Shown here: piece by piece, positions 1-64,000 of the stretch
Position numbering within the stretch: position 1 is the first letter of the stretch
How the letters are laid out: every line of letters starts with the position of its first letter
NCBI GenBank assembly: GCA_965655095.1
Contig: OZ296648.1
Coordinates: 155,682,001-155,746,000 of the forward strand
Source: Haplodiscus bocki
Lineage: Eukaryota
Length of the DNA: 64,000 nt
Direction of reading: 5' to 3'
Made by a program: the position numbers and the translations under genes
The notes under the pieces: generated by a model
What the model was told of the DNA's origin: nothing
What the model saw: only the letters and a program-made list of their open reading frames with translations
Database searches by the model: none

Positions 1-3000
1 CTGATGGCATTTTGTTGGTAGGATTTTGTAATTTTACAAAAAATTTTACTGAAGATTGGGTCGATTCCAAGTGAGAAGAGCGTCTTAACCAAAAAAAGTC
101 AAGGTAATAGTCAGCATTTTTGAAAACGGCGCCTAAAGATAGTCTATTCATTGTAATAGCCGGCAATTTTTCAGTGGAGGGTCGACTAAAAATACGAAAC
201 AAAACAATGACGGCATGTACAATATTCTGCAATGTCATCACTGAACCTAGTTGCCCTCTTTTTTACCCTCTAAACTGTACAAACTGCAGTCACATTGAGA
301 TATGACTTTAATTGACGCATACCGCAATCAGTTAACGTTTCACTGGTGAGGTTTTATTAAAGAACAGCAGTTTTTCAAAAATTTCCCGGGGAAATGGAAT
401 GATAGTTGGAGTAACACAGAATATGATTGAAATAGGGAAGGCATTACTGACTTGTTTGTTATATCCCGTGTCCGTATTTGTTCTTTCCCAGTTAAATAGT
501 TTTAATTTGTCACCGTTTTCTGTGATTGCCGCTTTGCATTGGCTGCTATGTCTCTGGTGAGGAACAGCAGTACAACCGATTGTCTTGCTTGTCCATTCCG
601 TGCTGCAACGTACAAATATTTGTGGCAGTGGCTTCCGAGTAAGCGGGGATTTGTGATTGTTGTATGATTCGGCGGCAGTTTTAAATTCCATCCCTCTTCT
701 TTGCTTCCTTTCATTTTCATTCTATTTCATACATTACCATAAAGTCACTGCTAGTTAGTAGTCATACTTAGGGTGGCTGCCAACTGCGGCTGCTACTGCT
801 ACCGTCATATCTAGTTATTTGAACAGGACCGGACATAAACCAGAGCGAGGAGTTATTACCACTTGGTTGGTTAGTTATAACCACTAATACCTTAGTTAGT
901 CTCTCAGGAATGAAAACAAGTTAGCCAGCGTCACTGCACAAAGTATCAGTATTATACCATTCAATCTTTCCTTTCTTCATTCATTCGCTCCTAACATCTT
1001 TGTCGTAATAATAGTAGTTAGAATCAGTTATTCAATTCCTACCAGTTGGTTTTGATACCAATTACTACAAATTTACAACCCTCAATGACTTTACAGAACT
1101 AGTTTCATTGATGGGTTGTCCGGATTCAGGCTCGAGTTAGTTTTCATCAACAATCTTTGAGTCAGCGGAGTATTAAATATGTTGTATTGGCACGCATATT
1201 CAATACGCTACTTTAGCGTAGAACCGATAATTTGATCATTTTTCGCCTCTTTAGGTTTGCAATTCCATGACTATTAGGCTGTAAAAAATATATTTAAATA
1301 TTACTTTAAATAGAAAAAATTGAATATTTGAAAACAAATTAAATCATTTCTCAGCGGGAAATTGTATTCAATGTAAGTCTTTGAATTCCTCAACTAAATT
1401 ATCAAAAGTTTCAACAAAACTAACGTTTAAAAAGTTCCAATTCGATTCTTTAACTTTATTGTGTACATTTGTTCTTCAAGGTGAACTGACAGAGTGGACT
1501 TTCTGTTATTTTTCGAGGCTAATTTGAATAATAAAAATTGTTTTTCTGTGAAAACAATAGTTGTCACACAAATTGTTTATTTACTTTTATCTACTTACTT
1601 TTACTTATTTACTTTTATTTAGTTTTTATGTTTTATCTAAATTATTAAGAATTCGGAAATTTTCAATTTTACGCAGTAATTATAGCGTTACTCGGATTTT
1701 TTATATATGTACTTTTGTATATATGTACTTTTGAAATATATTGCAAGTTCATCCATTTTTTCGTCGACACTTTTTCTCGAACTGTTCTCTCTCGATAACG
1801 TCTGTTATTTCCTCAATGACAAGCTCAAAAGATGCTTTTATATGGGCGGGCGGAACATGTGCCAGAGCAGGTGACATTCGAAGTGCCAAGCTGAATTCGG
1901 GAAAATTTTCGTAATAAGTTTTCAATGTCGATCAGTTGGGGCAGGTATTTGAAAACACATCGCTTTTTGTCGTTTTCGAGAGACTGCTCGCAACAGGTTG
2001 TCTTTTGGCATTGCAAGCTGAACTGCATAATCATCCGAAATCTGGTATATTTCATTGGCAATTGCCACAGTTGGTGTTGAATATTGGGCTTTTTTTAATT
2101 TGGTTCACAACTTCTTGCAATTTTTCCGCCTCGGTTTGATTCTATAATTTGAACTTGCATTTTGGAACGTCTGATAGGTGCTGCTACTGGATTACTGAAC
2201 GGCTCAGAATTTTTACACAATTTCGATTACGATTAGGTGCGAACTGTGTTAGTTTCCTTTTATCGGTGTGTTAATTGCTGAATCCGGTAGCTACGACGCT
2301 TTTGTATTCAAACCTTAATTATTACGTGTAAAAAGGATTAATCTTAATTACACTTAGTTACTGTAATTAATTGATTACTAGATAATTGAAGCGGTTGAAA
2401 TGACATAGGACGAAATGTCCTGACACCGCGTGGGAGTACCAGAGGGACCATATGGATCCTCACACTAACGGGAGCGCGCAAATCGAAAAACTTTCGACCC
2501 AGTCAATATACTTATACGAGTGCAAACGACGGGAACTTTGATTTTCATCTATGTCAATTCGCGGGAAAACGGATTAAAGGGCAAGTGAGACCCTATGGTA
2601 ATCTGAAAAATTTTCCGAAGTCTTATCCAACTTAGGCGGCTGTTTTTATGATAAACATTTTTTTACAGCGCTGATGTCAGTCCAGTCATTTGTAGCTTTG
2701 AAAATGAGCAAAACGTGCTCTCATAGCCGAAGCATTAACCACCTATTCAACGATATTTTCGACACTGACCAGAGAGCCCCGTGTAGTAGCCTTGGTCGTC
2801 GTTGACAATTGAATGCATTCATTCCAGTTCAAGGAATGGAATAGTAAGCAGAAGAGGGGACCAAATTACAATAAGTTTACACAGTTATTGTATTTGACAG
2901 CTAATAAATGTGTGTTATTGCAGCCGCTGCCACTTGCTACTTTTTATTTTCTTTTATTGCTTACTGCCTCTTAAATGTAACGGCACCACTTACCTATACT

Positions 3001-6000
3001 TCTACATTAAATTGCTCTCCTTGCCTTTTGGTTTATCAACCCCCGTCCCTCCCCCGTTTCTCAACTATTTCTATAAACCTCTACACCAACTCTCCTCAAC
3101 ACAGTGTTGCCTGTCTTTTCAACCTCCAACTCATTATCGCCTCACTTCCTGTTTTACCATATTCTAAATTGAGATGATTTGCTTGCAATTTGCGGACCAA
3201 AATTCAGCTTCGTTTTTGTTTCTTGTCTTCCTTACCTTTGTTTTAAATATTTTTTGCTTCATTTTTTTTTGCTTTTGCGAAAACATTAGAGATTTTTGGT
3301 GCATCTAGCAATTGTTCACATTTCTTGTGCTTTCAATTCCATAAAAAAAGCAATTTGGTTTCTTCCCAATAAATGCTCAGGTAAAGAAAATGTTGTCTGT
3401 TGTCGTTGTTGCCTGCCAAACAGCAACCCATTTTAATGCAGCATCTCCCATTACGGCTGTTCCTTTCCGTACTGTAATTTGATTTTGTTCAAGGTTTTCC
3501 GTTTCTTTTTTTGCAGCTCCTTCCGGTAACAGGTTGCTCATGTAACCAACCGAAGTGTCTCAATCATTAAACGAACATTTAACGGTTTCAGTAATTATAG
3601 TTGAATCAATTTATGTTCCGTTTCCCGCGTAATATTTTGTTTTTTGTAGTTTTCTCTCTGTCGTCGAGCCGACGTTGTTCTCAACAAAGTGCATTCTGTA
3701 TGACTTAGTTTCCTTTTTGTCCCCAACGTGTTTTAGACGGGGGAACGAAAGAAGCAATAAAAATGGCGTTTCGCATGGATCTAAAATGTGATTCTCCGTG
3801 TTTCACGCGGCAAACTAAACAGCTCCATTTCGTTGCTTAAGTCCGTAATCACTCATTTTATTTATCACCATCATCATTTGCAGGTGTAACAACGACAATG
3901 GCGATAGTAGTGACAGCGTTCTTGGCCACCACACATACACACAAGTACATTCTCTCGTACTTCTTTCATCTTATCCCCAAATCTAATCATTCTCAAAAAT
4001 CCCCAAGTCATCCTTTTACTCTTTTTGCGCTATAAGGCATTGACAACAGCTGCAGTTGTAGCAGCATTGCAGCAGACAATTCATTTCCCACGCTTATTTA
4101 TGCAAATGCATACTATCGTACTTTTAGGTTTCAAACATCGTTTTCTCCGTTACTTTTGGAAACGTGTGTTGAGAGCATTGATTTTTGGTGTTATACACTT
4201 TTTTGGAATTCAGATTGCATTAATTTTTAATGAATTATCAGATTTTGAACAATGTCTCTTGTATGTATACTGCCCCAAAATCAAAGAAGAGAAAACACCT
4301 GGTAATTTCTGAAGACGTAACTGCTCAATAAAGTTGATCAGTTCTGTGTATCGGCCAAACACCTTTGACAGAAATGACATCGCTTTATTTGCGTTTTTAA
4401 AGGAACTACATCGATTTTTTTTCTTTTCATGAAAGTATGGATTGCATAAACAAATTTTTTGAATGATTGCTGAAAACAGTTTTAAAATGATCAACTAAAA
4501 ACAGGGTTTTCGATGTCCTAAAATTTGCCTGTCACATTTTTCCAAACTAAAAGTTGATATTGTTTCTTCAGAACTATTTTTAGTCGGCGCTTTACAATTC
4601 AGCGGAAGTGCCGGATAATTAGAGTGACTAGTTTCAATGTTTTTTAACCGCGTATTTGATGAAAATGAGTCGGTTTTTTGCACTCCCAAAGGAAAAGTTG
4701 TCCCAAAGGAAGGCCATATCTAACTACTAAGCAGTACAGAAAACGTAAAAATAACGTATTTATATACGGAAGAATTTCGGATCGAATCGACAATTACATT
4801 ATAGCAAGAATTTTTGAAAGGCTAATTCTAATATCTGAACTAATGACGTCCTAAGGCAGTAAAAATTTTACCAAAGAGTACCTCTATTGATTTTAGGGCG
4901 CTATGAGGCCGAATTTTTGGAAAAAAATATATATAAGTTTGACAAATTTTTGTCGGAAAACAGTTTTTCAAAAAGAACGGACCCCATGGATATTTTGCCC
5001 CTCAAGTGCGGGGCTGACTTGGGCCGTTCACCTATTACTCATTTCATATGGAGTACTTGTAAGGGCTTTGAAATTATATTAGAGTATCTATTTCCTCGAT
5101 ACGAATAACTGGGAACTATAATTTGAGAAACCTATTGAAGGTAGTTCAAGAATATCAAAAAATATCTGATGTTAATTTTTTTAGTAGGCGCTTAGCTTTC
5201 AAGTAAAATCCCAATTATAACAGTACTTAAAGATAAAAGATAGCTGTGCTCGCTCTCTCGGACATATTTACTAAAATCAACGTAAAAACCTTCAGCACAG
5301 TACTGGCTGACAATCAGTTTAACATGCCAAATGCCAACTTAAGAAACCCTCGGTTTGCGACTACAAAAAAATCGTAGAAGCGAATTTTTATTTTTTAAGG
5401 TTTAAATTCGAGACATGTTTTATAATCTGTATAGCTTTTGTGATTCCATCTTTTTTTCTTGATAACCAAGTTTTGCAAATATCCAAAAATTTTGAACCAC
5501 TGGTATTCCCAAGTAATGCATAACCTACCAAAAGCACTTTTCGGGATAATTTTTTGGCAGCTCAGGAGACAAAAAAACTTTCTGACATATGTTTGTGATG
5601 CAAAAAAACTTGGGAATAGCAAACGTTTCCGAAATTTTGAACGTTACGGGCAGCTTCAATTTTGGACGGTTTCGGCTCGTTGAAAGAGGTGAATTTTAAT
5701 GGTTGCTAAATTTTACTGTAGCATCTCAACAAGTTCTACAATTTCGAATAAGGAAACCGAAGTGGAGAAAACAGGGACGGGATCGTTTTTTTTCAGACCT
5801 GATTTCTGTGGAAATGATGCTAAATCCATTGATGTTGTGTTGCTGCCATTTTTTTCGCCATTCATTGTCATACAACACCCAAAATGAAGCTTCGTTGCTT
5901 GCTTAATGGGGTTGGGCAGAGAAAACTAGAAGTTATATGATCTGTTTATTCGTTCAAAATGGTATTCAAAAATGCCATAAATGTGTGATTGGAAAGGTTT

Positions 6001-6344
6001 GCAAACCGGGTCTTTGATGGCTTTTGATTTCTTTGTTTCAAAGCTCAAGTGTGCTTTAATTTACAATTCAAGTCAATTACGTCAACTGTTGAGTCATACT
6101 TTGGTCCCCCAAAAACAGAGTTTTTAAAAAGTTTCGAAAGTTGCAATAATTGATATCTTGAAGTTTTTCTAATATGATCTTTCAATGCTCTGTGTTGCAA
6201 TTTCTTTCTTTACAGTCTCAATGGAATTGTTACAGTACAACAATTCAATTCAGTTACGTCAGGTTTTTTTGTATTTTGGTTTTAACTTTTGCACAAGCAA
6301 GTGTTATAACGAATTTTTCCGATTCGTTCGCAACTGACAAAAAT

Positions 6345-6690
6345 TCTAGATTTGATTAAAGAGTAGGGAGTGGCTTAGACTCCAACTTGGGGCCGTTCGC
6401 GCCCTATTCGCATGCTCTACTTGACTGTGCAGTTGTCGCTTGGGAATCAGTGTCTTTAAAATACGAAGCGAATGAAATGTTATAGCGTTTCTGAACTGGT
6501 ATATAAATGTAGAAAAGTTCATTGAGTTTCAAAGCATTCGTTATCTGTAGTGCTAGTAGTATTGTGGCGCCTTCAAAAACAAGTTATATTTCGTTAATTT
6601 TTTCACCAGTATTCCGTTAGTGCAAGTGTTGCGAAGCACAGGTTCGCCTGTGTGGGTAAAATAAATTTTCGGAAGATTTTAAAAGTTGCA
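6345..6690 (-). repeat. Dispersed repeat family B with tRNA-like segment, copy 1
   Basis: Colinear with 30498-30835 (ccgttcgcgcc..cgcatgctctact..tgtcgcttg; agtattccgtt..gaagcaca). Confidence 0.7.
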
Positions 6691-9600
6691 ATAGTTGATT
6701 TGAAAGTTTTCAATTTCGTTACTGGAAATGGTAAAATGTGAAGATTGGAGGGGATCAAATCAAGTTTTGCGTTATACGTTCGTTGTTAGTAATTGGAGAT
6801 CGAAAAATGGCGCTAAATGCTTTCTTTGTGTGAAAGATTCCGAATGGTTTATTTTCCAGTTTAAGTTTTCAGCTGAATTTCTTGAAAGCTGAATTGTCTT
6901 TGATTTCAAAATCTCCGTGGAAGCAATGTTTCAAAGAATTTTGCGTTAAAGTTTCGTTTTCCAAAATTGACGTTCTAAAATGGTGAAAATTCAATAGACT
7001 ATGACTTGAGATGATTTCAAAATGGGTGAATCTTCTCTTGGAACTTGTCTTTTTTTTCAGAAAAAGCGAGAATGAATAGCTTTAACGCTTCTATGGTCCA
7101 GCTCCGCAGAGACCACTTTGAAATTTGCACTTGTTGCTCCGTTTATATCTAATTACTTTTCCAGCTTCCTGATGTTAAAGTTTCAAGGTTTTTTTCTATC
7201 TCTGTTTTGGCAAAAATTCAATTTTTCGAACTTCAGGTGAAATTTAGTTGAGATTAGCAACATCTCTACAAACTTCTGAGTGACTTTTCAGTTTTCTATC
7301 TGTTTTGTCGGAGACTGAAGCCCCAGAGATTTGATGAAGTGTGTCTGTGAGTCACACGGCAAATATCGTGACAGTGAGTTTGTCCGTTTTGCTGTTGCAG
7401 GCTGTTTTTAATTCTTTTAAGCAAGCTTTGAAATGTGTTCGATAAATTTTATATACGTAAAACATTCACTTTTTTCTGCACCTCAGACTAAAGCGCTGAT
7501 GTTCAACTTTATTGTGAAGAGGATATTATAATAAACTTGCATAACCTCCGTCGATTCTATCTTTTACGCTATCTTCAATGAATTGAGGTTGTAAAAACGG
7601 GTGCCAATTGTTATACAACCTCCTAGCCATTCATATGATATAATATACCAGAACATCGATTTGATTTTAGTGTCTTTCATCTCCTAGTTAGGTTGGAAGG
7701 TTGTTAGTTCACACGGCAGATACTTTTGATGTCAACAACATACTTTTGGTGTAACATCTAAGTTTGAGAAAAGATAGGTTTGATAGATCCAGAGCTTCTT
7801 TTCTCTGATGGTTATCTAACGTCTCTTTTGTTTTGATGGCAATGTCGAGTTGCTTGGCTTTACTCAGCTACATTCACTCAACTTTAGGCACAGCAGTAAA
7901 GCAATCATGAATACGACTGACTCGGCATTGTTTCACGTCGTTTGTGAAGTTTTCTGTCTCGTACATGTACAATTGTCTAGCAAAGTTCATCTGGAGTGTT
8001 GAAAGAGGGTAGAAGCAAACTTGTTTGACTGGATCTAGAACAGTTTTCCTGTTTTTGGCAATAAAATTGTTCTTTTTTAGGGTTTTTCAAGGTTAAAATA
8101 TCATATTTGGCAATACTACTTAGAAAAATTAGTAGTTTCAGAAGGGAGTCGTTGATTCACCTCGATAGCAATATTCTTTCTAAATTTACTGACCAAAGTT
8201 TACAAGCCGTGATCAAATACTAAGCAGTGCGGAACTGCCCAGTTGCTGTATTAATGTTTCCACAACTAATTTCATTCATTTACCAATTGGTCGCCTTGTG
8301 ATTGGGAATGGTGGAAAGCAACAATTTGGACTACAACAAACATTGCTTGACTTGAGAGATTGGGGTTTAGAGACCCCTCTTTGTTTCAGGATTTGGACAG
8401 TTCCAAATTTGGGGATTGGCAAGAAGCGTCGGATAATCTGAATCTGGAGGTATCAAGATAGGAAATATTAACAAGGGCATTGGTGAAGAATTAAAGTAGC
8501 GTGTATCTATCGATGTTTTGTAATCTCTGTTGGTGTTATTGCCATTTGGGTAAAAACACTTGTGTGTTATTATCTGATTTGACTCTTCATTTTTGTAATA
8601 ACACTCACTTTCTTATCGGCTAACTACTGCGACGGCGGCCGGTCGTAGTAAGTGTTCGCTTGTTGAGGGAGGTGGGTAGCGGACTGGCAGGAATATGAAT
8701 ACATGTAGACTAGTGGGATAAAGGTACGGTTGAAGCTGCAGACAAAGGACAGAGACGACAGACCAGGCTGTAGTGGAGGTTGAATAATTGTGTTTGTGTG
8801 AAAAGTCGTTAACAAGCAATATTAGTTTAAATACATAATGTGACTTGTTAAGAGGCACCTTGTGACATAATATTGACATGCCCAGAGGTTGATTGCAAAT
8901 AAGAGAACAAACTTGTTCTAACAGTTGTTTTAATGCCAATTGTATTATCGTTTCAGGAAATGAGCGCTGTGTGTTTTGCCATAAATTTTAATTTGTTTTC
9001 CTTCACTTTCAATCCTTCTGTAATAAGTCCCACAAGCACGTTTACTCTACCCAATTTAAACCAGGCCGCTGCTGTGTTGACCACCGCTTCGTTTCTCTTC
9101 TCATTTCGTGTCTAATCTTCTCAGAATCTCCTCAGACCCACACTTAAATGCAACCAATATCAAAGCCACCGCACGCCGAATATCCTTAATACTTTTATTA
9201 CTTCTCCGCTCATTACTACTATTCATACTACTACTAACTACAACTGTCGTGTGGTACTACTTCTGTTACTATTACTACTACTAGAAGTTACTTAATTCCA
9301 TAAATCACTATGCGATTGCCTTCACTTAGTGTTCACGTTTCAATTTGCTTTCTCTCTTTATTCCCAACTTCCGCCCGATTGTTTGTGCGACGATTGATGG
9401 CGCCAATTCCATGTTTCAACACAAAATGTTAGTGCCGTTATTTGAGCCCCTGCCTCTATAAAACAAAGTTGCATATATTTTATATACCTAACATACGACA
9501 TGAATTTTTTATGGCGATATTTTTACCCCGATACCAACTTCCTCCTCTTTACGCTACCTTGAAAAGGAAATCTTTGTATCAGAAGAGAAGTCTTAGAGTC

Positions 9601-11074
9601 TGCTGCACTGCAGTGGCTCTGTAGGTACTACCTCACCGCTAGAATAAAATAGGTTCAGATTCAGTCACCGGCGATCTGAAGCTGGACGAGATAGTAGCCA
9701 CCGCGGCAGCAGCAGAGTCTGAGAAACAGAGTTGATCCAAGAATAAGGACTGTTTGTAGACCAAGACTGTGTTATGTACTGTGTTGTTCTGTGTTTGGGT
9801 ATACCGACAAAATTTCTTTAATTTCGCTCTACTTAAATTACCTGCAATCAAAGCCCAGGATTAAGAGGAAATCAGTATGAAAATGAAATACACTACATGG
9901 AGTGTCTTGTTTTTGCGGATACGTGCCTCTACCATATCGGTCCCCGGGTGTTGAAAAGGCGGTCGGCTGTGTCGGTGTTAGTGCTTTGTAGCTAACTGGT
10001 TAACAGGTATTTTATTGATTTTAAAAGGCCTTTCATTTCTTCTCTGTTTAGCACCTCCCCGATCTGTTTGTTTTGCTAACATGCACACTTCAGCTACTCC
10101 AATGGACGAAGCACATGGACTCCCGCAACAACAACAAATGAACTGGGAAAGAGAAGAAAACAGCAGTTGGTTCGTGAATGACATCACCATTTACACCGGT
10201 GACTATTCTTAGCTCCGAATTTGGGTTCGTATCCACAACGTCGAAAATAAATTTTCGGTTCCTCAACGTCGAAACCTATTCACTATTGAAACCGGCTTCG
10301 GGTCTTATCCGTTATCCCACCTGCGTATTATTTCCCCTCCCCGTTGAAGCTGTAGCTACTGCTACCAATGTATTCACTGAATTCATCTTCTGCAAGTCAG
10401 TTGACAGTGCACACAATTCACAAATCTGAAGTACCTTCTAAGAAGCTGACTGATTACTGAAACTAGTTAAACCATTTTCGGCGTTGGTTGGGTAGCATCT
10501 CCGGCTTCCATCCCATTCTATTTACGGTGTTACTTTCTTGAATCTTCAAGAGCCGGATCGGCAACCAAAATTTGGGCATCGCACGCCTGTTGCTGCTGTT
10601 CCAACAACTATTTCACCCTTCGCAAATACCGGTTATGGGTAAAATATTCCGGGTGGACTTTTAGTCCCATAAGTCCACAATGGAAATTCCAATTTCTTCT
10701 ATCGGTAGGAAATTACAGACATGATGTGTCGAACGAAATTCTTTAAATTTTCGTCTCAGTGGCAAGAGATCTGGATCCCCAAATTTCGAATTTTCAAAAA
10801 AAAAAATAAGATGAAGTAATATTTGGGGTAAAAATATTTGGGGTTTCAGTGATGAGTTCTAAAAATTGTTCGGTTGCGAAAACAACAACTTTGCGAGTTT
10901 CGGTCGCTTTTCAGCAAACATTTTGAGCCAGTAGGAGTTCGTTTCCACCCACCAGTACTTGCGGCACTTCTCTAGTTCTTTTGCGATACAATGTTGGCTT
11001 AACCGGAAAATTTTCGGAACAGGGTTCGGCAGCCTTAAATTCGAAAACATTTTCTTAACTTCTAGAAATTTTGT

Positions 11075-11078
<4 letters not shown>

Positions 11079-11116
<38 letters not shown>
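11079..11116. repeat. (TC)19 microsatellite
   Basis: Read directly from the sequence. Confidence 0.95.
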
Positions 11117-11119
<3 letters not shown>

Positions 11120-11769
11120 ACGGCTGAAACCACTTTTGATGCGTTTTATCGTTGCATCGTTGCGTTTTCTTCGACTCCCTGTTGATGGTCCTGTTGCCCA
11201 GCGTATTTGGTAATTTCCGTTTGCGAAGTATTTGCGACCATTCTCAAGCCACACTTCCGAAAGAATTCCCACAAAGAAGGCCGGCTAGCAATGGCAGAAT
11301 TTTCGCCCGACTGCTTTGTTTTATGGTCAACATTTTGCAAATGTTCGAAAAAAATAAACAATAAGAATTTGGAAGATTTTCCTCAAATATCATCTCCGCC
11401 TTTACGTCATAAATTTCTTGGCATTTTCGATTCATCAGGGCTCCTAAGCGAAATGCAAAGCCTAATTATTATCGTGGATAACTTTCTGAAAATTTTAAGA
11501 TGTCTGATGAGACCTTGATAGTAGAAATTCCAGGTGTTTGTTCTGGATAAAAATTAGTTTGAGTATCAAAAAACCGCTACAATTCGGGCCTTCAGACATT
11601 TTCGGCCCATGAGCCTTGCAAGGCAAGGAACATCTTTTGCAATATGTTTATCGAGAAGACTACAGATAAAAACTCACCGACTGATGTCTTGAATGAGATC
11701 CAGTCGGTATTTCTGGAGAATAGTAAGTTTGAACTTCGAGAAAAACCATTATTTTCTGCTCTATTCGCA

Positions 11770-12408
11770 CATTCTGATTGAAGTAAATAAATGTGTATGG
11801 CAAACTGGCCAATGCTTACTTTTAATTGGCTCGTCCAAAACTAGCATTGATAGACGTGTTCAGAGAGTCCAACAGAGTTGACTGATCTGATGTAAACAGT
11901 CTGTTTTTGCCAGGTACTTGTTGTTTTTCGCGTTGTTTGCAGTGCAAATTTCATGAACATTGGGCAGCAAGCTGTTGGCACTATTTGATTGGAATTCTTC
12001 AATTTTCATTGTTTTACCCAAAGGTCACAAGTCCTCATGTTTGACCGATAATGAAGAATTTCCTGAAGCTGTTTTTACGTCTTATGGCTATTAACTGTTC
12101 TGAAAGTTTTTTCCGCTTGTAACGTATTTTTGGGCACCTAGTTGTTCATTTTGTGCGTTCTCTACTTTGTAATTCTTTGAAACATTGAGCTGCAAATTAG
12201 CGAATCTAAAAAGACCATCTTTTCGACTATTAAACACTGTGACAGGTACTTGTCTCACCGCCGAACAACCGTTTGATTGAAATGTACTTTGGTTTTTTCG
12301 GAAAGTGTCAATCATATTTCCCATCAAGGTTCAATTTTGATGTGTAAACTCTTTCTTTGATCTCAGCTTACAAGTCAGAATGTGTTGCGAAGCTCTGCTT
12401 CGCCTCTT
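11770..12408 (+). repeat. Dispersed repeat family A, copy 1
   Basis: Shares gtccaaaac..gcatt, caggtacttg..ttttcgcgttgt and cagaat..tgcgaag..cgccc blocks, in the same order, with 22665-23200 and 28940-29730. Confidence 0.7.
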
Positions 12409-15400
12409 AACATTTTCGATCCACTACATTTTTTCAATGCCACTAGCCAAACAATTTTTTTTGTATTAAGCTACAGGTAGAATTTTTTCGACAGAACTTG
12501 AAGGAATTTTCCAGCTGGTGTTTTCCGCAGAAACATCGAGTCTGATTATCAGTACGAACCATACGAGTATGTTTTTTACAGCAATTTTGGCTTATAGCTT
12601 TCCGATCCAAGGAAGCCAATCCGAAATATTATTTTTGATTGATCCGCTGTCGGTGGGAAATCGTTCCTTGAACCTCAAATGAAAGGAACCTGTTCGTCAA
12701 ATTTAAACAAAATTAAGTTTGAAATTTTAGAGGAATCATACGAGTATGCATTTTTCGACGTATCAAGTTGCCGTTTCAGGAAATGAACCATTTTTTTATG
12801 ATTGAATAGATTTTTACAAGTAGCAAACTCTTTTTGGAGATCGTGTCGGAAAAAATCTAGTCGCTAGTTCTGGAAATGATTGAGTTTGAATGTTATTAGT
12901 ACTATTTGAATTCAGTTCCTCTCACGTTCGGCCTATCAGTTATCCTTTGCTCAGAACGAATTCGTGTTTCATTATTTAATAACTGTTTAAAAGCAGAAAA
13001 ATGTCGATTTCGCTTTTGGATAGAAGTAATCTAACCCGTTGTTTTGATCAGTATCGAGTTTCAATGTCAAAATTTGTCATACAACTGTGTAGTTTCTAGC
13101 AAATTCGAAGTCTTGGAGTTTCCGGCGCAATGAACGAAACCCAAGTTTTTGCTTCACTCAGACTTTCCAAATGTAGAAAAATTGTCAGTTTAGACGTCGA
13201 TCGAATGAAAGCAGCCGGTAGTTTTGGCCGAGTTTCGGAGATGATCCTACAATTTAACAATTTCGATCCATCAGGCTTTCGATGCATAGAATGGAATCGA
13301 CGTTATTGTATTATTTAAATTTTTATGCGTTGTTCAGATATGGAGGGAACGTGCCACTCAATGCGAGAGTTTCAACGTTTACTTCCCAAATGAAAATGTC
13401 CTTTGCCCCTACGGTTCTTAATTTGAATACTTTGTCGCCAAATTGTTGCAAATTTGCTGTAGAATGCGACTGAAATAGAAAAATTTCTAGAATGCGTTCG
13501 GAATTTGTTTTTTTTTCCAGAATCATTGAAGGTTGTAAATTTTCTGTAGATAACTATCAAATGATATTGTATCGTGAAGTTGTCTTTTGCCACCTGAATT
13601 GATTGTTGTTTTTGCAGAAATGGGATGTTTTTTTGGAAAAATATCAATATTTATTGAAAGTATTTCTTCGAAGGTGTCTTGAGCAGAGTTTGAGGGCGAG
13701 AAGTAACCTGCTGGTGGCCGCCTTTCTTGTTACAAGTGTGTGAGCGAGCGTTATAGGACCGGCTTCTATCGACTTTCAGATCCATTCAAAACTCGCATTC
13801 GTTTCCATATTTTATTGTAACTAAATTTTCCTTCATGGAATCTCGGTTTCTTGCAAAAAAACTGCTCAAGCGCTCCGGCGCAGTTGCAAAAGTTTGTTCA
13901 CGTTGCCTCTTTTCCCGTGTGTGTGTGTGTGTGTGGGCTTGTCAATTTGCGCCTTAAGATATAGGAAGAAAATCACCCACTCAACGCGAACGTTTTTCAC
14001 CCGTTGTCTGCCATTTGATAATGTCCGATGTTCGACTAATCGGACTTTTTCAGACCTCGAAGTTTTTATTATCACCAGTTTAGGGCGATTTGCCGTAGAG
14101 TGCAACTGAAGTAGTAATATTTCTCGAAATCCAAGAAGTTTGGTTTTTTTTCGAAATCGCTAAAAGTGGCATTTTTGCCGTAGAAATCATATCAATTGAT
14201 ATTATTGAAAATGTTTTTGTTCCACCTTATTTGTGTGGTTTTATTTCAAAAATCTTTTTAAAGCATCCTTACCAAAATGGGTAGGCGGAGAATATGCTGG
14301 TGGTAGCTGGCCCGTCTTGTGTCAATTATAAATCGAATGTACTTCGTTAGCTGTTCTTAGTTGTTACACTTGTCTATAGGTTTACGAGAATCAGCTGATT
14401 TTTTTCTGTTTCTGTGTAGCTGTTCAATCAGTAGTTTTCGTATTTCCGCGGCCCCTTTAAAAATTAGTCATACTTGTTCGATATATAAACTTCTGTTCCG
14501 TTGGCTCAAATGTTGCGAAGGGCAGCTTCGGCTCTGTGTTGATTGACGTTGTTTAGGTGGATATTTGTCGGTTCAAGTTAATGGAAGAAATCCAACAGAT
14601 GTTTTTGGGTGAAAATGACTTTGAGAATCGAAATTATCAAATACGGGTTGTTTTTTTAGTTTGTCGGACTATTGGAAATGCTGAACGAAATGTTCCAGGC
14701 GAAATGTCTTCAAATTGTTTTTCCGGATGTTTGAAGCTCAGAAGAAGGAAAGTGTACAGATTCTGGGAAAAGCTTTTCAGGAAAATTGTTTCGAAATCTT
14801 AAAGTGGAAATCTTTTTATATATTGAAGATACAATTTCGGACAGTCGAAAATTATCGAACGGTCCACACCTCTTCCCCACTCTTTCTAAGAAGTTTAAAA
14901 TGTGTCGCGTTTATTTATTTGCGGGGAAATTGTAGATTTTTGAGAAAACAGGCGTAGCAGCATTCGTACACCTGTGTGACTTGCTTCTAAATACAACTGT
15001 GCCTAACTCGTTTGCTTGCTTCTTGCCAAATATCACTTATGCTCTTGTGCGAATCTTTTACCAGCCCATTTTGTGTGTTTTCTTCCGAACAAAAAGTTTT
15101 GAATTTTGTAAATGTATTAAAAAGTTGTACCATTTTCGAAGTGTCTTGTTCCAAAAAAAAATTTTTATATAATGGTTTTTTGATAAATTGATCTTTGTTT
15201 TCTCAAAAAGTCACTCACATTCTTCCTAACTGGAGCAACTTTCTCGCTTATAAAATTGAATGGGAAAAGCTGGAAGAAGGTGGAGGTGCGTAATGCATCT
15301 TTCACCGGAATTTTTTAAACGTTGTTTATCTATAAAATTATTTTCGAACTGTTGGCTTCTTTTTTTGCGAAACATTCTTTTGAGCATCCGCGTTGTTATT

Positions 15401-18324
15401 TTTTCCGGGCTTCAAGGTAAATTAATTCAAAATTCCTTTTCTGGAACACTTCTTTGCGTGATCCTGTTTATTGCGAGAATGCCAAAAAGTGGTATTCCTG
15501 TGTCGTTCCTGGATGTTCAAACTACGAATTTATTTCGGGCTGTTCTTTCATGTTGGCTTCGAATAACGGCTTACTATTTGCTGAATGTCATTCGTTTAGA
15601 AAATCACGGGGTTCTTTCATGCATCGGAAAAATGATAGGTCAAGAAATGCTAAAAATGCTTTTACTCGCGATTTTTATTAATCAACAAAATGCATTTATA
15701 CGGGCTAAATTTTATTAGGACTTCGAAAAATTTTGATTTTACGAAGTAAGTTTTGTGTTACTCGTTTTTCGTTTCTCAAGTTGTTTTTTGGTACATTTTG
15801 CGACTGCGTTCGACATAAGGGGTTTCGTACCACATTTTGCAAATTTTGGAATTTCAAACGACTGTTTTTCATCATGAATATATGAAACTTTGCAGTTGTT
15901 TTGTTATCGAGGCGGCAAACATGATTTGCAGAGATCATTCAGTTCTGTTTTAGTGTGCATTTTCGAAATTTCTGTCTGTGATTCAAAGAATTCTTACAGC
16001 TGAAGCAAAGTAACTTCGGGTTATCTTTGCAGTTCCGCTCCTTTATCGTAATCCAATTATGTTTCATCAATTGTTGCAGCAATTTTGAAGCGGTCGATTA
16101 AAACAGGTAATTATATAATTTGTTCCAGCAAGTTCGTGTTTTCGTCAATGCTTCCATCTTTCCCTTGATTTTTGTATGTCTCATTTATTTTGATGATGGA
16201 CTTCATCAATTAATGCTCAATTATTTTCCCATTTTGTTTGCTTTCATAACTTTTTTAATTCCCGCATCTCAACTTTTTTCTACTTTTTAATGCTGTGCCT
16301 TTTCTGGTTAGCTCTTCTTTCCTCTTGTAATACTAAACCTTTCGCATGTGTTAGCTTGTTCGATGTTCACTTGAAACTCTTTTTTCTGTTTTTTTTTTGT
16401 TGTGCTGGCCCTTGGTAAAAGGAAGTAATCGCTTTGAATTTAGTTCAACTTGTGGCCTAGTGTCTGCATGGATTTCATCATTCATCTCATATGTGCAGAT
16501 ATGAAGGTTTTGTTTCTGTGGGCTCGTAGAAAATTGACTGAACTTGGAGTGTATCCCATGAAGCATGACCAGTATAGCGTTGTCCTTCATTTTTGCTGTC
16601 TTCCAAATTCCGTTGATGCGAATCGGAACGGGAATCCACTCTTGCTTGCTTTTCAACTTACCAAAAAAATGTGTTTTTGAAGAAAAGCAATTGTGCAGTT
16701 ATGTGCGTATCGGTAAGTGTCGTCTACAAAAAGTGCATACATTGTTCATGGCCTTTTGTTTCTATGTACATCAAGTATAAAATTCTGTTTTCTATGTGAA
16801 TCTTCCTCACAATCCGCAAAGCTTTAAGTATCATTGAAAGTTTTTCCTGAAGTGATATTTTTCTCAGTGCTCATTCTACTGACGTTTTCTGCTCGCACAA
16901 ATGATTGGCAATTCGAGCGTTCCAAGAATGGAAGTGTTTGTGAAATTGGCGCCTCGCTTAACAAATGACAACTGAAATGGTTAACTAAAAATTCTATTTT
17001 CTGCCATTTTAGTGTAAAACATCGTGCACAAAAGCTAGCTGACATAAATGATGGCGGTTTTAAATTGCACACAATGGTTACACTAGCTTCACTGAGCATT
17101 GCAAAAATATTTTTCTGCAAAGTTAGTTTTGTTTGGGGGTTAGCATGTGTTGAGTTTTGAATGAGAATTATAAGTCCCTGAGAAAACATCCGATGCGCTT
17201 TAATTCCATCGCGAATACTCCCAGGAAGGGATAAGGGGTCCAAAATTGGTGTTATTCCATGAAGAACAACTTCAAATCGCTTTGTACATTTACACCAGAT
17301 GCGGCATCAACAAAAAGAGGCTGCCCGTATTGCAATGTTGAGTTCAATAACGTTTTGATGTTTGTCTCTGTTTTGTTAATATCTTTGCTTCGTTATTACT
17401 ATTAAATTATTCGTGTTATGGTTGCTTTTGCCTGAATCCAACATCTATTCAGAGATCAATAAGCTTTCTTGAGGCTTAGCTAGTTGGCATCGTATCGTTT
17501 AATCATTACCACCCTCGGATTATGCAATTGTTGCTGCTTGTCTCCGCCACCGCCGCTTCCTGTTTGTTGTCAATTTATTCAGACCAGGACGAAAGAGCAA
17601 GAGAGGAAAACCTCGACTCGACGTGCAATTAGGACAACTTGTGGTTCCATTCGGTTTGATTCGGATTCCGCAATTAGTAAATGCATTAAAACGTAAGTTA
17701 AGTAAGAGTGGTTGCTGTTGACTGCGCGCTACACGGAAAGAGTAATTGGCCAAATTTGGCATCCGTTCACAAAAGCTGTTAGAGAAGATGAAAGGAATAT
17801 TAGACTGAGGTGACGGCTCTTTTACTTTGTACATTGGGTGCAGTGACGTCGAGTGGTCGCAAGGCTAGGCAAGAACAGAATTGGAGGCAGAGCGAAAAAA
17901 GGGGGTGAGACAAGGCAAAGCAAGACACGTAAGTATTGGGGTAGGTTGGTTCATATGTGGGCTGACATTGGCTTGCATATACAGAGCTGGGGTTATAGAT
18001 TTCTGATTGTTGCTGATGACAGAGAAAGTGTCAAATTTGAGACAAAAGTGCTACTTTTAATTTCTTCTGGGGAAGGCTGTAATGCAAAAAGTGCCTGAAT
18101 AAAGGTAGGAGGTGCTGCAATGGGGTAAGAAACAGCCAAGAAGTTCGGAACCATTGATGAGATCAAATAAATTTAAATCAAATCGAATCAGTTTTTATCG
18201 CATCGTTTTCTTCGTATAATTGAAGCGACATGATACTGATTGTACATGTATTTCTAACAACTATAGCATGTTTTTCAATGAGATACCATGGTATATATAT
18301 ACCACATCCTATCTCAGTGCTTTT

Positions 18325-19306
18325 GGAGGTGACTTCCCATTACTCCGAAGTGTCTTTACTCCGAAAATAAATAATCGTTCCCATATCTCCGAAAAGAAAT
18401 CATATTGGCTGAGAGAATATTTGAGTTGAAACCACACCATTTGTATGATCCAATGAAAATTTTCCTGAATTATATTTTTAGGTTCTAACTTCGTAAAACT
18501 ATTCAATATAAAAATTAAGATCTTTTCTGTTAATTCCACCCCCCACCACCACTGATTTAACTCCTCCACGCCATAAGGGGTATGCGAAATTGTAAGCGGC
18601 GTAATGTTTTAGCTCGCGCGCGAGTGAATTTTTGTCAATCAGAGGCGAGTTCGCTTCTGCGTGGAGGGAGTTAAAACTTTCTTTACTACTGGTGGTGGTG
18701 GGGGGGGGGGAGTTGAAACAAAAGATCCAGAAATTGAATCAAAATAACAAATCAAAATAATTAATTAGCTTCGCCCCATTTCTTCAATCCCCACAGCCTC
18801 ACTTCTGCAATCCACCCATCTCTTCAATATTCCTATTTCTCCTTCACTCCTCCCCCCACGCATTGTTTCTTCACACCCTCCTCCCCCCCGCACCCGTTGT
18901 AAAAAAAACTATCACAGTTTATTTGCGGTGCTTCCAAAACCACTGTGTAAGTGGGGGGGGGGGTTGAAAAAGTGGTGGGAAAGATTGATGAAGTGGAGGA
19001 GGGGGGTTGGATGGGAGGGAGGATTGAAGAAGTGATGAGAAGGATTGAAGAAGTGGGGGGGGGGGGGGGTGGATAATTATTTATGTTGAATATATTGTGG
19101 TTCAATTTTTATATTGATTCAAAATATTTTAATATTTTGAAAATTATTTTGATTCAACTGTTCCCAATTTTGAAGATTTTTACAATTTCAATTTTTTCAT
19201 CTACAAGTACAAATAATTGTGTTCAATTTTCGGAGTAATGAGAATAAAATGTTATTTTCGGAGTAATGGGAAAAAATTTCAATTTCGGAATAATGAAAGG
19301 CAATCC
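18325..19306. mobile_element. Foldback-like MITE (~1 kb) with repeated subterminal CATTACTCCGAA motifs and nested G/C-run inverted repeats
   Basis: Left TACTCCGAA-type motifs are mirrored by right TTCGGAGTAATG/TTCGGAATAATG. Internal TTAACTCCTCCACG / CGTGGAGGGAGTTAA pair. Confidence 0.6.
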
Positions 19307-20380
19307 TTTTAGATGGCTCTGAATTAGGTGTTAGGTTATCAAGTGAACGAGTGTATACATACATACATGTACAATATTGTTTGAAAAGAATGGAGCTTAG
19401 GAGGGCTCACAGACGCTATTTACCCAATAGGATCTCGTTATTTGCTCTCAATTGGCAATTTCATTGCCAATTTTGGTACTCTCTCCTTTTTTCGAAGTTT
19501 GACCAAGTTATAAAAAACTTTTTTGAGAAATTGTGTACCACAAAAATTTCCGAGAACTTCTTGAATCCTGTGATAAATTTTGGTAGAATTTTCTTGAATT
19601 TAAATAGATATCGTAAATTTTCAAAATGCATTTCTTGGAACCCATTTTAAAACATGTGACATGTAACTTCAAAGTTCATTGTAAAAAAATAGCAATTTTA
19701 TGCGCATTTTGGAATATTTTCGAAAACTAAGCAGACTAATGGTTTCAAGATATTTAAGGGAACACATTGATGTCTAAAGTTGGTCAATTTATGCATAGGA
19801 GCTCTAATCTTTCAAAACACTACTGTCAGTTTAATTGAGTTTAACTAATGAGTTAAAGTTAAATTATATCATATCGGGGAGTTAACTAATTGAGGGAGTT
19901 AAATTGCATCTCGGGGATGGCATAGAATTGTGTTCACATGTGAGTCACGCGCCGTTCAAATGTGTTCACGTGTGACGAATTCATGAATGAATCATTGGCA
20001 GGCCACTCCAGCTCCCATGTAATGATACGTGGGATACTATCCATTGCCAGCAATCGCCGAGAGAAGTTTTTCAAAGGCCTCATTCATGACTGAGAGTCGG
20101 AAAAACAGCCTGAAAATTGAAAACTCCTCTGATTATATTTGGACGTGATCCAAGTATGGAATTCGAGTTGTTGTAAAACGTAACCTTTTTAATAGTTTTA
20201 CTCGCAAAAAATCGGGAGTTCAACTACATAGCCAATAGTTAATCTACTGATTTTATTTTGGCAGGATGAGTTTAACTGCAAAAAAATGAATTAAATTGAA
20301 TTTAACTGTACATCACTGACTACTGTTCAGTAAGGTGATAAAAGAAAGGAACTATTATATTGTATATTGGAAAGGATTAA

Positions 20381-20879
20381 AGATTGAAAGGTTGCATTTG
20401 ATTGCCTAATGCTCAAAAACAACTGAAAATCACAAATATGGTCGAAACAAAAGTTTCTTAGAGTTTTATTTATTTTACAACGGTGTTTGTTTGAAACTTA
20501 GATCATTGTTATAGAAGTTAAAAAAATAGGTATCGATTTGTATTAGAATAGGAGGTTAATTTTCCATCATAGTATAAACACTGGGGAACTGCCCACTTCT
20601 GAGTGTAATCAGTAGGTGAGGGGGATCTTGACAGTATATAAAATGTAAAAAAAAACGAGTAGAAGGTACTTAAAATATCGAAATTTGTGATGGAAAATCA
20701 ACCTCCTATCCCAATAAATATCGATACAAATTTTCCTAACTTGTATAATAATCATCTTAGAAGTTCAAGTAAACTCCATTGTAGACTAGATGAAATTCTA
20801 TGAAAGCTTTGCTTCGACCACAATTTGTGATTTTCAGTTGTTTTTGAACATTACGCAACTAAATGCATCGTTCCAATCT
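20381..20879. mobile_element. MITE with ~190-bp terminal inverted repeats, Kolobok-like ends
   Basis: 20381-20570 is the imperfect reverse complement of ~20687-20879. Flanks are ttaa|AGATTG...CAATCT|ttat. Confidence 0.75.
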
Positions 20880-22664
20880 TTATTTTAATAAAATAAAGGT
20901 CCTTTCTTTAATCAGACTACTGTAATACTGCAGTTGTATCACTGGAGAAACAATAGCAAATGAGGTTATTGGTGGTAGCGCTAGTTGTTGTGGAATTACC
21001 ACATTGATTTCCATGATCCAATATCTACATTCAATTTGCTCCCAAGTGCTTCTGTATTTGCTATTAGTGCTGCTAAGGCTAACGAAGTGGGTTGCTGCTA
21101 ATGTCACTGCTTGATGACGGAAGCGGCGATGGTTGCTGAGTTTAGCAGGCGAAGAGGATTATAGTTGGCGTTGAAGAAGCAGACAAGACGATGGTGGTGG
21201 AATGTTGTGAGTCAGTCAGCAGCAGTGTTAATGGGATGGGATGCGATCAACAGTGGCTTGGCGGTGCTGGAAAAGGAATACTAACAGTCCTTTCTTTCCG
21301 TGGGGGGGGGGCATTGTCGTTGGAAGGGGAGAGGGAAGTAGGTAAATGAACGACGAGGTGAAAGGGAACAAGCTGAATCAATTTGTACTTGTCTTTCTTT
21401 ACTTAAATTCAATTTGTTGTCTCTCCTTTTCTATTTCTATTCTTTCCACTTTGTTCTGCAACACTCTTACATTCTATTTTGTGCTATTTCATTCCACCCA
21501 CTACTGTTTCATTTTTATCTTTCTATCGCGTTACTTCTAACTAATCGAACAAATCTTTCAAATTTAAAAGGGAACCTTTTCTTGTCTCGTCTTCGCACAC
21601 TGGCCACAATTATCCCCGCTACTTCTCACTTTTTACCAGCTATATACTTTACGCCCCCTCTCTTTATTGTTTTATTCCCCTCTTTCGAAACGTTGAGCTG
21701 GAGTAGTTATCATGTAATGGCGTCGTAAAAAACTGAATTAGAAAAATTCCTCAAAAATTACTGTGGTAAGTCATTGAGGCATTTCGACACAAATGATAAT
21801 CTGCTCTGTTGGAAAGTTGCTTTCAGGTTTCGGAAAACCCCCAAAGGGGCTGTTTTCAAAGGCCAGAAAATTGTTTTTTTTTGGCATTTTTTTTCCGTTT
21901 CTGAGATTTAAGTTAGCGGAACTGCAGAGTTTTAGGAAATTGTAATCAGTTTCGGTCACAGCAAGAATCACGAAAAGTTGTGTTTCAGTAACAGCCAGTG
22001 ATTTTATCACCAGAAGCCAGAGCGGCAACATGGACAACTAATTTTTGATGGACAACTAAAGCGAAAATTGCAGCATGATTTGATGGTAATCTTCGTCAGA
22101 TAATGTTGATAACTCGCGTCATTATTACAACCATTTTCTTAAATGAATAGTATCGGTCAAAATAAGCACAGTGAAGTCGTTTTAAAGGGCAAAACTTTGA
22201 CAATGTCTGTTAAGAAGCTTTCACATTCTATTTTGGTTAAAAAACACGAAGACACAGGCAGGGTAGATACAGTATAGTTCCAAATTGTTGAGTACGGCAA
22301 AGATGTTTTTGAAGAACGATATTTTTAAAACTCATATAACCGAAAATTAATTCTGAAGCAAAAACGTCAATATTGGGGAATAATTCCATTACTCGCAATA
22401 AATGCCTTTGAACGACTGGGAATGTTCTCATATAGTTTTTGGACAGTCTCCAAGCCGATGGAATCCCAAACTTTTCCCTCTAAATTTTCCCAAGAAACTT
22501 TTGAAATTCTTGCACGGAAAGTCTTTTTTTCGTAACTGCAAGTTTTTGAGATGAATTGTGCTTGTTAATGTATTGGGAAATCTCAAGTTTTTTTGCCCGT
22601 CTGATCGAACTGCGTCTCCAAAAATCAGAGATCTGCCAGTTGACACATTTGGACATTTTGTACT

Positions 22665-23200
22665 CAATCTGTCTGAAAGGAAGAATGTGTATTGAAATCG
22701 GTTTATGTTTGGGTTTTATCCTGTCCAAAACGAGCATTTTTGACGTCATCAAAAAGTCTAGTCATCTAGTGTAAACAGTCAAAACGGCCGGTTTCTGGCA
22801 GGTACTTGTTCATTTTCGCGTTGTTTACTTTGCAAACTTCTTTTAAAAAGGGGCGGCAAAATGGCGTAAATTGGAAAGACATGGTTGACATATCAGTTTC
22901 TTGAGTATGAGTGTGACAGGTACCAGTTAGTTTTCGAGTTTTTTACTATGCTATCTTCTTAAATATTGGGCAAAAAACGGCGTAACTGAAGAAACATATA
23001 GACATATCAGATTTTCGAGTAGGCTACTCGGTCACAAGTACTTGTCTCAATTGGACTTTTCGGAATTAACTTTTCTTTGACAGCTAGTGTAGTATTTCCA
23101 AACGTGTAAATCTTATCTCCAATCACGGTTTCAAATATCCTTTGGGGTCTGTGATCTCAACTGACAAGTCAGAATAGCTGCGAAGGTCCTCTCCGCCCTT
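22665..23200 (+). repeat. Dispersed repeat family A, copy 2
   Basis: Same block order as copy 1. Confidence 0.7.
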
Positions 23201-25381
23201 GTGTTTGGAGATATCGAGTCTTTTTTGCGAAAACGCGAACCGTTCCATCAATTGTGAGCTTTGCTCGGGTTTCAGCAAATGAAACCTTGTTGCAACAAAA
23301 CTTTTGCGGGTTTCTGCATCTTCTTTGTGACCATATCCTGTACGATACGGATGTTTTGGCCCAAATTCTGCTAAAGACGCTGTTTCTTCAAAATTTTCAT
23401 TGTTCTGGAATTATATTCCTTGGTCAAAACATAAATAAACTTCGCATGAATTCATTCCAGACTTCTCTTGGGATCTTTTGAAATACCTTTTACCATTTTT
23501 TTGGTTTTTTCTTCAGTTTAGGAGGACGATGGACACGAGGTTTTTGTGTGGATGGAAACTTTTGTCAGCCGATTGTGCCATTGATTTGGCTTTCAAGCCT
23601 AGTTATTTGACAGGTAAAAGCCTGTATGTTTTAAAACTTAATTTGACAAACGAGAAAAGGATCTAACAGGGCTGGCATTTTCGATCGTCAAAATGTTGAA
23701 GCAACTGAAATGATTTCAAGTTGGTTAGATTTTGTTTTCACGTTGGCGAAACAAAAACTTCCATCTTGCCGTACTCAAATATTCAGTTTTTTGGAACTGT
23801 ACAGTCACGTCAAAAAGCAACCGATGAAAAAATGGAATAGCAGAGAATTGAACATCAAAAACATTCACAGAAGTTTCAGAATTTTTTCCAGTTGAAAATC
23901 CTTTTTCAAATCTGTGTGACTACTATTGTCAACGTGGTATTCTTTCCGTGATCTGGCTTTTTTTTAAGTTCATCCTAAGATCTAATGATTGACTTACATT
24001 TGTGAAAACTTTCATGGGTGTTTTCTGTAGATTCCATTTTTTTCTCCAAATTTCAATTGTAACATTTTTCCGCAACTGCTGTGTTCACAGGTGAACTGGC
24101 ACCAAACATTCATCAACCAGAAGTTCCTTTTACTACGTAAAATCAAAGTTTTATAAACACATAAATTTCACCTCCAGTTCACGTGTGAAGTAAGCCTTTT
24201 CGGAAAAGTTGAAATTAAAATTTGGAGATAAGAAATAAATCTACAGAAAACTCCCCGGAAAGTTTTGTCAATTTTAAGTCAATCATGAGATATTTGGTAA
24301 AAAAATTCATAAAACCTTTTTGACAAAATCACAGGAAAAATGAGCTTTTCTGATAGTGGTCATGCAGATTTCAAGCAGCAACCATTGTAAACTAGAAAAA
24401 AATTCAAAAAACTTTTGCTGTCGCTTTTCAAGGAAATGATTGCATTTGTATGAATCTGCCTGTGAAAATTCCGTCATTGGCGTTCAATTCCACAGTTGAC
24501 TATTGTATCTGGGACGACATTATTGTATCTCCTCCAAAAATCGACATACGCGACACCGAAAGGATACGCGACAAGCTGTAAACGTGTATGCGAAGAAAGG
24601 TGTTTTTCTTGCCTACCAAACATTTTTTGCTGTCCAGAGAAAATCATGTCGAGGAAATCCTGGAAACTTTCAGTTAGGTGGATATTTTTTATTAAAGCGT
24701 AGTTGATGCCGGTAAATACATGGAAACTTTTTCATTGAAAAGTATTTGAGCTTAGTTGTTTCCTTTTAAGGGCACAAAGTGTGTTTTGACACAAAATGGA
24801 AAGAAGGTCATTTGAGTAGGAGCCGTTGATTGTTTTCCCAATTTGCAGATTCTGCTTTCTTTTGCATGTTTGTGTGGTGCAAGTGATTCTAGTAAACGCA
24901 AATTAATTACATAATAAAGAAGACCTTCCATCCTGACGTTGAAAAGGACAACGCAAAAGGTGCAAAAATGTGAATCCATGCTCTCGGCTCTACGACGGTA
25001 TTGTAAAAATATCACGTAAAGTGAATTTTATAATTTGTTTTTGAATAATCTATTCATCAAATTCGAGCACTTGACTAACTTTGCTGCCTGGATAGTTGCT
25101 GAACAATCAACTAATTTGCTGCGTGAACGAAAACACATTTGAATGGAATCATCAAAATTGGCCTCCGGACCCGATTAAGCGCGTTTGTCCTGCGCCGCTC
25201 GGTCGTGTATCGGATTGCGGACGCAGCTTCTGTATCTTACTGTGGATGGGAACTTACTATTTCGCTTGTTGTAGTTTATGTAAGTGTGTATGACGTGAAC
25301 GATCCATTGCGCAAGGCGCGGCGGTGAGAAATGCAGGGATAAAGTTCTAACAACACTATGCTTGTTGTTGTCTGTTTCAAT

Positions 25382-25403
25382 CGGCGGCGGCGGCGGCGGC
25401 GGC
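25382..25403. repeat. (CGG)7 microsatellite
   Basis: Read directly from the sequence. Confidence 0.9.
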
Positions 25404-27149
25404 GAGAGGGATGTGATACTGTACTTCGCAGTCATATATGCTCGTCAGGGGCTAATATTTTAACACATTTCGAGCTGTCTATCATTACATCAAATTGTGA
25501 TATATTTCTTTCTTCACGCTCGATACAGCAGTTTGTTGTAGTCAGCTGCATTTTCCTGCGCACCGTTGCTTCCGCGGATGCCACAAGTTTAAAAAATTGG
25601 CAGGAAGTGTGGCATTATTCAACTCTGGATTCCAGTGGCACGACATCAGTTAGTCAGTTAAGTGTTTACTCTTTGGTGCTCCTTTCTTCTGGAGAAAATC
25701 GGTTTTGCTACAACAGCGGCCAGAGAGGGGAAGGGTAGGTGATAGGGGGGGTAAGAAGGTTCAGTTGTTTGGACAATTGAGTTATCTTACAAACTCTGTT
25801 GTTTGCTTTTTCCTCATCACAGCTGCTTGCACTATTGCTTGACATTTGCAGCATATGTAACTTAGGCCAATTTATCATTCGTTTTACTACTGCTCTGCTA
25901 ATTCCGCCCTCAATTTTAGTTTGATTGTTATCCACTTTCTTTCCGTGTTCTGCAAACATGCAACTTACTTTAAAATGCATTGTTTTTCATTTTTCATTCA
26001 TCCATTTTTACTTGCATTTAGTCCTTTACAAAAATCGAAATTCAGAGATACATTCCTCATAAATCAATACCTCAACCGCTCGGATGTTGAGTTTTTGCAA
26101 TGGATGGTTGCTTAGCATTAGGTGCTCTAAGAGGTCAAAATGGGGCTAAAACTGGGAAGTTTGTTTTTTGCTAGCATTTTTTCTCGTATCTAACGTAAAT
26201 TCTTTACGATCATCGAAATAGTTCTAAAAAGCTATTCGTTGGCCTTGATAATTCTTTTTAAAAACTTGCGTATTAAGGGAAGTAATGTCTTTCTAACAGC
26301 AATATTTTCTTCCTCAATTAATGTTTTCCACTGATTGATTGCTGATGATTTCATCAACAACACTTTATGAAGTTGTTCAAATTTACCTCCTTTTCAGATA
26401 GTGTATGAAATTTTGGCCTTCGAGCTACGTATACCTGCGATGCTTCACTCATCAAACGAGCGGCCATACTTCATTTTATTATCCACTTTCAAAAGCTTGA
26501 ATTTGACTGACACCAGTCATTGAGAAATTGTAACAGTGATTGATGCTTACCATATTCAGTTTGGATATTAACATTTCATTTCATGTTATCTCTCACAGAT
26601 TTACTGTCACTAATTTCCATTTTTGAAACTATGAGTTTGGGCTACTGTCGTCCTTCGCCGCCTGCTCTCTCGTCAGAATGTTTACTATGTGATCCTGTGA
26701 TGTCACAGCAATCGTGCGATTGGGATTATTCGCCTCATAAGCAGCCGAATCCTAGTTTTTATTGTAACAGCAACACTTCGTCTTTTAACCTTGACCTTTA
26801 CTTTTTGTCACGTACGCTTTGGACCGAATCTACGTCACACATCCAACGAAATATCTCAAGCTTCCCATTTCAAACCTCTCGCCCGGAAGTGTCAATGAAT
26901 GGGAACTTTTGAATTTGTGGCAGTTAGTCAACGTATTGAATGCAAATTAGTTCCATTTAATGCTATTTTGCGGAGTAGCATTTCGATTATTACTGATTGT
27001 TTTAGTATTTTGATTATAGTTTGGGCATCATTATTTTACATTTTGTTTTACTTGGTGGTTATTCCGGCAGCAAACGGCCAAATTTGAGCTTGTATAGAAA
27101 AAGTAGTCCAGTGAGAAAGAAATTGTTTTGAAGCAAAATAAGATACAAG

Positions 27150-27311
27150 ATGATTCCTGGGCATTCAATGCACCACGGAGGAAGTGTGCCTGCTGGGGGA
27201 CAACATTTGCCCAATCAATTGTCAGTTGTAACAACAGTCAATTATGGCACCCATGCCCCCAATGGCATGAATGGCATGGACCCTAACTGTGGACCACCAC
27301 ATTCTATGGTG
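27150..27311 (+). CDS. ZMIZ1: ZMIZ1/2-family protein, first coding exon
   Basis: ATG 27150 follows an in-frame upstream stop and an acceptor (ccggcag|27071). Encodes MIPGHSMHH...NQLSVVTTVNYG, matching the LSVVTTVW motif near the N-terminus of ZMIZ1/ZMIZ2. Donor GTG|gtaagt after 27311, phase 0. Confidence 0.85.
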
Positions 27312-27659
27312 GTAAGTTCATTTCAACTTACGGGTTTCAGAATGAATTGAAGAAACGTCTCATTAAACTTCATACATTTTTAATAAACGTTCCTACAATA
27401 AACAGAATGTGAAGCAGAAATTGTCATCCGTCCTAAAACATGATACAATATTTTTCTTGAGATTTTGGCTTGAGCCAATTAGGAAACAATTCTAAGGATG
27501 GAAGCAATTAGAGAACAATTTTGTTTCAAATGTCGGAGGTGAATACATTGTAATGTATTTTAATCGGCGCTTTTCAGAGACTGCCCAATCGATCCATTCT
27601 TCTTTTCGTGGTCGACCCTTTTTTCATTTCCTAAAACACTTTCCTAGAGAGGGACAAAT

Positions 27660-28120
27660 TTTGCGAAACACTAAAGGGTACTCTCTACCTCTACGAAGTT
27701 TTTCGGCATTGTAAGACTAAATTTTCCGAGTAAAATTGTAATATCCCCTTCAGTTTACCGAAATTTTTCAGAACCCAGAGTTACACGAAAGAGTACCCCG
27801 ACGACTTTTTTCGGCTCTACGAGACAAAAAAAATGATATTCCTTTTGTGCATACCAAAAATTTTCCAAGAGGCAAACTCCTAAAATCTTCAAGATAGCCT
27901 TCCTATGCGAACACAATTTTTCAAAACATCAAAACCAAAATTTTCGTGATACCCCCTCCCCATTTCTCCGAAAGTCAATTTCAAAACAAAGAGTATCGAG
28001 TGTTTTCGTAATGCTCTCTTGTTCAATATCAGAACATTTCTCAGAAACACCGAAGTTTTTGAGCACAGTGAGACAAAAAAATTGACATAAAGATTGTGAC
28101 ACCCCTCTATGGCCGTGCCG
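27660..28120 (+). repeat. Degenerate copy of the same minisatellite/HINE family in ZMIZ intron 1
   Basis: acgaagtttttcggcattgtaagac, ttttcggctctacgagac and gcacagtgagac units. Confidence 0.6.
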
Positions 28121-28316
28121 ACTATGAGCTGTGCTCGCTTTGTTTCTCAAAAGTGAGACAACTTCGAACCTTTTTTAGAAGTACTAACTAAACGGTAAAT
28201 GAAAATGGTTCAAAATCAGTATGCTATAGCGGATTTTCGCTGAAACATGCCGACTAGGAACAGGCACAGCTTCACAAAATTTGCAATTTCGAGACGGCTT
28301 GCTTTGACTGTTTCAG

Positions 28317-28599
28317 AACTACTATTCTGGAAACCAATACTTATCCAAACAGATGAGCGCGCCCTCTGGCTTCATACAAGGCGGGAACGCGCCTAGCAGT
28401 TTCCATCAAATGAAGCTCAATGGCACTGGTGCTTTATCGGGAAACGGAGGCCCTCCTCCTAATATGACTGTGGGCATGAATGGAAACATTTCAACCAATC
28501 CCGGTGGAGCTGTCGGACCTAATACTGCCGCTATGAATGCCGCTGCTGCCAGTGGAGCCACCCACTTACAGCATGTGCAAGTCGGGGCGGCAGCTTCAG
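28317..28599 (+). CDS. ZMIZ1: ZMIZ-family coding exon 2
   Basis: Acceptor tgtttcag|AAC, donor CAG|gtaatc. Phase 0->1. G/N/M/A-rich low-complexity sequence. Confidence 0.8.
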
Positions 28600-28939
28600 G
28601 TAATCATGCTCGCAGTGTTTCTGACTCATCCTGTTTTGGCTTGTTTATTATGATATGTGAGAAATGCAATTTTTAAACTGTCAAAATCGTGTCTTTTCAG
28701 GAAAATTTGAGTAAAATTCTGTTGTCGTAATAGCAGCTGAGCTCTCTGCCTTTGAACGTAATGTGTCAGCTTTTTAATTTCCCCGAAACCAAATCAAAAC
28801 AGTTCAATTTGACAAAATTCCCAAAAAATGTTAAATATTCAGAAAGCGGATCCAATTTCCATGAAAGCAAACTATCATGTGAAAAGCATCTCAGCAAGTT
28901 TTTGACAAACGCGAGTTGTTGTCAAGTTTTCATAACATA

Positions 28940-29730
28940 TTCTGACTGAAAGGAAGAATGTGTATTGAAACCGGCTTATGCTAAATTTTTCAATCCTGTC
29001 CAAAACTTGCATTTTGTGACGTCATCAGAGAATCTAATGGTGTAGTAAAAGTCGAAAGCGACCTTTTTCAGACATTTGGCGGGTACTTCTTTATTTTCGC
29101 GTTGTCGAAAGTGAATTTTTTTAAACATGGTTCTGAAAAAATAAACAGCTAATTGTGTGCTAAAAGGTTATTTTTTACATTACATTTTTTTGAATATCGA
29201 CAGTGTGGCAGGTACTTGTATATTTTGACTGTGTCATCATGCCTTTTTTTGGTTCAACCATTTTACTGCCCTATGATTAAAAAATCCACACACTTTGTGC
29301 ATTGGAAGGTATTTGTTTATTTCCGCATTCCACGTTTTTGATCGTTGGTGTTAAAAAATTGAACAACAGCGTCCTGAAATGTCATGTTTGGCATATCAAA
29401 ATTTTGAGTATGAGATAGTGTGGGGCTGGTACTTTTTTGTTTTTATGATGTAAAATGTGCCAATTTCTTAAACATTAGGCAGTAAAATGGTTAAACCTAG
29501 AAAGACATGATTGAAAGATCCAATTTTTAGTGTGAGACACTGTGACAGTTAGATGTCTCATTTCTTCCTTTTCGAATCAACTTTTGATTGACATTTGGTG
29601 TGGTATTTTTAAAAGTGTGTCAGGTATACTACAATCAAGGTTCAAATGTCTCAGGATCTTTGCTATGCAATGTTCGTTTTTGATCGCAACTGAGAAGGCA
29701 GAATGTGTTGCGAAGTTCCGCTTCGCCCCT
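28940..29730 (+). repeat. Dispersed repeat family A, copy 3 (ZMIZ intron 2)
   Basis: Same blocks with extra internal subunits. Ends ~70 bp before exon 3. Confidence 0.7.
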
Positions 29731-29798
29731 GCATTGGAATTTCCTGAAGAATTATTTGAAGAAGCATTCACAGGAATTAGTTCACTAATATTGTGTAG

Positions 29799-30062
29799 GA
29801 AACCCACATGGGGCTGCACCTCATTACATGATGCATACCAATCAACAACCCCCTCCCCCTGGCGGCCCACTCATGCACTCTAGAATGACCATGAATGCAG
29901 CCACGGCTGTGGGTGATGGAAGTGTGAGAACACCTGGCGGCCAAATGATGTACCAATCCGGAGCTACTAATCCTCACTCTCACGTCTCATCGCCAGCTTA
30001 CAACAATGTGCTCGTCATGCAACAGCAGTCTATGAACCAATCAAATGAGTTCTCAAACTCCG
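29799..30062 (+). CDS. ZMIZ1: ZMIZ-family coding exon 3
   Basis: Acceptor ttgtgtag|GA, donor CCG|gtcagt. Phase 1->1. P/Q/M-rich. Confidence 0.8.
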
Positions 30063-30497
30063 GTCAGTCCTTATGGCTATATTACTTGAAGTGCGTTCTA
30101 TTATATATACATCATGAAATCTAGCGTACTCCGGGGTCCCTTATATCACTTGTGCACAAATTGTTTGCTATCCAAAGTCGGTTTGTGTTGCTATTTTTTG
30201 CACGCTAGCATTTTCCCGCCGAATATTTCATAATTGGGTTGAAAATTATTCGTTCAACACTGTTTTTTTTCTCAAAGAATCTGCCAATTGCACGATCGAG
30301 TCTGTCAGCGTTGGATAACTCTTACTATAAATAGCCTGACGTCATGAAATACTCGATTTTGATTGCACGAGACAAAAAAGCGCGGGGAAATTTTAGCCAG
30401 CAGAAATTGAGTGTTCAAATCTTATTACACTTGCGCAAGCAAGTGTTATACACAGTCTTCGATTTCTTTTATTTCCGATCCGTTTACAACTTTCAAG

Positions 30498-30835
30498 TTC
30501 CTAGATTTTGAGCAAAGGGAGGAGGTAGTGGCCTAGGCTCGAACTTGGGACCGTTCGCGCCGTAGTCGCATGCTCTACTGACTGCCTTTGTCGCTTGAGA
30601 ATCAATGTTTTATTTAAAATAAGATGGGAATGAAATATTATAGCGTTTCTTGCTTGTATGTAAATGTACAATAATTAACTTAGTTTCTGTACACTTGTTA
30701 TCAGTAGTATTCTTAGTATCATGGCCCGTTGAAAAATCAATTATATTTAGTCGATTTGTTGACTAGTATTCCGTTGCTGTAAGTGTTTCGAAGCACAGTT
30801 TAGCCTCTGTGTGAAATAAGTTTTGAAGCATTTAA
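30498..30835 (-). repeat. Dispersed repeat family B with tRNA-like segment, copy 2
   Basis: Minus strand CAGTCAGTAGAGCA...CTACGG...AGTTCGAGCC gives A-box-like and B-box-like motifs. Confidence 0.7.
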
Positions 30836-30989
30836 AAAGGAGACACCAGGCTACCAGATTTTTTCAGACCTCCAGCTTCGTTAGAGATGCTTTTTAGTAG
30901 GATGAAGGTGTTATTTTTGAAAAAACTCCATCAAATTCTCTGATTTATTGCAAAACCTCAAGTTTTGGATGAAAAAAAAACGATCTCAA

Positions 30990-31225
30990 AAAATATCATT
31001 CGATACGCATTCTACAGCAAATTTGCCACATTTGCCGATTTTGGAAAAAGAACTGCGTAAGTATTTGACAAATCTTTATTTCAGTTGCATGCAGCGGCAA
31101 ATTTGCTATGATTTGGTGATAAACTTCAAATTCAGAACCGTCGGACATCGAACATTTTCAATTGACAAGTAAACGTAAAAAACGCTCACGTTGAGTGGAT
31201 CATTTTCCTTCCATATTTAAATATA
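30990..31225 (+). repeat. Dispersed repeat family C (GCATTCTACAGCAAATTTG)
   Basis: Reverse-complement copies at ~13333-13500 and ~13950-14105, and a fragment at ~40972-40990. Confidence 0.65.
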
Positions 31226-32656
31226 GGCTGAAAATAACAAAGTTGAAAAGCAAAGGAATGTCAACACACTCTCGTTCATTACACACTGCCTAGGAATCGC
31301 AATAGTATAGAAACCGACGGACGTTGCCATTTTTGAATATGCGAAATGTTTGTTGTCACACGAAAATTTTCAGTGTTTATATCTTTTGGTACATTTAGAA
31401 GGGTATGCGGTATCATGCAGAATAATTCCTCAGAAACATAAGACCCATGATATTAATTTCTGAAAAAAATGGCAAAAGAACGAGGTTTAATCTGTTGTAC
31501 GGAGAATCTTTCGAAGATGTCAAGCGCAATTAAACGAGTGCATCTATGAAAAGCTATGGAAAGTTCATCTATCGACAGAGATGCTGGAATCCGCCGCATG
31601 AAAAGGGATCTATTTCATTTGCTGCTTGCCGTAAGAGCGTAGGACGAAATGTATGCCGATTCCAAAAAAGATGTGCTGTCCGGTGCACAAAAATCATTAG
31701 TGACATTAGCAAACCTAACGCTACGCAACGGCACCAGTGAAAAATGGTTGAGGAATCGTTTCTTGACCGTATTGCGCCGCGAGAGAATCAAAAGGTTCTA
31801 TTCCTTGAGCATAGGCAGGTCTAGTGTCTTCTACTTCCTAATGTTCGACATCTTTGTTCTTTGAACTGTGAGAAATAATTGAAAAATCTGGTTTATTCTA
31901 ATTTGACAATCAATCAACAAAGGCTTCTAGAAATTTGAAATACTTTCCAATGTTTTCGTATTAACTGCGAAATTACAGAAAACAACGTCAGTTTCAGTAA
32001 AACTGCTAGCGATGTCTAACCGTCCCTCACGATACTTTAGCTAAGTCGGGAGAAGACGTTCACTAAACTATTTCCACCAGAAGCAGAACTTCCATTGAAG
32101 CTGTAAAGAAAATTTGAGGACGTAAAGTAACCAAATTACAGCTCAGAGTCAGCTGAGAGGTTCAAGCAAACCCTTTGCTTTCCGTGTAGATCAAGAATCC
32201 TGCAGCTGAGAACCGACCTCTTTGTGAAGCAGTATTTCGATTGATGAGAGTGTCGCGAGTAGCCCGTTCATGATATACGTAAATGCGCGATGGTATTCAC
32301 TTTTCTGTAACCGATCGACATTCATGTCGACTCAAAACAGAGTAATCATTGCAGGCAACATCTTCAGAGTTTCAACGAGAGCCACCTGGTGGCAATCTCC
32401 GTACATTTTGCCTGTTCTCAGACGTTCACCAGTCCCTAGACGTTTTACAAAATGCCGAAGCTCCGATGGTTAATCTTGTCGACGAAATCGCTGAAGTTTC
32501 TATTCGACTGTAGTGGCAACTGTCACCTTGAGAATGAGAAATTACACGTGTTAGTTGTCTTTCGTATTTCCTGCATCGACCAAGAGGATGTGTACCAGCC
32601 CATGCTCTGGAGCCCTCGAGGTGAAATCAATTTTGAAAATATCCAGGATGTCGTTA

Positions 32657-33595
32657 TTTTACGCCGCATATGTAATATGCAAGAAACATTATTCATTCAA
32701 TAGGGTCGTTTTTCTTTTTTTTTCAGACCAAAATTGCCAACTCTTTTTATTCAAAAATAAATGACAGCAGTAGGCTTAGGACAACAAGGTTCTCAAGCAG
32801 TAAGTTCGGGGTTCGAGTCACTGGCGTGCCAAATAATTTTACGATTTATTCCCAACATTTTTCGATACCCGAAATTAGTGAAACACTAAAGGGTTCCCCT
32901 ACGAAAATTTTCGGCACTGTGAGACCAAAATTTTTTGACGCAAAAACATACCCCCTATTATGCGAAAAAAATTTTCGATACCCCAAATTTTCTGAAACAT
33001 TGAAGGGATGCCCAAGAAATTTTTCGGCACTGTGAGACCAAATTTTTCGACGGAAAAACGTGATACCCCGCGTTTTCATCCATATAACTTTTCGAAACCA
33101 GAAATTTTTTCAAAAACAGTAGGATTCCCTTACGAAAGTTTTCGGCTCTGTGAGACACAAGAATTTCGACTGAAAATCGTGATATGCCCCCACTTATCCA
33201 TAATTTTTTTTCGATATCAGAAATTTTCTGGAAAACAGAGGGGTTCCTTTACAAAGCTTTTCGTTTCGAGACAAAAAGTTTTCGACGGAAAATTTGGATA
33301 ACCCCCCCCCCCCCCCCCCCTCCTATCCCTAGCATTTTTCGATAACAGATGTTTTCTGAAACACAGAAGGGTTCCTCGACGAAATTTTTCGGCACTGTGA
33401 GACGAAAATTTTTCAAGGGAAAATCGTGATACCCTTTTGCATAAAGTACAGAAATCAGTGGTGGAATTGATGTTTGTAAAATTTCTTTGAAAACTAATAT
33501 CAAAACAGTAGTTTTGTGTTTAACCGTTTGCAAAAATTGATCAAAATATTTGTAGTTGGGCGAAAAATATGCCGGTGCTAGCCGGCCGTCTTGTT
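32657..33595 (+). mobile_element. Helentron-associated non-autonomous element (HINE-like), copy 1, with ~85-bp minisatellite core
   Basis: 5' T-run plus GCATAT-gta-ATATGC palindrome. 3' ATATGCCGGTGCTAGCCGGC hairpin plus CGTCTTGTT. Internal tandem units contain TTTTCGGCACTGTGAGAC. Confidence 0.7.
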
Positions 33596-33596
33596 A

Positions 33597-35141
33597 TTTT
33601 TCGCAGCTTATGTAATATGCAAGAAAAATTATTCATTCAGTAGGGTCGTTTCTCTTTTTTTTATCAGTCCAAAATTGCCAACTCTTTTTATTGAAAAATA
33701 ATTGACAGGAGTAGGGTTAGGACAACAGCGTTCTCAAGCAGTAGGTTTGGGGTTCGAGTCTCTGTCGTGCCAATTATTTTTACGATGTATCCTCAACATT
33801 TTTTGATACCGGAAATAAGTGAAACATTAAAGGGTTCCTTTACGAAGTTTTTCGGCACTGTAAGACAAAAACTTGTCGACGGAAAATTGTGATACCCCCT
33901 ATTATGCATAAAACTTTTCTATATCCCCAATTTTTCTGAAACATTGGAAGGATGCCCACGAAGTTTTTCGGCACTGTGAGACATAAAAATTTCGACTGAA
34001 AATCGTGATATGCCCCCTGTTATCCATAAATTTCTTTCGATACCAAAATTTTTGTGGAAAACAGAAGGGTTCCTTTACAAAACTTTTCGTTTCGGTCCTC
34101 TGAGACAAAAAATTCGACAAAACCGTGATGCCCCCCCCCTCCTATGCTTTGTGATACCCCCTATTATGCATAAAATTTTTCGATACCGCAATTTTTCTGA
34201 AACTTTGAAGGGATGCCCACGAAATTTTTCGGCACTGTGAGACTAAAACTTTTTCGACGCAAAAACGTTATACCCCCTATTATGCATTAAAATTTTTCGA
34301 TACCCCAAATTTTCTGAAAGATTGAAGGGATGCCCACGAAATTTTTCGGCACTGTGAGACCAAAATTTTCGACGGAAAAACGTGATACCCCGCGTTTTCA
34401 TCCATATAACTTTTCGAAACCAGAAATTTTTTCAAAAACAGTAGGATTCCCTTACGAAAGTTTTCGGCTCTGTGAGACACAAAAATTTCGACTGAAAATC
34501 GTGGTATGCCCCCTCCTATCCATAAATTTTTTTCGATATCAGAAATTTTCTGGAAAACAGAGGGGTTCCTTTACAAAGCTTTTCGTTTCGGTGCTGTGAG
34601 ACAAAAAATTTTCGACAAAACCGTGAAGTTTCCCCCATACTTTGCTTTTTTCGATACCAGAATTCTTTCGAAACAGAAGTGTTCTCCTACGAATTTTATC
34701 GGCACTGTGAGACAATTTTTCCACGGAGTTTAGTGATATCTCCTTCTTTTGCATAAAATTTTGCGATACACGAAATTTTCCGATACACCGAAGTGTTCCC
34801 CAACGAAATTTTTCGGTACTGTGTGAAAAAAGTTTTAGACGGAGAAATGTGATACCCCCCTCTCTGATGCTTAAAGTTTTTCGATACCCGAATTTTTCCG
34901 ATACACCGAAGTGTTCCCCAACGAAATTTTTCGGTACTGTGAGACATAAAATTTTGAAGGAAAAGTCGTGATAACCCCTCTTTTGCATAAAGTACAGAAA
35001 TCAGTGGTGGAATTGATGTTTGTAGAAAACTTTTGTAAACTAGCTTTTAAACACTAGTCTCGTTCTTAATTGTGGGCAAATGTTGATGAAAATATTTGTA
35101 TTCCTGCGAAAAATATGCCGGTGCTAGCCGGCCGCCTTGTT
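33597..35141 (+). mobile_element. HINE-like copy 2, head-to-tail with copy 1, longer array
   Basis: Same 5' block (tatgtaatatgcaaga...tagggtcg) and same 3' end (ATATGCCGGTGCTAGCCGGCCGCCTTGTT), with more tandem units. Confidence 0.7.
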
Positions 35142-38100
35142 AAATTTTCGTTCAAATTGTCTTCAAATTTTCAAATCATTCCACAGCAATTTTACTTTTA
35201 ATTTCATCGAATTTTGTAATTTCTCACCCAAAATATAAAGCAAGTTGGCTTGCTTTGTATGTCATAATTCTTTTTCAAATCAATTAAGAATGATGTTCAG
35301 AGAGTATCCAAAAATAGATCTGAGTAATTCCAAACTAAATTAGAATGGTCCGTCTTCAAGAAGTCAGCCGACAAAGAGAAAAGAGGGTATACGATGCAGT
35401 AAATTTTACAGAAGGGGCTTTAGTTGGAATATAATTAAGTTACTGATAACATTTCAGACCGAGCAACATGGCTTAGGCAGAATCTTGAACTTTTAAGCTC
35501 AAACTTTTGAACCCTTGAGTGTTGTTGACTTCCTTCAAGTCTACCCTCTAGACAGACTTGCTTGAATATTTTGTGTTTGCTAATCCTAATGTCGGTAACT
35601 GTTGTGTAACCTCAAAGCTAACAAAATAGGTTCGTTTATTACTTTACAATGCCAGGATTAATTTTGATCCCAATTTTTTAATCAACTTTTTGACTGCTTC
35701 CTGGTTTGATGTCTGCAACCTGCAAAATCTTTATGGTGTTGATTGATTTATTGAAAGATAAGCAATCACCATGGCTTGCTCCTTCGATATATAAAAATCA
35801 TTTTAGGCTAATTAAATGACCTGTTTAAATCCTGTTTTGCCCTTCTGCTTCAAAGGCCTTTTCAATTTATCCATTGCCATTTTGCGATGTAGGTCGATAT
35901 TGCGGCTTGAATGGTGGTGTCGGAACATTTGCATGGATTTTAAAGGGATTTTAAATCCATTGATGATAACTAGGGTGGCCGTCGTAAGTCTCGGATTTGG
36001 GGATAAATTGCCATCTCTATTTTACAATCATTATTCCATGCAGAAAATGCCTGTCTGTTTAAATTCGGTTAAATTGATTTTAACAACGTCCATTACCAAT
36101 GAAGAGCATTGTTCCAAAAATCTTCGTCAATACCGAAAGTTTACTGGGGTTATAACTTGTGATGACCATTTTTAAAATCAAAAATGTTTTTTTAATCAAA
36201 ATGATTCTGAGAAATTAGTGAAATAATTCCAATTATACAAGATGAGGATACATTGAAACAAATTAGGGTCTTGTACAAATCCATGTTGATCGAGAGGCGT
36301 TGCACAGCCGGAACAAGTAGCTGGCTTTTGTCGTCATTCGACAAGTAAGACGCTTTTGGGAAACCTCTCTGCGTAAGCATGCACGGTAAGTTGGCTAATG
36401 GCGGATAATTGAGGGATAACTATCACAATTGAAGTACCATGGAGTAGTGAATCTTTCAGTTAATACATGCACAAACGTAGCAAGCAAAAGAAAAGTGGCA
36501 CTGAAGAGTAGACAATTCGAAGGAGTCTCAAAAGAAAGCACGAAAAGTCCAATGTATGGTCACGCGCGTCACCAAAAAGACACCTGGTTAATTACTTCCA
36601 GGATATTATTCTTCTATAAAATTAACGAAAACTAATTGCTTGGATGACTGGGTCCGTGTACCTGTCTTGTACGACCGGACCTCGCGAGTATTTCTGCGTT
36701 AACTCCAAGTCTAGAAGTCTCGCGAAACTATTAGCTCGATCTTAATTGGTTGAGAGCTTGTGACCTCACAGGCACATGACCCTATGGGAATAGAAAATAG
36801 AATACTAGTTCTGCTGCGCCTTTGTTGAATTGGTTATAGTGAAAAAAAAACAATTGAGAATATTGGCGTGATGATTTTGCTTCCATAGAAATATGGGTGG
36901 AATTATTTCTTACGTTCCCCCCGGAAATGCGGTATTACTGCTGTGAAACCAATTGGATCTAATTTATAATCGTTTTTATTCGAAACTTATACGGTCAAAA
37001 TAGTTGAGCGGTTTGACTGCAGCTACTTCGCCTTTGAGAAAATAATAGGGGGATTTTTCTTAGTTTCTTTCCAATAATTATCCGCGGTTGAAAGGTAGCA
37101 ACTAAATGCAAGCTTTATTTGATTCGGTGCAGCCCATTGATACTTTCCGTTTCTTAGCTTGGGGCTCACTTATTGTAAATGCTGGTCCAATTTCCACGCT
37201 GTCTCCATAGATGCATTTTACTGCTATCCAAATGTGTTTTTGTGGCGAAAAAGGAAGATGGCAGTAGAGGACGACGGATTATAGCTGCTTTCCGTCATGT
37301 AACAGCAATCTCGGCTGTGATTATTTTGCTGTCTTCAAATGCATTTGATCACATTCATTAACCAGTCTTGCCCTCATTCACTCCCGTTACCAAAGCGCTG
37401 CTAGACAATGAGCATTGTATTCGCGAATTGCAAAGCTGCTGAAAGTCTTGTTGCTAAAGAAAATAATATGATGGAAAAAAGAAGAGGAAATGGATTTTGA
37501 TACACGTGCAACTTGGATATATCTATCTTCTAATATCCCGACCCCAGTTAAATATCTCCTTTTGTCTTCATTTTTTGTGTCCCCAGTTCTCGCTCCTTAT
37601 TCTGCTCCCCTTTGATTTGTAGTTGGATTGTGGGCTGATTAGAAGCAAGGAGAGACAGCTTTTTATTATCACTCTAATTGCAGTCTTAATGAAACACATC
37701 CATTGTGTCCGCCTTCTCCCAATACATATACAATCATCATCACCCGCAGAATCATGAACACAGGCATACATACACACAAAGACACGCGCGAGCCAGTACC
37801 CACCTCTGTTTCATTATAAAGGATGCGAGGAGGCTAAGGACGAGAACGACAGATACCTGTCCACATTTGACTGCAACCTTCTCCTCCTCTTATGCTGTAA
37901 CCTGTAAACCGCACATATGTGCAGATGTGAATTTATGGCCTTAGTTTTTGGTTACAGCGGATATCATTTCGGTGGAACAAATTTTGGTTTTAATTTCAAA
38001 ATGACTTGTGATAGGCTTGCGGAACAGTAAACAATTAGATCTTTTCTACAAATCCCGAATTTCTTGACTTTCTCATAGAGAATACTATGGTGTAGAAAAT

Positions 38101-41100
38101 GAAAGACTTTTTGAAAGGCAATATACAGAACAAAGAGTTCCATGATGTGGACAGCTGAGCACAAGTTTTAAGTGCCGTTCAAAAACTCGGGCATTAGAGG
38201 TTACGACGGATTTCTACTTGAGCCGTACTGGGTTGGTGACAAATGGAGTTTACTTATTCATATAAAGCATCAAAAAGGATTTTTTCGAGCACTTTTGGTG
38301 CTGAACATAGAAGACTGACAGGCCTATAATTCTCTGCATTCCGACGATTTCTGCATTCTGAAAAACTGGAAAAATTGACAAAGTTGTTAAAATTTCCAAA
38401 AATGGTGGTCTCAAACTTTCTGACTATTCGTCAGATTTTCATCAAATAAAAACCTTTGTAATCGTATCAAAATTCTAAGAAACTTCTGTTCCTGATACTT
38501 TTTTCTTAACGTTTATGGTTTTTGATGGTTTTTGGAAATTTCGAGGTTCATAAAGACCAAATTTTGCTTAGGAGTTCACTTAAAATCAGTACTGTATTTG
38601 TGTTGAGCTCACTCAATCAACGAGCAATTTAGTCAGATCTTCTGGATCTGCGAATTCGGGTTTCATTTTGGTGTAGCATCATTTTTTAACGATTCACAGT
38701 CTCTATGTACTTTTCAATTTTCTCCCAAATCTTTCACACCAGTGATGGCATTAGTGTAGGTAGTGAATTCATGTTTTCTAAATCAAAGCAGTGTGGCTGT
38801 CCCCAGAAAAAGTCAACTTAGCAAGTTAATTGATATGAAAAATAGCTGCATTTATACTGCAAATAGCTCAAATTTCCTGTCGAAGTTGAACAACAATGCG
38901 CTCTTCTAATTTACCTTATCACCAATTTGTACTTCCCACTTTCCATTTATAGAATTCAAGTAAAGATTTTCTTTAAGATTATTCGCAAAGCCCTTCGAAA
39001 TTGCTGACGTCGATGCACCCATGAAAGGCGGCAAAAATTGAGGAAAAATTCATTGTAGTACTCGACTGCAGCTTATTTTTTCCTTCTGATTTTTTTGGTA
39101 GACATTTTTGTTTTCATCTTTAACGTAATCAGAACTTTTTGACGTCATCAAAAATAGGCAGTGGATTGATTATGGGCAAATTTGACGCGACGTCTAAACG
39201 GACTGAAATGTTTCCTCTTCATGCGAGGAATGCATTTAGGTTATAGCGATCAAAAGTTGTAACGTAATACGTGAAGGTTAGCGGAGTGCATGTTTCTTTT
39301 GCGCGTACATGATGATGCATTGATGTGCTGCTGTGCGTAGACTTGGAAGGAGAATTGGGCACTGATAGATAAGTATTGGGAATTTAGAAACGAAGAAGAG
39401 AAAGGGTAAAAACAAGAGGGTAAGAACAAAGGTTGTCCCGTTAAATGATGTGCTGTTGTTCAGTCGAGATATGAGATTTGAAAAATAAGTTCAGTATGTA
39501 GTCAATTCAGTTCAGTGAGTATTCGAACGAAATTTAAACGGGTTTATTAAGTTCTTAAATTCATTAGCGACATTAAATACACAATGATACTGCGGCTCCT
39601 GCTAGAAGGTACTGCTCAATAATGATGATTCGCGTTTAATTGGGAATACGCAAAAACAAAGGATTTGTGAAAATTGGATGCAAAGCTTACTTTAGCAAGT
39701 CTACTTTTTGCTTTTGTCACGGAAATTCGTCTCGACAAAGCTCATTACAATTACTTATGCTGCAATTTTAGGGCCAATATCGCACCAGGTGATCAGCAGC
39801 ACATGTTTTCTTCCTTCTTCCTAGCGAATAATATGCCGCCATTTCAAGTTATTCACCTTAGTGGGTGGTTTCGTTCCTCTTGTTTGAAAATTCTTTGAAA
39901 AAAATCTAATAAACATACATAGTTTTCATCCTTTCATGACCAAATTATTTTTTGAAAGGCCGGTTTACTCATTAATATATCTGCTTTTTAACCTCACTGT
40001 CTGAGGAAAACGCAACAAGTGTTAACGTAAAATAAAGTTTTTCATAACGTTTAGTATTGTACGACTATAGCAATCTATTTTTCCTCATTTTATTGGGGTT
40101 TTGGGTTTAACTGCTGACGAATTGCGTTGATAGTGTTGTATATTATTGTTCTTCCAGCCAAGAGTGGAATTGCATTTACTTTTTTGAAAAAATGCCTCAG
40201 TCAATGTATTATATCGCATGGAATTTTATGTTGCAATTTTATCCAGCAAAGCTATCACTTTTTGTTCTGTGAAAATGAATTCTGCTTTATGAATTACGTG
40301 TTAAGTTCAGTGGGGCCTTCAATTTTGTGAAATGAAGTATTGCACGTATCAATTATTAGAAGCGCCCTTCATTTGGAGCAGATATATTTAGCAGTCAAAC
40401 AAGACAGTTCAACCGACCTTCCTACTAGTACTGCTGCTCTAATTTAAGCTCTTAATGGATGAATAACTGCTGTTCACAAAGTCATTTCTGCATTATCATG
40501 GAACAATGGTATCGATCCGAAAATACACGTTTGTAACTGATTGCGAATTTCACACAGCTTTTTTGCCATCAATTATGTTTTTTCAGATCCAATTGTGGAA
40601 CCTGATGTACTAAATTTCATTTTGATTTTCCGCCTCTACATTTTATATGGAAAGCAAAATTGTTCAATCACTAGTGGCGTTTTTCTTTTTTTTTCAGACA
40701 CGTTTTGCCAAATTAGAATTCTCATTTGTAATGTGAATTTGTTTACTTCTAATGACAATTTGTTCACTTTTTGATCATAACTATCACCCACAATAACCAC
40801 CATAAGCAAAATTGCACGCTACAATTTTTTTGTTCTGCCAAATTGTATAATTCGACTAATATAACAGCTCTTCCCAACAAAGTGTTTTTCTTGCCGGAAA
40901 TAAGGCCTTTTTGGTAAAAGTTCATAATTTTCAAGTTTTACAGCAGTTTATTTATTTTTTATACCAATTTCCAAATTTGCTGTCGAATGCCATTGATATA
41001 CTAGTTTTTCTCGCAAGAATTTAGGATTTTTGTTGAGAAAAATTGAGGAAGAAGTTTCAATTTTTCGAGTATTGAGGCAAACTGAATAATTTTTTGGTTT

Positions 41101-42087
41101 GAAGTGCCATTTTTTTAACGTTTGTCGCCGAATTTGTAAGGCGGAAAATATGCCGGAGTTTGCCAGACGTCTTGTTATATATTAATTTTAATAGAAATTT
41201 TGTTGCTATACTGCTGTATATAGTATAGATGGTAAGTAAAATAATCGCAAAACCTGCAGTGGTCAAAGATTTTGTATGAGTAGTGTTTCTGTTAGAAAAT
41301 CCATATAGTGTGCATATAGAGGAGTGTAATCTATCAAAATTGTGCACCAAGAGGGACCCTTTGTGTTGAAACGTGTTTACGCAGTCTCTGCTCCTATATT
41401 ATACATTAGGTAGTCAGGTGATATCACTCGAATATCACTTAATTGGCAGAAATCCTCAAAAAATTCAAAAAATGCCGTCTGAATTGAATGTGTACTTGCA
41501 TATATAAATATGTGACAGAATAAAAAACTTGAACGACAAGAAATATGGGCACAGAAACTTCTAAAGCCTGAGTAAAGAATATATTTTACAATCGCTAGTT
41601 GATATGAAAGGTTCACTTCAGATGCTCTATTTTGCCCTAACCATTTAAGTTTAGAGTCGAAAATGAAAATTTTCCTGTCTGCCGTGTTATATTGTGCATT
41701 ATCTTATGTAATAAATAATTAATAGTTCAATTTAGTCAGCATAAAATTGAAAGAACAACGAAATTGTTTAAAATCTAGTTTAAAATCAAAATATGGGCTG
41801 TCTTAATGCCTGTGCGTGGTGCTTCTTCCAAAAATGGTTTGGGTTCAAAATTTATCTACCTCCTTTATCGAAAATACTGCAAATAAGCGTTTGCTAGAAT
41901 TTAAACAGTAGACTCCAGGTGATTCGTGTGGGGTTTGAAACTAGTCCAAAAAATCTTGTTCAAAGATCCAGGCAATTAAACGGGTCTTGTTTTGAAATGA
42001 AATTGTTCGGACGTTAACAGAGTTCTGAACGAACCAAAATCCGCATTGTATAAAACTGTTCTTGAGACGGTTTTGTTTGTGTTTCAG

Positions 42088-42449
42088 CAATGATGCAGCA
42101 GCAGAACGCGGTAGCAGCTGCAGATTTTATGAATTCAGCTGTTGCGGCGGCGGGTTCTGCAGCCGATTTCATGACGTCAGCAGCTGCAGCCCAGCAACAA
42201 CAACAGCAGTTACTAATGGCCAATCAGAGCAACATGCATCATGCAAGTGCGGCAGCTACAAATGGCCATCATGCCATGGTACACCAGTCCACTCAGTCTG
42301 CAACGGGCTTGCATGGGGTGGCTCATCATGGTAACAGTGGACCCCCTCAAGGAAGCGGACAACTGCAGAACATGGCGGCTGCTGTCGCCGCCGCTACTGC
42401 AACTGCCACCGCTACTGCCACAGCCACGGCTGCTTTACATGAAAACCCG
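42088..42449 (+). CDS. ZMIZ1: ZMIZ-family coding exon 4 (Ala/Thr-rich motif)
   Basis: Acceptor gtgtttcag|CA, donor CCG|gtttgt. Phase 1->0. Encodes AAAVAAATATATATATATAALHE, the hallmark ZMIZ1/2 alanine-rich ATATATAT motif. Confidence 0.9.
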
Positions 42450-44505
42450 GTTTGTACTTCAGTTTCGTTCAATCCTTTTTAAAGAATAAAGTCTTTTAGT
42501 TGATTTTAGACCGGACCAATTAACAAACCTTCTGTTTTAGTGAGCGTGCGCTAATTAAATATGTTTGGAACTCAATTGAACACACATTTATTTCGTTTGG
42601 GCGTAACTGTTTCATTGTGGCTCCTGTAACGGCTGTACGAGAACACTCTTTTCTTATACTTTAGACTGGCCTTGGTCCGTCCAGAATGTTTGAGAGGACT
42701 GAATAATTTTCTTTTGTCGAAATAGCTGCCACTTTGGCTGTTTCCACAACTTCAATGGTGTCTTTGAGCTTGCAGCAATCTTCATTTCAAATCTCTCTCT
42801 GATTGGAACTTTGCCTGCATGCTCTAGCATAAAGAATTGCTGGTCAAAATATCGAATTTCAGATCGACTATACTTCGCTGAGTTAAATAATAAAATTAGA
42901 ATATCCAATATTGACAGCTAATAATAACCTTACGTTAAACATCGCATAACTCGTGAAAAAAAAACATTCGTAAAATCAAAATACTGAAACTTATCAACCA
43001 TGTTGGGACAGGAGGTTACCATGGGAACCAAACCAATTAAAATATTCCAAGGTTTTCAGATTTGGGCAAAACATATAATCTAAAAATGTGTAAAGTAATA
43101 GTATCCGTTGAGAAGTATTTCTATAAAAGCACTCAAATGGGGCGGATCAGAGTCGAGAATTGGGCTACACCATATTTCACATTTGAGAGGGGCGAAAACA
43201 CAGGAAATGACATTAAAGTTATGTAAATCGTCAAATTTGTCATTAAAACATGTGAAATCTCAAGATTTTTGACAAATTAAAATATAAACCAAAGTCAAAA
43301 ATGTCCAGTAAATGAATGACGAATAACTTCTGTCATCCAGTGAATTGAATTTATTAGCAAATCAAGAATTAAATTAGAAACTAGCTCTTTATATAATAAA
43401 TCTTGTAAAAATATGAGTTTTCATGTAATTTTGTGGCGAAAGAACTATTTCGCAATGCTAAAAATGTCCCGTTGTGGATCTAAACGTCTCAAAGCACATG
43501 TTACGAGATAAACTCCAGGTGTAAAGCCTTTTAGTGAAAACATCGATAATGAGTCTATCATAAGGTGTACAGAAAAGTCAAAACAATCTGTTTGTTAGAG
43601 TTTCAGCTGCGAAGGGGGGCCGTTGGGCGCGGAAAATTAATTTTTTTGTCTGGGATTTGGCTGGATGTCTACACACAGGTGTAGCATAGGAAGTTAGGAT
43701 ATGACACCTAAGCACAGGTCGAAAACGCCACCTGACCTTGAAATACGGCACTTTGAAGGTTAGGGAAGGGTGAGGAGTAGAATTCAATATTTTCTTTTGT
43801 TGGGCAAAATATGCTGGAAGGCAGCAAGTTGAAATCCTCTTCTATTGGGCTTTCGATAGGGCTGGCTTGTGGATCAAAATGAGGAATCAAAGATAGGATA
43901 GGTACTACTTTAAGTCAAGTTTAAAGTACTTTAATGCAAGTATTCTGGTTTTTAGTCATTTTCCATCTCCGACCGCTACAGCTCCAGCTTTGACGTTGGC
44001 GATTTTTGAGTAGCAAACATTTTTTTTCACAGACACGCGAGTCAAAAACTCAAAAACGTTCATAAAAAATTGTTTGGTGGGACACTGGGAAATGTTTTTG
44101 TTGTTTGATCAGAACGGACTGATCCCACAGCCTGCAGCTATTAGTTATCTACGCCTAACTAGAATTGTCTGAAGTTACATGTGAACTTTTTTCATTCAAT
44201 CATCTTCAATTTCAATAACTTTTGTGATGGCAATTAAACTGCGTGTGGGCGATGAGGAGTAATATTAAAATTGTCATAGTACCAAGTGTGGTTTTTCTGA
44301 GATCTAGTTCTGCTGAAAACGGAAAAATGGTAAGTTTATTTTTTGTTTCTGTACCTAAGTATTAAATGTTGATTCTTACAAACACTTGGAAAAAAAAATT
44401 CAGGTTTTTTGAAAAAAAGTTTCGGAACCGGATGTTTGTGTGTGATTTTTTGATGTCGTCTGGTTTTCAGCCATTCGAGAAAATAATTGATAGTTTGAAT
44501 TACAG

Positions 44506-44862
44506 GAAATGTTTAGCGACATGTCGTACGGCTATCAATATCCACAATCGGCGGGACACGGTACTCCCAATTTAAGTGGCCCAAACGCAATGTATGGCTC
44601 CGCTGCGGGAATGATGCCTGGAGCAACCTCAGTAATTAACAATCCACATGGGAGTTCAAACGCACCACCTCCTCACCATTTTCGGATGGGCGCAACCCCT
44701 AATAATGCTCCACCGACACACCCCCAACATCAAGCTATCAGGGCAGCGGGTCCCCAATACTTCAATTCCATCAATTCTCCGATGAACTCAGCAGCTGCCG
44801 GCTACATGATGGCAGGAACTCCCAAAACCTTCTCCAATTCTCACCATCCTGCTTTGTTCAAG
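44506..44862 (+). CDS. ZMIZ1: ZMIZ-family coding exon 5
   Basis: Acceptor attacag|GAA, donor AAG|gtacgc. Phase 0->0. P/G/N-rich. Confidence 0.82.
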
Positions 44863-45272
44863 GTACGCCATCTTTCAAATCTTCCAAAATTGTTATCTCT
44901 TTGAGTAATTCAAAAGATATATTTGACAAATTTCGCCCTGTCCAGCAAGTAATCAATTAAGAAAATGTTTGAGCTGATTCAAAATAGAACCTTCTACAAT
45001 GGTTCTTGAAAATTACAATTCGTTTCCTCAGCGTATCCTCCTGATGACGTCTCAGATTTTTCAAATATTGGCTGAAGAATGGTCATTGTATGAATGGGAC
45101 TAGTTAGTTTTTGAAAGTAATTCTTGGGCCACCTGAGAATCCGATCGATATCTTGGAAATGTTTTCGTTGATGTAGAAATATTCTTGGTAAAATGGAATA
45201 ACTTCTGGATATATTTTGAGTGATAAATCAACTTTTTTGTATGATAAAGTAGTCGAAATTCAACTGTTTCAG

Positions 45273-46309
45273 GTACCAACCAACAGCAATTATCCACCTA
45301 CTCAACAACCTTTACCTGCTCCTAATCAGATGCCATCAGGTAGTTTAAAGCAGGCAGCCGCAGTAGCACAATTCCAACAACAACGCCAACACTTAGCTCT
45401 ACAACGTCAAAACTCAACTCCGGCGGCTATGATGGGAAATATAGCTATGAACCCTTCTGGGCCAACCTCACATTCTTTCTCTAGAATAACGCCTCCTAAC
45501 AACAATTCAATGTTTCAACACCCTCAGCCTACAAGCTACAGTGCCAATAACCCCTCTGTTGGCGGAAACCAGTTAGTCACTTCTCATGGACATCCTTCAG
45601 GGCATCCTGCAATGGGGGTAACTCCCAACATGATGCACTCCGCTGCAGCAGCTGCTGCAGCCGGCATGCAAGCCAACTCAGCGGCTGGGTCCCACGTGAG
45701 CAACACCAATATTCAATCACCTGCTGGGTTGCTACCTCCAAACGGTATGCAACCTCAACATCATCAGTTTCATCATCAAACACAACAGCAGCAACAACAG
45801 CAATTCATATCATCTATGAACCAACAATCGAATCAACAGCAGCAGCAGCAACAGTCTGTAAGAAGTCCGGCTGCTTCTGTGAACACCTTCAATTATCAAA
45901 ATCCATCTAACCAAGCTCCTAAGTCGGGTACTCCTGGTGCGTCTTCGAATGCAGCAATGGTTCTAGCATCTCCTAACCAAGTTCAACTGGTAGGATCGCC
46001 CTCAGCGGTGCCTGTTTGTTCCTCTAGTGTAAACGCATCTATGATGTCAATTATGTCAGCAAACAACGGTGCCGATGTCAAACTTTCCTCAGTGTCTGCT
46101 CTTGCATCAAAAAATGACGTCATCAACAACAACTCGGTCGCCGAAAAAATTCAGACTCCTCCCAAGAATGAGGACCTCAGGCTGATGTTTCCTCAAGAAA
46201 AGCAAATCCTCATTGAACCTTTTCAAATAGATCATGAAAAAGGAAGAATAACGCGCACCTTCTTCATCAGCGAGGCAATGATCAACAAGCTACGGAACCC
46301 TCAAACTAG
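45273..46309 (+). CDS. ZMIZ1: ZMIZ-family coding exon 6 (Q-rich region and start of conserved pre-SP-RING domain)
   Basis: Acceptor tgtttcag|GTA, donor TAG|gtttgt. Phase 0->2. EDLRLMFPQEKQILIEPFQIDH resembles ZMIZ1 [21 protein letters not shown]. Confidence 0.88.
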
Positions 46310-46657
46310 GTTTGTTTTTGTTTCCCCGTTTTAAATTTTTCATGAGTATCAAGTTTTCCCAAGTTGAATTATCATGAATGTTATTGTAATTAGCAAATTC
46401 AATAATGGGGTATAATTGGCTTGCATGCATGGGCTCCCGATAGTCGCCAAGTTGTTTCAAAAATTGTAAAGTTTACAGATCCGACGTTGTTCTAATTTAT
46501 AATTTATACTGTAACCTTTGAAATATTTTAATGATTCGTTGGTTGATTTTTGCTGCAATTGATCTGTTGCCGAATGCCAAAGCTTGAAATATTTTCTATA
46601 AAGACTTTTGCTATTTCTATGTTTTCAACTCATCTGTAGTTTTGTTTGTTTGTGTAG

Positions 46658-46874
46658 TGCTGCAATGGATATACTGCTGAAGGCGAATAGCAAGAAGGAC
46701 CAACACAATGTGCAGATTCCCGAGTTTGCAACGATATACCTCAACGGACAGCAGCTGGTCAATAGTAACAACAGTAACAGCAGCAGTAGCATCGCCAAGC
46801 CTTTCCTCTTACCCAAACAGATGGTCGCCATGGGCAACAACAACCTCACAATCACAACCTCCCAGTGCTGCTGT
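46658..46874 (+). CDS. ZMIZ1: ZMIZ-family coding exon 7
   Basis: Acceptor tttgtgtag|T, donor TGT|gtaagt. Phase 2->0. KPFLLPKQMVAMGNNNLTITTSQCCC resembles ZMIZ1 [25 protein letters not shown]. Confidence 0.9.
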
Positions 46875-46890
46875 GTAAGTCGTTCCTTCC

Positions 46891-49800
46891 TGTAGAATTT
46901 TCAGGAATGTAACTTCCAACTCGATTAAACCGTAGTACCACTGTCCACGAGACGGGGGACCGGCCGAGATCCACAAAATATTTATAACTCCAAAATTAAT
47001 CAAAGGGAGATTCAACTTCGGAGGCGGTGGGGTTCTTCTGCAAAGTATATGCCTAACTCTGTAATTTTTATCGTTCAACTGAGAGGGGTGTCTCGTAGCT
47101 CTTTGACTGTTAGTTACGTAAATTGAAGAAATTTAGTGTCTGGCAAAGAATGTGAATTACTTTCTCACAGACAAATTTTCTCCGTCAATAAATACACTAA
47201 TAATAAGATAATAACTGTCAACAACACAATAACTGCAGATAATATAGCTGGTTCAGACTCACACATCCAATAATATCAATTAAATACTTCAATAAATACG
47301 TTTCAGTCAATTAAACAATTAATAGCATCGAATAATTTGGAGACAATTTATTACTATAACCTTCCGTTGTTAGTCAGTAAATCTCTCACTTATAGCGGAA
47401 TTGGATCGAACACCAAAACCACGACTCACAATTAATAAACGAAGAAATTCAAGTCTCACTAGACTTTCGAGCGAAGAAATAATCGATTTCAACAGTCCCG
47501 GAGGACTGTTCAACAATACTTCTCAAAATTACGATTTCCCAACTTCAGTCCTCGACTAAGTTGAAGAAAACAACAAACGGCTTTAAGCAAAGTAGCAACT
47601 GCCCGGCAATTCAACTCACTTTCTTTTGGCCTGTAATCGTAATCGTAACTGTTCTGATCCCAGATCAAAATAACGTTTCCGTAAAAATTCCAAAGAAATC
47701 CATAACTTCAGTCCCAGACTAAATTATGATCGCTCGAAAAAATACGACGGCTTTAAGCAAAGAAGCAACTGTCTCACAGTTCACTTTCTTTCCTTTTTGG
47801 CAGCGTTCAGGGATGCTCCTTTCGCTTACGGCACTCTTGGTTTCGTATTTTTACCGCTAGGGCTATTTTCGGCCTTGTTATTATTAATCCGGTTAATCGT
47901 ATCCATTAATTCATAAATTGACCTATCAATTTTTCGCTAGTTGATTCGTTTATTTCACTTCGGTACAATAATCATCAGTTTTGGTACTACTCGGTGTTTG
48001 TTTTCTTTGCTTACATCAGTTGTGATTAATTGATTTTGGTCGTATCCACTGGCAAAACGAGGGTCGTAAAAAATGAGTAAGAAAATACCTCTTCGTTTCC
48101 ATTCGTTTATGTCGCCATTTTGATTGACAACCTCTTTCGGCTGATGTGTCAGCTATTCTATTCGTCGCGCGTGACCAAGTAATTCCAAAATAAGTGGTTA
48201 AAATATCTTCCCTAACCATTCCCATCATAATATCCATGCAAAAATAAATGTCCGAAAAAAGGCGTAATTTTTGTCTAAAATTCAATAATTAATTGTGTCT
48301 ATCATATATGTCCTAAATATAACATGAGCACATCATTACACGCGGTATTCAATGTAGCTTCTAGCAATGTATACTTTGTTATAGTTATTTTCAATATTCG
48401 TTGTCGAAAAATGCGATTTTCTGAAAGTAGTCAAAATTCCATGTCCGAAAAATCGATTTTTGGTCATTCTGAGGTCATTTTTGTCAACGTATGATTTTTT
48501 TCCAGGGCGGGGGTGGTATTTTCCTGTTAGTACATTCAAGTAAGAGTTTTTTAACGAAAAGATGAGCTCTCTAGCTGGTCTCAAAAAAAAGTTATTCAAT
48601 TTTCCGCAAAAGTACCGATTTTGGCCATTTTTGACTACCTGGGTCCACCTTCAAAGTCGATTTTCTCAACGTACAGGCAAAATTTCGGAAAATCCTTGGT
48701 CAGTTTCCTGGGGGAGGTTGTTAGGAACATTGTGTTAAATTTTGGGCTTTCTATCTCTGCTGGCCTGCGGGGGGGGGGTAGCCGTTTTGCAAGTCGACAT
48801 TTTCCAAAATCCGTGATTTTAGCTAGCTGCAATTTTTTGGGGCGGCCATTTGTAGCTTACTATGCTTGTTCTATTGTTATTTTCCTTTCCTCCTAATAAT
48901 AAGCTTTCGATCGCTGTTAATATGATCGATTTCTATTGGCTACTCGTTAACTAATAAGCGAAAAACTGCGATTTTTGACGGTTTTAGGCTGTTTTGGGCG
49001 TTTTTTGGCTATTTCTCACTCAGTTCTCCAAAATGACTGAATATAATCGATTCATCTTTTCAGGGACATTATTCCATTCAAATATCTTCCGTTTAAGACT
49101 AATACGAGCTTTTTCTGATGCGTGGTTCGCTCAGAATAAATTTTTAACTGAAGTCAATTTGGCCATTTCTGGAGTGCACTTTCTGTTTACTACAATTTTT
49201 CAATATCTTAAATTCGTCCGATTTTGCTCATATTCCAAATTTAAGCTTTCCTATGGATGTAGTTTACAATGGTGCAAACCGTTTGTCGATATCTTTTTTC
49301 ATCTTCGAGAAATAAGCAAGCAAACATTGGGGAACATTAAAAAAACAGGTCTAATTTTGAGCAGCGTGAGCGTAAATATGCTAATACGTGGGGTGGTGGC
49401 GGCCGTGCGCGTGGTCAAAATTCATTCCAAAATCACTTCTATTGTATTCCTTTTGTATTTATAACAATTTGTGTCCACTCCGCTTTCACTTTTAAACGCC
49501 TCCAAAGTTGCAAGTGAACTGTGAAATCACAATTGTACCATTTTCCGGAACGTAATAATGTTCGTTTTGATTTTTCAACAATTTTTAATTTTCAGAATGC
49601 GGTGAAAATCACCCAACTTGTTCGTCTTGGAATGTAGTTTTCATTGGTGGAAACCGTTTTGCTCTATTCATAATAGTCTTCGAGAAAATGGACGTCAAAG
49701 TTGGGGTTCGAATTGGACCAACTTTTGAAATTTATACTGCTGTTGCTTTGCTATGTTAATACACGTGACAAGGTCGTTCTAAAATAACTATTACGTGCTC

Positions 49801-50086
49801 CGCGGCTTGTTCACATTCCAACGTCGTGCTTATTCAGTTCAATATTCACTTTTCACGTATCATTCTCACTGCTAAATTTCACTCAATTCACGTGCACTGA
49901 CTCAGCAAATTTCAATTTTGCAAAAATGGCAAATATGATGGACTTATTTCCTAATTTCTGACCATCAACCTATTTTCAGCTATTAAATACGTAACTTTAA
50001 ATCGCAAATGGAAGGTTCATAATATAGATCAAGGTTAAGATAATGTTGAAACAAAACAAAAAAAATTGTGTACTACAAATCCCACA
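46891..50086 (-). repeat. 3' LTR (3196 bp)
   Basis: Direct repeat of 59371-62551. On the minus strand it starts TGTGGG and ends TCTACA, and is adjacent to the PPT. Confidence 0.96.
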
Positions 50087-50098
50087 TTCCCCCCCACT
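50087..50098 (-). promoter_or_regulatory. Polypurine tract
   Basis: Minus strand AGTGGGGGGGAA immediately precedes the TG of the 3' LTR. Confidence 0.9.
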
Positions 50099-50443
50099 TG
50101 GAGTACTACTCTCCCGAGTAGTTGCCGGGGTTTAAAAAATTGTTTTCATCGTTCTAAATCACTTATCAGTATCCACGTGCAAGTAATTTCAACTGTAATT
50201 TGCTTTCAAAGTAACCTAGCTATAAAAACATCTTGAGTACCCTTGAAAATCAATTAACTTATTTCAATTCTAATTCGTCCAAGTGGTGGTACACGTTAGA
50301 TTGTTGGTCAATGCAGGACCTTTTCGTACGTCGCTCTGTAAGGAGGGCAAATAAATACAGGTGGGATCACCAGAGCAACATCATACAATGATATTATTAA
50401 CATCAAATAAATCTTACGTTTCATAGGAGGAGAAGTTTGCTGA

Positions 50444-52707
50444 CTAGTTTTTCATCAGCGGCTTTTTCGAGCTCGTTTCTCCCTGGGAGATTTTCGGGGG
50501 AGCAGACTTCTTTGCACTCTCTTTCTCTAACACACTTTCTTGCGCTCCGTCGATGTTGCTCAACTCCAATGCGGCGGCAGCGGCAGTCGCTTCATCGTTG
50601 CTTCTAAATCGTTCCACGTACTTCTTCATTGCATATAGCTTCCCCATCTTTAGGGCCCAGCCTAACAATAGTAACAGCCCCAAAGTAATCAAAGTGGCCC
50701 CACACGGCAAAATAACATCTCTCCAGATTTTCTTCACGATTGTTGTGTGAACTTCCTCAACCTCTTGCATAAATGGCTGTACTACTGCCGCCAACATTTC
50801 TTCAGTAATACGGCGATCAGGCAAACCTGCTAAATTCAACTTTAAGTGCGATAACAAATTCTGATGGACATCTCCCATCAGTTCAGGAGGGATAACATCT
50901 TCTAATTCTTTCAGTCCTTCGAATAAGGGACGCAGCAAGGGGGTGGGTAAAATTCGTACGATATCGCTGGCTTCTTGAATACATGTAAGGGGATCTGGAG
51001 TTAGGAATAAACCAGCGTTCGGAAGTTGCAACCTACCTTTACACGAGGGCTTAACTAAGCAACTTTGGCATCCCGGGACACGAATTTCTCCTTGCTCTGT
51101 CAAATTTTGCATTGTAAAATCTCCCTTTGCGGATGTTAAAAGATACGTCGAATCAAACAAATACAGGGCTTGCGGATGTTGAGGTAGCGCGACAACTTCT
51201 TGGGCACACAGTTTCAGGACGGTAGCGGGAAGATTAAAATACAGGCCGGTTAAGCAAGTGGTCTGCTGCGATTTAGTTGTCGAAAACGGTTGTTTACATA
51301 AGCGTAGCCGGTGCCAACCCCAACAATGGGTAGAAAGTTCCTGCTCGGTGACTTCCGCAAAATTCGTTTTATCCCATGACATCAACAAGTGCGTTTTCGA
51401 CAGATGGTATTGCGTCGCACGTTCGGTCTGCGGTATCGGTTGGGGAATAGGGGTTGCTCGGAATACGTCGTGCACTCCGTGTCCCGTATAAAGAGGTATC
51501 TCGATCAGCAAATGCAACCCCTCGTCCGGAATATAAGCGTCTCTCACAACTTCAAAAGTATAATACGCGGCTATTAGTTTTCTCGGAATCGCCTCGTTCA
51601 ATCCGTACATCTCAAACGTGTCTTAACTTTTCGAAAGGATCGTCGGAGGAATCAACGCTATCGGCAAGTATCCGTGAACTAATGAAGCCATCGCATCTTG
51701 CATTAAGGAAGCCATATTAGCCAGCGAAATACGTTGCTGGTTTACATCGTTTAGTAATCGACGGTATTGAATCGTTAAATTCTGAAGAGACGCTGCGATA
51801 ATAAGAGTGTTACGATGTCGGTCTTGCGTATGTCGAGCGACGCACTCTCCTTTTTCTACGTAGTCCTTAATCTCTTCAAGTACTCCTCTAATTGTCTCGT
51901 TTAACATTTCTACGTTTTCTTGCAGGCTTCTTTTCAAAGCGGGGAGCTTTCTCCTCTCAACGTCGGCCGGCATTCTAACCGTTATCGCTTCTAACAACTT
52001 AGACTTCAAATAGAAAACATTTTCTTCTAAATCCTTAACTTGCTCGGCTAAGGCTTCTATTTTCTTCCGTTCGTCTTCCTTACAAAGTGAACCAAAAGGG
52101 ACTAACTTGTCAACAAAACATGAAAATTTATCTGCTATCGGGGCCGTAAAGGGTCTTAGGAAAACTCTGGATAGTTCACTTCCTAACGCGGTTCCAACAA
52201 TTGGTACCAAGAGAGATCTCTTGTACCTATTCGGTCTTTCAAACGTTCGATCTTGCAAAGAGCTATTTAAAAACACAGTAAGCGATTGCCTCATAATCTC
52301 GAGATCCGTTTTGAAAATCTGATGACTCTGGAAAACCTCAGCTAAATTATCACGTAACAATTGCTTCCGATACGAGAAGAGGTGCGTGTCGGGGCATTCG
52401 TGTTGGAACATCCTAAGGTCTAGGTCATTCAATTCAAACAAAGCTTGATCCAAGATCTGATTCAAGGGTTTGGGATCAAGCTGGGGTATCTCGGGAAAAG
52501 GAATGTTGGTCCACAAGGTTTTAAGAGCTTTTACTAACGCTACCGGCGGTTGAGGTGTAAACGCAGCGCCTGAGATTGAGTGTGATCCATTGACAATTCC
52601 CAGAGTGTCTTGTCGTCTATGGAAGTCCCACTCCTATTGCCCGGAATTAGCACGGAATTAGGAACTCCTATTGCCGCAAAAACTAGGAATAACAACAATC
52701 TCCTCAT
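50444..52707 (-). pseudogene. env: env, class I / baculovirus-F-like fusion glycoprotein (one N-terminal frameshift, one in-frame TAA)
   Basis: Signal peptide MRRLLLFLVFAAIGV (ATG 52707). Furin site RYKR|SLLVPIVGTALG (52217-52228), heptad repeats, Cys-rich ectodomain and TM ILPCGATLITLGLLLLLGWAL. ORFs 51623-52516 and 50444-51610 are in frame, separated by TAA plus 4 codons. Confidence 0.88.
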
Positions 52708-52728
52708 CGTAAGGGAAGAAAAACGAAA

Positions 52729-52753
52729 CTTGAGGGAAAAATGAGGTAGTTAG
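52729..52753 (-). promoter_or_regulatory. Putative env splice acceptor
   Basis: Minus strand CTAAC (branch point), then a pyrimidine tract, then AAG|, 21 nt upstream of the env ATG. Confidence 0.6.
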
Positions 52754-53399
52754 AAATAAATGTTAATAGCACAAGACCGTGGACAGTGTAAGGCGTTAAA
52801 ACGACTGTTCATTAGGTTGGTCGGCAAGTGAATGACGGGAACAGCGTAAGTGAATTGCCAATCAATTCCGATCGTGGTGTCTCGTACCGCGACAATTGTG
52901 GAACGGGATTGGTCAATACGAACCATTAGTAGTTCGCTCGATGGGTTCGCCTAATCGGAACGAATGGTGAGCTTGCATTACTTCAGGCGACTCTGCTCAC
53001 CGGCAAGAGTCATGCCCGAAGTCTATCTTCGTTATTTACATCTATTAACAAATTCGTCTATCCCGAATCGCACAGGCAGTCTCCTAACTCTACTTTCTCG
53101 GCCTGTCGGGACATCCGAATCTCGTTGCGATTCATTTTGTGAATCATGGTCAGTGTCTAAAGGTCTTTCGGGTGCATCGTTACGCACGGTGCTCCTTTCA
53201 CTCTCGCTGTTTTCTGAGTCATCGCCCGGTATAGTTTCGTAGGCGGTCAAATGCGGCGAAGTCTGGCGTTCAACATTCTCATCGTGTGGTGTGTTTCCGA
53301 TTTCCGACTCGGAGTCTTGCTCTACGATTTCTGGTATCGTTTTAAACGTTACCTTAGGTCTATTTCTCGCGGCTTGCGACTCTGCCGTCGTCGTTTCAA

Positions 53400-56300
53400 T
53401 CACATGGAACGGGCTGTCTTCGTTTTCTCCTCAGTTTCTACATCGTTCGGGATTTCTTCGTAAATCGGAGGGGGTCGGTTTTTAAGCCTACTGGAGTGTC
53501 GTACTTCGGGATTTCCTCTATACGGTTTTAAGCGGTTAAAATGTACCTTTTGCCACTTTTCTTTATTTCCTCGTTTACAAATCGTGTAAGTGACCTCACT
53601 CGTTCGGCTAAGAACCTCGAAAGGACCGTGCCAAGGCAAATAAAACTTTCTGGACTTCGCCTTGTGAGGTTCGAACAACCAAACAAGGTCTCCTTCTTTA
53701 AACGGTTCGCCATGTACTTTTCTATTAAAATACTCTCTTTGTCGTCGTTGCTCGGTTCCCATAGTCATTTGCGCGTCTCTATGGATTTCGTATAAGCGTT
53801 CATTTAACTGCTCTGCGTGTTCGCCTAGCTCTAGTCTCGGGTCTCCCGGGGGTTTCGGGACAAACAAATCTATGGGGTATTGCGCTTCCCTCCCAAAAAT
53901 CATGGAGTACGGCGTCGCTCCAATCGTTCGGTGGACGGTGGTGTTATACACAAAAGTAATATAAGTCAAATACACATCCCACTCTTGTGGTTTTTCAGCA
54001 CAATATTTTGAAAGCGTATCAGCAATGACTCTATTAAATCTCTCGACCTGCCCATTTCCTTGGGGATGATACGGCGTAGTTCTTGTTTTCTCAATAATAA
54101 AAATTCGGCAAATGTCGTGCATTAATTCACTGTTAAAATTCGAACCCTGATCAGTATGAATCACGTCCGGCGCTCCGAATTTCATTATCCACTCGTCTAT
54201 TATGGCGTTTGCCACGGTCGCAGCCGTCATATCTTGTAAAGCCACCGTTACGGCGTATTTCGTAAACAAATCACTCATGACTAGGATATATCTGGCCTTA
54301 GATTTCCTAGCTAACGTTACGGGTCCCAAAATGTCTGCCGCCATAGTTCTAAACGCTCCGTGGACAGAAAAAGTTTGCAATTCCTCTTTTCGTTTAATTC
54401 CAGCGGTAGATCTAGCCGCACAACGATCACAATTAGCTATATGTTTTTCTACACTCGTTTTAAGTGAAGGCCACCAAAATCTCTGTTTTATCCTTGCTAA
54501 AGTTTTCTCGACGCCAAAATGTCCACCACTCATTGGAGAATCGTGTAACTGATACAAAATCTCATTTCTCATTTCTTTAGGAATAATCGCTTGCCAGCAT
54601 TCATTCACTCGATTACTAGGCTTCCATTTTCTATACAAAACTCCGTTAGATGTCGCAAGGTCTTCCCAATTACTCCAGAGTTCTAATGCGTCGAGGTTCC
54701 CCCAAGATTGGGCTTCCTCCTTGTAGATCGGATTCTTTCCGAAAGTACAATGCGAATCTTCTAAGTTTACACCGTATCGTTCAAGTGCACAAATAATGAT
54801 CTTAATTGTCGAGTCGGCCCGCTGCCGTTTCGCGAGTTCACTGTCGGACCTAGTCCACGAAATTCGTTCTTTTACACCTTTATTCATTAACATCTCCTCG
54901 GGAGTTACTACTGCGCAATGATTTGGTTCTCTTGAGGTGTTTTCACGAGAATGGGAGGGGATTGGATGGAAGTGTTGTTCGGCTTCGGGAGTGTATACAG
55001 TTAAAGTACAGTAGACATCTTGAAAGATCGACTCGAGACAAATAGCAACGTTCGTCCACTCTAATCGGTCATCAACAACTCCGATTCTAGGCATTGCGAA
55101 ACACGAAACGCCTTTCAACGCCGCATGCGCACTCATTTCTCTCAGACACGATTTCAAATCATCATATTTTGCAACGTCGGTATACTTTTCTTTAGTCATC
55201 AACAAGTAAATATATCTCGATTGCTCGCTGTCCCAATACACTAACATTCCTCCAACACGATTCACAGAATCTTCTGTCGGTCTTAAATGCGAATATCTAA
55301 CGACAAATTCCGTCATTGGCGACGATTTAACTCGCATGTCGCCTGAGACGCAAAAAACCAACGAACTGGACGATTCCATAAAATTTCCCGTTGCATATTT
55401 CACTACTTCTCTCGGAGGATGGGGGACTTGTATTCTAGCGTGCGCTATTACGTCCGTATCTTTCCTTTTCGAGGAACTACCGCTATTTAAATCTTCTTGA
55501 GCACCACCGAGCGCCGTCTCCATCGTCTGAAATTCCGGGATTTGTCCTCGCAACTCTTCTTCGCCTTCTTTCCATTCTGGCCTCTCATTGGGCCTTCTAC
55601 TAAGTCCGTCGGCGTTACAGTGTTTTTCTCCCGGCCTATGAACTATTCGATAATTGTATTCTTGCATCTTCTGAATCATTCGGAACGTCATTCCGTCGGC
55701 GTTTTGTCTAAATAGCCACTGAAGGCTCGCGTGATCGGTCCTGACTATACATTGCGACCCATAAATGTAAGGACGGAACCACTGCATCGCTTGTACAATA
55801 CCTAGCGCTTCTCGTTTCGTTGTGGCGTAATTTACTTCCGTCTTACTCAAAACTCTCGACTCAAAAGCTATCGGACGCTCTTCTCCATCAAATATTTGCG
55901 ACAAAACCGCACCGAGTGCCGTTTCACTTGCGTCTGTATCAATCACAAAGGGGTGGCGAAAATTCGGGAACGCTAAATTCGGAGCCTGTAACAATCTCGT
56001 TTTCAATAACTGGAACGCATCTTCGTGTTCTTTTTCCCATGTAAACTTCAATCCTTTACTAGTCAATCGGTACAAAGGTTTGGCGACTTCTGCAAAATTT
56101 TTCACAAACTTTCGATAATAATTACAAAACGCCGTGAAAGATCTCACTTGGGTCACCGTCTTCGGACGTTCCCAATCTCTGACTGCTTCTAATTTTTTCG
56201 GATCGGGTCTAATTCCTGTTTTATCCAACACATGGGCTAGATAATTCACTTGAGTTTGAAACAAATCGCACTTCTTGGGCTTCAATTTCAATCCGGCCGC

Positions 56301-57347
56301 GCGCAATTTTAGAAAAACTTTCTCTAAGTGCTCTAAGTGTTGCACCGGCGTCTCACTATAAACCAACAAATCGTCCAGGGAAATTAAAACATGCTTAAAG
56401 AGGTCTTCTTTGAAAATTTCGTTCATGAGTCGCTGAAAAGTTGCCGGTGCATTCGTCAATCCAAACGGCATTTTCACAAATTCGTACAGACCACCTTCCG
56501 GTGTACAAAAAGCGGTTTTATGTCGGTCCTTTTCTGCTACTGGCACTTGCCAATAACCACTGGCTAAATCAAGCGACGAAAAATATCCTGCGCCTTGCAA
56601 TGCGTCTATCGTTTGTCCTATCCGAGGAAGAGGATACGCGTCCTTCGTCGTTATCTCGTTTAACTTGCGATAATCTTTACACATTCTGTTCGTTCCGTCT
56701 TTCTTGGGGACCATTACAATCAGACTGCTATACGGACTTTTACTAGGGACGATTACTCCTTTATCTAACATTTCCTTGATTTCTTCTTGAACCGCAGGCA
56801 TTTTATATGGAGCAACTTTGTAGGGAGCAATTTTAAAAGGCGGGTTGTCGTTAGTGTCTATAAAACGTTCCGTCCCGATTGCAGTTCCGAGCGGATCTTT
56901 TGCCAGCGCAAAAACGTCGCGGTAATTACCAATCAAGCTAATCAACTTTTCCTTTATTCGACTATCTTGCAAGTCCGAGGCGGCTAATTCAACGATTTCA
57001 TTTACATCTTCGTCATTTTTCCCTAATACTTCGTAAGAGACAACTGGTTCTTCGATTTCGTCTTCGGTTTGGAGGACGCAAGCCCTCTCGTCGGTCGGTG
57101 GTTCTAAGCGGTCTCCTACGTATAAGGGGACTGTCGTTTCGGCTTGATCTCTTATTCGAATTTTGAGAGTTTCATTCTCAATGTCAACTTGACACTTGTT
57201 ATCGCAAAGGAATTTTAGACCAATCAACACATGTGGGTACAACTCATCTACTACAATAAATTCGTCCGTACTTTTTTGTTTTCCAAACGTTACTTCAGCT
57301 AACATTTTTCCGTCTATGGGCATCACGTTGCCTATCGGGCCTAACAC
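53400..57347 (-). CDS. pol: Pol: protease C-terminus, RT, RNase H, macrodomain insert, integrase
   Basis: RT motifs LDLASGYWQV, MPFGLTNAPATFQR and SLDD. RNase H motifs DTDAS, TKREALG, RTDHASL and NADGLSR. Integrase H...H...CDRC, ADILGP, HTDQGSNF, GQVERFNR and a GPF motif. A +1 A at ~53424 detaches the acidic C-terminal tail (53032-53403). Confidence 0.95.
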   Translation of the reverse strand: MLGPIGNVMPIDGKMLAEVTFGKQKSTDEFIVVDELYPHVLIGLKFLCDNKCQVDIENETLKIRIRDQAETTVPLYVGDRLEPPTDERACVLQTEDEIEEPVVSYEVLGKNDEDVNEIVELAASDLQDSRIKEKLISLIGNYRDVFALAKDPLGTAIGTERFIDTNDNPPFKIAPYKVAPYKMPAVQEEIKEMLDKGVIVPSKSPYSSLIVMVPKKDGTNRMCKDYRKLNEITTKDAYPLPRIGQTIDALQGAGYFSSLDLASGYWQVPVAEKDRHKTAFCTPEGGLYEFVKMPFGLTNAPATFQRLMNEIFKEDLFKHVLISLDDLLVYSETPVQHLEHLEKVFLKLRAAGLKLKPKKCDLFQTQVNYLAHVLDKTGIRPDPKKLEAVRDWERPKTVTQVRSFTAFCNYYRKFVKNFAEVAKPLYRLTSKGLKFTWEKEHEDAFQLLKTRLLQAPNLAFPNFRHPFVIDTDASETALGAVLSQIFDGEERPIAFESRVLSKTEVNYATTKREALGIVQAMQWFRPYIYGSQCIVRTDHASLQWLFRQNADGMTFRMIQKMQEYNYRIVHRPGEKHCNADGLSRRPNERPEWKEGEEELRGQIPEFQTMETALGGAQEDLNSGSSSKRKDTDVIAHARIQVPHPPREVVKYATGNFMESSSSLVFCVSGDMRVKSSPMTEFVVRYSHLRPTEDSVNRVGGMLVYWDSEQSRYIYLLMTKEKYTDVAKYDDLKSCLREMSAHAALKGVSCFAMPRIGVVDDRLEWTNVAICLESIFQDVYCTLTVYTPEAEQHFHPIPSHSRENTSREPNHCAVVTPEEMLMNKGVKERISWTRSDSELAKRQRADSTIKIIICALERYGVNLEDSHCTFGKNPIYKEEAQSWGNLDALELWSNWEDLATSNGVLYRKWKPSNRVNECWQAIIPKEMRNEILYQLHDSPMSGGHFGVEKTLARIKQRFWWPSLKTSVEKHIANCDRCAARSTAGIKRKEELQTFSVHGAFRTMAADILGPVTLARKSKARYILVMSDLFTKYAVTVALQDMTAATVANAIIDEWIMKFGAPDVIHTDQGSNFNSELMHDICRIFIIEKTRTTPYHPQGNGQVERFNRVIADTLSKYCAEKPQEWDVYLTYITFVYNTTVHRTIGATPYSMIFGREAQYPIDLFVPKPPGDPRLELGEHAEQLNERLYEIHRDAQMTMGTEQRRQREYFNRKVHGEPFKEGDLVWLFEPHKAKSRKFYLPWHGPFEVLSRTSEVTYTICKRGNKEKWQKVHFNRLKPYRGNPEVRHSSRLKNRPPPIYEEIPNDVETEEKTKTARSM
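54990..55406 (-). other. TARG1/OARD1 (Poa1p-like) macrodomain embedded in Pol
   Basis: RYIYLLMTKEK...YDDLKSCLREMSAHAALKGVSCFAMPRIGVVDDRLEWTNV...LTVYT aligns with human TARG1 RYIYYLITKKR...[40 protein letters not shown]...ITVYT. Confidence 0.9.
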
Positions 57348-57903
57348 GGTGCGGGTGCGGGTTTACGGGTTTTCCAACAAGGGACGCCATGTGGCGGCTA
57401 ATTAAACTGGTACTTGCTCCAGTGTCTACAATGGCCCAACAGGGTAGGTCCTCTACTTCGCATTTTACCCACATTCCGGGGCTTCGTCTAAAGTTTCCTG
57501 TTGCTACAACACTCGGTTCATCCGTATTTTTCGCTTCAAATACTACGGGTTCGTTTCTCTGTAGGGTCCTGAGAGATCCAGTTTCTGCGTTACTGATTTG
57601 CGTTTCAAAGGGGGGATTTCGTGCAAAGCGATTGAGAGGGGGTTCATTTTTAGGGAAAACGCCACCTGGGCCAAAATCCTCGTTCATTTGGTTCCAAGTG
57701 GTCTTATCAACGTACCTCGATCGCGGATTCCGGCCGTATCGATTCTCTGAGCTCCGCGACCTATCTCTGTTTGTTACGTGCTCTCGACCGCTAAACTGGC
57801 TAAAGTTTTGGGGCGGGTTTTCACTTAGTGTAGCAGTTGAAGAATTATAAATTTCAGGGGCGGAGGTACCTGCTACTGTAGCTCCGGCTGAACCCAGTTT
57901 AAA
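57295..57903 (-). pseudogene. pol: pol N-terminus / aspartic protease (frameshifted into RT ORF at ~57348)
   Basis: WAIVDTGASTSLIS retropepsin active site. An apparent 2-nt loss (CGT GTG TTA -> CGTGTTA) separates it from ORF 53400-57347. Confidence 0.9.
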
Positions 57904-59288
57904 TGATCGCTTTTGTTCGTTCGTTTGGGACAGTCGCGCGCAAAATGCCCTATTTCTTTACATTCATAGCATTCGGCTCTCGAGGGAGGTGGATTTTTTA
58001 AACTCACGTGACCGAACGGCTTGTTTGGAGCGAAACGGCTGTTCGTGTTCTGATGCGACTGTGGCTGCGGTTGTGTCTGTGGTAACTGCCCAGAACTGCT
58101 GCTGCGAGGACCACCAGCAACTCCCACCAACACTGTCTTCAGGTCGGTCATCGATGCGGCCATCGCTGCTGTCATCACTGCTGGCATCTGCGTCATCACT
58201 GCGGTCAGCTGCGTCAGGTTGTCATTCATGCTCTTCATCAGCTGCTGGGTAGCGTCTCCCTGCCTCGCTACCGTCGCGTCCAGCTTGTCTAGTCGATTCG
58301 CCACTGTGCCCATCGACGTCTGCAAGGCTGCAAACTTCTCCTCCACCGGACCGTGAGAGTTCGGGAAGCTGGCCCTGACCACATTGTCCTGCTCCCAGTC
58401 GTCATAAGAAAATCGCACTCTGTCTGCTCGTGTCGTCTTGTCTCGTCTCTGGTCCACATCCCTTGCATTTTTCTGGATCAATTCCAGTTCTTGTGCGCGC
58501 TGCAAAACTTCACAAAAATTACGACTTGTTTCATCTTCGTACAATTTTTGCTGGAGCCTCGAGTCAAAAAGCCCTTCTGATCACGCAGATCTTTGTCTTT
58601 CTCTTCTAACGTTTTTTCACAGAGTGCTAAGTCACCTAGGTAACGGACGCGTCTAAAGTACTCTTTTAAGCACTCATTTTCGTTCTGTCTAACTGATTTA
58701 AACTCGCTACGGGTCGCCCTAGGACTCCTATACTGTTGCATTTTTGGTTTAAGAACCTCTAACAAAGTTTCAAAAAATGGGGCCTCTTCCCCGGGTACTT
58801 TTTCGATATACTTGCGTGGAACGGTTTCGAACTCCTCCACTGCCCAGGACGTTAAACAAGCCGGTAGTGCCGCGATAGCTTGTTGATCTGTCCAGCCGTT
58901 CGCCTTTGCCACAGATTTGTAATGCTTCACCCATAACTCCCATCTGTTGAAGTCTTTCCCAGGGAATTTCTCTGGCTTGATAGGGGACTTCTCGTAAACT
59001 GCTTTCGTCTTCCGCTGCCGCACGCCCAGAGATTCTGCAAAGATAGATTCGTCACTATCAGAGCCACCTGTCGTACCCAACTCCCGAAGTCTGAACTGCA
59101 AATCTTTCATCTGCATTCTCAAATCGTGTGCTGCTCTTCTTTCTCCTTTCTCTCCCCGCATGGAAGAAAAACCAAAACCAAGTTTTTTCGATCCTGCCCT
59201 GGCATCCTCTTTGGAAACGTCTTCGAGGTTCCCACTGACACCGGGGGATTCCACTTGCTTGCAAGTCTGTTTCGTTGTCAGACGCCAT
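57873..59288 (-). pseudogene. gag: gag (capsid-like region, coiled coil, CCHC knuckle) with two frameshifts
   Basis: ATG 59288 (MASDNETDLQ). Removing a GCAA duplication at ~59255 joins ORF 58478-59254 (KPEKFPG..W..W, LRDQ). A deletion at ~58577 joins ORF 57873-58544, which ends in CYECKEIGHFARDC. Confidence 0.9.
57897..57903 (-). promoter_or_regulatory. -1 ribosomal frameshift slippery heptamer T TTA AAC (gag->pol)
   Basis: Gag codons CAT TTA AAC give X XXY YYZ just before the gag stop. The -1 frame is open from here into the protease ORF. A CGGAG...CTCCG stem lies just downstream. Confidence 0.8.
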
Positions 59289-59350
59289 AATAATCGTGAA
59301 GGGATAAGGGAAGTTTCTCAATAACGATATTGAATAAATCAAGAGTCAAT

Positions 59351-59369
59351 AGCCCACCCAGGAGCGCCA
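59351..59369 (-). promoter_or_regulatory. Primer-binding site complementary to tRNA-Asn 3' end
   Basis: Minus strand TGGCGCTCCTGGGTGGGCT lies 1 nt from the LTR. Its complement AGCCCACCCAGGAGCGCCA closely matches animal tRNA-Asn(GUU) 3' ends (...GAGCCCACCCAGGGACG-CCA type). Confidence 0.85.
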
Positions 59370-59370
59370 C

Positions 59371-62300
59371 TGTAGAATTTTCAGGAATGTAACTTCCAAC
59401 TCGATTAAACCGTAGTACCACTGTCCACGAGACGGGGGACCGGCCGAGATCCACAAAATATTTATAACTCCAAAATTAATCAAAGGGAGATTCAACTTCG
59501 GAGGCGGTGGGGTTCTTCTGCAAAGTATATGCCTAACTCTGTAATTTTTATCGTTCAACTGAGAGGGGTGTCTCGTAGCTCTTTGACTGTTAGTTACGTA
59601 AATTGAAGAAATTTAGTGTCTGGCAAAGAATGTGAATTACTTTCTCACAGACAAATTTTCTCCGTCAATAAATACACTAATAATAAGATAATAACTGTCA
59701 ACAACACAATAACTGCAGATAATATAGCTGGTTCAGACTCACACATCCAATAATATCAATTAAATACTTCAATAAATACGTTTCAGTCAATTAAACAATT
59801 AATAGCATCGAATAATTTGGAGACAATTTATTACTATAACCTTCCGTTGTTAGTCAGTAAATCTCTCACTTATAGCGGAATTGGATCGAACACCAAAACC
59901 ACGACTCACAATTAATAAACGAAGAAATTCAAGTCTCACTAGACTTTCGAGCGAAGAAATAATCGATTTCAACAGTCCCGGAGGACTGTTCAACAATACT
60001 TCTCAAAATTACGATTTCCCAACTTCAGTCCTCGACTAAGTTGAAGAAAACAACAAACGGCTTTAAGCAAAGTAGCAACTGCCCGGCAATTCAACTCACT
60101 TTCTTTTGGCCTGTAATCGTAATCGTAACTGTTCTGATCCCAGATCAAAATAACGTTTCCGTAAAAATTCCAAAGAAATCCATAACTTCAGTCCCAGACT
60201 AAATTATGATCGCTCGAAAAAATACGACGGCTTTAAGCAAAGAAGCAACTGTCTCACAGTTCACTTTCTTTCCTTTTTGGCAGCGTTCAGGGATGCTCCT
60301 TTCGCTTACGGCACTCTTGGTTTCGTATTTTTACCGCTAGGGCTATTTTCGGCCTTGTTATTATTAATCCGGTTAATCGTATCCATTAATTCATAAATTG
60401 ACCTATCAATTTTTCGCTAGTTGATTCGTTTATTTCACTTCGGTACAATAATCATCAGTTTTGGTACTACTCGGTGTTTGTTTTCTTTGCTTACATCAGT
60501 TATGATTAATTGATTTTGGTCGTATCCACTGGCAAAACGGGGGTGGTAAAAAATGAGTAAGAAAATACCTCTTCGTTTCCATTCGTTTATGTCACCATTT
60601 TGATTGACAACCTTTTTCGGCTGATGTGTCAGCTATTCTATTCGTCGCGTGTGACCAAGTACTTCCAAAATAAGTGGTTAAAATATCTTCCCTAACCATT
60701 CCCATCATAATATCCATGCAAAAATGTCCGAAAAAAGGCGTAACTTTTGTCTAAAATTCAATAATTAATTGTGTCTATCATATACGTCCTAAATATAAAA
60801 TGAGCACATCATTACACGCGGTATTCAATGTAGTTTCTGGCATTGTATACTTTGTTATAGTTATTTTCAATATTCGTCGTCGAAAAATGCGATTTTCTGA
60901 AAGTAGTCAAAATTCCATGTCCGAAAAATCGGTTTTGAGGTCATTTTTCTCAACGTATGATTTTTTTCCAGGGCGAGGGTGGTATTTTCCTGTTAGAACA
61001 TTCAAATAAGAGTATTTTAACGAAAAGATGAGCTCTCTAGCTGGTCTCAAAAAAAACTTATTCAATTTTCCGCAAAAGTACCGATTTTGGCCATTTTTGA
61101 CTACCTGGGTCCACCTTCAAAGTCGATTTTCTCAACGTACAGGCAACATTTCGGAAAATCCTTGGTCAGTTTCATGGGGGAGGTTGTTAGGAACATTTTG
61201 TTAAATTTTGGGCTTTCTATCTCTGCTGGCCTGCGGGGGGGGGTAGCCGTTTTGCAAGTCGACATTTTCCAAAATCCGTGATTTTAGCTAGCTGCAATTT
61301 TTTGGGGCGGCCATTTGTAGCTTACTATGCTTGTTCTATTGTTATTCTCCATTCCTCCTAATAATAATCTTTCAATCGCTAGTAATATGGTTGATTTCTA
61401 TTGGCTATTCGTTAACTGATAAGCGAAAAACTGCGATTTTTGACGATTTTAGGCTATTTTGGGCGTTTTTTGGCGATTTCTCACTCAGTTCTCCAAAATG
61501 ACTGAATATAATCGATTCATCTTTTCAGGGACATTAGTCCATTCAAATATCTTCCGTTTAAGACTAATACGAGCTTTTTCTGATGCGTGGTTCGCTCAGA
61601 ATAAATTTTTAACTGAAGTCAATTTGACCATTTCTGGAGTGCACTTTCTGTTTACTACAATTTTTTAAAATCTTAAATTCGTCCGATTTTGCTCATATTC
61701 CAAACTTAAGCTTTCCTATGGATATAGTTTACAATGGTGAAAATCGTTTGTCGATATCTTTTTTCATCTTCGAGAAATAAGCAAGCAAACATTGGGGAAC
61801 ATTAAAAAAACAGGTCTAATTTTGAGCAGCGAGAGCGTAAATATGCTAATACGTGGGGTGGTGGCGGCCGTGCGCGTGGCCAAAATTCATTCCAAAATCA
61901 CTTCTATTGTATTCCTTTTGTATTTATAACAATTTGTGTCCACTCCGCTTTCACTTTTAAACGCCTCCAAAGTTGCAAGTGAACTGTGAAATCACAATTG
62001 TACCATTTTCCGGAACGTAATAATGTTCGTTTTGATTTTTCAACAATTTTTAATTTTCAGAATGCGGTGAAAATCACCCAACTTGTTCGTCTTGGAATGT
62101 AGTTTTCATTGGTGGAAACCGTTTTGCTCTATTTATAATAGTCTTCGAGAAAATGGACGTCAAAGTTGGGGTTCGAATTAGACCAACTTTTGAAATTTAT
62201 ACTGCTGTTGCTTTGCTATGTTAATACACGTGACAAGGTCGTTCTAAAATAACTAATACTTGCTCCGCGGCTTGTTCACATTCCAACGTAGTGCTTATTC

Positions 62301-62551
62301 AGTTCAATATTCACTTTTCTCGTATCATTCTCACTGCTAAATTTCACTCAATTCACGTGCACTGACACAGCAAATTTCACTTTTGCAAAAATGGCAAATA
62401 TGATTGACTTATTTCCTAATTTCTGACCATCAACCTATTTTCAGCTATTAATTACGTAACTTTAAATCGCAAATGGAAGGTGCATAATATAGATCAAGGT
62501 TAAGATAATGTTAAAACAAAACAAAAAAAATTGTGTACTACAAATCCCACA
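59371..62551 (-). repeat. 5' LTR (3181 bp)
   Basis: Direct repeat of 46891-50086, followed on the minus strand by the PBS. Confidence 0.96.
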
Positions 62552-63366
62552 CTTCCTTAAGCTACTTTCTATTCACTTCCTCACGCGAGCGATCTATTTC
62601 AACCAATTAAATGCTGTTTATGAAGCGCAGGTATTGTGCATAATCGTTAAAGCGATTCTATTGATGACAGTTATTAACAAGTCCATGAAATTTGGTTATA
62701 TTTTCGAATTTACAAAACGTATGTGTTCGCTAGTGTTCGGCGGCGACTAACCGAACACAACCGAAATGAGTAAATCAAAAAGCGAAGCGACGTTTCAGAG
62801 TAAAAACCGACAGTATTAATGCATAATAGGTGAAGTAGCAATAATGGAATTTAGCGAACTTTTCGCGAGTAAGCACATCTAACCAATGAGAATTACTTAT
62901 AGCCATTGAAGATTGGTGGAAGTTCCCCCTCATAGAAGGAAAATTTGAGCTTCACGTTGAAGTGATGTCACTTTACTGAGATGCTGGCTGTAGTTTTGGT
63001 CTGCTTAAAAGAAAATAGTTGTTCTTGGATAATTAAATTTGTTTCAACTCCCGAAACCAAACCGATTTTGTTCAGAAAGCGTACCAAATTGAACCGCGAA
63101 GTTTTTTCCAAAACCGCTGAACTCTAGTGTCCGCATTCGAACTCGCAGGCCCAGTTGCCCTTAAACGCTTATAATTGGAAATTAGAAAAAGCTTTTCAAA
63201 TTTTCGTCTTGTTACAAGGCAAAATCGAAGCTTTAGTTTTATCAGAAAAAAAGTTTAAATGAGTGTAATTATGAATGTTTTATAGAACGTATGATTCTCA
63301 TTATTTTTAAAAGTTTAATTTCCTTGACAGGTGTTGTTTGCAAATTTGAATTTTGTTTCGTTTCAG

Positions 63367-63472
63367 CTCTTTTCATTTGAGCTCAGGTATGTGCATCGTC
63401 CAACTGTGGCAGAAGCGTTGAAGACTCTATTGGCTAAACGCCGACTCGAATCCGATAGCTGCATCGCAAAAA
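63367..63472 (+). CDS. ZMIZ1: ZMIZ-family coding exon 8
   Basis: Acceptor tttcgtttcag|CTC, donor AAA A|gtaaaa. Phase 0->1. LFSFELRYVHRPTVAEALKTLLAKRRLESDSCIAK aligns without gaps to ZMIZ1 [35 protein letters not shown]. Confidence 0.9.
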
Positions 63473-63730
63473 GTAAAATCCAATTTCTTTCCCAAACGAA
63501 CATTTGCATGATTAAATTTTGATCACCTGAAAACATCAATGAATGAATACTTTAGTTATGTTTTTCTGAAAAAGCTGTAAAATTTATTTTGATTGATAGA
63601 CCATAGTTTTTTTCTGTAGTCGCAGAGGCTACAAGTGGTAAAAGCGGGTATATAAAGCTATAATTTGCGTCATGCTCAGCTATTAAACCTCGTGTGACTT
63701 ATTTTTTATGTATAATAGCGCTTTTTTTAG

Positions 63731-64000
63731 TCAAAGAAGTTTTCCGGAAGAAACCAAAATTAGAAAAGCGGCTTTCCAACGGAGACTTCTGTTCATCCAA
63801 ATCTGGATCGGCAGTTCATTCTACGTCGGAGGCTTTTGACGTGAAAAGGGGCGGAGCTTTATCTCACTGTGGGGGCGTCGCCACTGATGATGATAGCAGT
63901 CCAGAGTGTCTGGATCACACTGTACCCCTTACATGTCCCATCACTCGTCAGTTGATGCGCTACCCAGCCAGAGGAGACCAATGTGAACACATCCAGTGTT
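63731..64000 (+). CDS. ZMIZ1: ZMIZ-family coding exon 9 (SP-RING/MIZ zinc finger; runs off window end)
   Basis: Acceptor ctttttttag|TC, phase 1. Translates to IKEVFRKKPKLEKR...VPLTCPITRQLMRYPARGDQCEHIQC, matching the SP-RING consensus ([27 protein letters not shown]). Absent from the ORF track because it has no stop in the window. Confidence 0.92.

Follow-up and report, generated by a model that had tools for sequence, protein, structure and literature searches.

In the 64,000-nt stretch of Haplodiscus bocki DNA analysed here (the window), an env-bearing Ty3/Gypsy (Metaviridae) retrotransposon lying antisense within an intron of a ZMIZ gene carries two long terminal repeats (LTRs) that are identical over 1131 bp on the U5 side and differ by about 2.9% elsewhere. 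The age of the interior predicts 14-20 differences in the identical block and none is seen. The best reading, which we propose with a probability of about 0.73, is therefore that one copy of the block replaced the other in place once the element had inserted, either by DNA-level conversion or by the element's own cDNA.

The element and its insertion site

The element has TG...CA ends, a direct LTR pair, a short target site duplication (TSD), a primer binding site (PBS) and a polypurine tract (PPT); its domains follow the order gag, protease, reverse transcriptase (RT), RNase H and integrase, as in Ty3/Gypsy, and its named homologues are gypsy-type polyproteins that are 40-50% identical. The left TSD, the PPT and the PBS-like sequence were recognised in the letters themselves.

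46662-46874, plus strand: exon of the host ZMIZ-family gene, up to the GT donor of the invaded intron (match to PF25527 above cut-off, E 3.2e-6)
46886-46890, no strand: left TSD, CTTCC, intron positions +12 to +16
46891-50086, minus strand: 3' LTR, 3196 bp, with the PPT adjoining
50087-50099, minus strand: PPT, adjoining the 3' LTR on its internal side
59352-59369, minus strand: PBS-like sequence, its initial TGG separated from the 5' LTR end by one base
59371-62551, minus strand: 5' LTR, 3181 bp
62552-62556, no strand: right TSD, CTTCC
63367-63471, plus strand: probable next host exon beyond the invaded intron (AG acceptor, open frame)
63925-64000, plus strand: host zf-MIZ (SP-RING) coding sequence (PF02891, E 9.6e-9)

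A Pfam search of the candidate exon at 63367-63471 gave no match. The TSD is 5 bp long and perfect on both sides, which the earlier note had held against a simple crossover; the argument stands, and a plain crossover between two insertions is rejected because the TSDs match and host exons flank the element on either side.

Coding regions

57873-59288, minus strand: gag with a CCHC knuckle; frameshifts near 59265 and 58578, putative start codon
57897-57903, minus strand: slippery-type heptamer in the gag/pol overlap, candidate programmed -1 frameshift, presumably a natural feature
53032-57933, minus strand: pol (protease, RT, RNase H, macro-like insert, integrase); frameshifts near 57345 and 53426
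54990-55403, minus strand: TARG1/OARD1-like macrodomain between RNase H and integrase (PDB 2l8r and 4j5q, E 1e-16)
50444-52728, minus strand: env-like ORF; frameshift near 52633-52651, stop at 51623-51625

Natural family ORFs of 1635 aa start at 57933, and intact family members exist with a 1635-aa pol and a 753-760-aa env. The Pfam Macro match to the pol macrodomain (E 0.048) is below cut-off; in a literature search for a macrodomain in gypsy pol, neither macrodomain nor TARG1 appeared among the matches listed, a result that does not argue for their absence. A third ORF lies between pol and the PPT; it is conserved in the family (clusters of n = 472, 206, 47 and 17, with representatives of 745-827 aa) and has a signal peptide-like start, a furin-like RYKR site, long helices and a transmembrane segment. 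The env may be of the F type, as hinted by its Atlas (language-model) features, which score 0.93 to the Fusion_gly and Baculo_F clusters at a recognition value below the Atlas threshold. The env sequence had no match in Pfam or PDB, and its structure model (pLDDT 48.9) is too poor for fold assignment, with mixed fold matches at TM <=0.23.

Comparison of the LTR pair

46891-48021, minus strand: identical block, U5 side, 3' LTR copy, 1131 bp (exact match to 59371-60501)
59371-60501, minus strand: identical block, U5 side, 5' LTR copy (exact match to 46891-48021)
48022-50086, minus strand: diverged U3-side part of the 3' LTR (compared with 60502-62551)
48882-49010, no strand: dense cluster, 13 differences in about 130 bp (scan P ~0.012, uncorrected)
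47949-47954, minus strand: AATAAA, candidate poly(A) signal, one of two on the LTR minus strand

The earlier note had described the identical block and, by hand count, about 59 substitutions and three indels in the remainder; the exact 1131-bp match and the LTR comparison agree with both. The 59 substitutions in the 2065-bp diverged part comprise 31 transitions and 28 transversions (p-distance 2.88%, K2P 2.94%), and the indels measure 4, 10 and 1 nt. At this rate 32.6 substitutions are expected in the block, close to the figure of about 30 put forward before, and zero are observed. When 62 events were placed uniformly in simulation, the longest identical run averaged 239 bp with a maximum of 709, and a run of 1131 bp was reached in 0 of 200,000 simulations; the analytic P is 1.7e-12 for a terminal run and is bounded at 1.1e-10 for any position. 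Uniform LTR divergence is thus rejected, the identity tract being significant against the overall divergence of the pair (chance ~1e-10 or less). The true end of the tract is bracketed only, with a 95% lower bound on its length of ~1031 bp.

The first difference (48022) lies 68 bp upstream of the AATAAA at 47949-47954, which is inside the block, as the earlier note had estimated (~70 bp); the chance of a boundary so near this hexamer is 4.4-9.4% (windows of 70-150 bp). Judged from the hexamer, the identity switch may fall near R. A random conversion tract would have no reason to end near the putative R.

The diverged part is itself uneven, with the dense cluster, possibly a patch imported from another family copy, and a difference-free gap of 254 bp from 49415 (P ~0.019), both scan values being uncorrected for the five window sizes tried. 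Nothing clear was found for CpG decay (6 of 31 transitions at CpG) or for a GC-biased direction (28 vs 18, P 0.18) among the LTR differences.

Age of the interior

The element is not young. Its 8397 coding nt hold five frameshifts and one stop, and no long homopolymers lie near these frame breaks (longest run 2-4). As to the earlier question of whether other copies share the frameshifts, the breaks are not family-wide, five of the six being read through by natural family proteins or by L001 (a relative found in GTDB, see below), and at the sixth the family contigs vary in length. Residues are changed at 32 of 1613 family-invariant columns and at 12 of 804 deeply invariant columns (1.5-2.0% overall); at deep columns the changes amount to 1.4% here versus 0.2-0.6% in five full-length or nearly full-length members (1503-1635 aa, excluding P0124), while the full-length member P0124, at 1.2%, is close to this copy.

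Pooled with the stop, internal decay is 0.63% (0.33-1.07) or 0.87% (0.60-1.22) per base, which predicts 14.2 or 19.7 differences in the block (zero seen, P 6.9e-5 and 1.9e-7). From the frameshift rate, 2.5 indels would be expected in the U3 part, where three are observed. The 59 U3-part differences exceed the 25.7 or 35.7 predicted by the internal clock (P 0.003 and 0.012; without the dense cluster 0.022 and 0.099), and the interior has one stop, where half the U3 rate would give 5.4 (P 0.03). This U3 excess means that one event is insufficient for everything. The warning in the earlier note that standard LTR dating would mislead stands for the parts, since the block reads zero and the U3 side 2.9%, but not for the whole LTR, whose 1.85% happens to fit the 1.3-1.7% of the interior.

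Read depth and family relatives

Depth evidence was taken from Logan contigs, in which the flank contigs end 27 bp inside the LTR, and from 40 of 2315 variant rows, four of them in the block; residual depths are available for 19 of these 40 rows, and the value for 52943 was calculated manually. The family is very abundant, with a summed depth thousands of times that of the flank, where single-copy depth is ~52. In both samples, contigs from the unique flank enter the LTR without branching and keep the depth of the flank, and the insertion appears to be homozygous. The unique flank differs from the runs at 0 positions in 856 bp and at 1 in 2518 bp.

At 7 of the 29 listed internal rows the residual depth is 0-57 in both X1 and X2, i.e. 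no more than single-copy depth, and thus no donor with those defects was seen; over seven sites the rare allele is retained in 7 of 14 run-by-site cells, at a depth of 17-57 (at most one copy). Other rare internal alleles leave more, namely 91 and 78 at 52943, 185 and 103 at 57679, and several hundred at others. Some of these alleles are therefore common to a few copies, and part of the apparent decay is inherited. Within the block, the letter at 46961 is held by 0.3% of depth and that at 47923 by 0.13% in X2 and 4.1% in X1. The residual depth of 78.7 at 47923 in X2 would fit two copies, but it carries little weight as proof of them because internal site 52943 gives the same value.

The two U3s have minority letters in common at 48827, 49183, 49727 and 49917 and are therefore close kin. 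At 5 of 5 visible left/right sites the right-LTR letter occurs in other copies, in a table that shows only that direction. Summed contig depth is 3.0-4.8 times as high in the U3 bins as in the U5 bins, the change falling in the bin that holds the boundary, and in X9 three contigs exit the LTR at 48092 into different sequence with a minus-strand AATAAA.

With the pol query, relatives were found in 5 of 43 stretches from GTDB genomes, only L001 being close (~90% DNA identity, without LTR sequence), in 0 of 7 stretches from IMG/VR and in 0 of 49 from JGI metagenomes; a 20-nt LTR pattern had no matches in JGI metagenomes.

Probable homogenisation in place and its alternatives

Three origins had been offered in the earlier note: (a) a young insertion mobilised in trans, with U3s from two RNAs, (b) an older insertion with LTR-LTR conversion, and (c) an assembly or polishing collapse. 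Internal decay supports (b). Option (a) is disfavoured because the frame breaks are not family-wide, the retained rare alleles are at single-copy depth and the insertion looks homozygous.

We consider it somewhat probable that ordinary DNA-level LTR-to-LTR gene conversion made the block. The element would have inserted once as a unit with identical LTRs, as the TSD and the standard model suggest, and would then have decayed in place by an estimated ~0.6-0.9% per base. At the U5 end one LTR would have been overwritten by the other over ~1.0-1.13 kb, within the last tenth or so of the time implied by the U3s, probably by homologous recombination without net crossover, in the form of synthesis-dependent repair or of unequal exchange followed by contraction. 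The U3 sides would have retained their differences and may perhaps have gained some from other family copies. Internal decay shows an element older than the tract, and the TSD and host exons show flanks that were not exchanged, two of the features looked for in conversion. Intra-element conversion is well documented: according to PMC5751070 it affects 23% of angiosperm elements and 36-55% of those in spruce, with a preference for long LTRs. The present tract is long but ordinary.

The same end product could come from the aged copy's own cDNA, made with proteins from intact family members, which would have replaced R-U5 of the 3' LTR and left the U3s untouched; a cDNA or minus-strand strong-stop piece would link R-U5 of the 5' LTR to U3 of the 3' LTR and recombine with the parent locus. 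This route, which we think unlikely, predicts a tract that reaches from the U5 terminus as far as R. It is favoured by the closeness of the boundary to AATAAA, by the depth step and the X9 contigs, which hint at a module border, and by the intact members as helpers, and the cDNA would presumably match its parent far better than family copies, which are mostly 90-95% alike. In yeast Ty elements most recombination is conversion by cDNA, according to the available part of a review (PMC5371812), but the yeast evidence does not establish the route in animal germ lines, the position of R is putative, and DNA-level conversion is common. Literature searches for this cDNA-conversion pattern had no such report among the matches listed.

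It is quite unlikely that the element is a young chimeric insertion, or underwent later replacement of its interior, with interior and 3' U3 derived from a decayed family copy and the 5' U3 supplied either by a young resident copy or, through intermolecular plus-strand transfer, by another RNA. Such an origin would explain the excess U3 divergence and fits the single contiguous stretch formed by interior and 3' U3, the one-directional sharing of right-LTR letters and the ~two-copy depth of 52943. Against it are the retained alleles at one copy or less, the apparent homozygosity and the near-private block letter at 47923 in X2, and its donor must have been lost or dropped from the contigs. In standard reverse transcription a single minus strand is the template for both LTRs; option (a) therefore needs an extra intermolecular plus-strand transfer, and recombination at R gives two identical chimeric LTRs. 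In Arabidopsis Onsen, old and defective members do enter replication via recombination at R, and the product ends in two identical LTRs (PMC5668417, available text).

An artefact in which the U5 side of one LTR was written into both places is improbable. High family abundance is the setting in which repeats collapse, and zero differences are the signature of collapse, but the unique flank matches the runs and the frame breaks lie outside long homopolymers. The block letters at 46961 and 47923 are rare in the family, so the block was not polished toward the family majority, and a collapse would not be expected to leave two thirds of the repeat untouched and to end abruptly.

Comparison with known systems

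Intra-element conversion in plants (Cossu et al. 2017, PMC5751070; Jedlicka et al. 2020, PMC7251063) likewise leaves a perfect tract in an otherwise diverged, TSD-flanked pair of long LTRs and distorts dating. The present case differs in being an animal element with an independent internal clock, in having a tract that reaches the U5 terminus and ends near the putative R, and in its length of 1.0-1.13 kb, compared with typical tracts of 222-428 bp (PMC5751070) or mostly 100-1000 bp (PMC7251063). The cDNA-mediated conversion of Ty1 and Tf2 (PMC5371812, available part) would likewise leave U3 and TSD as they were and place an R-U5 tract in the 3' LTR; it was shown in yeasts with marked, expressed elements, whereas the present case is known from sequence only. 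Onsen recombination resembles the present case in having junctions in R, putative here, and contributions from old defective copies, but the new insertions described in the available text of PMC5668417 carry the same chimera in both LTRs and not two different U3s. Env-carrying Ty3/gypsy elements ("errantiviruses" in the broad sense, PMC13524379) likewise have gag, a pol with PR-RT-RH-IN and a third, env-like ORF, whereas the pol described here holds a TARG1-like macrodomain and the env is without Pfam or PDB sequence match. The available main text of PMC13524379 has no mention of acoel, Xenacoelomorpha, macro or TARG1.

Significance

As a single case, the element cleanly illustrates, in an animal, a known bias in LTR dating, in which conversion resets part of the clock that dates insertions. 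It would gain weight if the boundary lies in R and the pattern recurs, because the hundreds of full-length copies in the family would then make it possible to test directly whether resident copies in an animal germ line are edited by retrotransposon cDNA. That an aged, defective, env-bearing element rewrote R-U5 alone of its own 3' LTR via its own cDNA is doubtful at present. If true and general, it would leave a directional signature from 5' to 3' LTR, with U5 identical and the boundary in R, and in families that still have active helpers insertion ages read from U5 would be systematically too low.

Structure of the element and its LTR pair

The element is bordered on both sides by a 5-bp CTTCC duplication, having been inserted as a unit, and the order of its PBS-like sequence, genes and polypurine tract places it on the minus strand. 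Structure and domain order identify it as a Ty3/Gypsy member, with the following parts:

46891-50086, left (3') LTR, 3196 bp
50087-50099, minus strand, polypurine tract
minus strand, third ORF, after integrase and ahead of the polypurine tract
minus strand, pol, with protease, RT, RNase H and integrase in this order
54990-55403, minus strand, TARG1/OARD1-like macrodomain between RNase H and integrase
57897-57903, minus strand, slippery-type heptamer in the gag/pol overlap
minus strand, gag with CCHC knuckle
adjoining 59371, minus strand, PBS-like sequence
59371-62551, right (5') LTR, 3181 bp

In a protein cluster search the third ORF grouped with proteins 745-827 aa long, and it may resemble an F-type envelope; the element is similar to the env-carrying elements of the survey PMC13524379. 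The macrodomain matches solved human structures (E 1e-16) and could, speculatively, counter host ADP-ribosylation. Pfam Macro also occurs in two more distant pol matches (P0059 and P0072), so macrodomains in pol are not confined to this family. The gag/pol frame change is taken as natural because the slippery-type heptamer lies there and the pol ORF of intact members starts at 57933. A stem is predicted after the heptamer (-13.9 kcal/mol, without a shuffle control).

The earlier note had described the LTRs as identical over 1131 bp from the left end and diverged beyond, and alignment of the two LTRs confirmed this: 46891-48021 and 59371-60501 (the block) show no difference, while the remaining 2065 bp differ by 59 substitutions and three indels (4, 10 and 1 nt). 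Its argument against uniform divergence also held, as at the diverged rate of 2.88% the block should hold 32.6 substitutions, and 0 were observed. No identical run this long arose in 200,000 simulations with events placed uniformly, and 0 differences in 1131 bp limit the divergence of the block to at most ~9% of that of the diverged part (95% bound). The identical tract is sharp. Its end is localised only to within ~100 bp. The diverged part is itself non-uniform, with 13 events within 130 bp starting at 48882 (P about 0.012, uncorrected). Because the parts of the element show minus-strand orientation, the block is the U5 side of both LTRs and the diverged part is U3.

Host locus

The insertion is antisense to a ZMIZ gene of a host that is probably an animal and lies in one of its introns, 11 nt past the GT splice donor; ZMIZ domains are encoded to either side. 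It lengthened the invaded intron (46875-63366), previously about 0.8 kb, to 16.5 kb. For organism A, the unique-flank contig of each of the two samples enters the LTR at the depth of the flank and without branching, suggesting that the insertion is nevertheless homozygous in both. These runs may be what the assembly was built from and do not count as independent evidence.

Elsewhere in the window, a degenerate tandem array of 118-119-bp units occupies 32653-35150 in two runs. MITE-like, long imperfect inverted repeats occur at 20328-20922 and 23974-24297 (245 bp at 78%; a self-complementary stretch of 331 bp at 71%), and a dispersed direct repeat of about 416 bp (75% identity) at 6289-6684 and 30431-30837.

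Family abundance and relatives

Copies related to the element are present in coral metagenomes, and the family is very large. When contigs of four runs were set against flank, left LTR and interior, summed depth was about 52 for the flank, 43,000-65,000 for the interior, 180,000-202,000 for U5 bins and 600,000-870,000 for U3 bins; these sums are used for ranking only because they are not copy numbers. The majority of aligned family contigs are 90-95% alike. Contig depth on the U3 side (47900-49899) is 3.0-4.8x that of the U5 side; there are also many joints, and contigs have loose ends around 48069-48092. Other elements appear to share this U3 combined with a different U5. Gypsy-type pol sequence also occurs within bacterial MAG records (L001:1-2912 and L002-L004); L001, about 90% identical to the element's gag-pol, is probably animal DNA binned into a bacterial MAG.

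Decay of the interior and the internal clock

The interior has decayed: a stop codon lies at 51623-51625, and the frame is shifted near 59265, 58578, 57345, 53426 and 52633-52651. At the breaks in pol and env, natural family proteins continue without interruption, L001 is gapped at 58576 and 57346 relative to the element, and length at 59265 varies among family contigs. Columns were compared in the nearest protein clusters (15 listed of 512 pol members, 15 listed of 472 env members): this copy is changed at 32 of 1613 columns invariant among listed members and at 12 of 804 invariant also in sister families (deep columns). At deep pol columns it is changed at 1.4%, three of the four longest members at 0.2-0.6% and the fourth at 1.2%, and shorter members at 0.5-8%. 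Pooled with the single stop, the decay amounts to 0.63% (0.33-1.07) or 0.87% (0.60-1.22) per base, taking coding and LTR sequence as equally mutable. The copy is not young. Part of its changes are inherited rather than decay in place, and several rare internal alleles are common to a few other copies. Among the rows listed, rare-allele residual depth was 0-57 in both runs at 7 of 29 internal rows; retained rare alleles (7/14 run-by-site cells) had a depth of 17-57, at most one copy. Of the seven deep pol changes, two coincide with listed rows, and both have residual depth 0-57.

For the block this clock expects 14.2 or 19.7 differences and none was observed (P 6.9e-5, 1.9e-7); the block is therefore too young for the element. 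For the U3 part it expects 25.7 or 35.7 against 59 observed (P 0.003, 0.012; after removing the dense cluster, 0.022, 0.099), and the U3 part is therefore somewhat too old. For the whole LTR it expects 39.8 or 55.4 against 59 observed (P 0.12, 0.43), and the frameshift rate predicts 2.5 U3 indels where 3 were observed. Minority letters are common to both U3s at four listed sites, and the two are therefore close kin within the family. The U3 excess may come from patches of highly abundant U3-like copies, from faster mutation in AT-rich sequence, or from a chimeric origin.

Origin of the identical tract

We propose, with a probability of about 0.73, that, after insertion, the tract in one LTR was overwritten by that of the other. 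The usual route, DNA-level gene conversion between the LTRs, would be somewhat better than an even bet. Among the options of the earlier note, an older insertion with LTR conversion is favoured, and a young insertion is disfavoured by the aged interior and a donor not seen. Cossu et al. (PMC5751070) report that intra-element conversion affects 23% of elements in angiosperms and 36-55% in spruce, is commoner in long LTRs and has tracts of 222-428 bp, rice excepted; Jedlicka et al. (PMC7251063) found it in 25% of LTR pairs, usually over 100-1000 bp, with longer tracts within than between elements. Against these figures, the present tract is at the upper end of the range or slightly beyond. The mosaic works like known intra-element LTR gene conversion, two of four listed features being found here.

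Conversion of the 3' LTR by the element's own cDNA is a second, unlikely route. Such cDNA carries R-U5 from the 5' LTR linked to U3 from the 3' LTR, and in the 3' LTR it would replace exactly R-U5, a geometry that fits if R lies at the tract boundary. That position is favoured by the minus-strand hexamer, which lies 68 bp inside the block much as the earlier note had it (chance 4-9%), by a step in contig depth in the boundary's own 500-bp bin, and by three contigs of one run that diverge from the LTR at 48092. Yeast Ty recombination is dominated by cDNA conversion, according to a review (PMC5371812); among the papers it listed, our literature search found no description of a U5-only conversion pattern.

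A young chimera or a replaced interior is improbable. A chimera accounts for the U3 excess over the clock, and old Onsen copies recombine at R during bursts (PMC5668417), but recombination at R yields two identical LTRs. The decayed donor was not found in the contigs of two runs, where rare variants drop out, so its absence is unproved. The right-LTR letter is present in other copies at 5/5 visible left/right sites (48060, 48065, 48309 and 48323 by eye from loose ends, 48917 from the variant table), a count that is no test of the chimera because the tables can show that direction only. Assembly collapse, equally improbable, is opposed by the accurately assembled flank, by rare letters found within the block and by a tract edge that is sharp and one-sided. 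The mosaic LTR pair looks like a real and clean case of an already known process.

Follow-up and report, generated by a model that had tools for sequence, protein, structure and literature searches.

Human TARG1 (OARD1, C6orf130; 4J5Q, 4J5R and 4J5S) is a macrodomain of the ALC1-like class. The catalytic pair of TARG1 consists of K84 and D125 (PMC9967889), and the K84A mutant does not rescue DarT (PMC8501950). Each of the pocket substitutions G43E, I44E and G123E abolishes both ADP-ribose binding and hydrolysis (de-MARylation), and the G43E and G123E proteins still bind RNA via basic surface patches (PMC5928194). In viruses, Mac1 of coronaviruses and alphaviruses provides the precedent for an ADP-ribose eraser that serves as counter-defence, and a Gly-to-Val exchange in the pocket of the SARS-CoV macrodomain abolishes de-MARylation (PMC5156301). 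As to retroelements, a review citing Basta et al. 2009 places macro domain (or CNPase) proteins in certain epsilon-like endogenous retroviruses of fish (PMC4977317), and a short review on retrotransposon accessory domains does not mention macrodomains (PMC6338049). Our literature search returned no account of TARG1-type domains in Ty3/Gypsy Pol; subscription papers, database annotations or Repbase reports may contain one. A macro domain in a retroelement is already known from the fish elements, and a TARG1-type domain in Ty3/Gypsy Pol is undescribed in the literature searched.

The window, by which we mean the whole 64,000-nucleotide stretch of Haplodiscus bocki DNA that was analysed, contains a complete LTR retroelement of 15.7 kb on the minus strand (46891-62551; Table 1). 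Its PR-RT-RH-IN order, H2C2 finger, rve core and p58 / GPY/F-type C-terminus, all from Pfam, are those of Ty3/Gypsy (Metaviridae), and TG...CA LTRs, target-site duplication, tRNA primer site and polypurine tract are all present. The comparison of the primer site with the 3' end of the host tRNA-Asn(GTT), a tRNA called by ARAGORN, gave 8 exact genomic matches and the reversed control gave 0. These tRNA-Asn(GTT) genes are clustered (L127-L129) with tRNA-Ile genes whose anticodon was read as GAT, an unusual one for eukaryotes. The two LTRs differ by 59 mismatches over 3181 aligned bases, therefore the insertion is young. The copy in the window is broken, with gag split into two frames, the protease frame off and a stop in ORF3, and its RT catalytic motif carries a private substitution.

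The initial annotation had called the element an envelope-bearing Gypsy element, and ORF3 bears this out as env-like. In a natural open copy, ORF3 has hydrophobic stretches at the N- and C-terminus together with a furin-like site. It has no Pfam match and its fold model has a pLDDT of 38.7. The nearest atlas neighbours are the F0, Baculo_F and Gypsy envelope clusters (0.91-0.93, at a low recognition score), and a profile of 7 sequences matched 9W4C, a 'fusion protein', in the PDB with an E-value of 2.9e-5. By these matches ORF3 is likely homologous to F-type class I fusion proteins. The element shares gag, PR-RT-RH-IN, env-like ORF3, LTRs and a tRNA primer with errantivirus-like Gypsy elements bearing an F-type env, which is a likeness by gene content rather than a clade placement against named reference RTs, and it differs from them by its 3.2-kb LTRs, 5-bp target duplication and tRNA-Asn primer. 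On the plus strand, about 550 bases from the retroelement end, lies a Gln/Pro-rich exon-like frame (45192-46334) that ends in a weak ZMIZ GBD-like match (Pfam E 0.0096), and the retroelement may sit within an intron of a ZMIZ-like gene. A degenerate array of ~118-bp repeats occupies 32650-35150 of the window, with related units near 27700-27950.

Table 1. Coordinates of the retroelement and of its macrodomain in the window
Feature	Position	Strand	Remarks
Target-site duplication	46886..46890 (+) and 62552-62556		CTTCC, 5 bp; flanks the element
5' LTR	59371..62551	-	3181 bp, TG...CA
Primer-binding site	59351..59369	-	complementary to 3' end of host tRNA-Asn(GTT)
gag with CCHC knuckle	57873..59317	-	two frames here, 58478-59317 and 57873-58580 (Pfam)
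Aspartyl protease frame	57295..57957	-	in a different frame from the remaining Pol in the window copy (Pfam)
Pol frame	53400..57362	-	1320 aa; protease end, RT, RNase H, macrodomain, integrase
Reverse transcriptase RVT_1	56232..56711	-	Pfam E 1.6e-33
RNase H	55596..56039	-	Pfam; C-terminal end NADGLSR
TARG1/OARD1-type macrodomain	54990..55406	-	Pol residues 653-791, 139 codons; ADP-ribose pocket rewritten
Pocket loop 1	55314..55331	-	V-K-S-S-P-M replaces TARG1 M40-G-A-G43-I44-A45
Lys equivalent to TARG1 catalytic K84	55191..55193	-	kept (alignment)
Pocket loop 2	55071..55079	-	V-V-D replaces TARG1 C122-G123-L124
Asp equivalent to TARG1 D125	55068..55070	-	kept (alignment)
Integrase H2C2 zinc finger	54408..54584	-	Pfam
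Integrase core (rve)	54063..54341	-	Pfam
env-like ORF3	50444..52633	-	furin-like RYKR, coiled coil, C-terminal hydrophobic stretch; one internal stop here
Polypurine tract	50087..50097	-	directly before 3' LTR
3' LTR	46891..50086	-	3196 bp, TG...CA

The macrodomain is in frame within Pol, 63 aa past NADGLSR and about 135 aa ahead of the integrase H2C2 finger, and the minus strand is open over its whole length while the plus strand has stops. The interval between RNase H and integrase is longer than the macrodomain, which fills only part of it. The initial annotation's claims of an RH-Macro-IN order in Pol, of likeness to TARG1/OARD1 over the full length and of retained K84 and D125 equivalents all stood. 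A phmmer search of the PDB returned TARG1/C6orf130 as the best match (E 1.7e-16, residues 12-139), whereas the Pfam Macro profile scored 14.5 bits on the window domain, under its 22-bit cut-off. The AlphaFold2 model of the domain reached a pLDDT of 91.7 and has the ALC1-like macro fold; its alignment contained 64 TARG1-like homologs, so that the model leans toward the TARG1 fold. Top matches to this model in Foldseek were all TARG1 (4J5R; TM 0.88, E 2.3e-14). The window domain is ~30% identical to human TARG1 over the whole domain, from which it differs at G43, I44, G123, H32, A45, K90-P91 and L124, by a two-residue insertion at 58-59 and by its place inside a Pol polyprotein. Next in Foldseek came bacterial DarG and yeast Poa1p, of the same fold class (TM 0.76-0.84; 0.80-0.84 for DarG and about 0.77-0.79 for Poa1p). 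The window domain has the catalytic Lys position in common with DarG, but the two proteins are only 14-18% identical to it and gave no significant sequence match (DarG E 0.92), and DarG belongs to a toxin-antitoxin context that the window domain lacks. A bacterial DarG origin of the domain was dropped, being without sequence support. Coronavirus and alphavirus Mac1 is further away in fold (TM 0.73-0.78 to the window model), is of MacroD type with about 10% identity, and needs a pocket Gly that the window lineage does not have. The fish endogenous retroviruses are likewise env-bearing retroelements with a macro domain, but they belong to Retroviridae and the window element to Ty3/Gypsy; their macro domain reportedly lies in pol.

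The pocket of the domain was compared among its relatives. A search of 1.84 billion representatives gave 805 matches at E ≤0.001, and the best 150 of these 805 yielded 115 full-length domains outside family A, the window's own family; families B and C are represented by P0005 and P0006. Another homolog search brought up hardly anything but fragments belonging to the element's own family. Both glycine-rich pocket loops turned out to be substituted, which the initial annotation did not mention. Measured against the 115 homologs (from the best 150 of 805), G43 (112/115) reads S/E/L in families A/B/C, I44 (100/115) reads P/A/P and A45 (109/115) reads M in all three. In the second loop, G123 (113/115) has become V/V/I and L124 (98/115) has become D. 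Outside the loops, F/F/L stands in place of H32 (109/115) and V-A in place of K90-P91 (101 and 108 of the 115). Core and C-terminal helix positions are kept in the three families, as are the equivalents of D37 and G121 in family A. Family C has Arg in place of the catalytic Lys, and in family B the Thr before this Lys is Val. Among 30 family A copies chosen on the integrase finger and not on the macrodomain, the G43 and G123 equivalents are non-Gly in 30/30, and the equivalents of K84 and D125 are kept in 29 and 30 copies, respectively. Both Gly are absent from 12/12 loci of family B, 11 of which carry Glu at the G43 position. The pocket substitutions are family traits, present in copies of A and in B. 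The Gly required in the SARS-CoV macrodomain presumably occupies the TARG1 G123 position, going by its motif.

The initial annotation had further proposed that this element carries an ADP-ribose eraser or reader. This part was not supported for the window element, as G43/I44/G123 read S/P/V in the window and are non-Gly and non-Ile in B and C. The window domain exists and is conserved, yet it is probably no active eraser of the kind proposed. We consider it moderately probable that the domain is a pseudo-enzyme with a dead pocket, which Pol retains for a structural or protein-binding role, because G43, I44 and G123 are replaced in 30/30 copies and in the sister families. Against the pseudo-enzyme reading, family A keeps the K84, D125, D37 and G121 equivalents, and the published TARG1 mutants carry Glu where the window has S/P/V; the structure model, moreover, speaks to the fold rather than to the geometry of the pocket or to a ligand. 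The domain could instead be an eraser or reader whose remodelled pocket takes another substrate or binds with lower affinity, and which would serve the element as counter-defence to the PARPs of the host. This seems unlikely to us: all three experimentally required pocket residues are replaced together with H32, A45, K90, P91 and L124, K84 gives way to Arg in family C, and bulky side chains would stand where the diphosphate must pass. It would agree, on the other hand, with the retained K84, D125, D37, G121 and W129 equivalents, with the purifying selection described below (omega 0.10), and with the stretch R-I-G-x-x-D-D-R-L-E-W-x-N-V-A-I-C around the pocket, which hardly varies among A, B and C. 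Of 41 host candidates, 31 matched a PARP domain, a count without animal comparison, which also fits a remodelled eraser, as does the use of a different catalytic residue by SCO6735, another ALC1-class protein (PMC9967889).

The copies of family A number at least 150, with 92-100% identity among the 150 scored out of 4843 candidates, and family B has at least 104 copies in the same genome at 79-100% identity (104 of 150 scored matches); family C was not found in the H. bocki genome, where its best match was 61%. The macrodomain is retained in 30/30 integrase-chosen copies of family A, and dN/dS within the family was calculated on integrase-chosen copies, with 30 macrodomain-chosen loci left out. 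Macrodomain variants common to at least two copies comprised 18 nonsynonymous and 49 synonymous changes (omega 0.10), compared with 75 and 36 among the singletons (omega 0.57; Fisher p 2e-7 versus shared). Elsewhere in Pol, the shared-variant omega was 0.02 in RNase H, 0.06 in the integrase core and 0.13-0.21 in the linkers. The window macrodomain is under purifying selection and is conserved family-wide with a dN/dS well below 1, and an insert that is unique to this copy or neutral is ruled out by the at least 150 copies and the omega of 0.10. Between families A and B, synonymous sites are saturated (pS 0.75-0.87), and dN amounts to 0.28 in the macrodomain, 0.38-0.48 in the flanking linkers and 0.07-0.14 in RT, RNase H and the integrase core. 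In the macrodomain tree, A/B/C group together (SH-aLRT 100), with a stem of 2.1 changes/site and short crown branches, a shape that points to rapid change followed by stasis. At 80-88% RT-RH identity, macrodomains of A/B/C are 62-68% identical versus 47-54% for domains with an intact pocket, and the A/B/C domain shows no relaxation relative to the intact-pocket domains. The stronger statement that A/B/C are more constrained than intact domains was true against RT but not against the integrase finger, and was dropped.

Selection may reflect only the need not to misfold in the polyprotein, because the linkers are also constrained (omega 0.13-0.21). In that case, the domain would be a passenger that has lost its activity and is kept only since its unfolding in frame within Pol would harm RT or integrase. 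The lost pocket and the constrained linkers accord with this, as does a dN at two- to fourfold the level seen in RT, RNase H and the integrase core. We regard it as improbable, however, since the domain persists at full length in three families, with synonymous sites saturated between A and B, and in 30/30 copies, since the substituted pocket residues are themselves common to A, B and C, and since relaxation versus intact-pocket domains was absent.

TARG1-type domains with an intact pocket were found in other Gypsy families. A search of the same genome with canonical TARG1-like proteins as queries brought up at least 6 further Gypsy families, of two other RT lineages, that carry such a domain in Pol, and a further 1628-aa family was seen in this search. 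Families D, E, F, G and H (L115-L121, L133-L135) have the same RT-RH-Macro-IN order as the window element; they keep K84, as the window does, and also the G-I-A and G-(L/I)-D loops, which the window lacks. They form a separate RT group (support 100/100) whose RT-RH is 42-45% identical to that of A/B/C. An env-like ORF3 is present in families E, F and G, and no ORF >150 aa was detected within 2.7 kb past pol in family D. In the third RT lineage (L130-L132, G000:C7:7356849 etc.; about 150 matches), the intact macrodomain stands before RT (protease-Macro-RT) in 1886-aa frames, and RT is 31-34% identical to the other lineages. The eight families examined in this genome thus span three RT lineages, and two of them (A and B) have the putatively dead pocket. 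Intact pockets were also seen in 29/29 loci of L086-L114, a sample biased by its choice for likeness to the canonical domain.

Of 119 public proteins scanned, 59 pair a TARG1-type domain with retroelement domains, and many of these are pieces of the same families; one named record is from a beetle (P0350). Within public Pol proteins the domain lies before RT (P0325, P0357, P0358), between RNase H and integrase, once or twice (P0280, P0317, P0321, P0337), or after integrase (P0173, P0213, P0299, P0322). The RH-Macro-IN architecture recurs in other Gypsy lineages and the window element is not unique in this respect. Both loop motifs are kept in 14/17 hand-picked proteins outside A/B/C. Because the domain occurs at three Pol positions, its distribution suggests more than one capture event in Gypsy. 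The macrodomain tree of 69 rows, for which 44 of 113 other homologs were picked, was unresolved at depth and identified neither the donor nor a single versus repeated capture. In the intact-pocket families the domain would likely remove ADP-ribose from element proteins or nucleic-acid ends, and the eraser reading appears to fit these families better than the window's element.

For the pseudo-enzyme reading of the window domain, we propose that an ancestor captured an active TARG1-like eraser, such as other Gypsy families in the genome appear to retain, that hydrophobic side chains (Val, Pro, Met) came to fill the pocket in a phase of rapid change, and that this state was conserved from then on. 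The macrodomain would be made and packaged as part of Pol. In A/B/C, a junction-like motif follows the macrodomain (recognized by eye from motif likeness, and ambiguous), and cleavage at this protease-site-like motif would probably leave the domain on the RT-RNase H end and not on integrase. This makes the initial annotation's placement 'next to integrase' doubtful for the mature protein. In D-G, a motif right after RNase H resembles the elements' own gag/protease junction (also by eye and ambiguous), and cleavage there might leave the intact domain on integrase. The partner of the window domain would most likely be a viral or host protein surface, and less so RNA. A role as a non-specific binder of RNA or other nucleic acid in reverse transcription, through the pocket-independent RNA binding of TARG1, strikes us as very unlikely. 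RNA binding through basic patches survives in the TARG1 G43E and G123E mutants (PMC5928194), and the domain probably stays on RT-RNase H, both of which speak for such a role. Net charge speaks against it, at -3 in A and -5 in B versus a homolog median of +4, with values of -3 or less in 4/115 (from the best 150 of 805), and K90 is lost; the net-acidic argument fails for family C (+3).

More promising as a lead is that Gypsy elements repeatedly carry intact TARG1-type domains and that one genome has intact families paired with putatively dead ones. Tentatively, and as a possibility that we would not yet call probable, Gypsy elements might have captured TARG1-type erasers repeatedly in response to a tagging of their proteins or nucleic-acid ends by the PARPs of the host. 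ADP-ribosylation would then restrict LTR retrotransposons as a layer so far unrecognised, and within this arms race the window lineage would have gone on to a decoy or binding module with a dead pocket. Should the intact domains prove active, LTR retrotransposons would, like coronaviruses and alphaviruses, be carriers of an ADP-ribose eraser of their own, and a control of retrotransposons by PARPs would be indicated. The genome offers a natural paired test, with matched RH-Macro-IN families of intact versus rewritten pockets and many young copies of each, and macrodomains are small and easy to express. The window domain itself would clearly exemplify how an enzyme, once captured, became a conserved pseudo-enzyme, and it would warn that retained catalytic residues are no proof of activity.

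Several further arrangements of TARG1-type domains were noticed in the searches. In P0213 (1651 aa), a Gypsy-type RT-RH-IN precedes an intact TARG1-type macrodomain and a Tpt1/KptA RNA 2'-phosphotransferase (Pfam E 3.1e-6), so that a single retroelement combines a domain resembling an ADP-ribose writer with one resembling an eraser. The Gypsy Pol proteins P0280 and P0321 each contain a pair of macrodomains in the interval from RNase H to integrase; the second one is strongly diverged (branch 3.4-3.7) and constitutes a second case of a degenerate copy. Candidate host TARG1 genes are present at L124 (G000:C2:12301500-12311400) as a pair of macrodomain ORFs whose motifs are intact and which have no retroelement domain in their vicinity. 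In many public DNA ligase 3-like proteins (P0142, P0149, P0190, P0279-P0312), a macrodomain of TARG1 type separates the ligase core from the BRCT domain.
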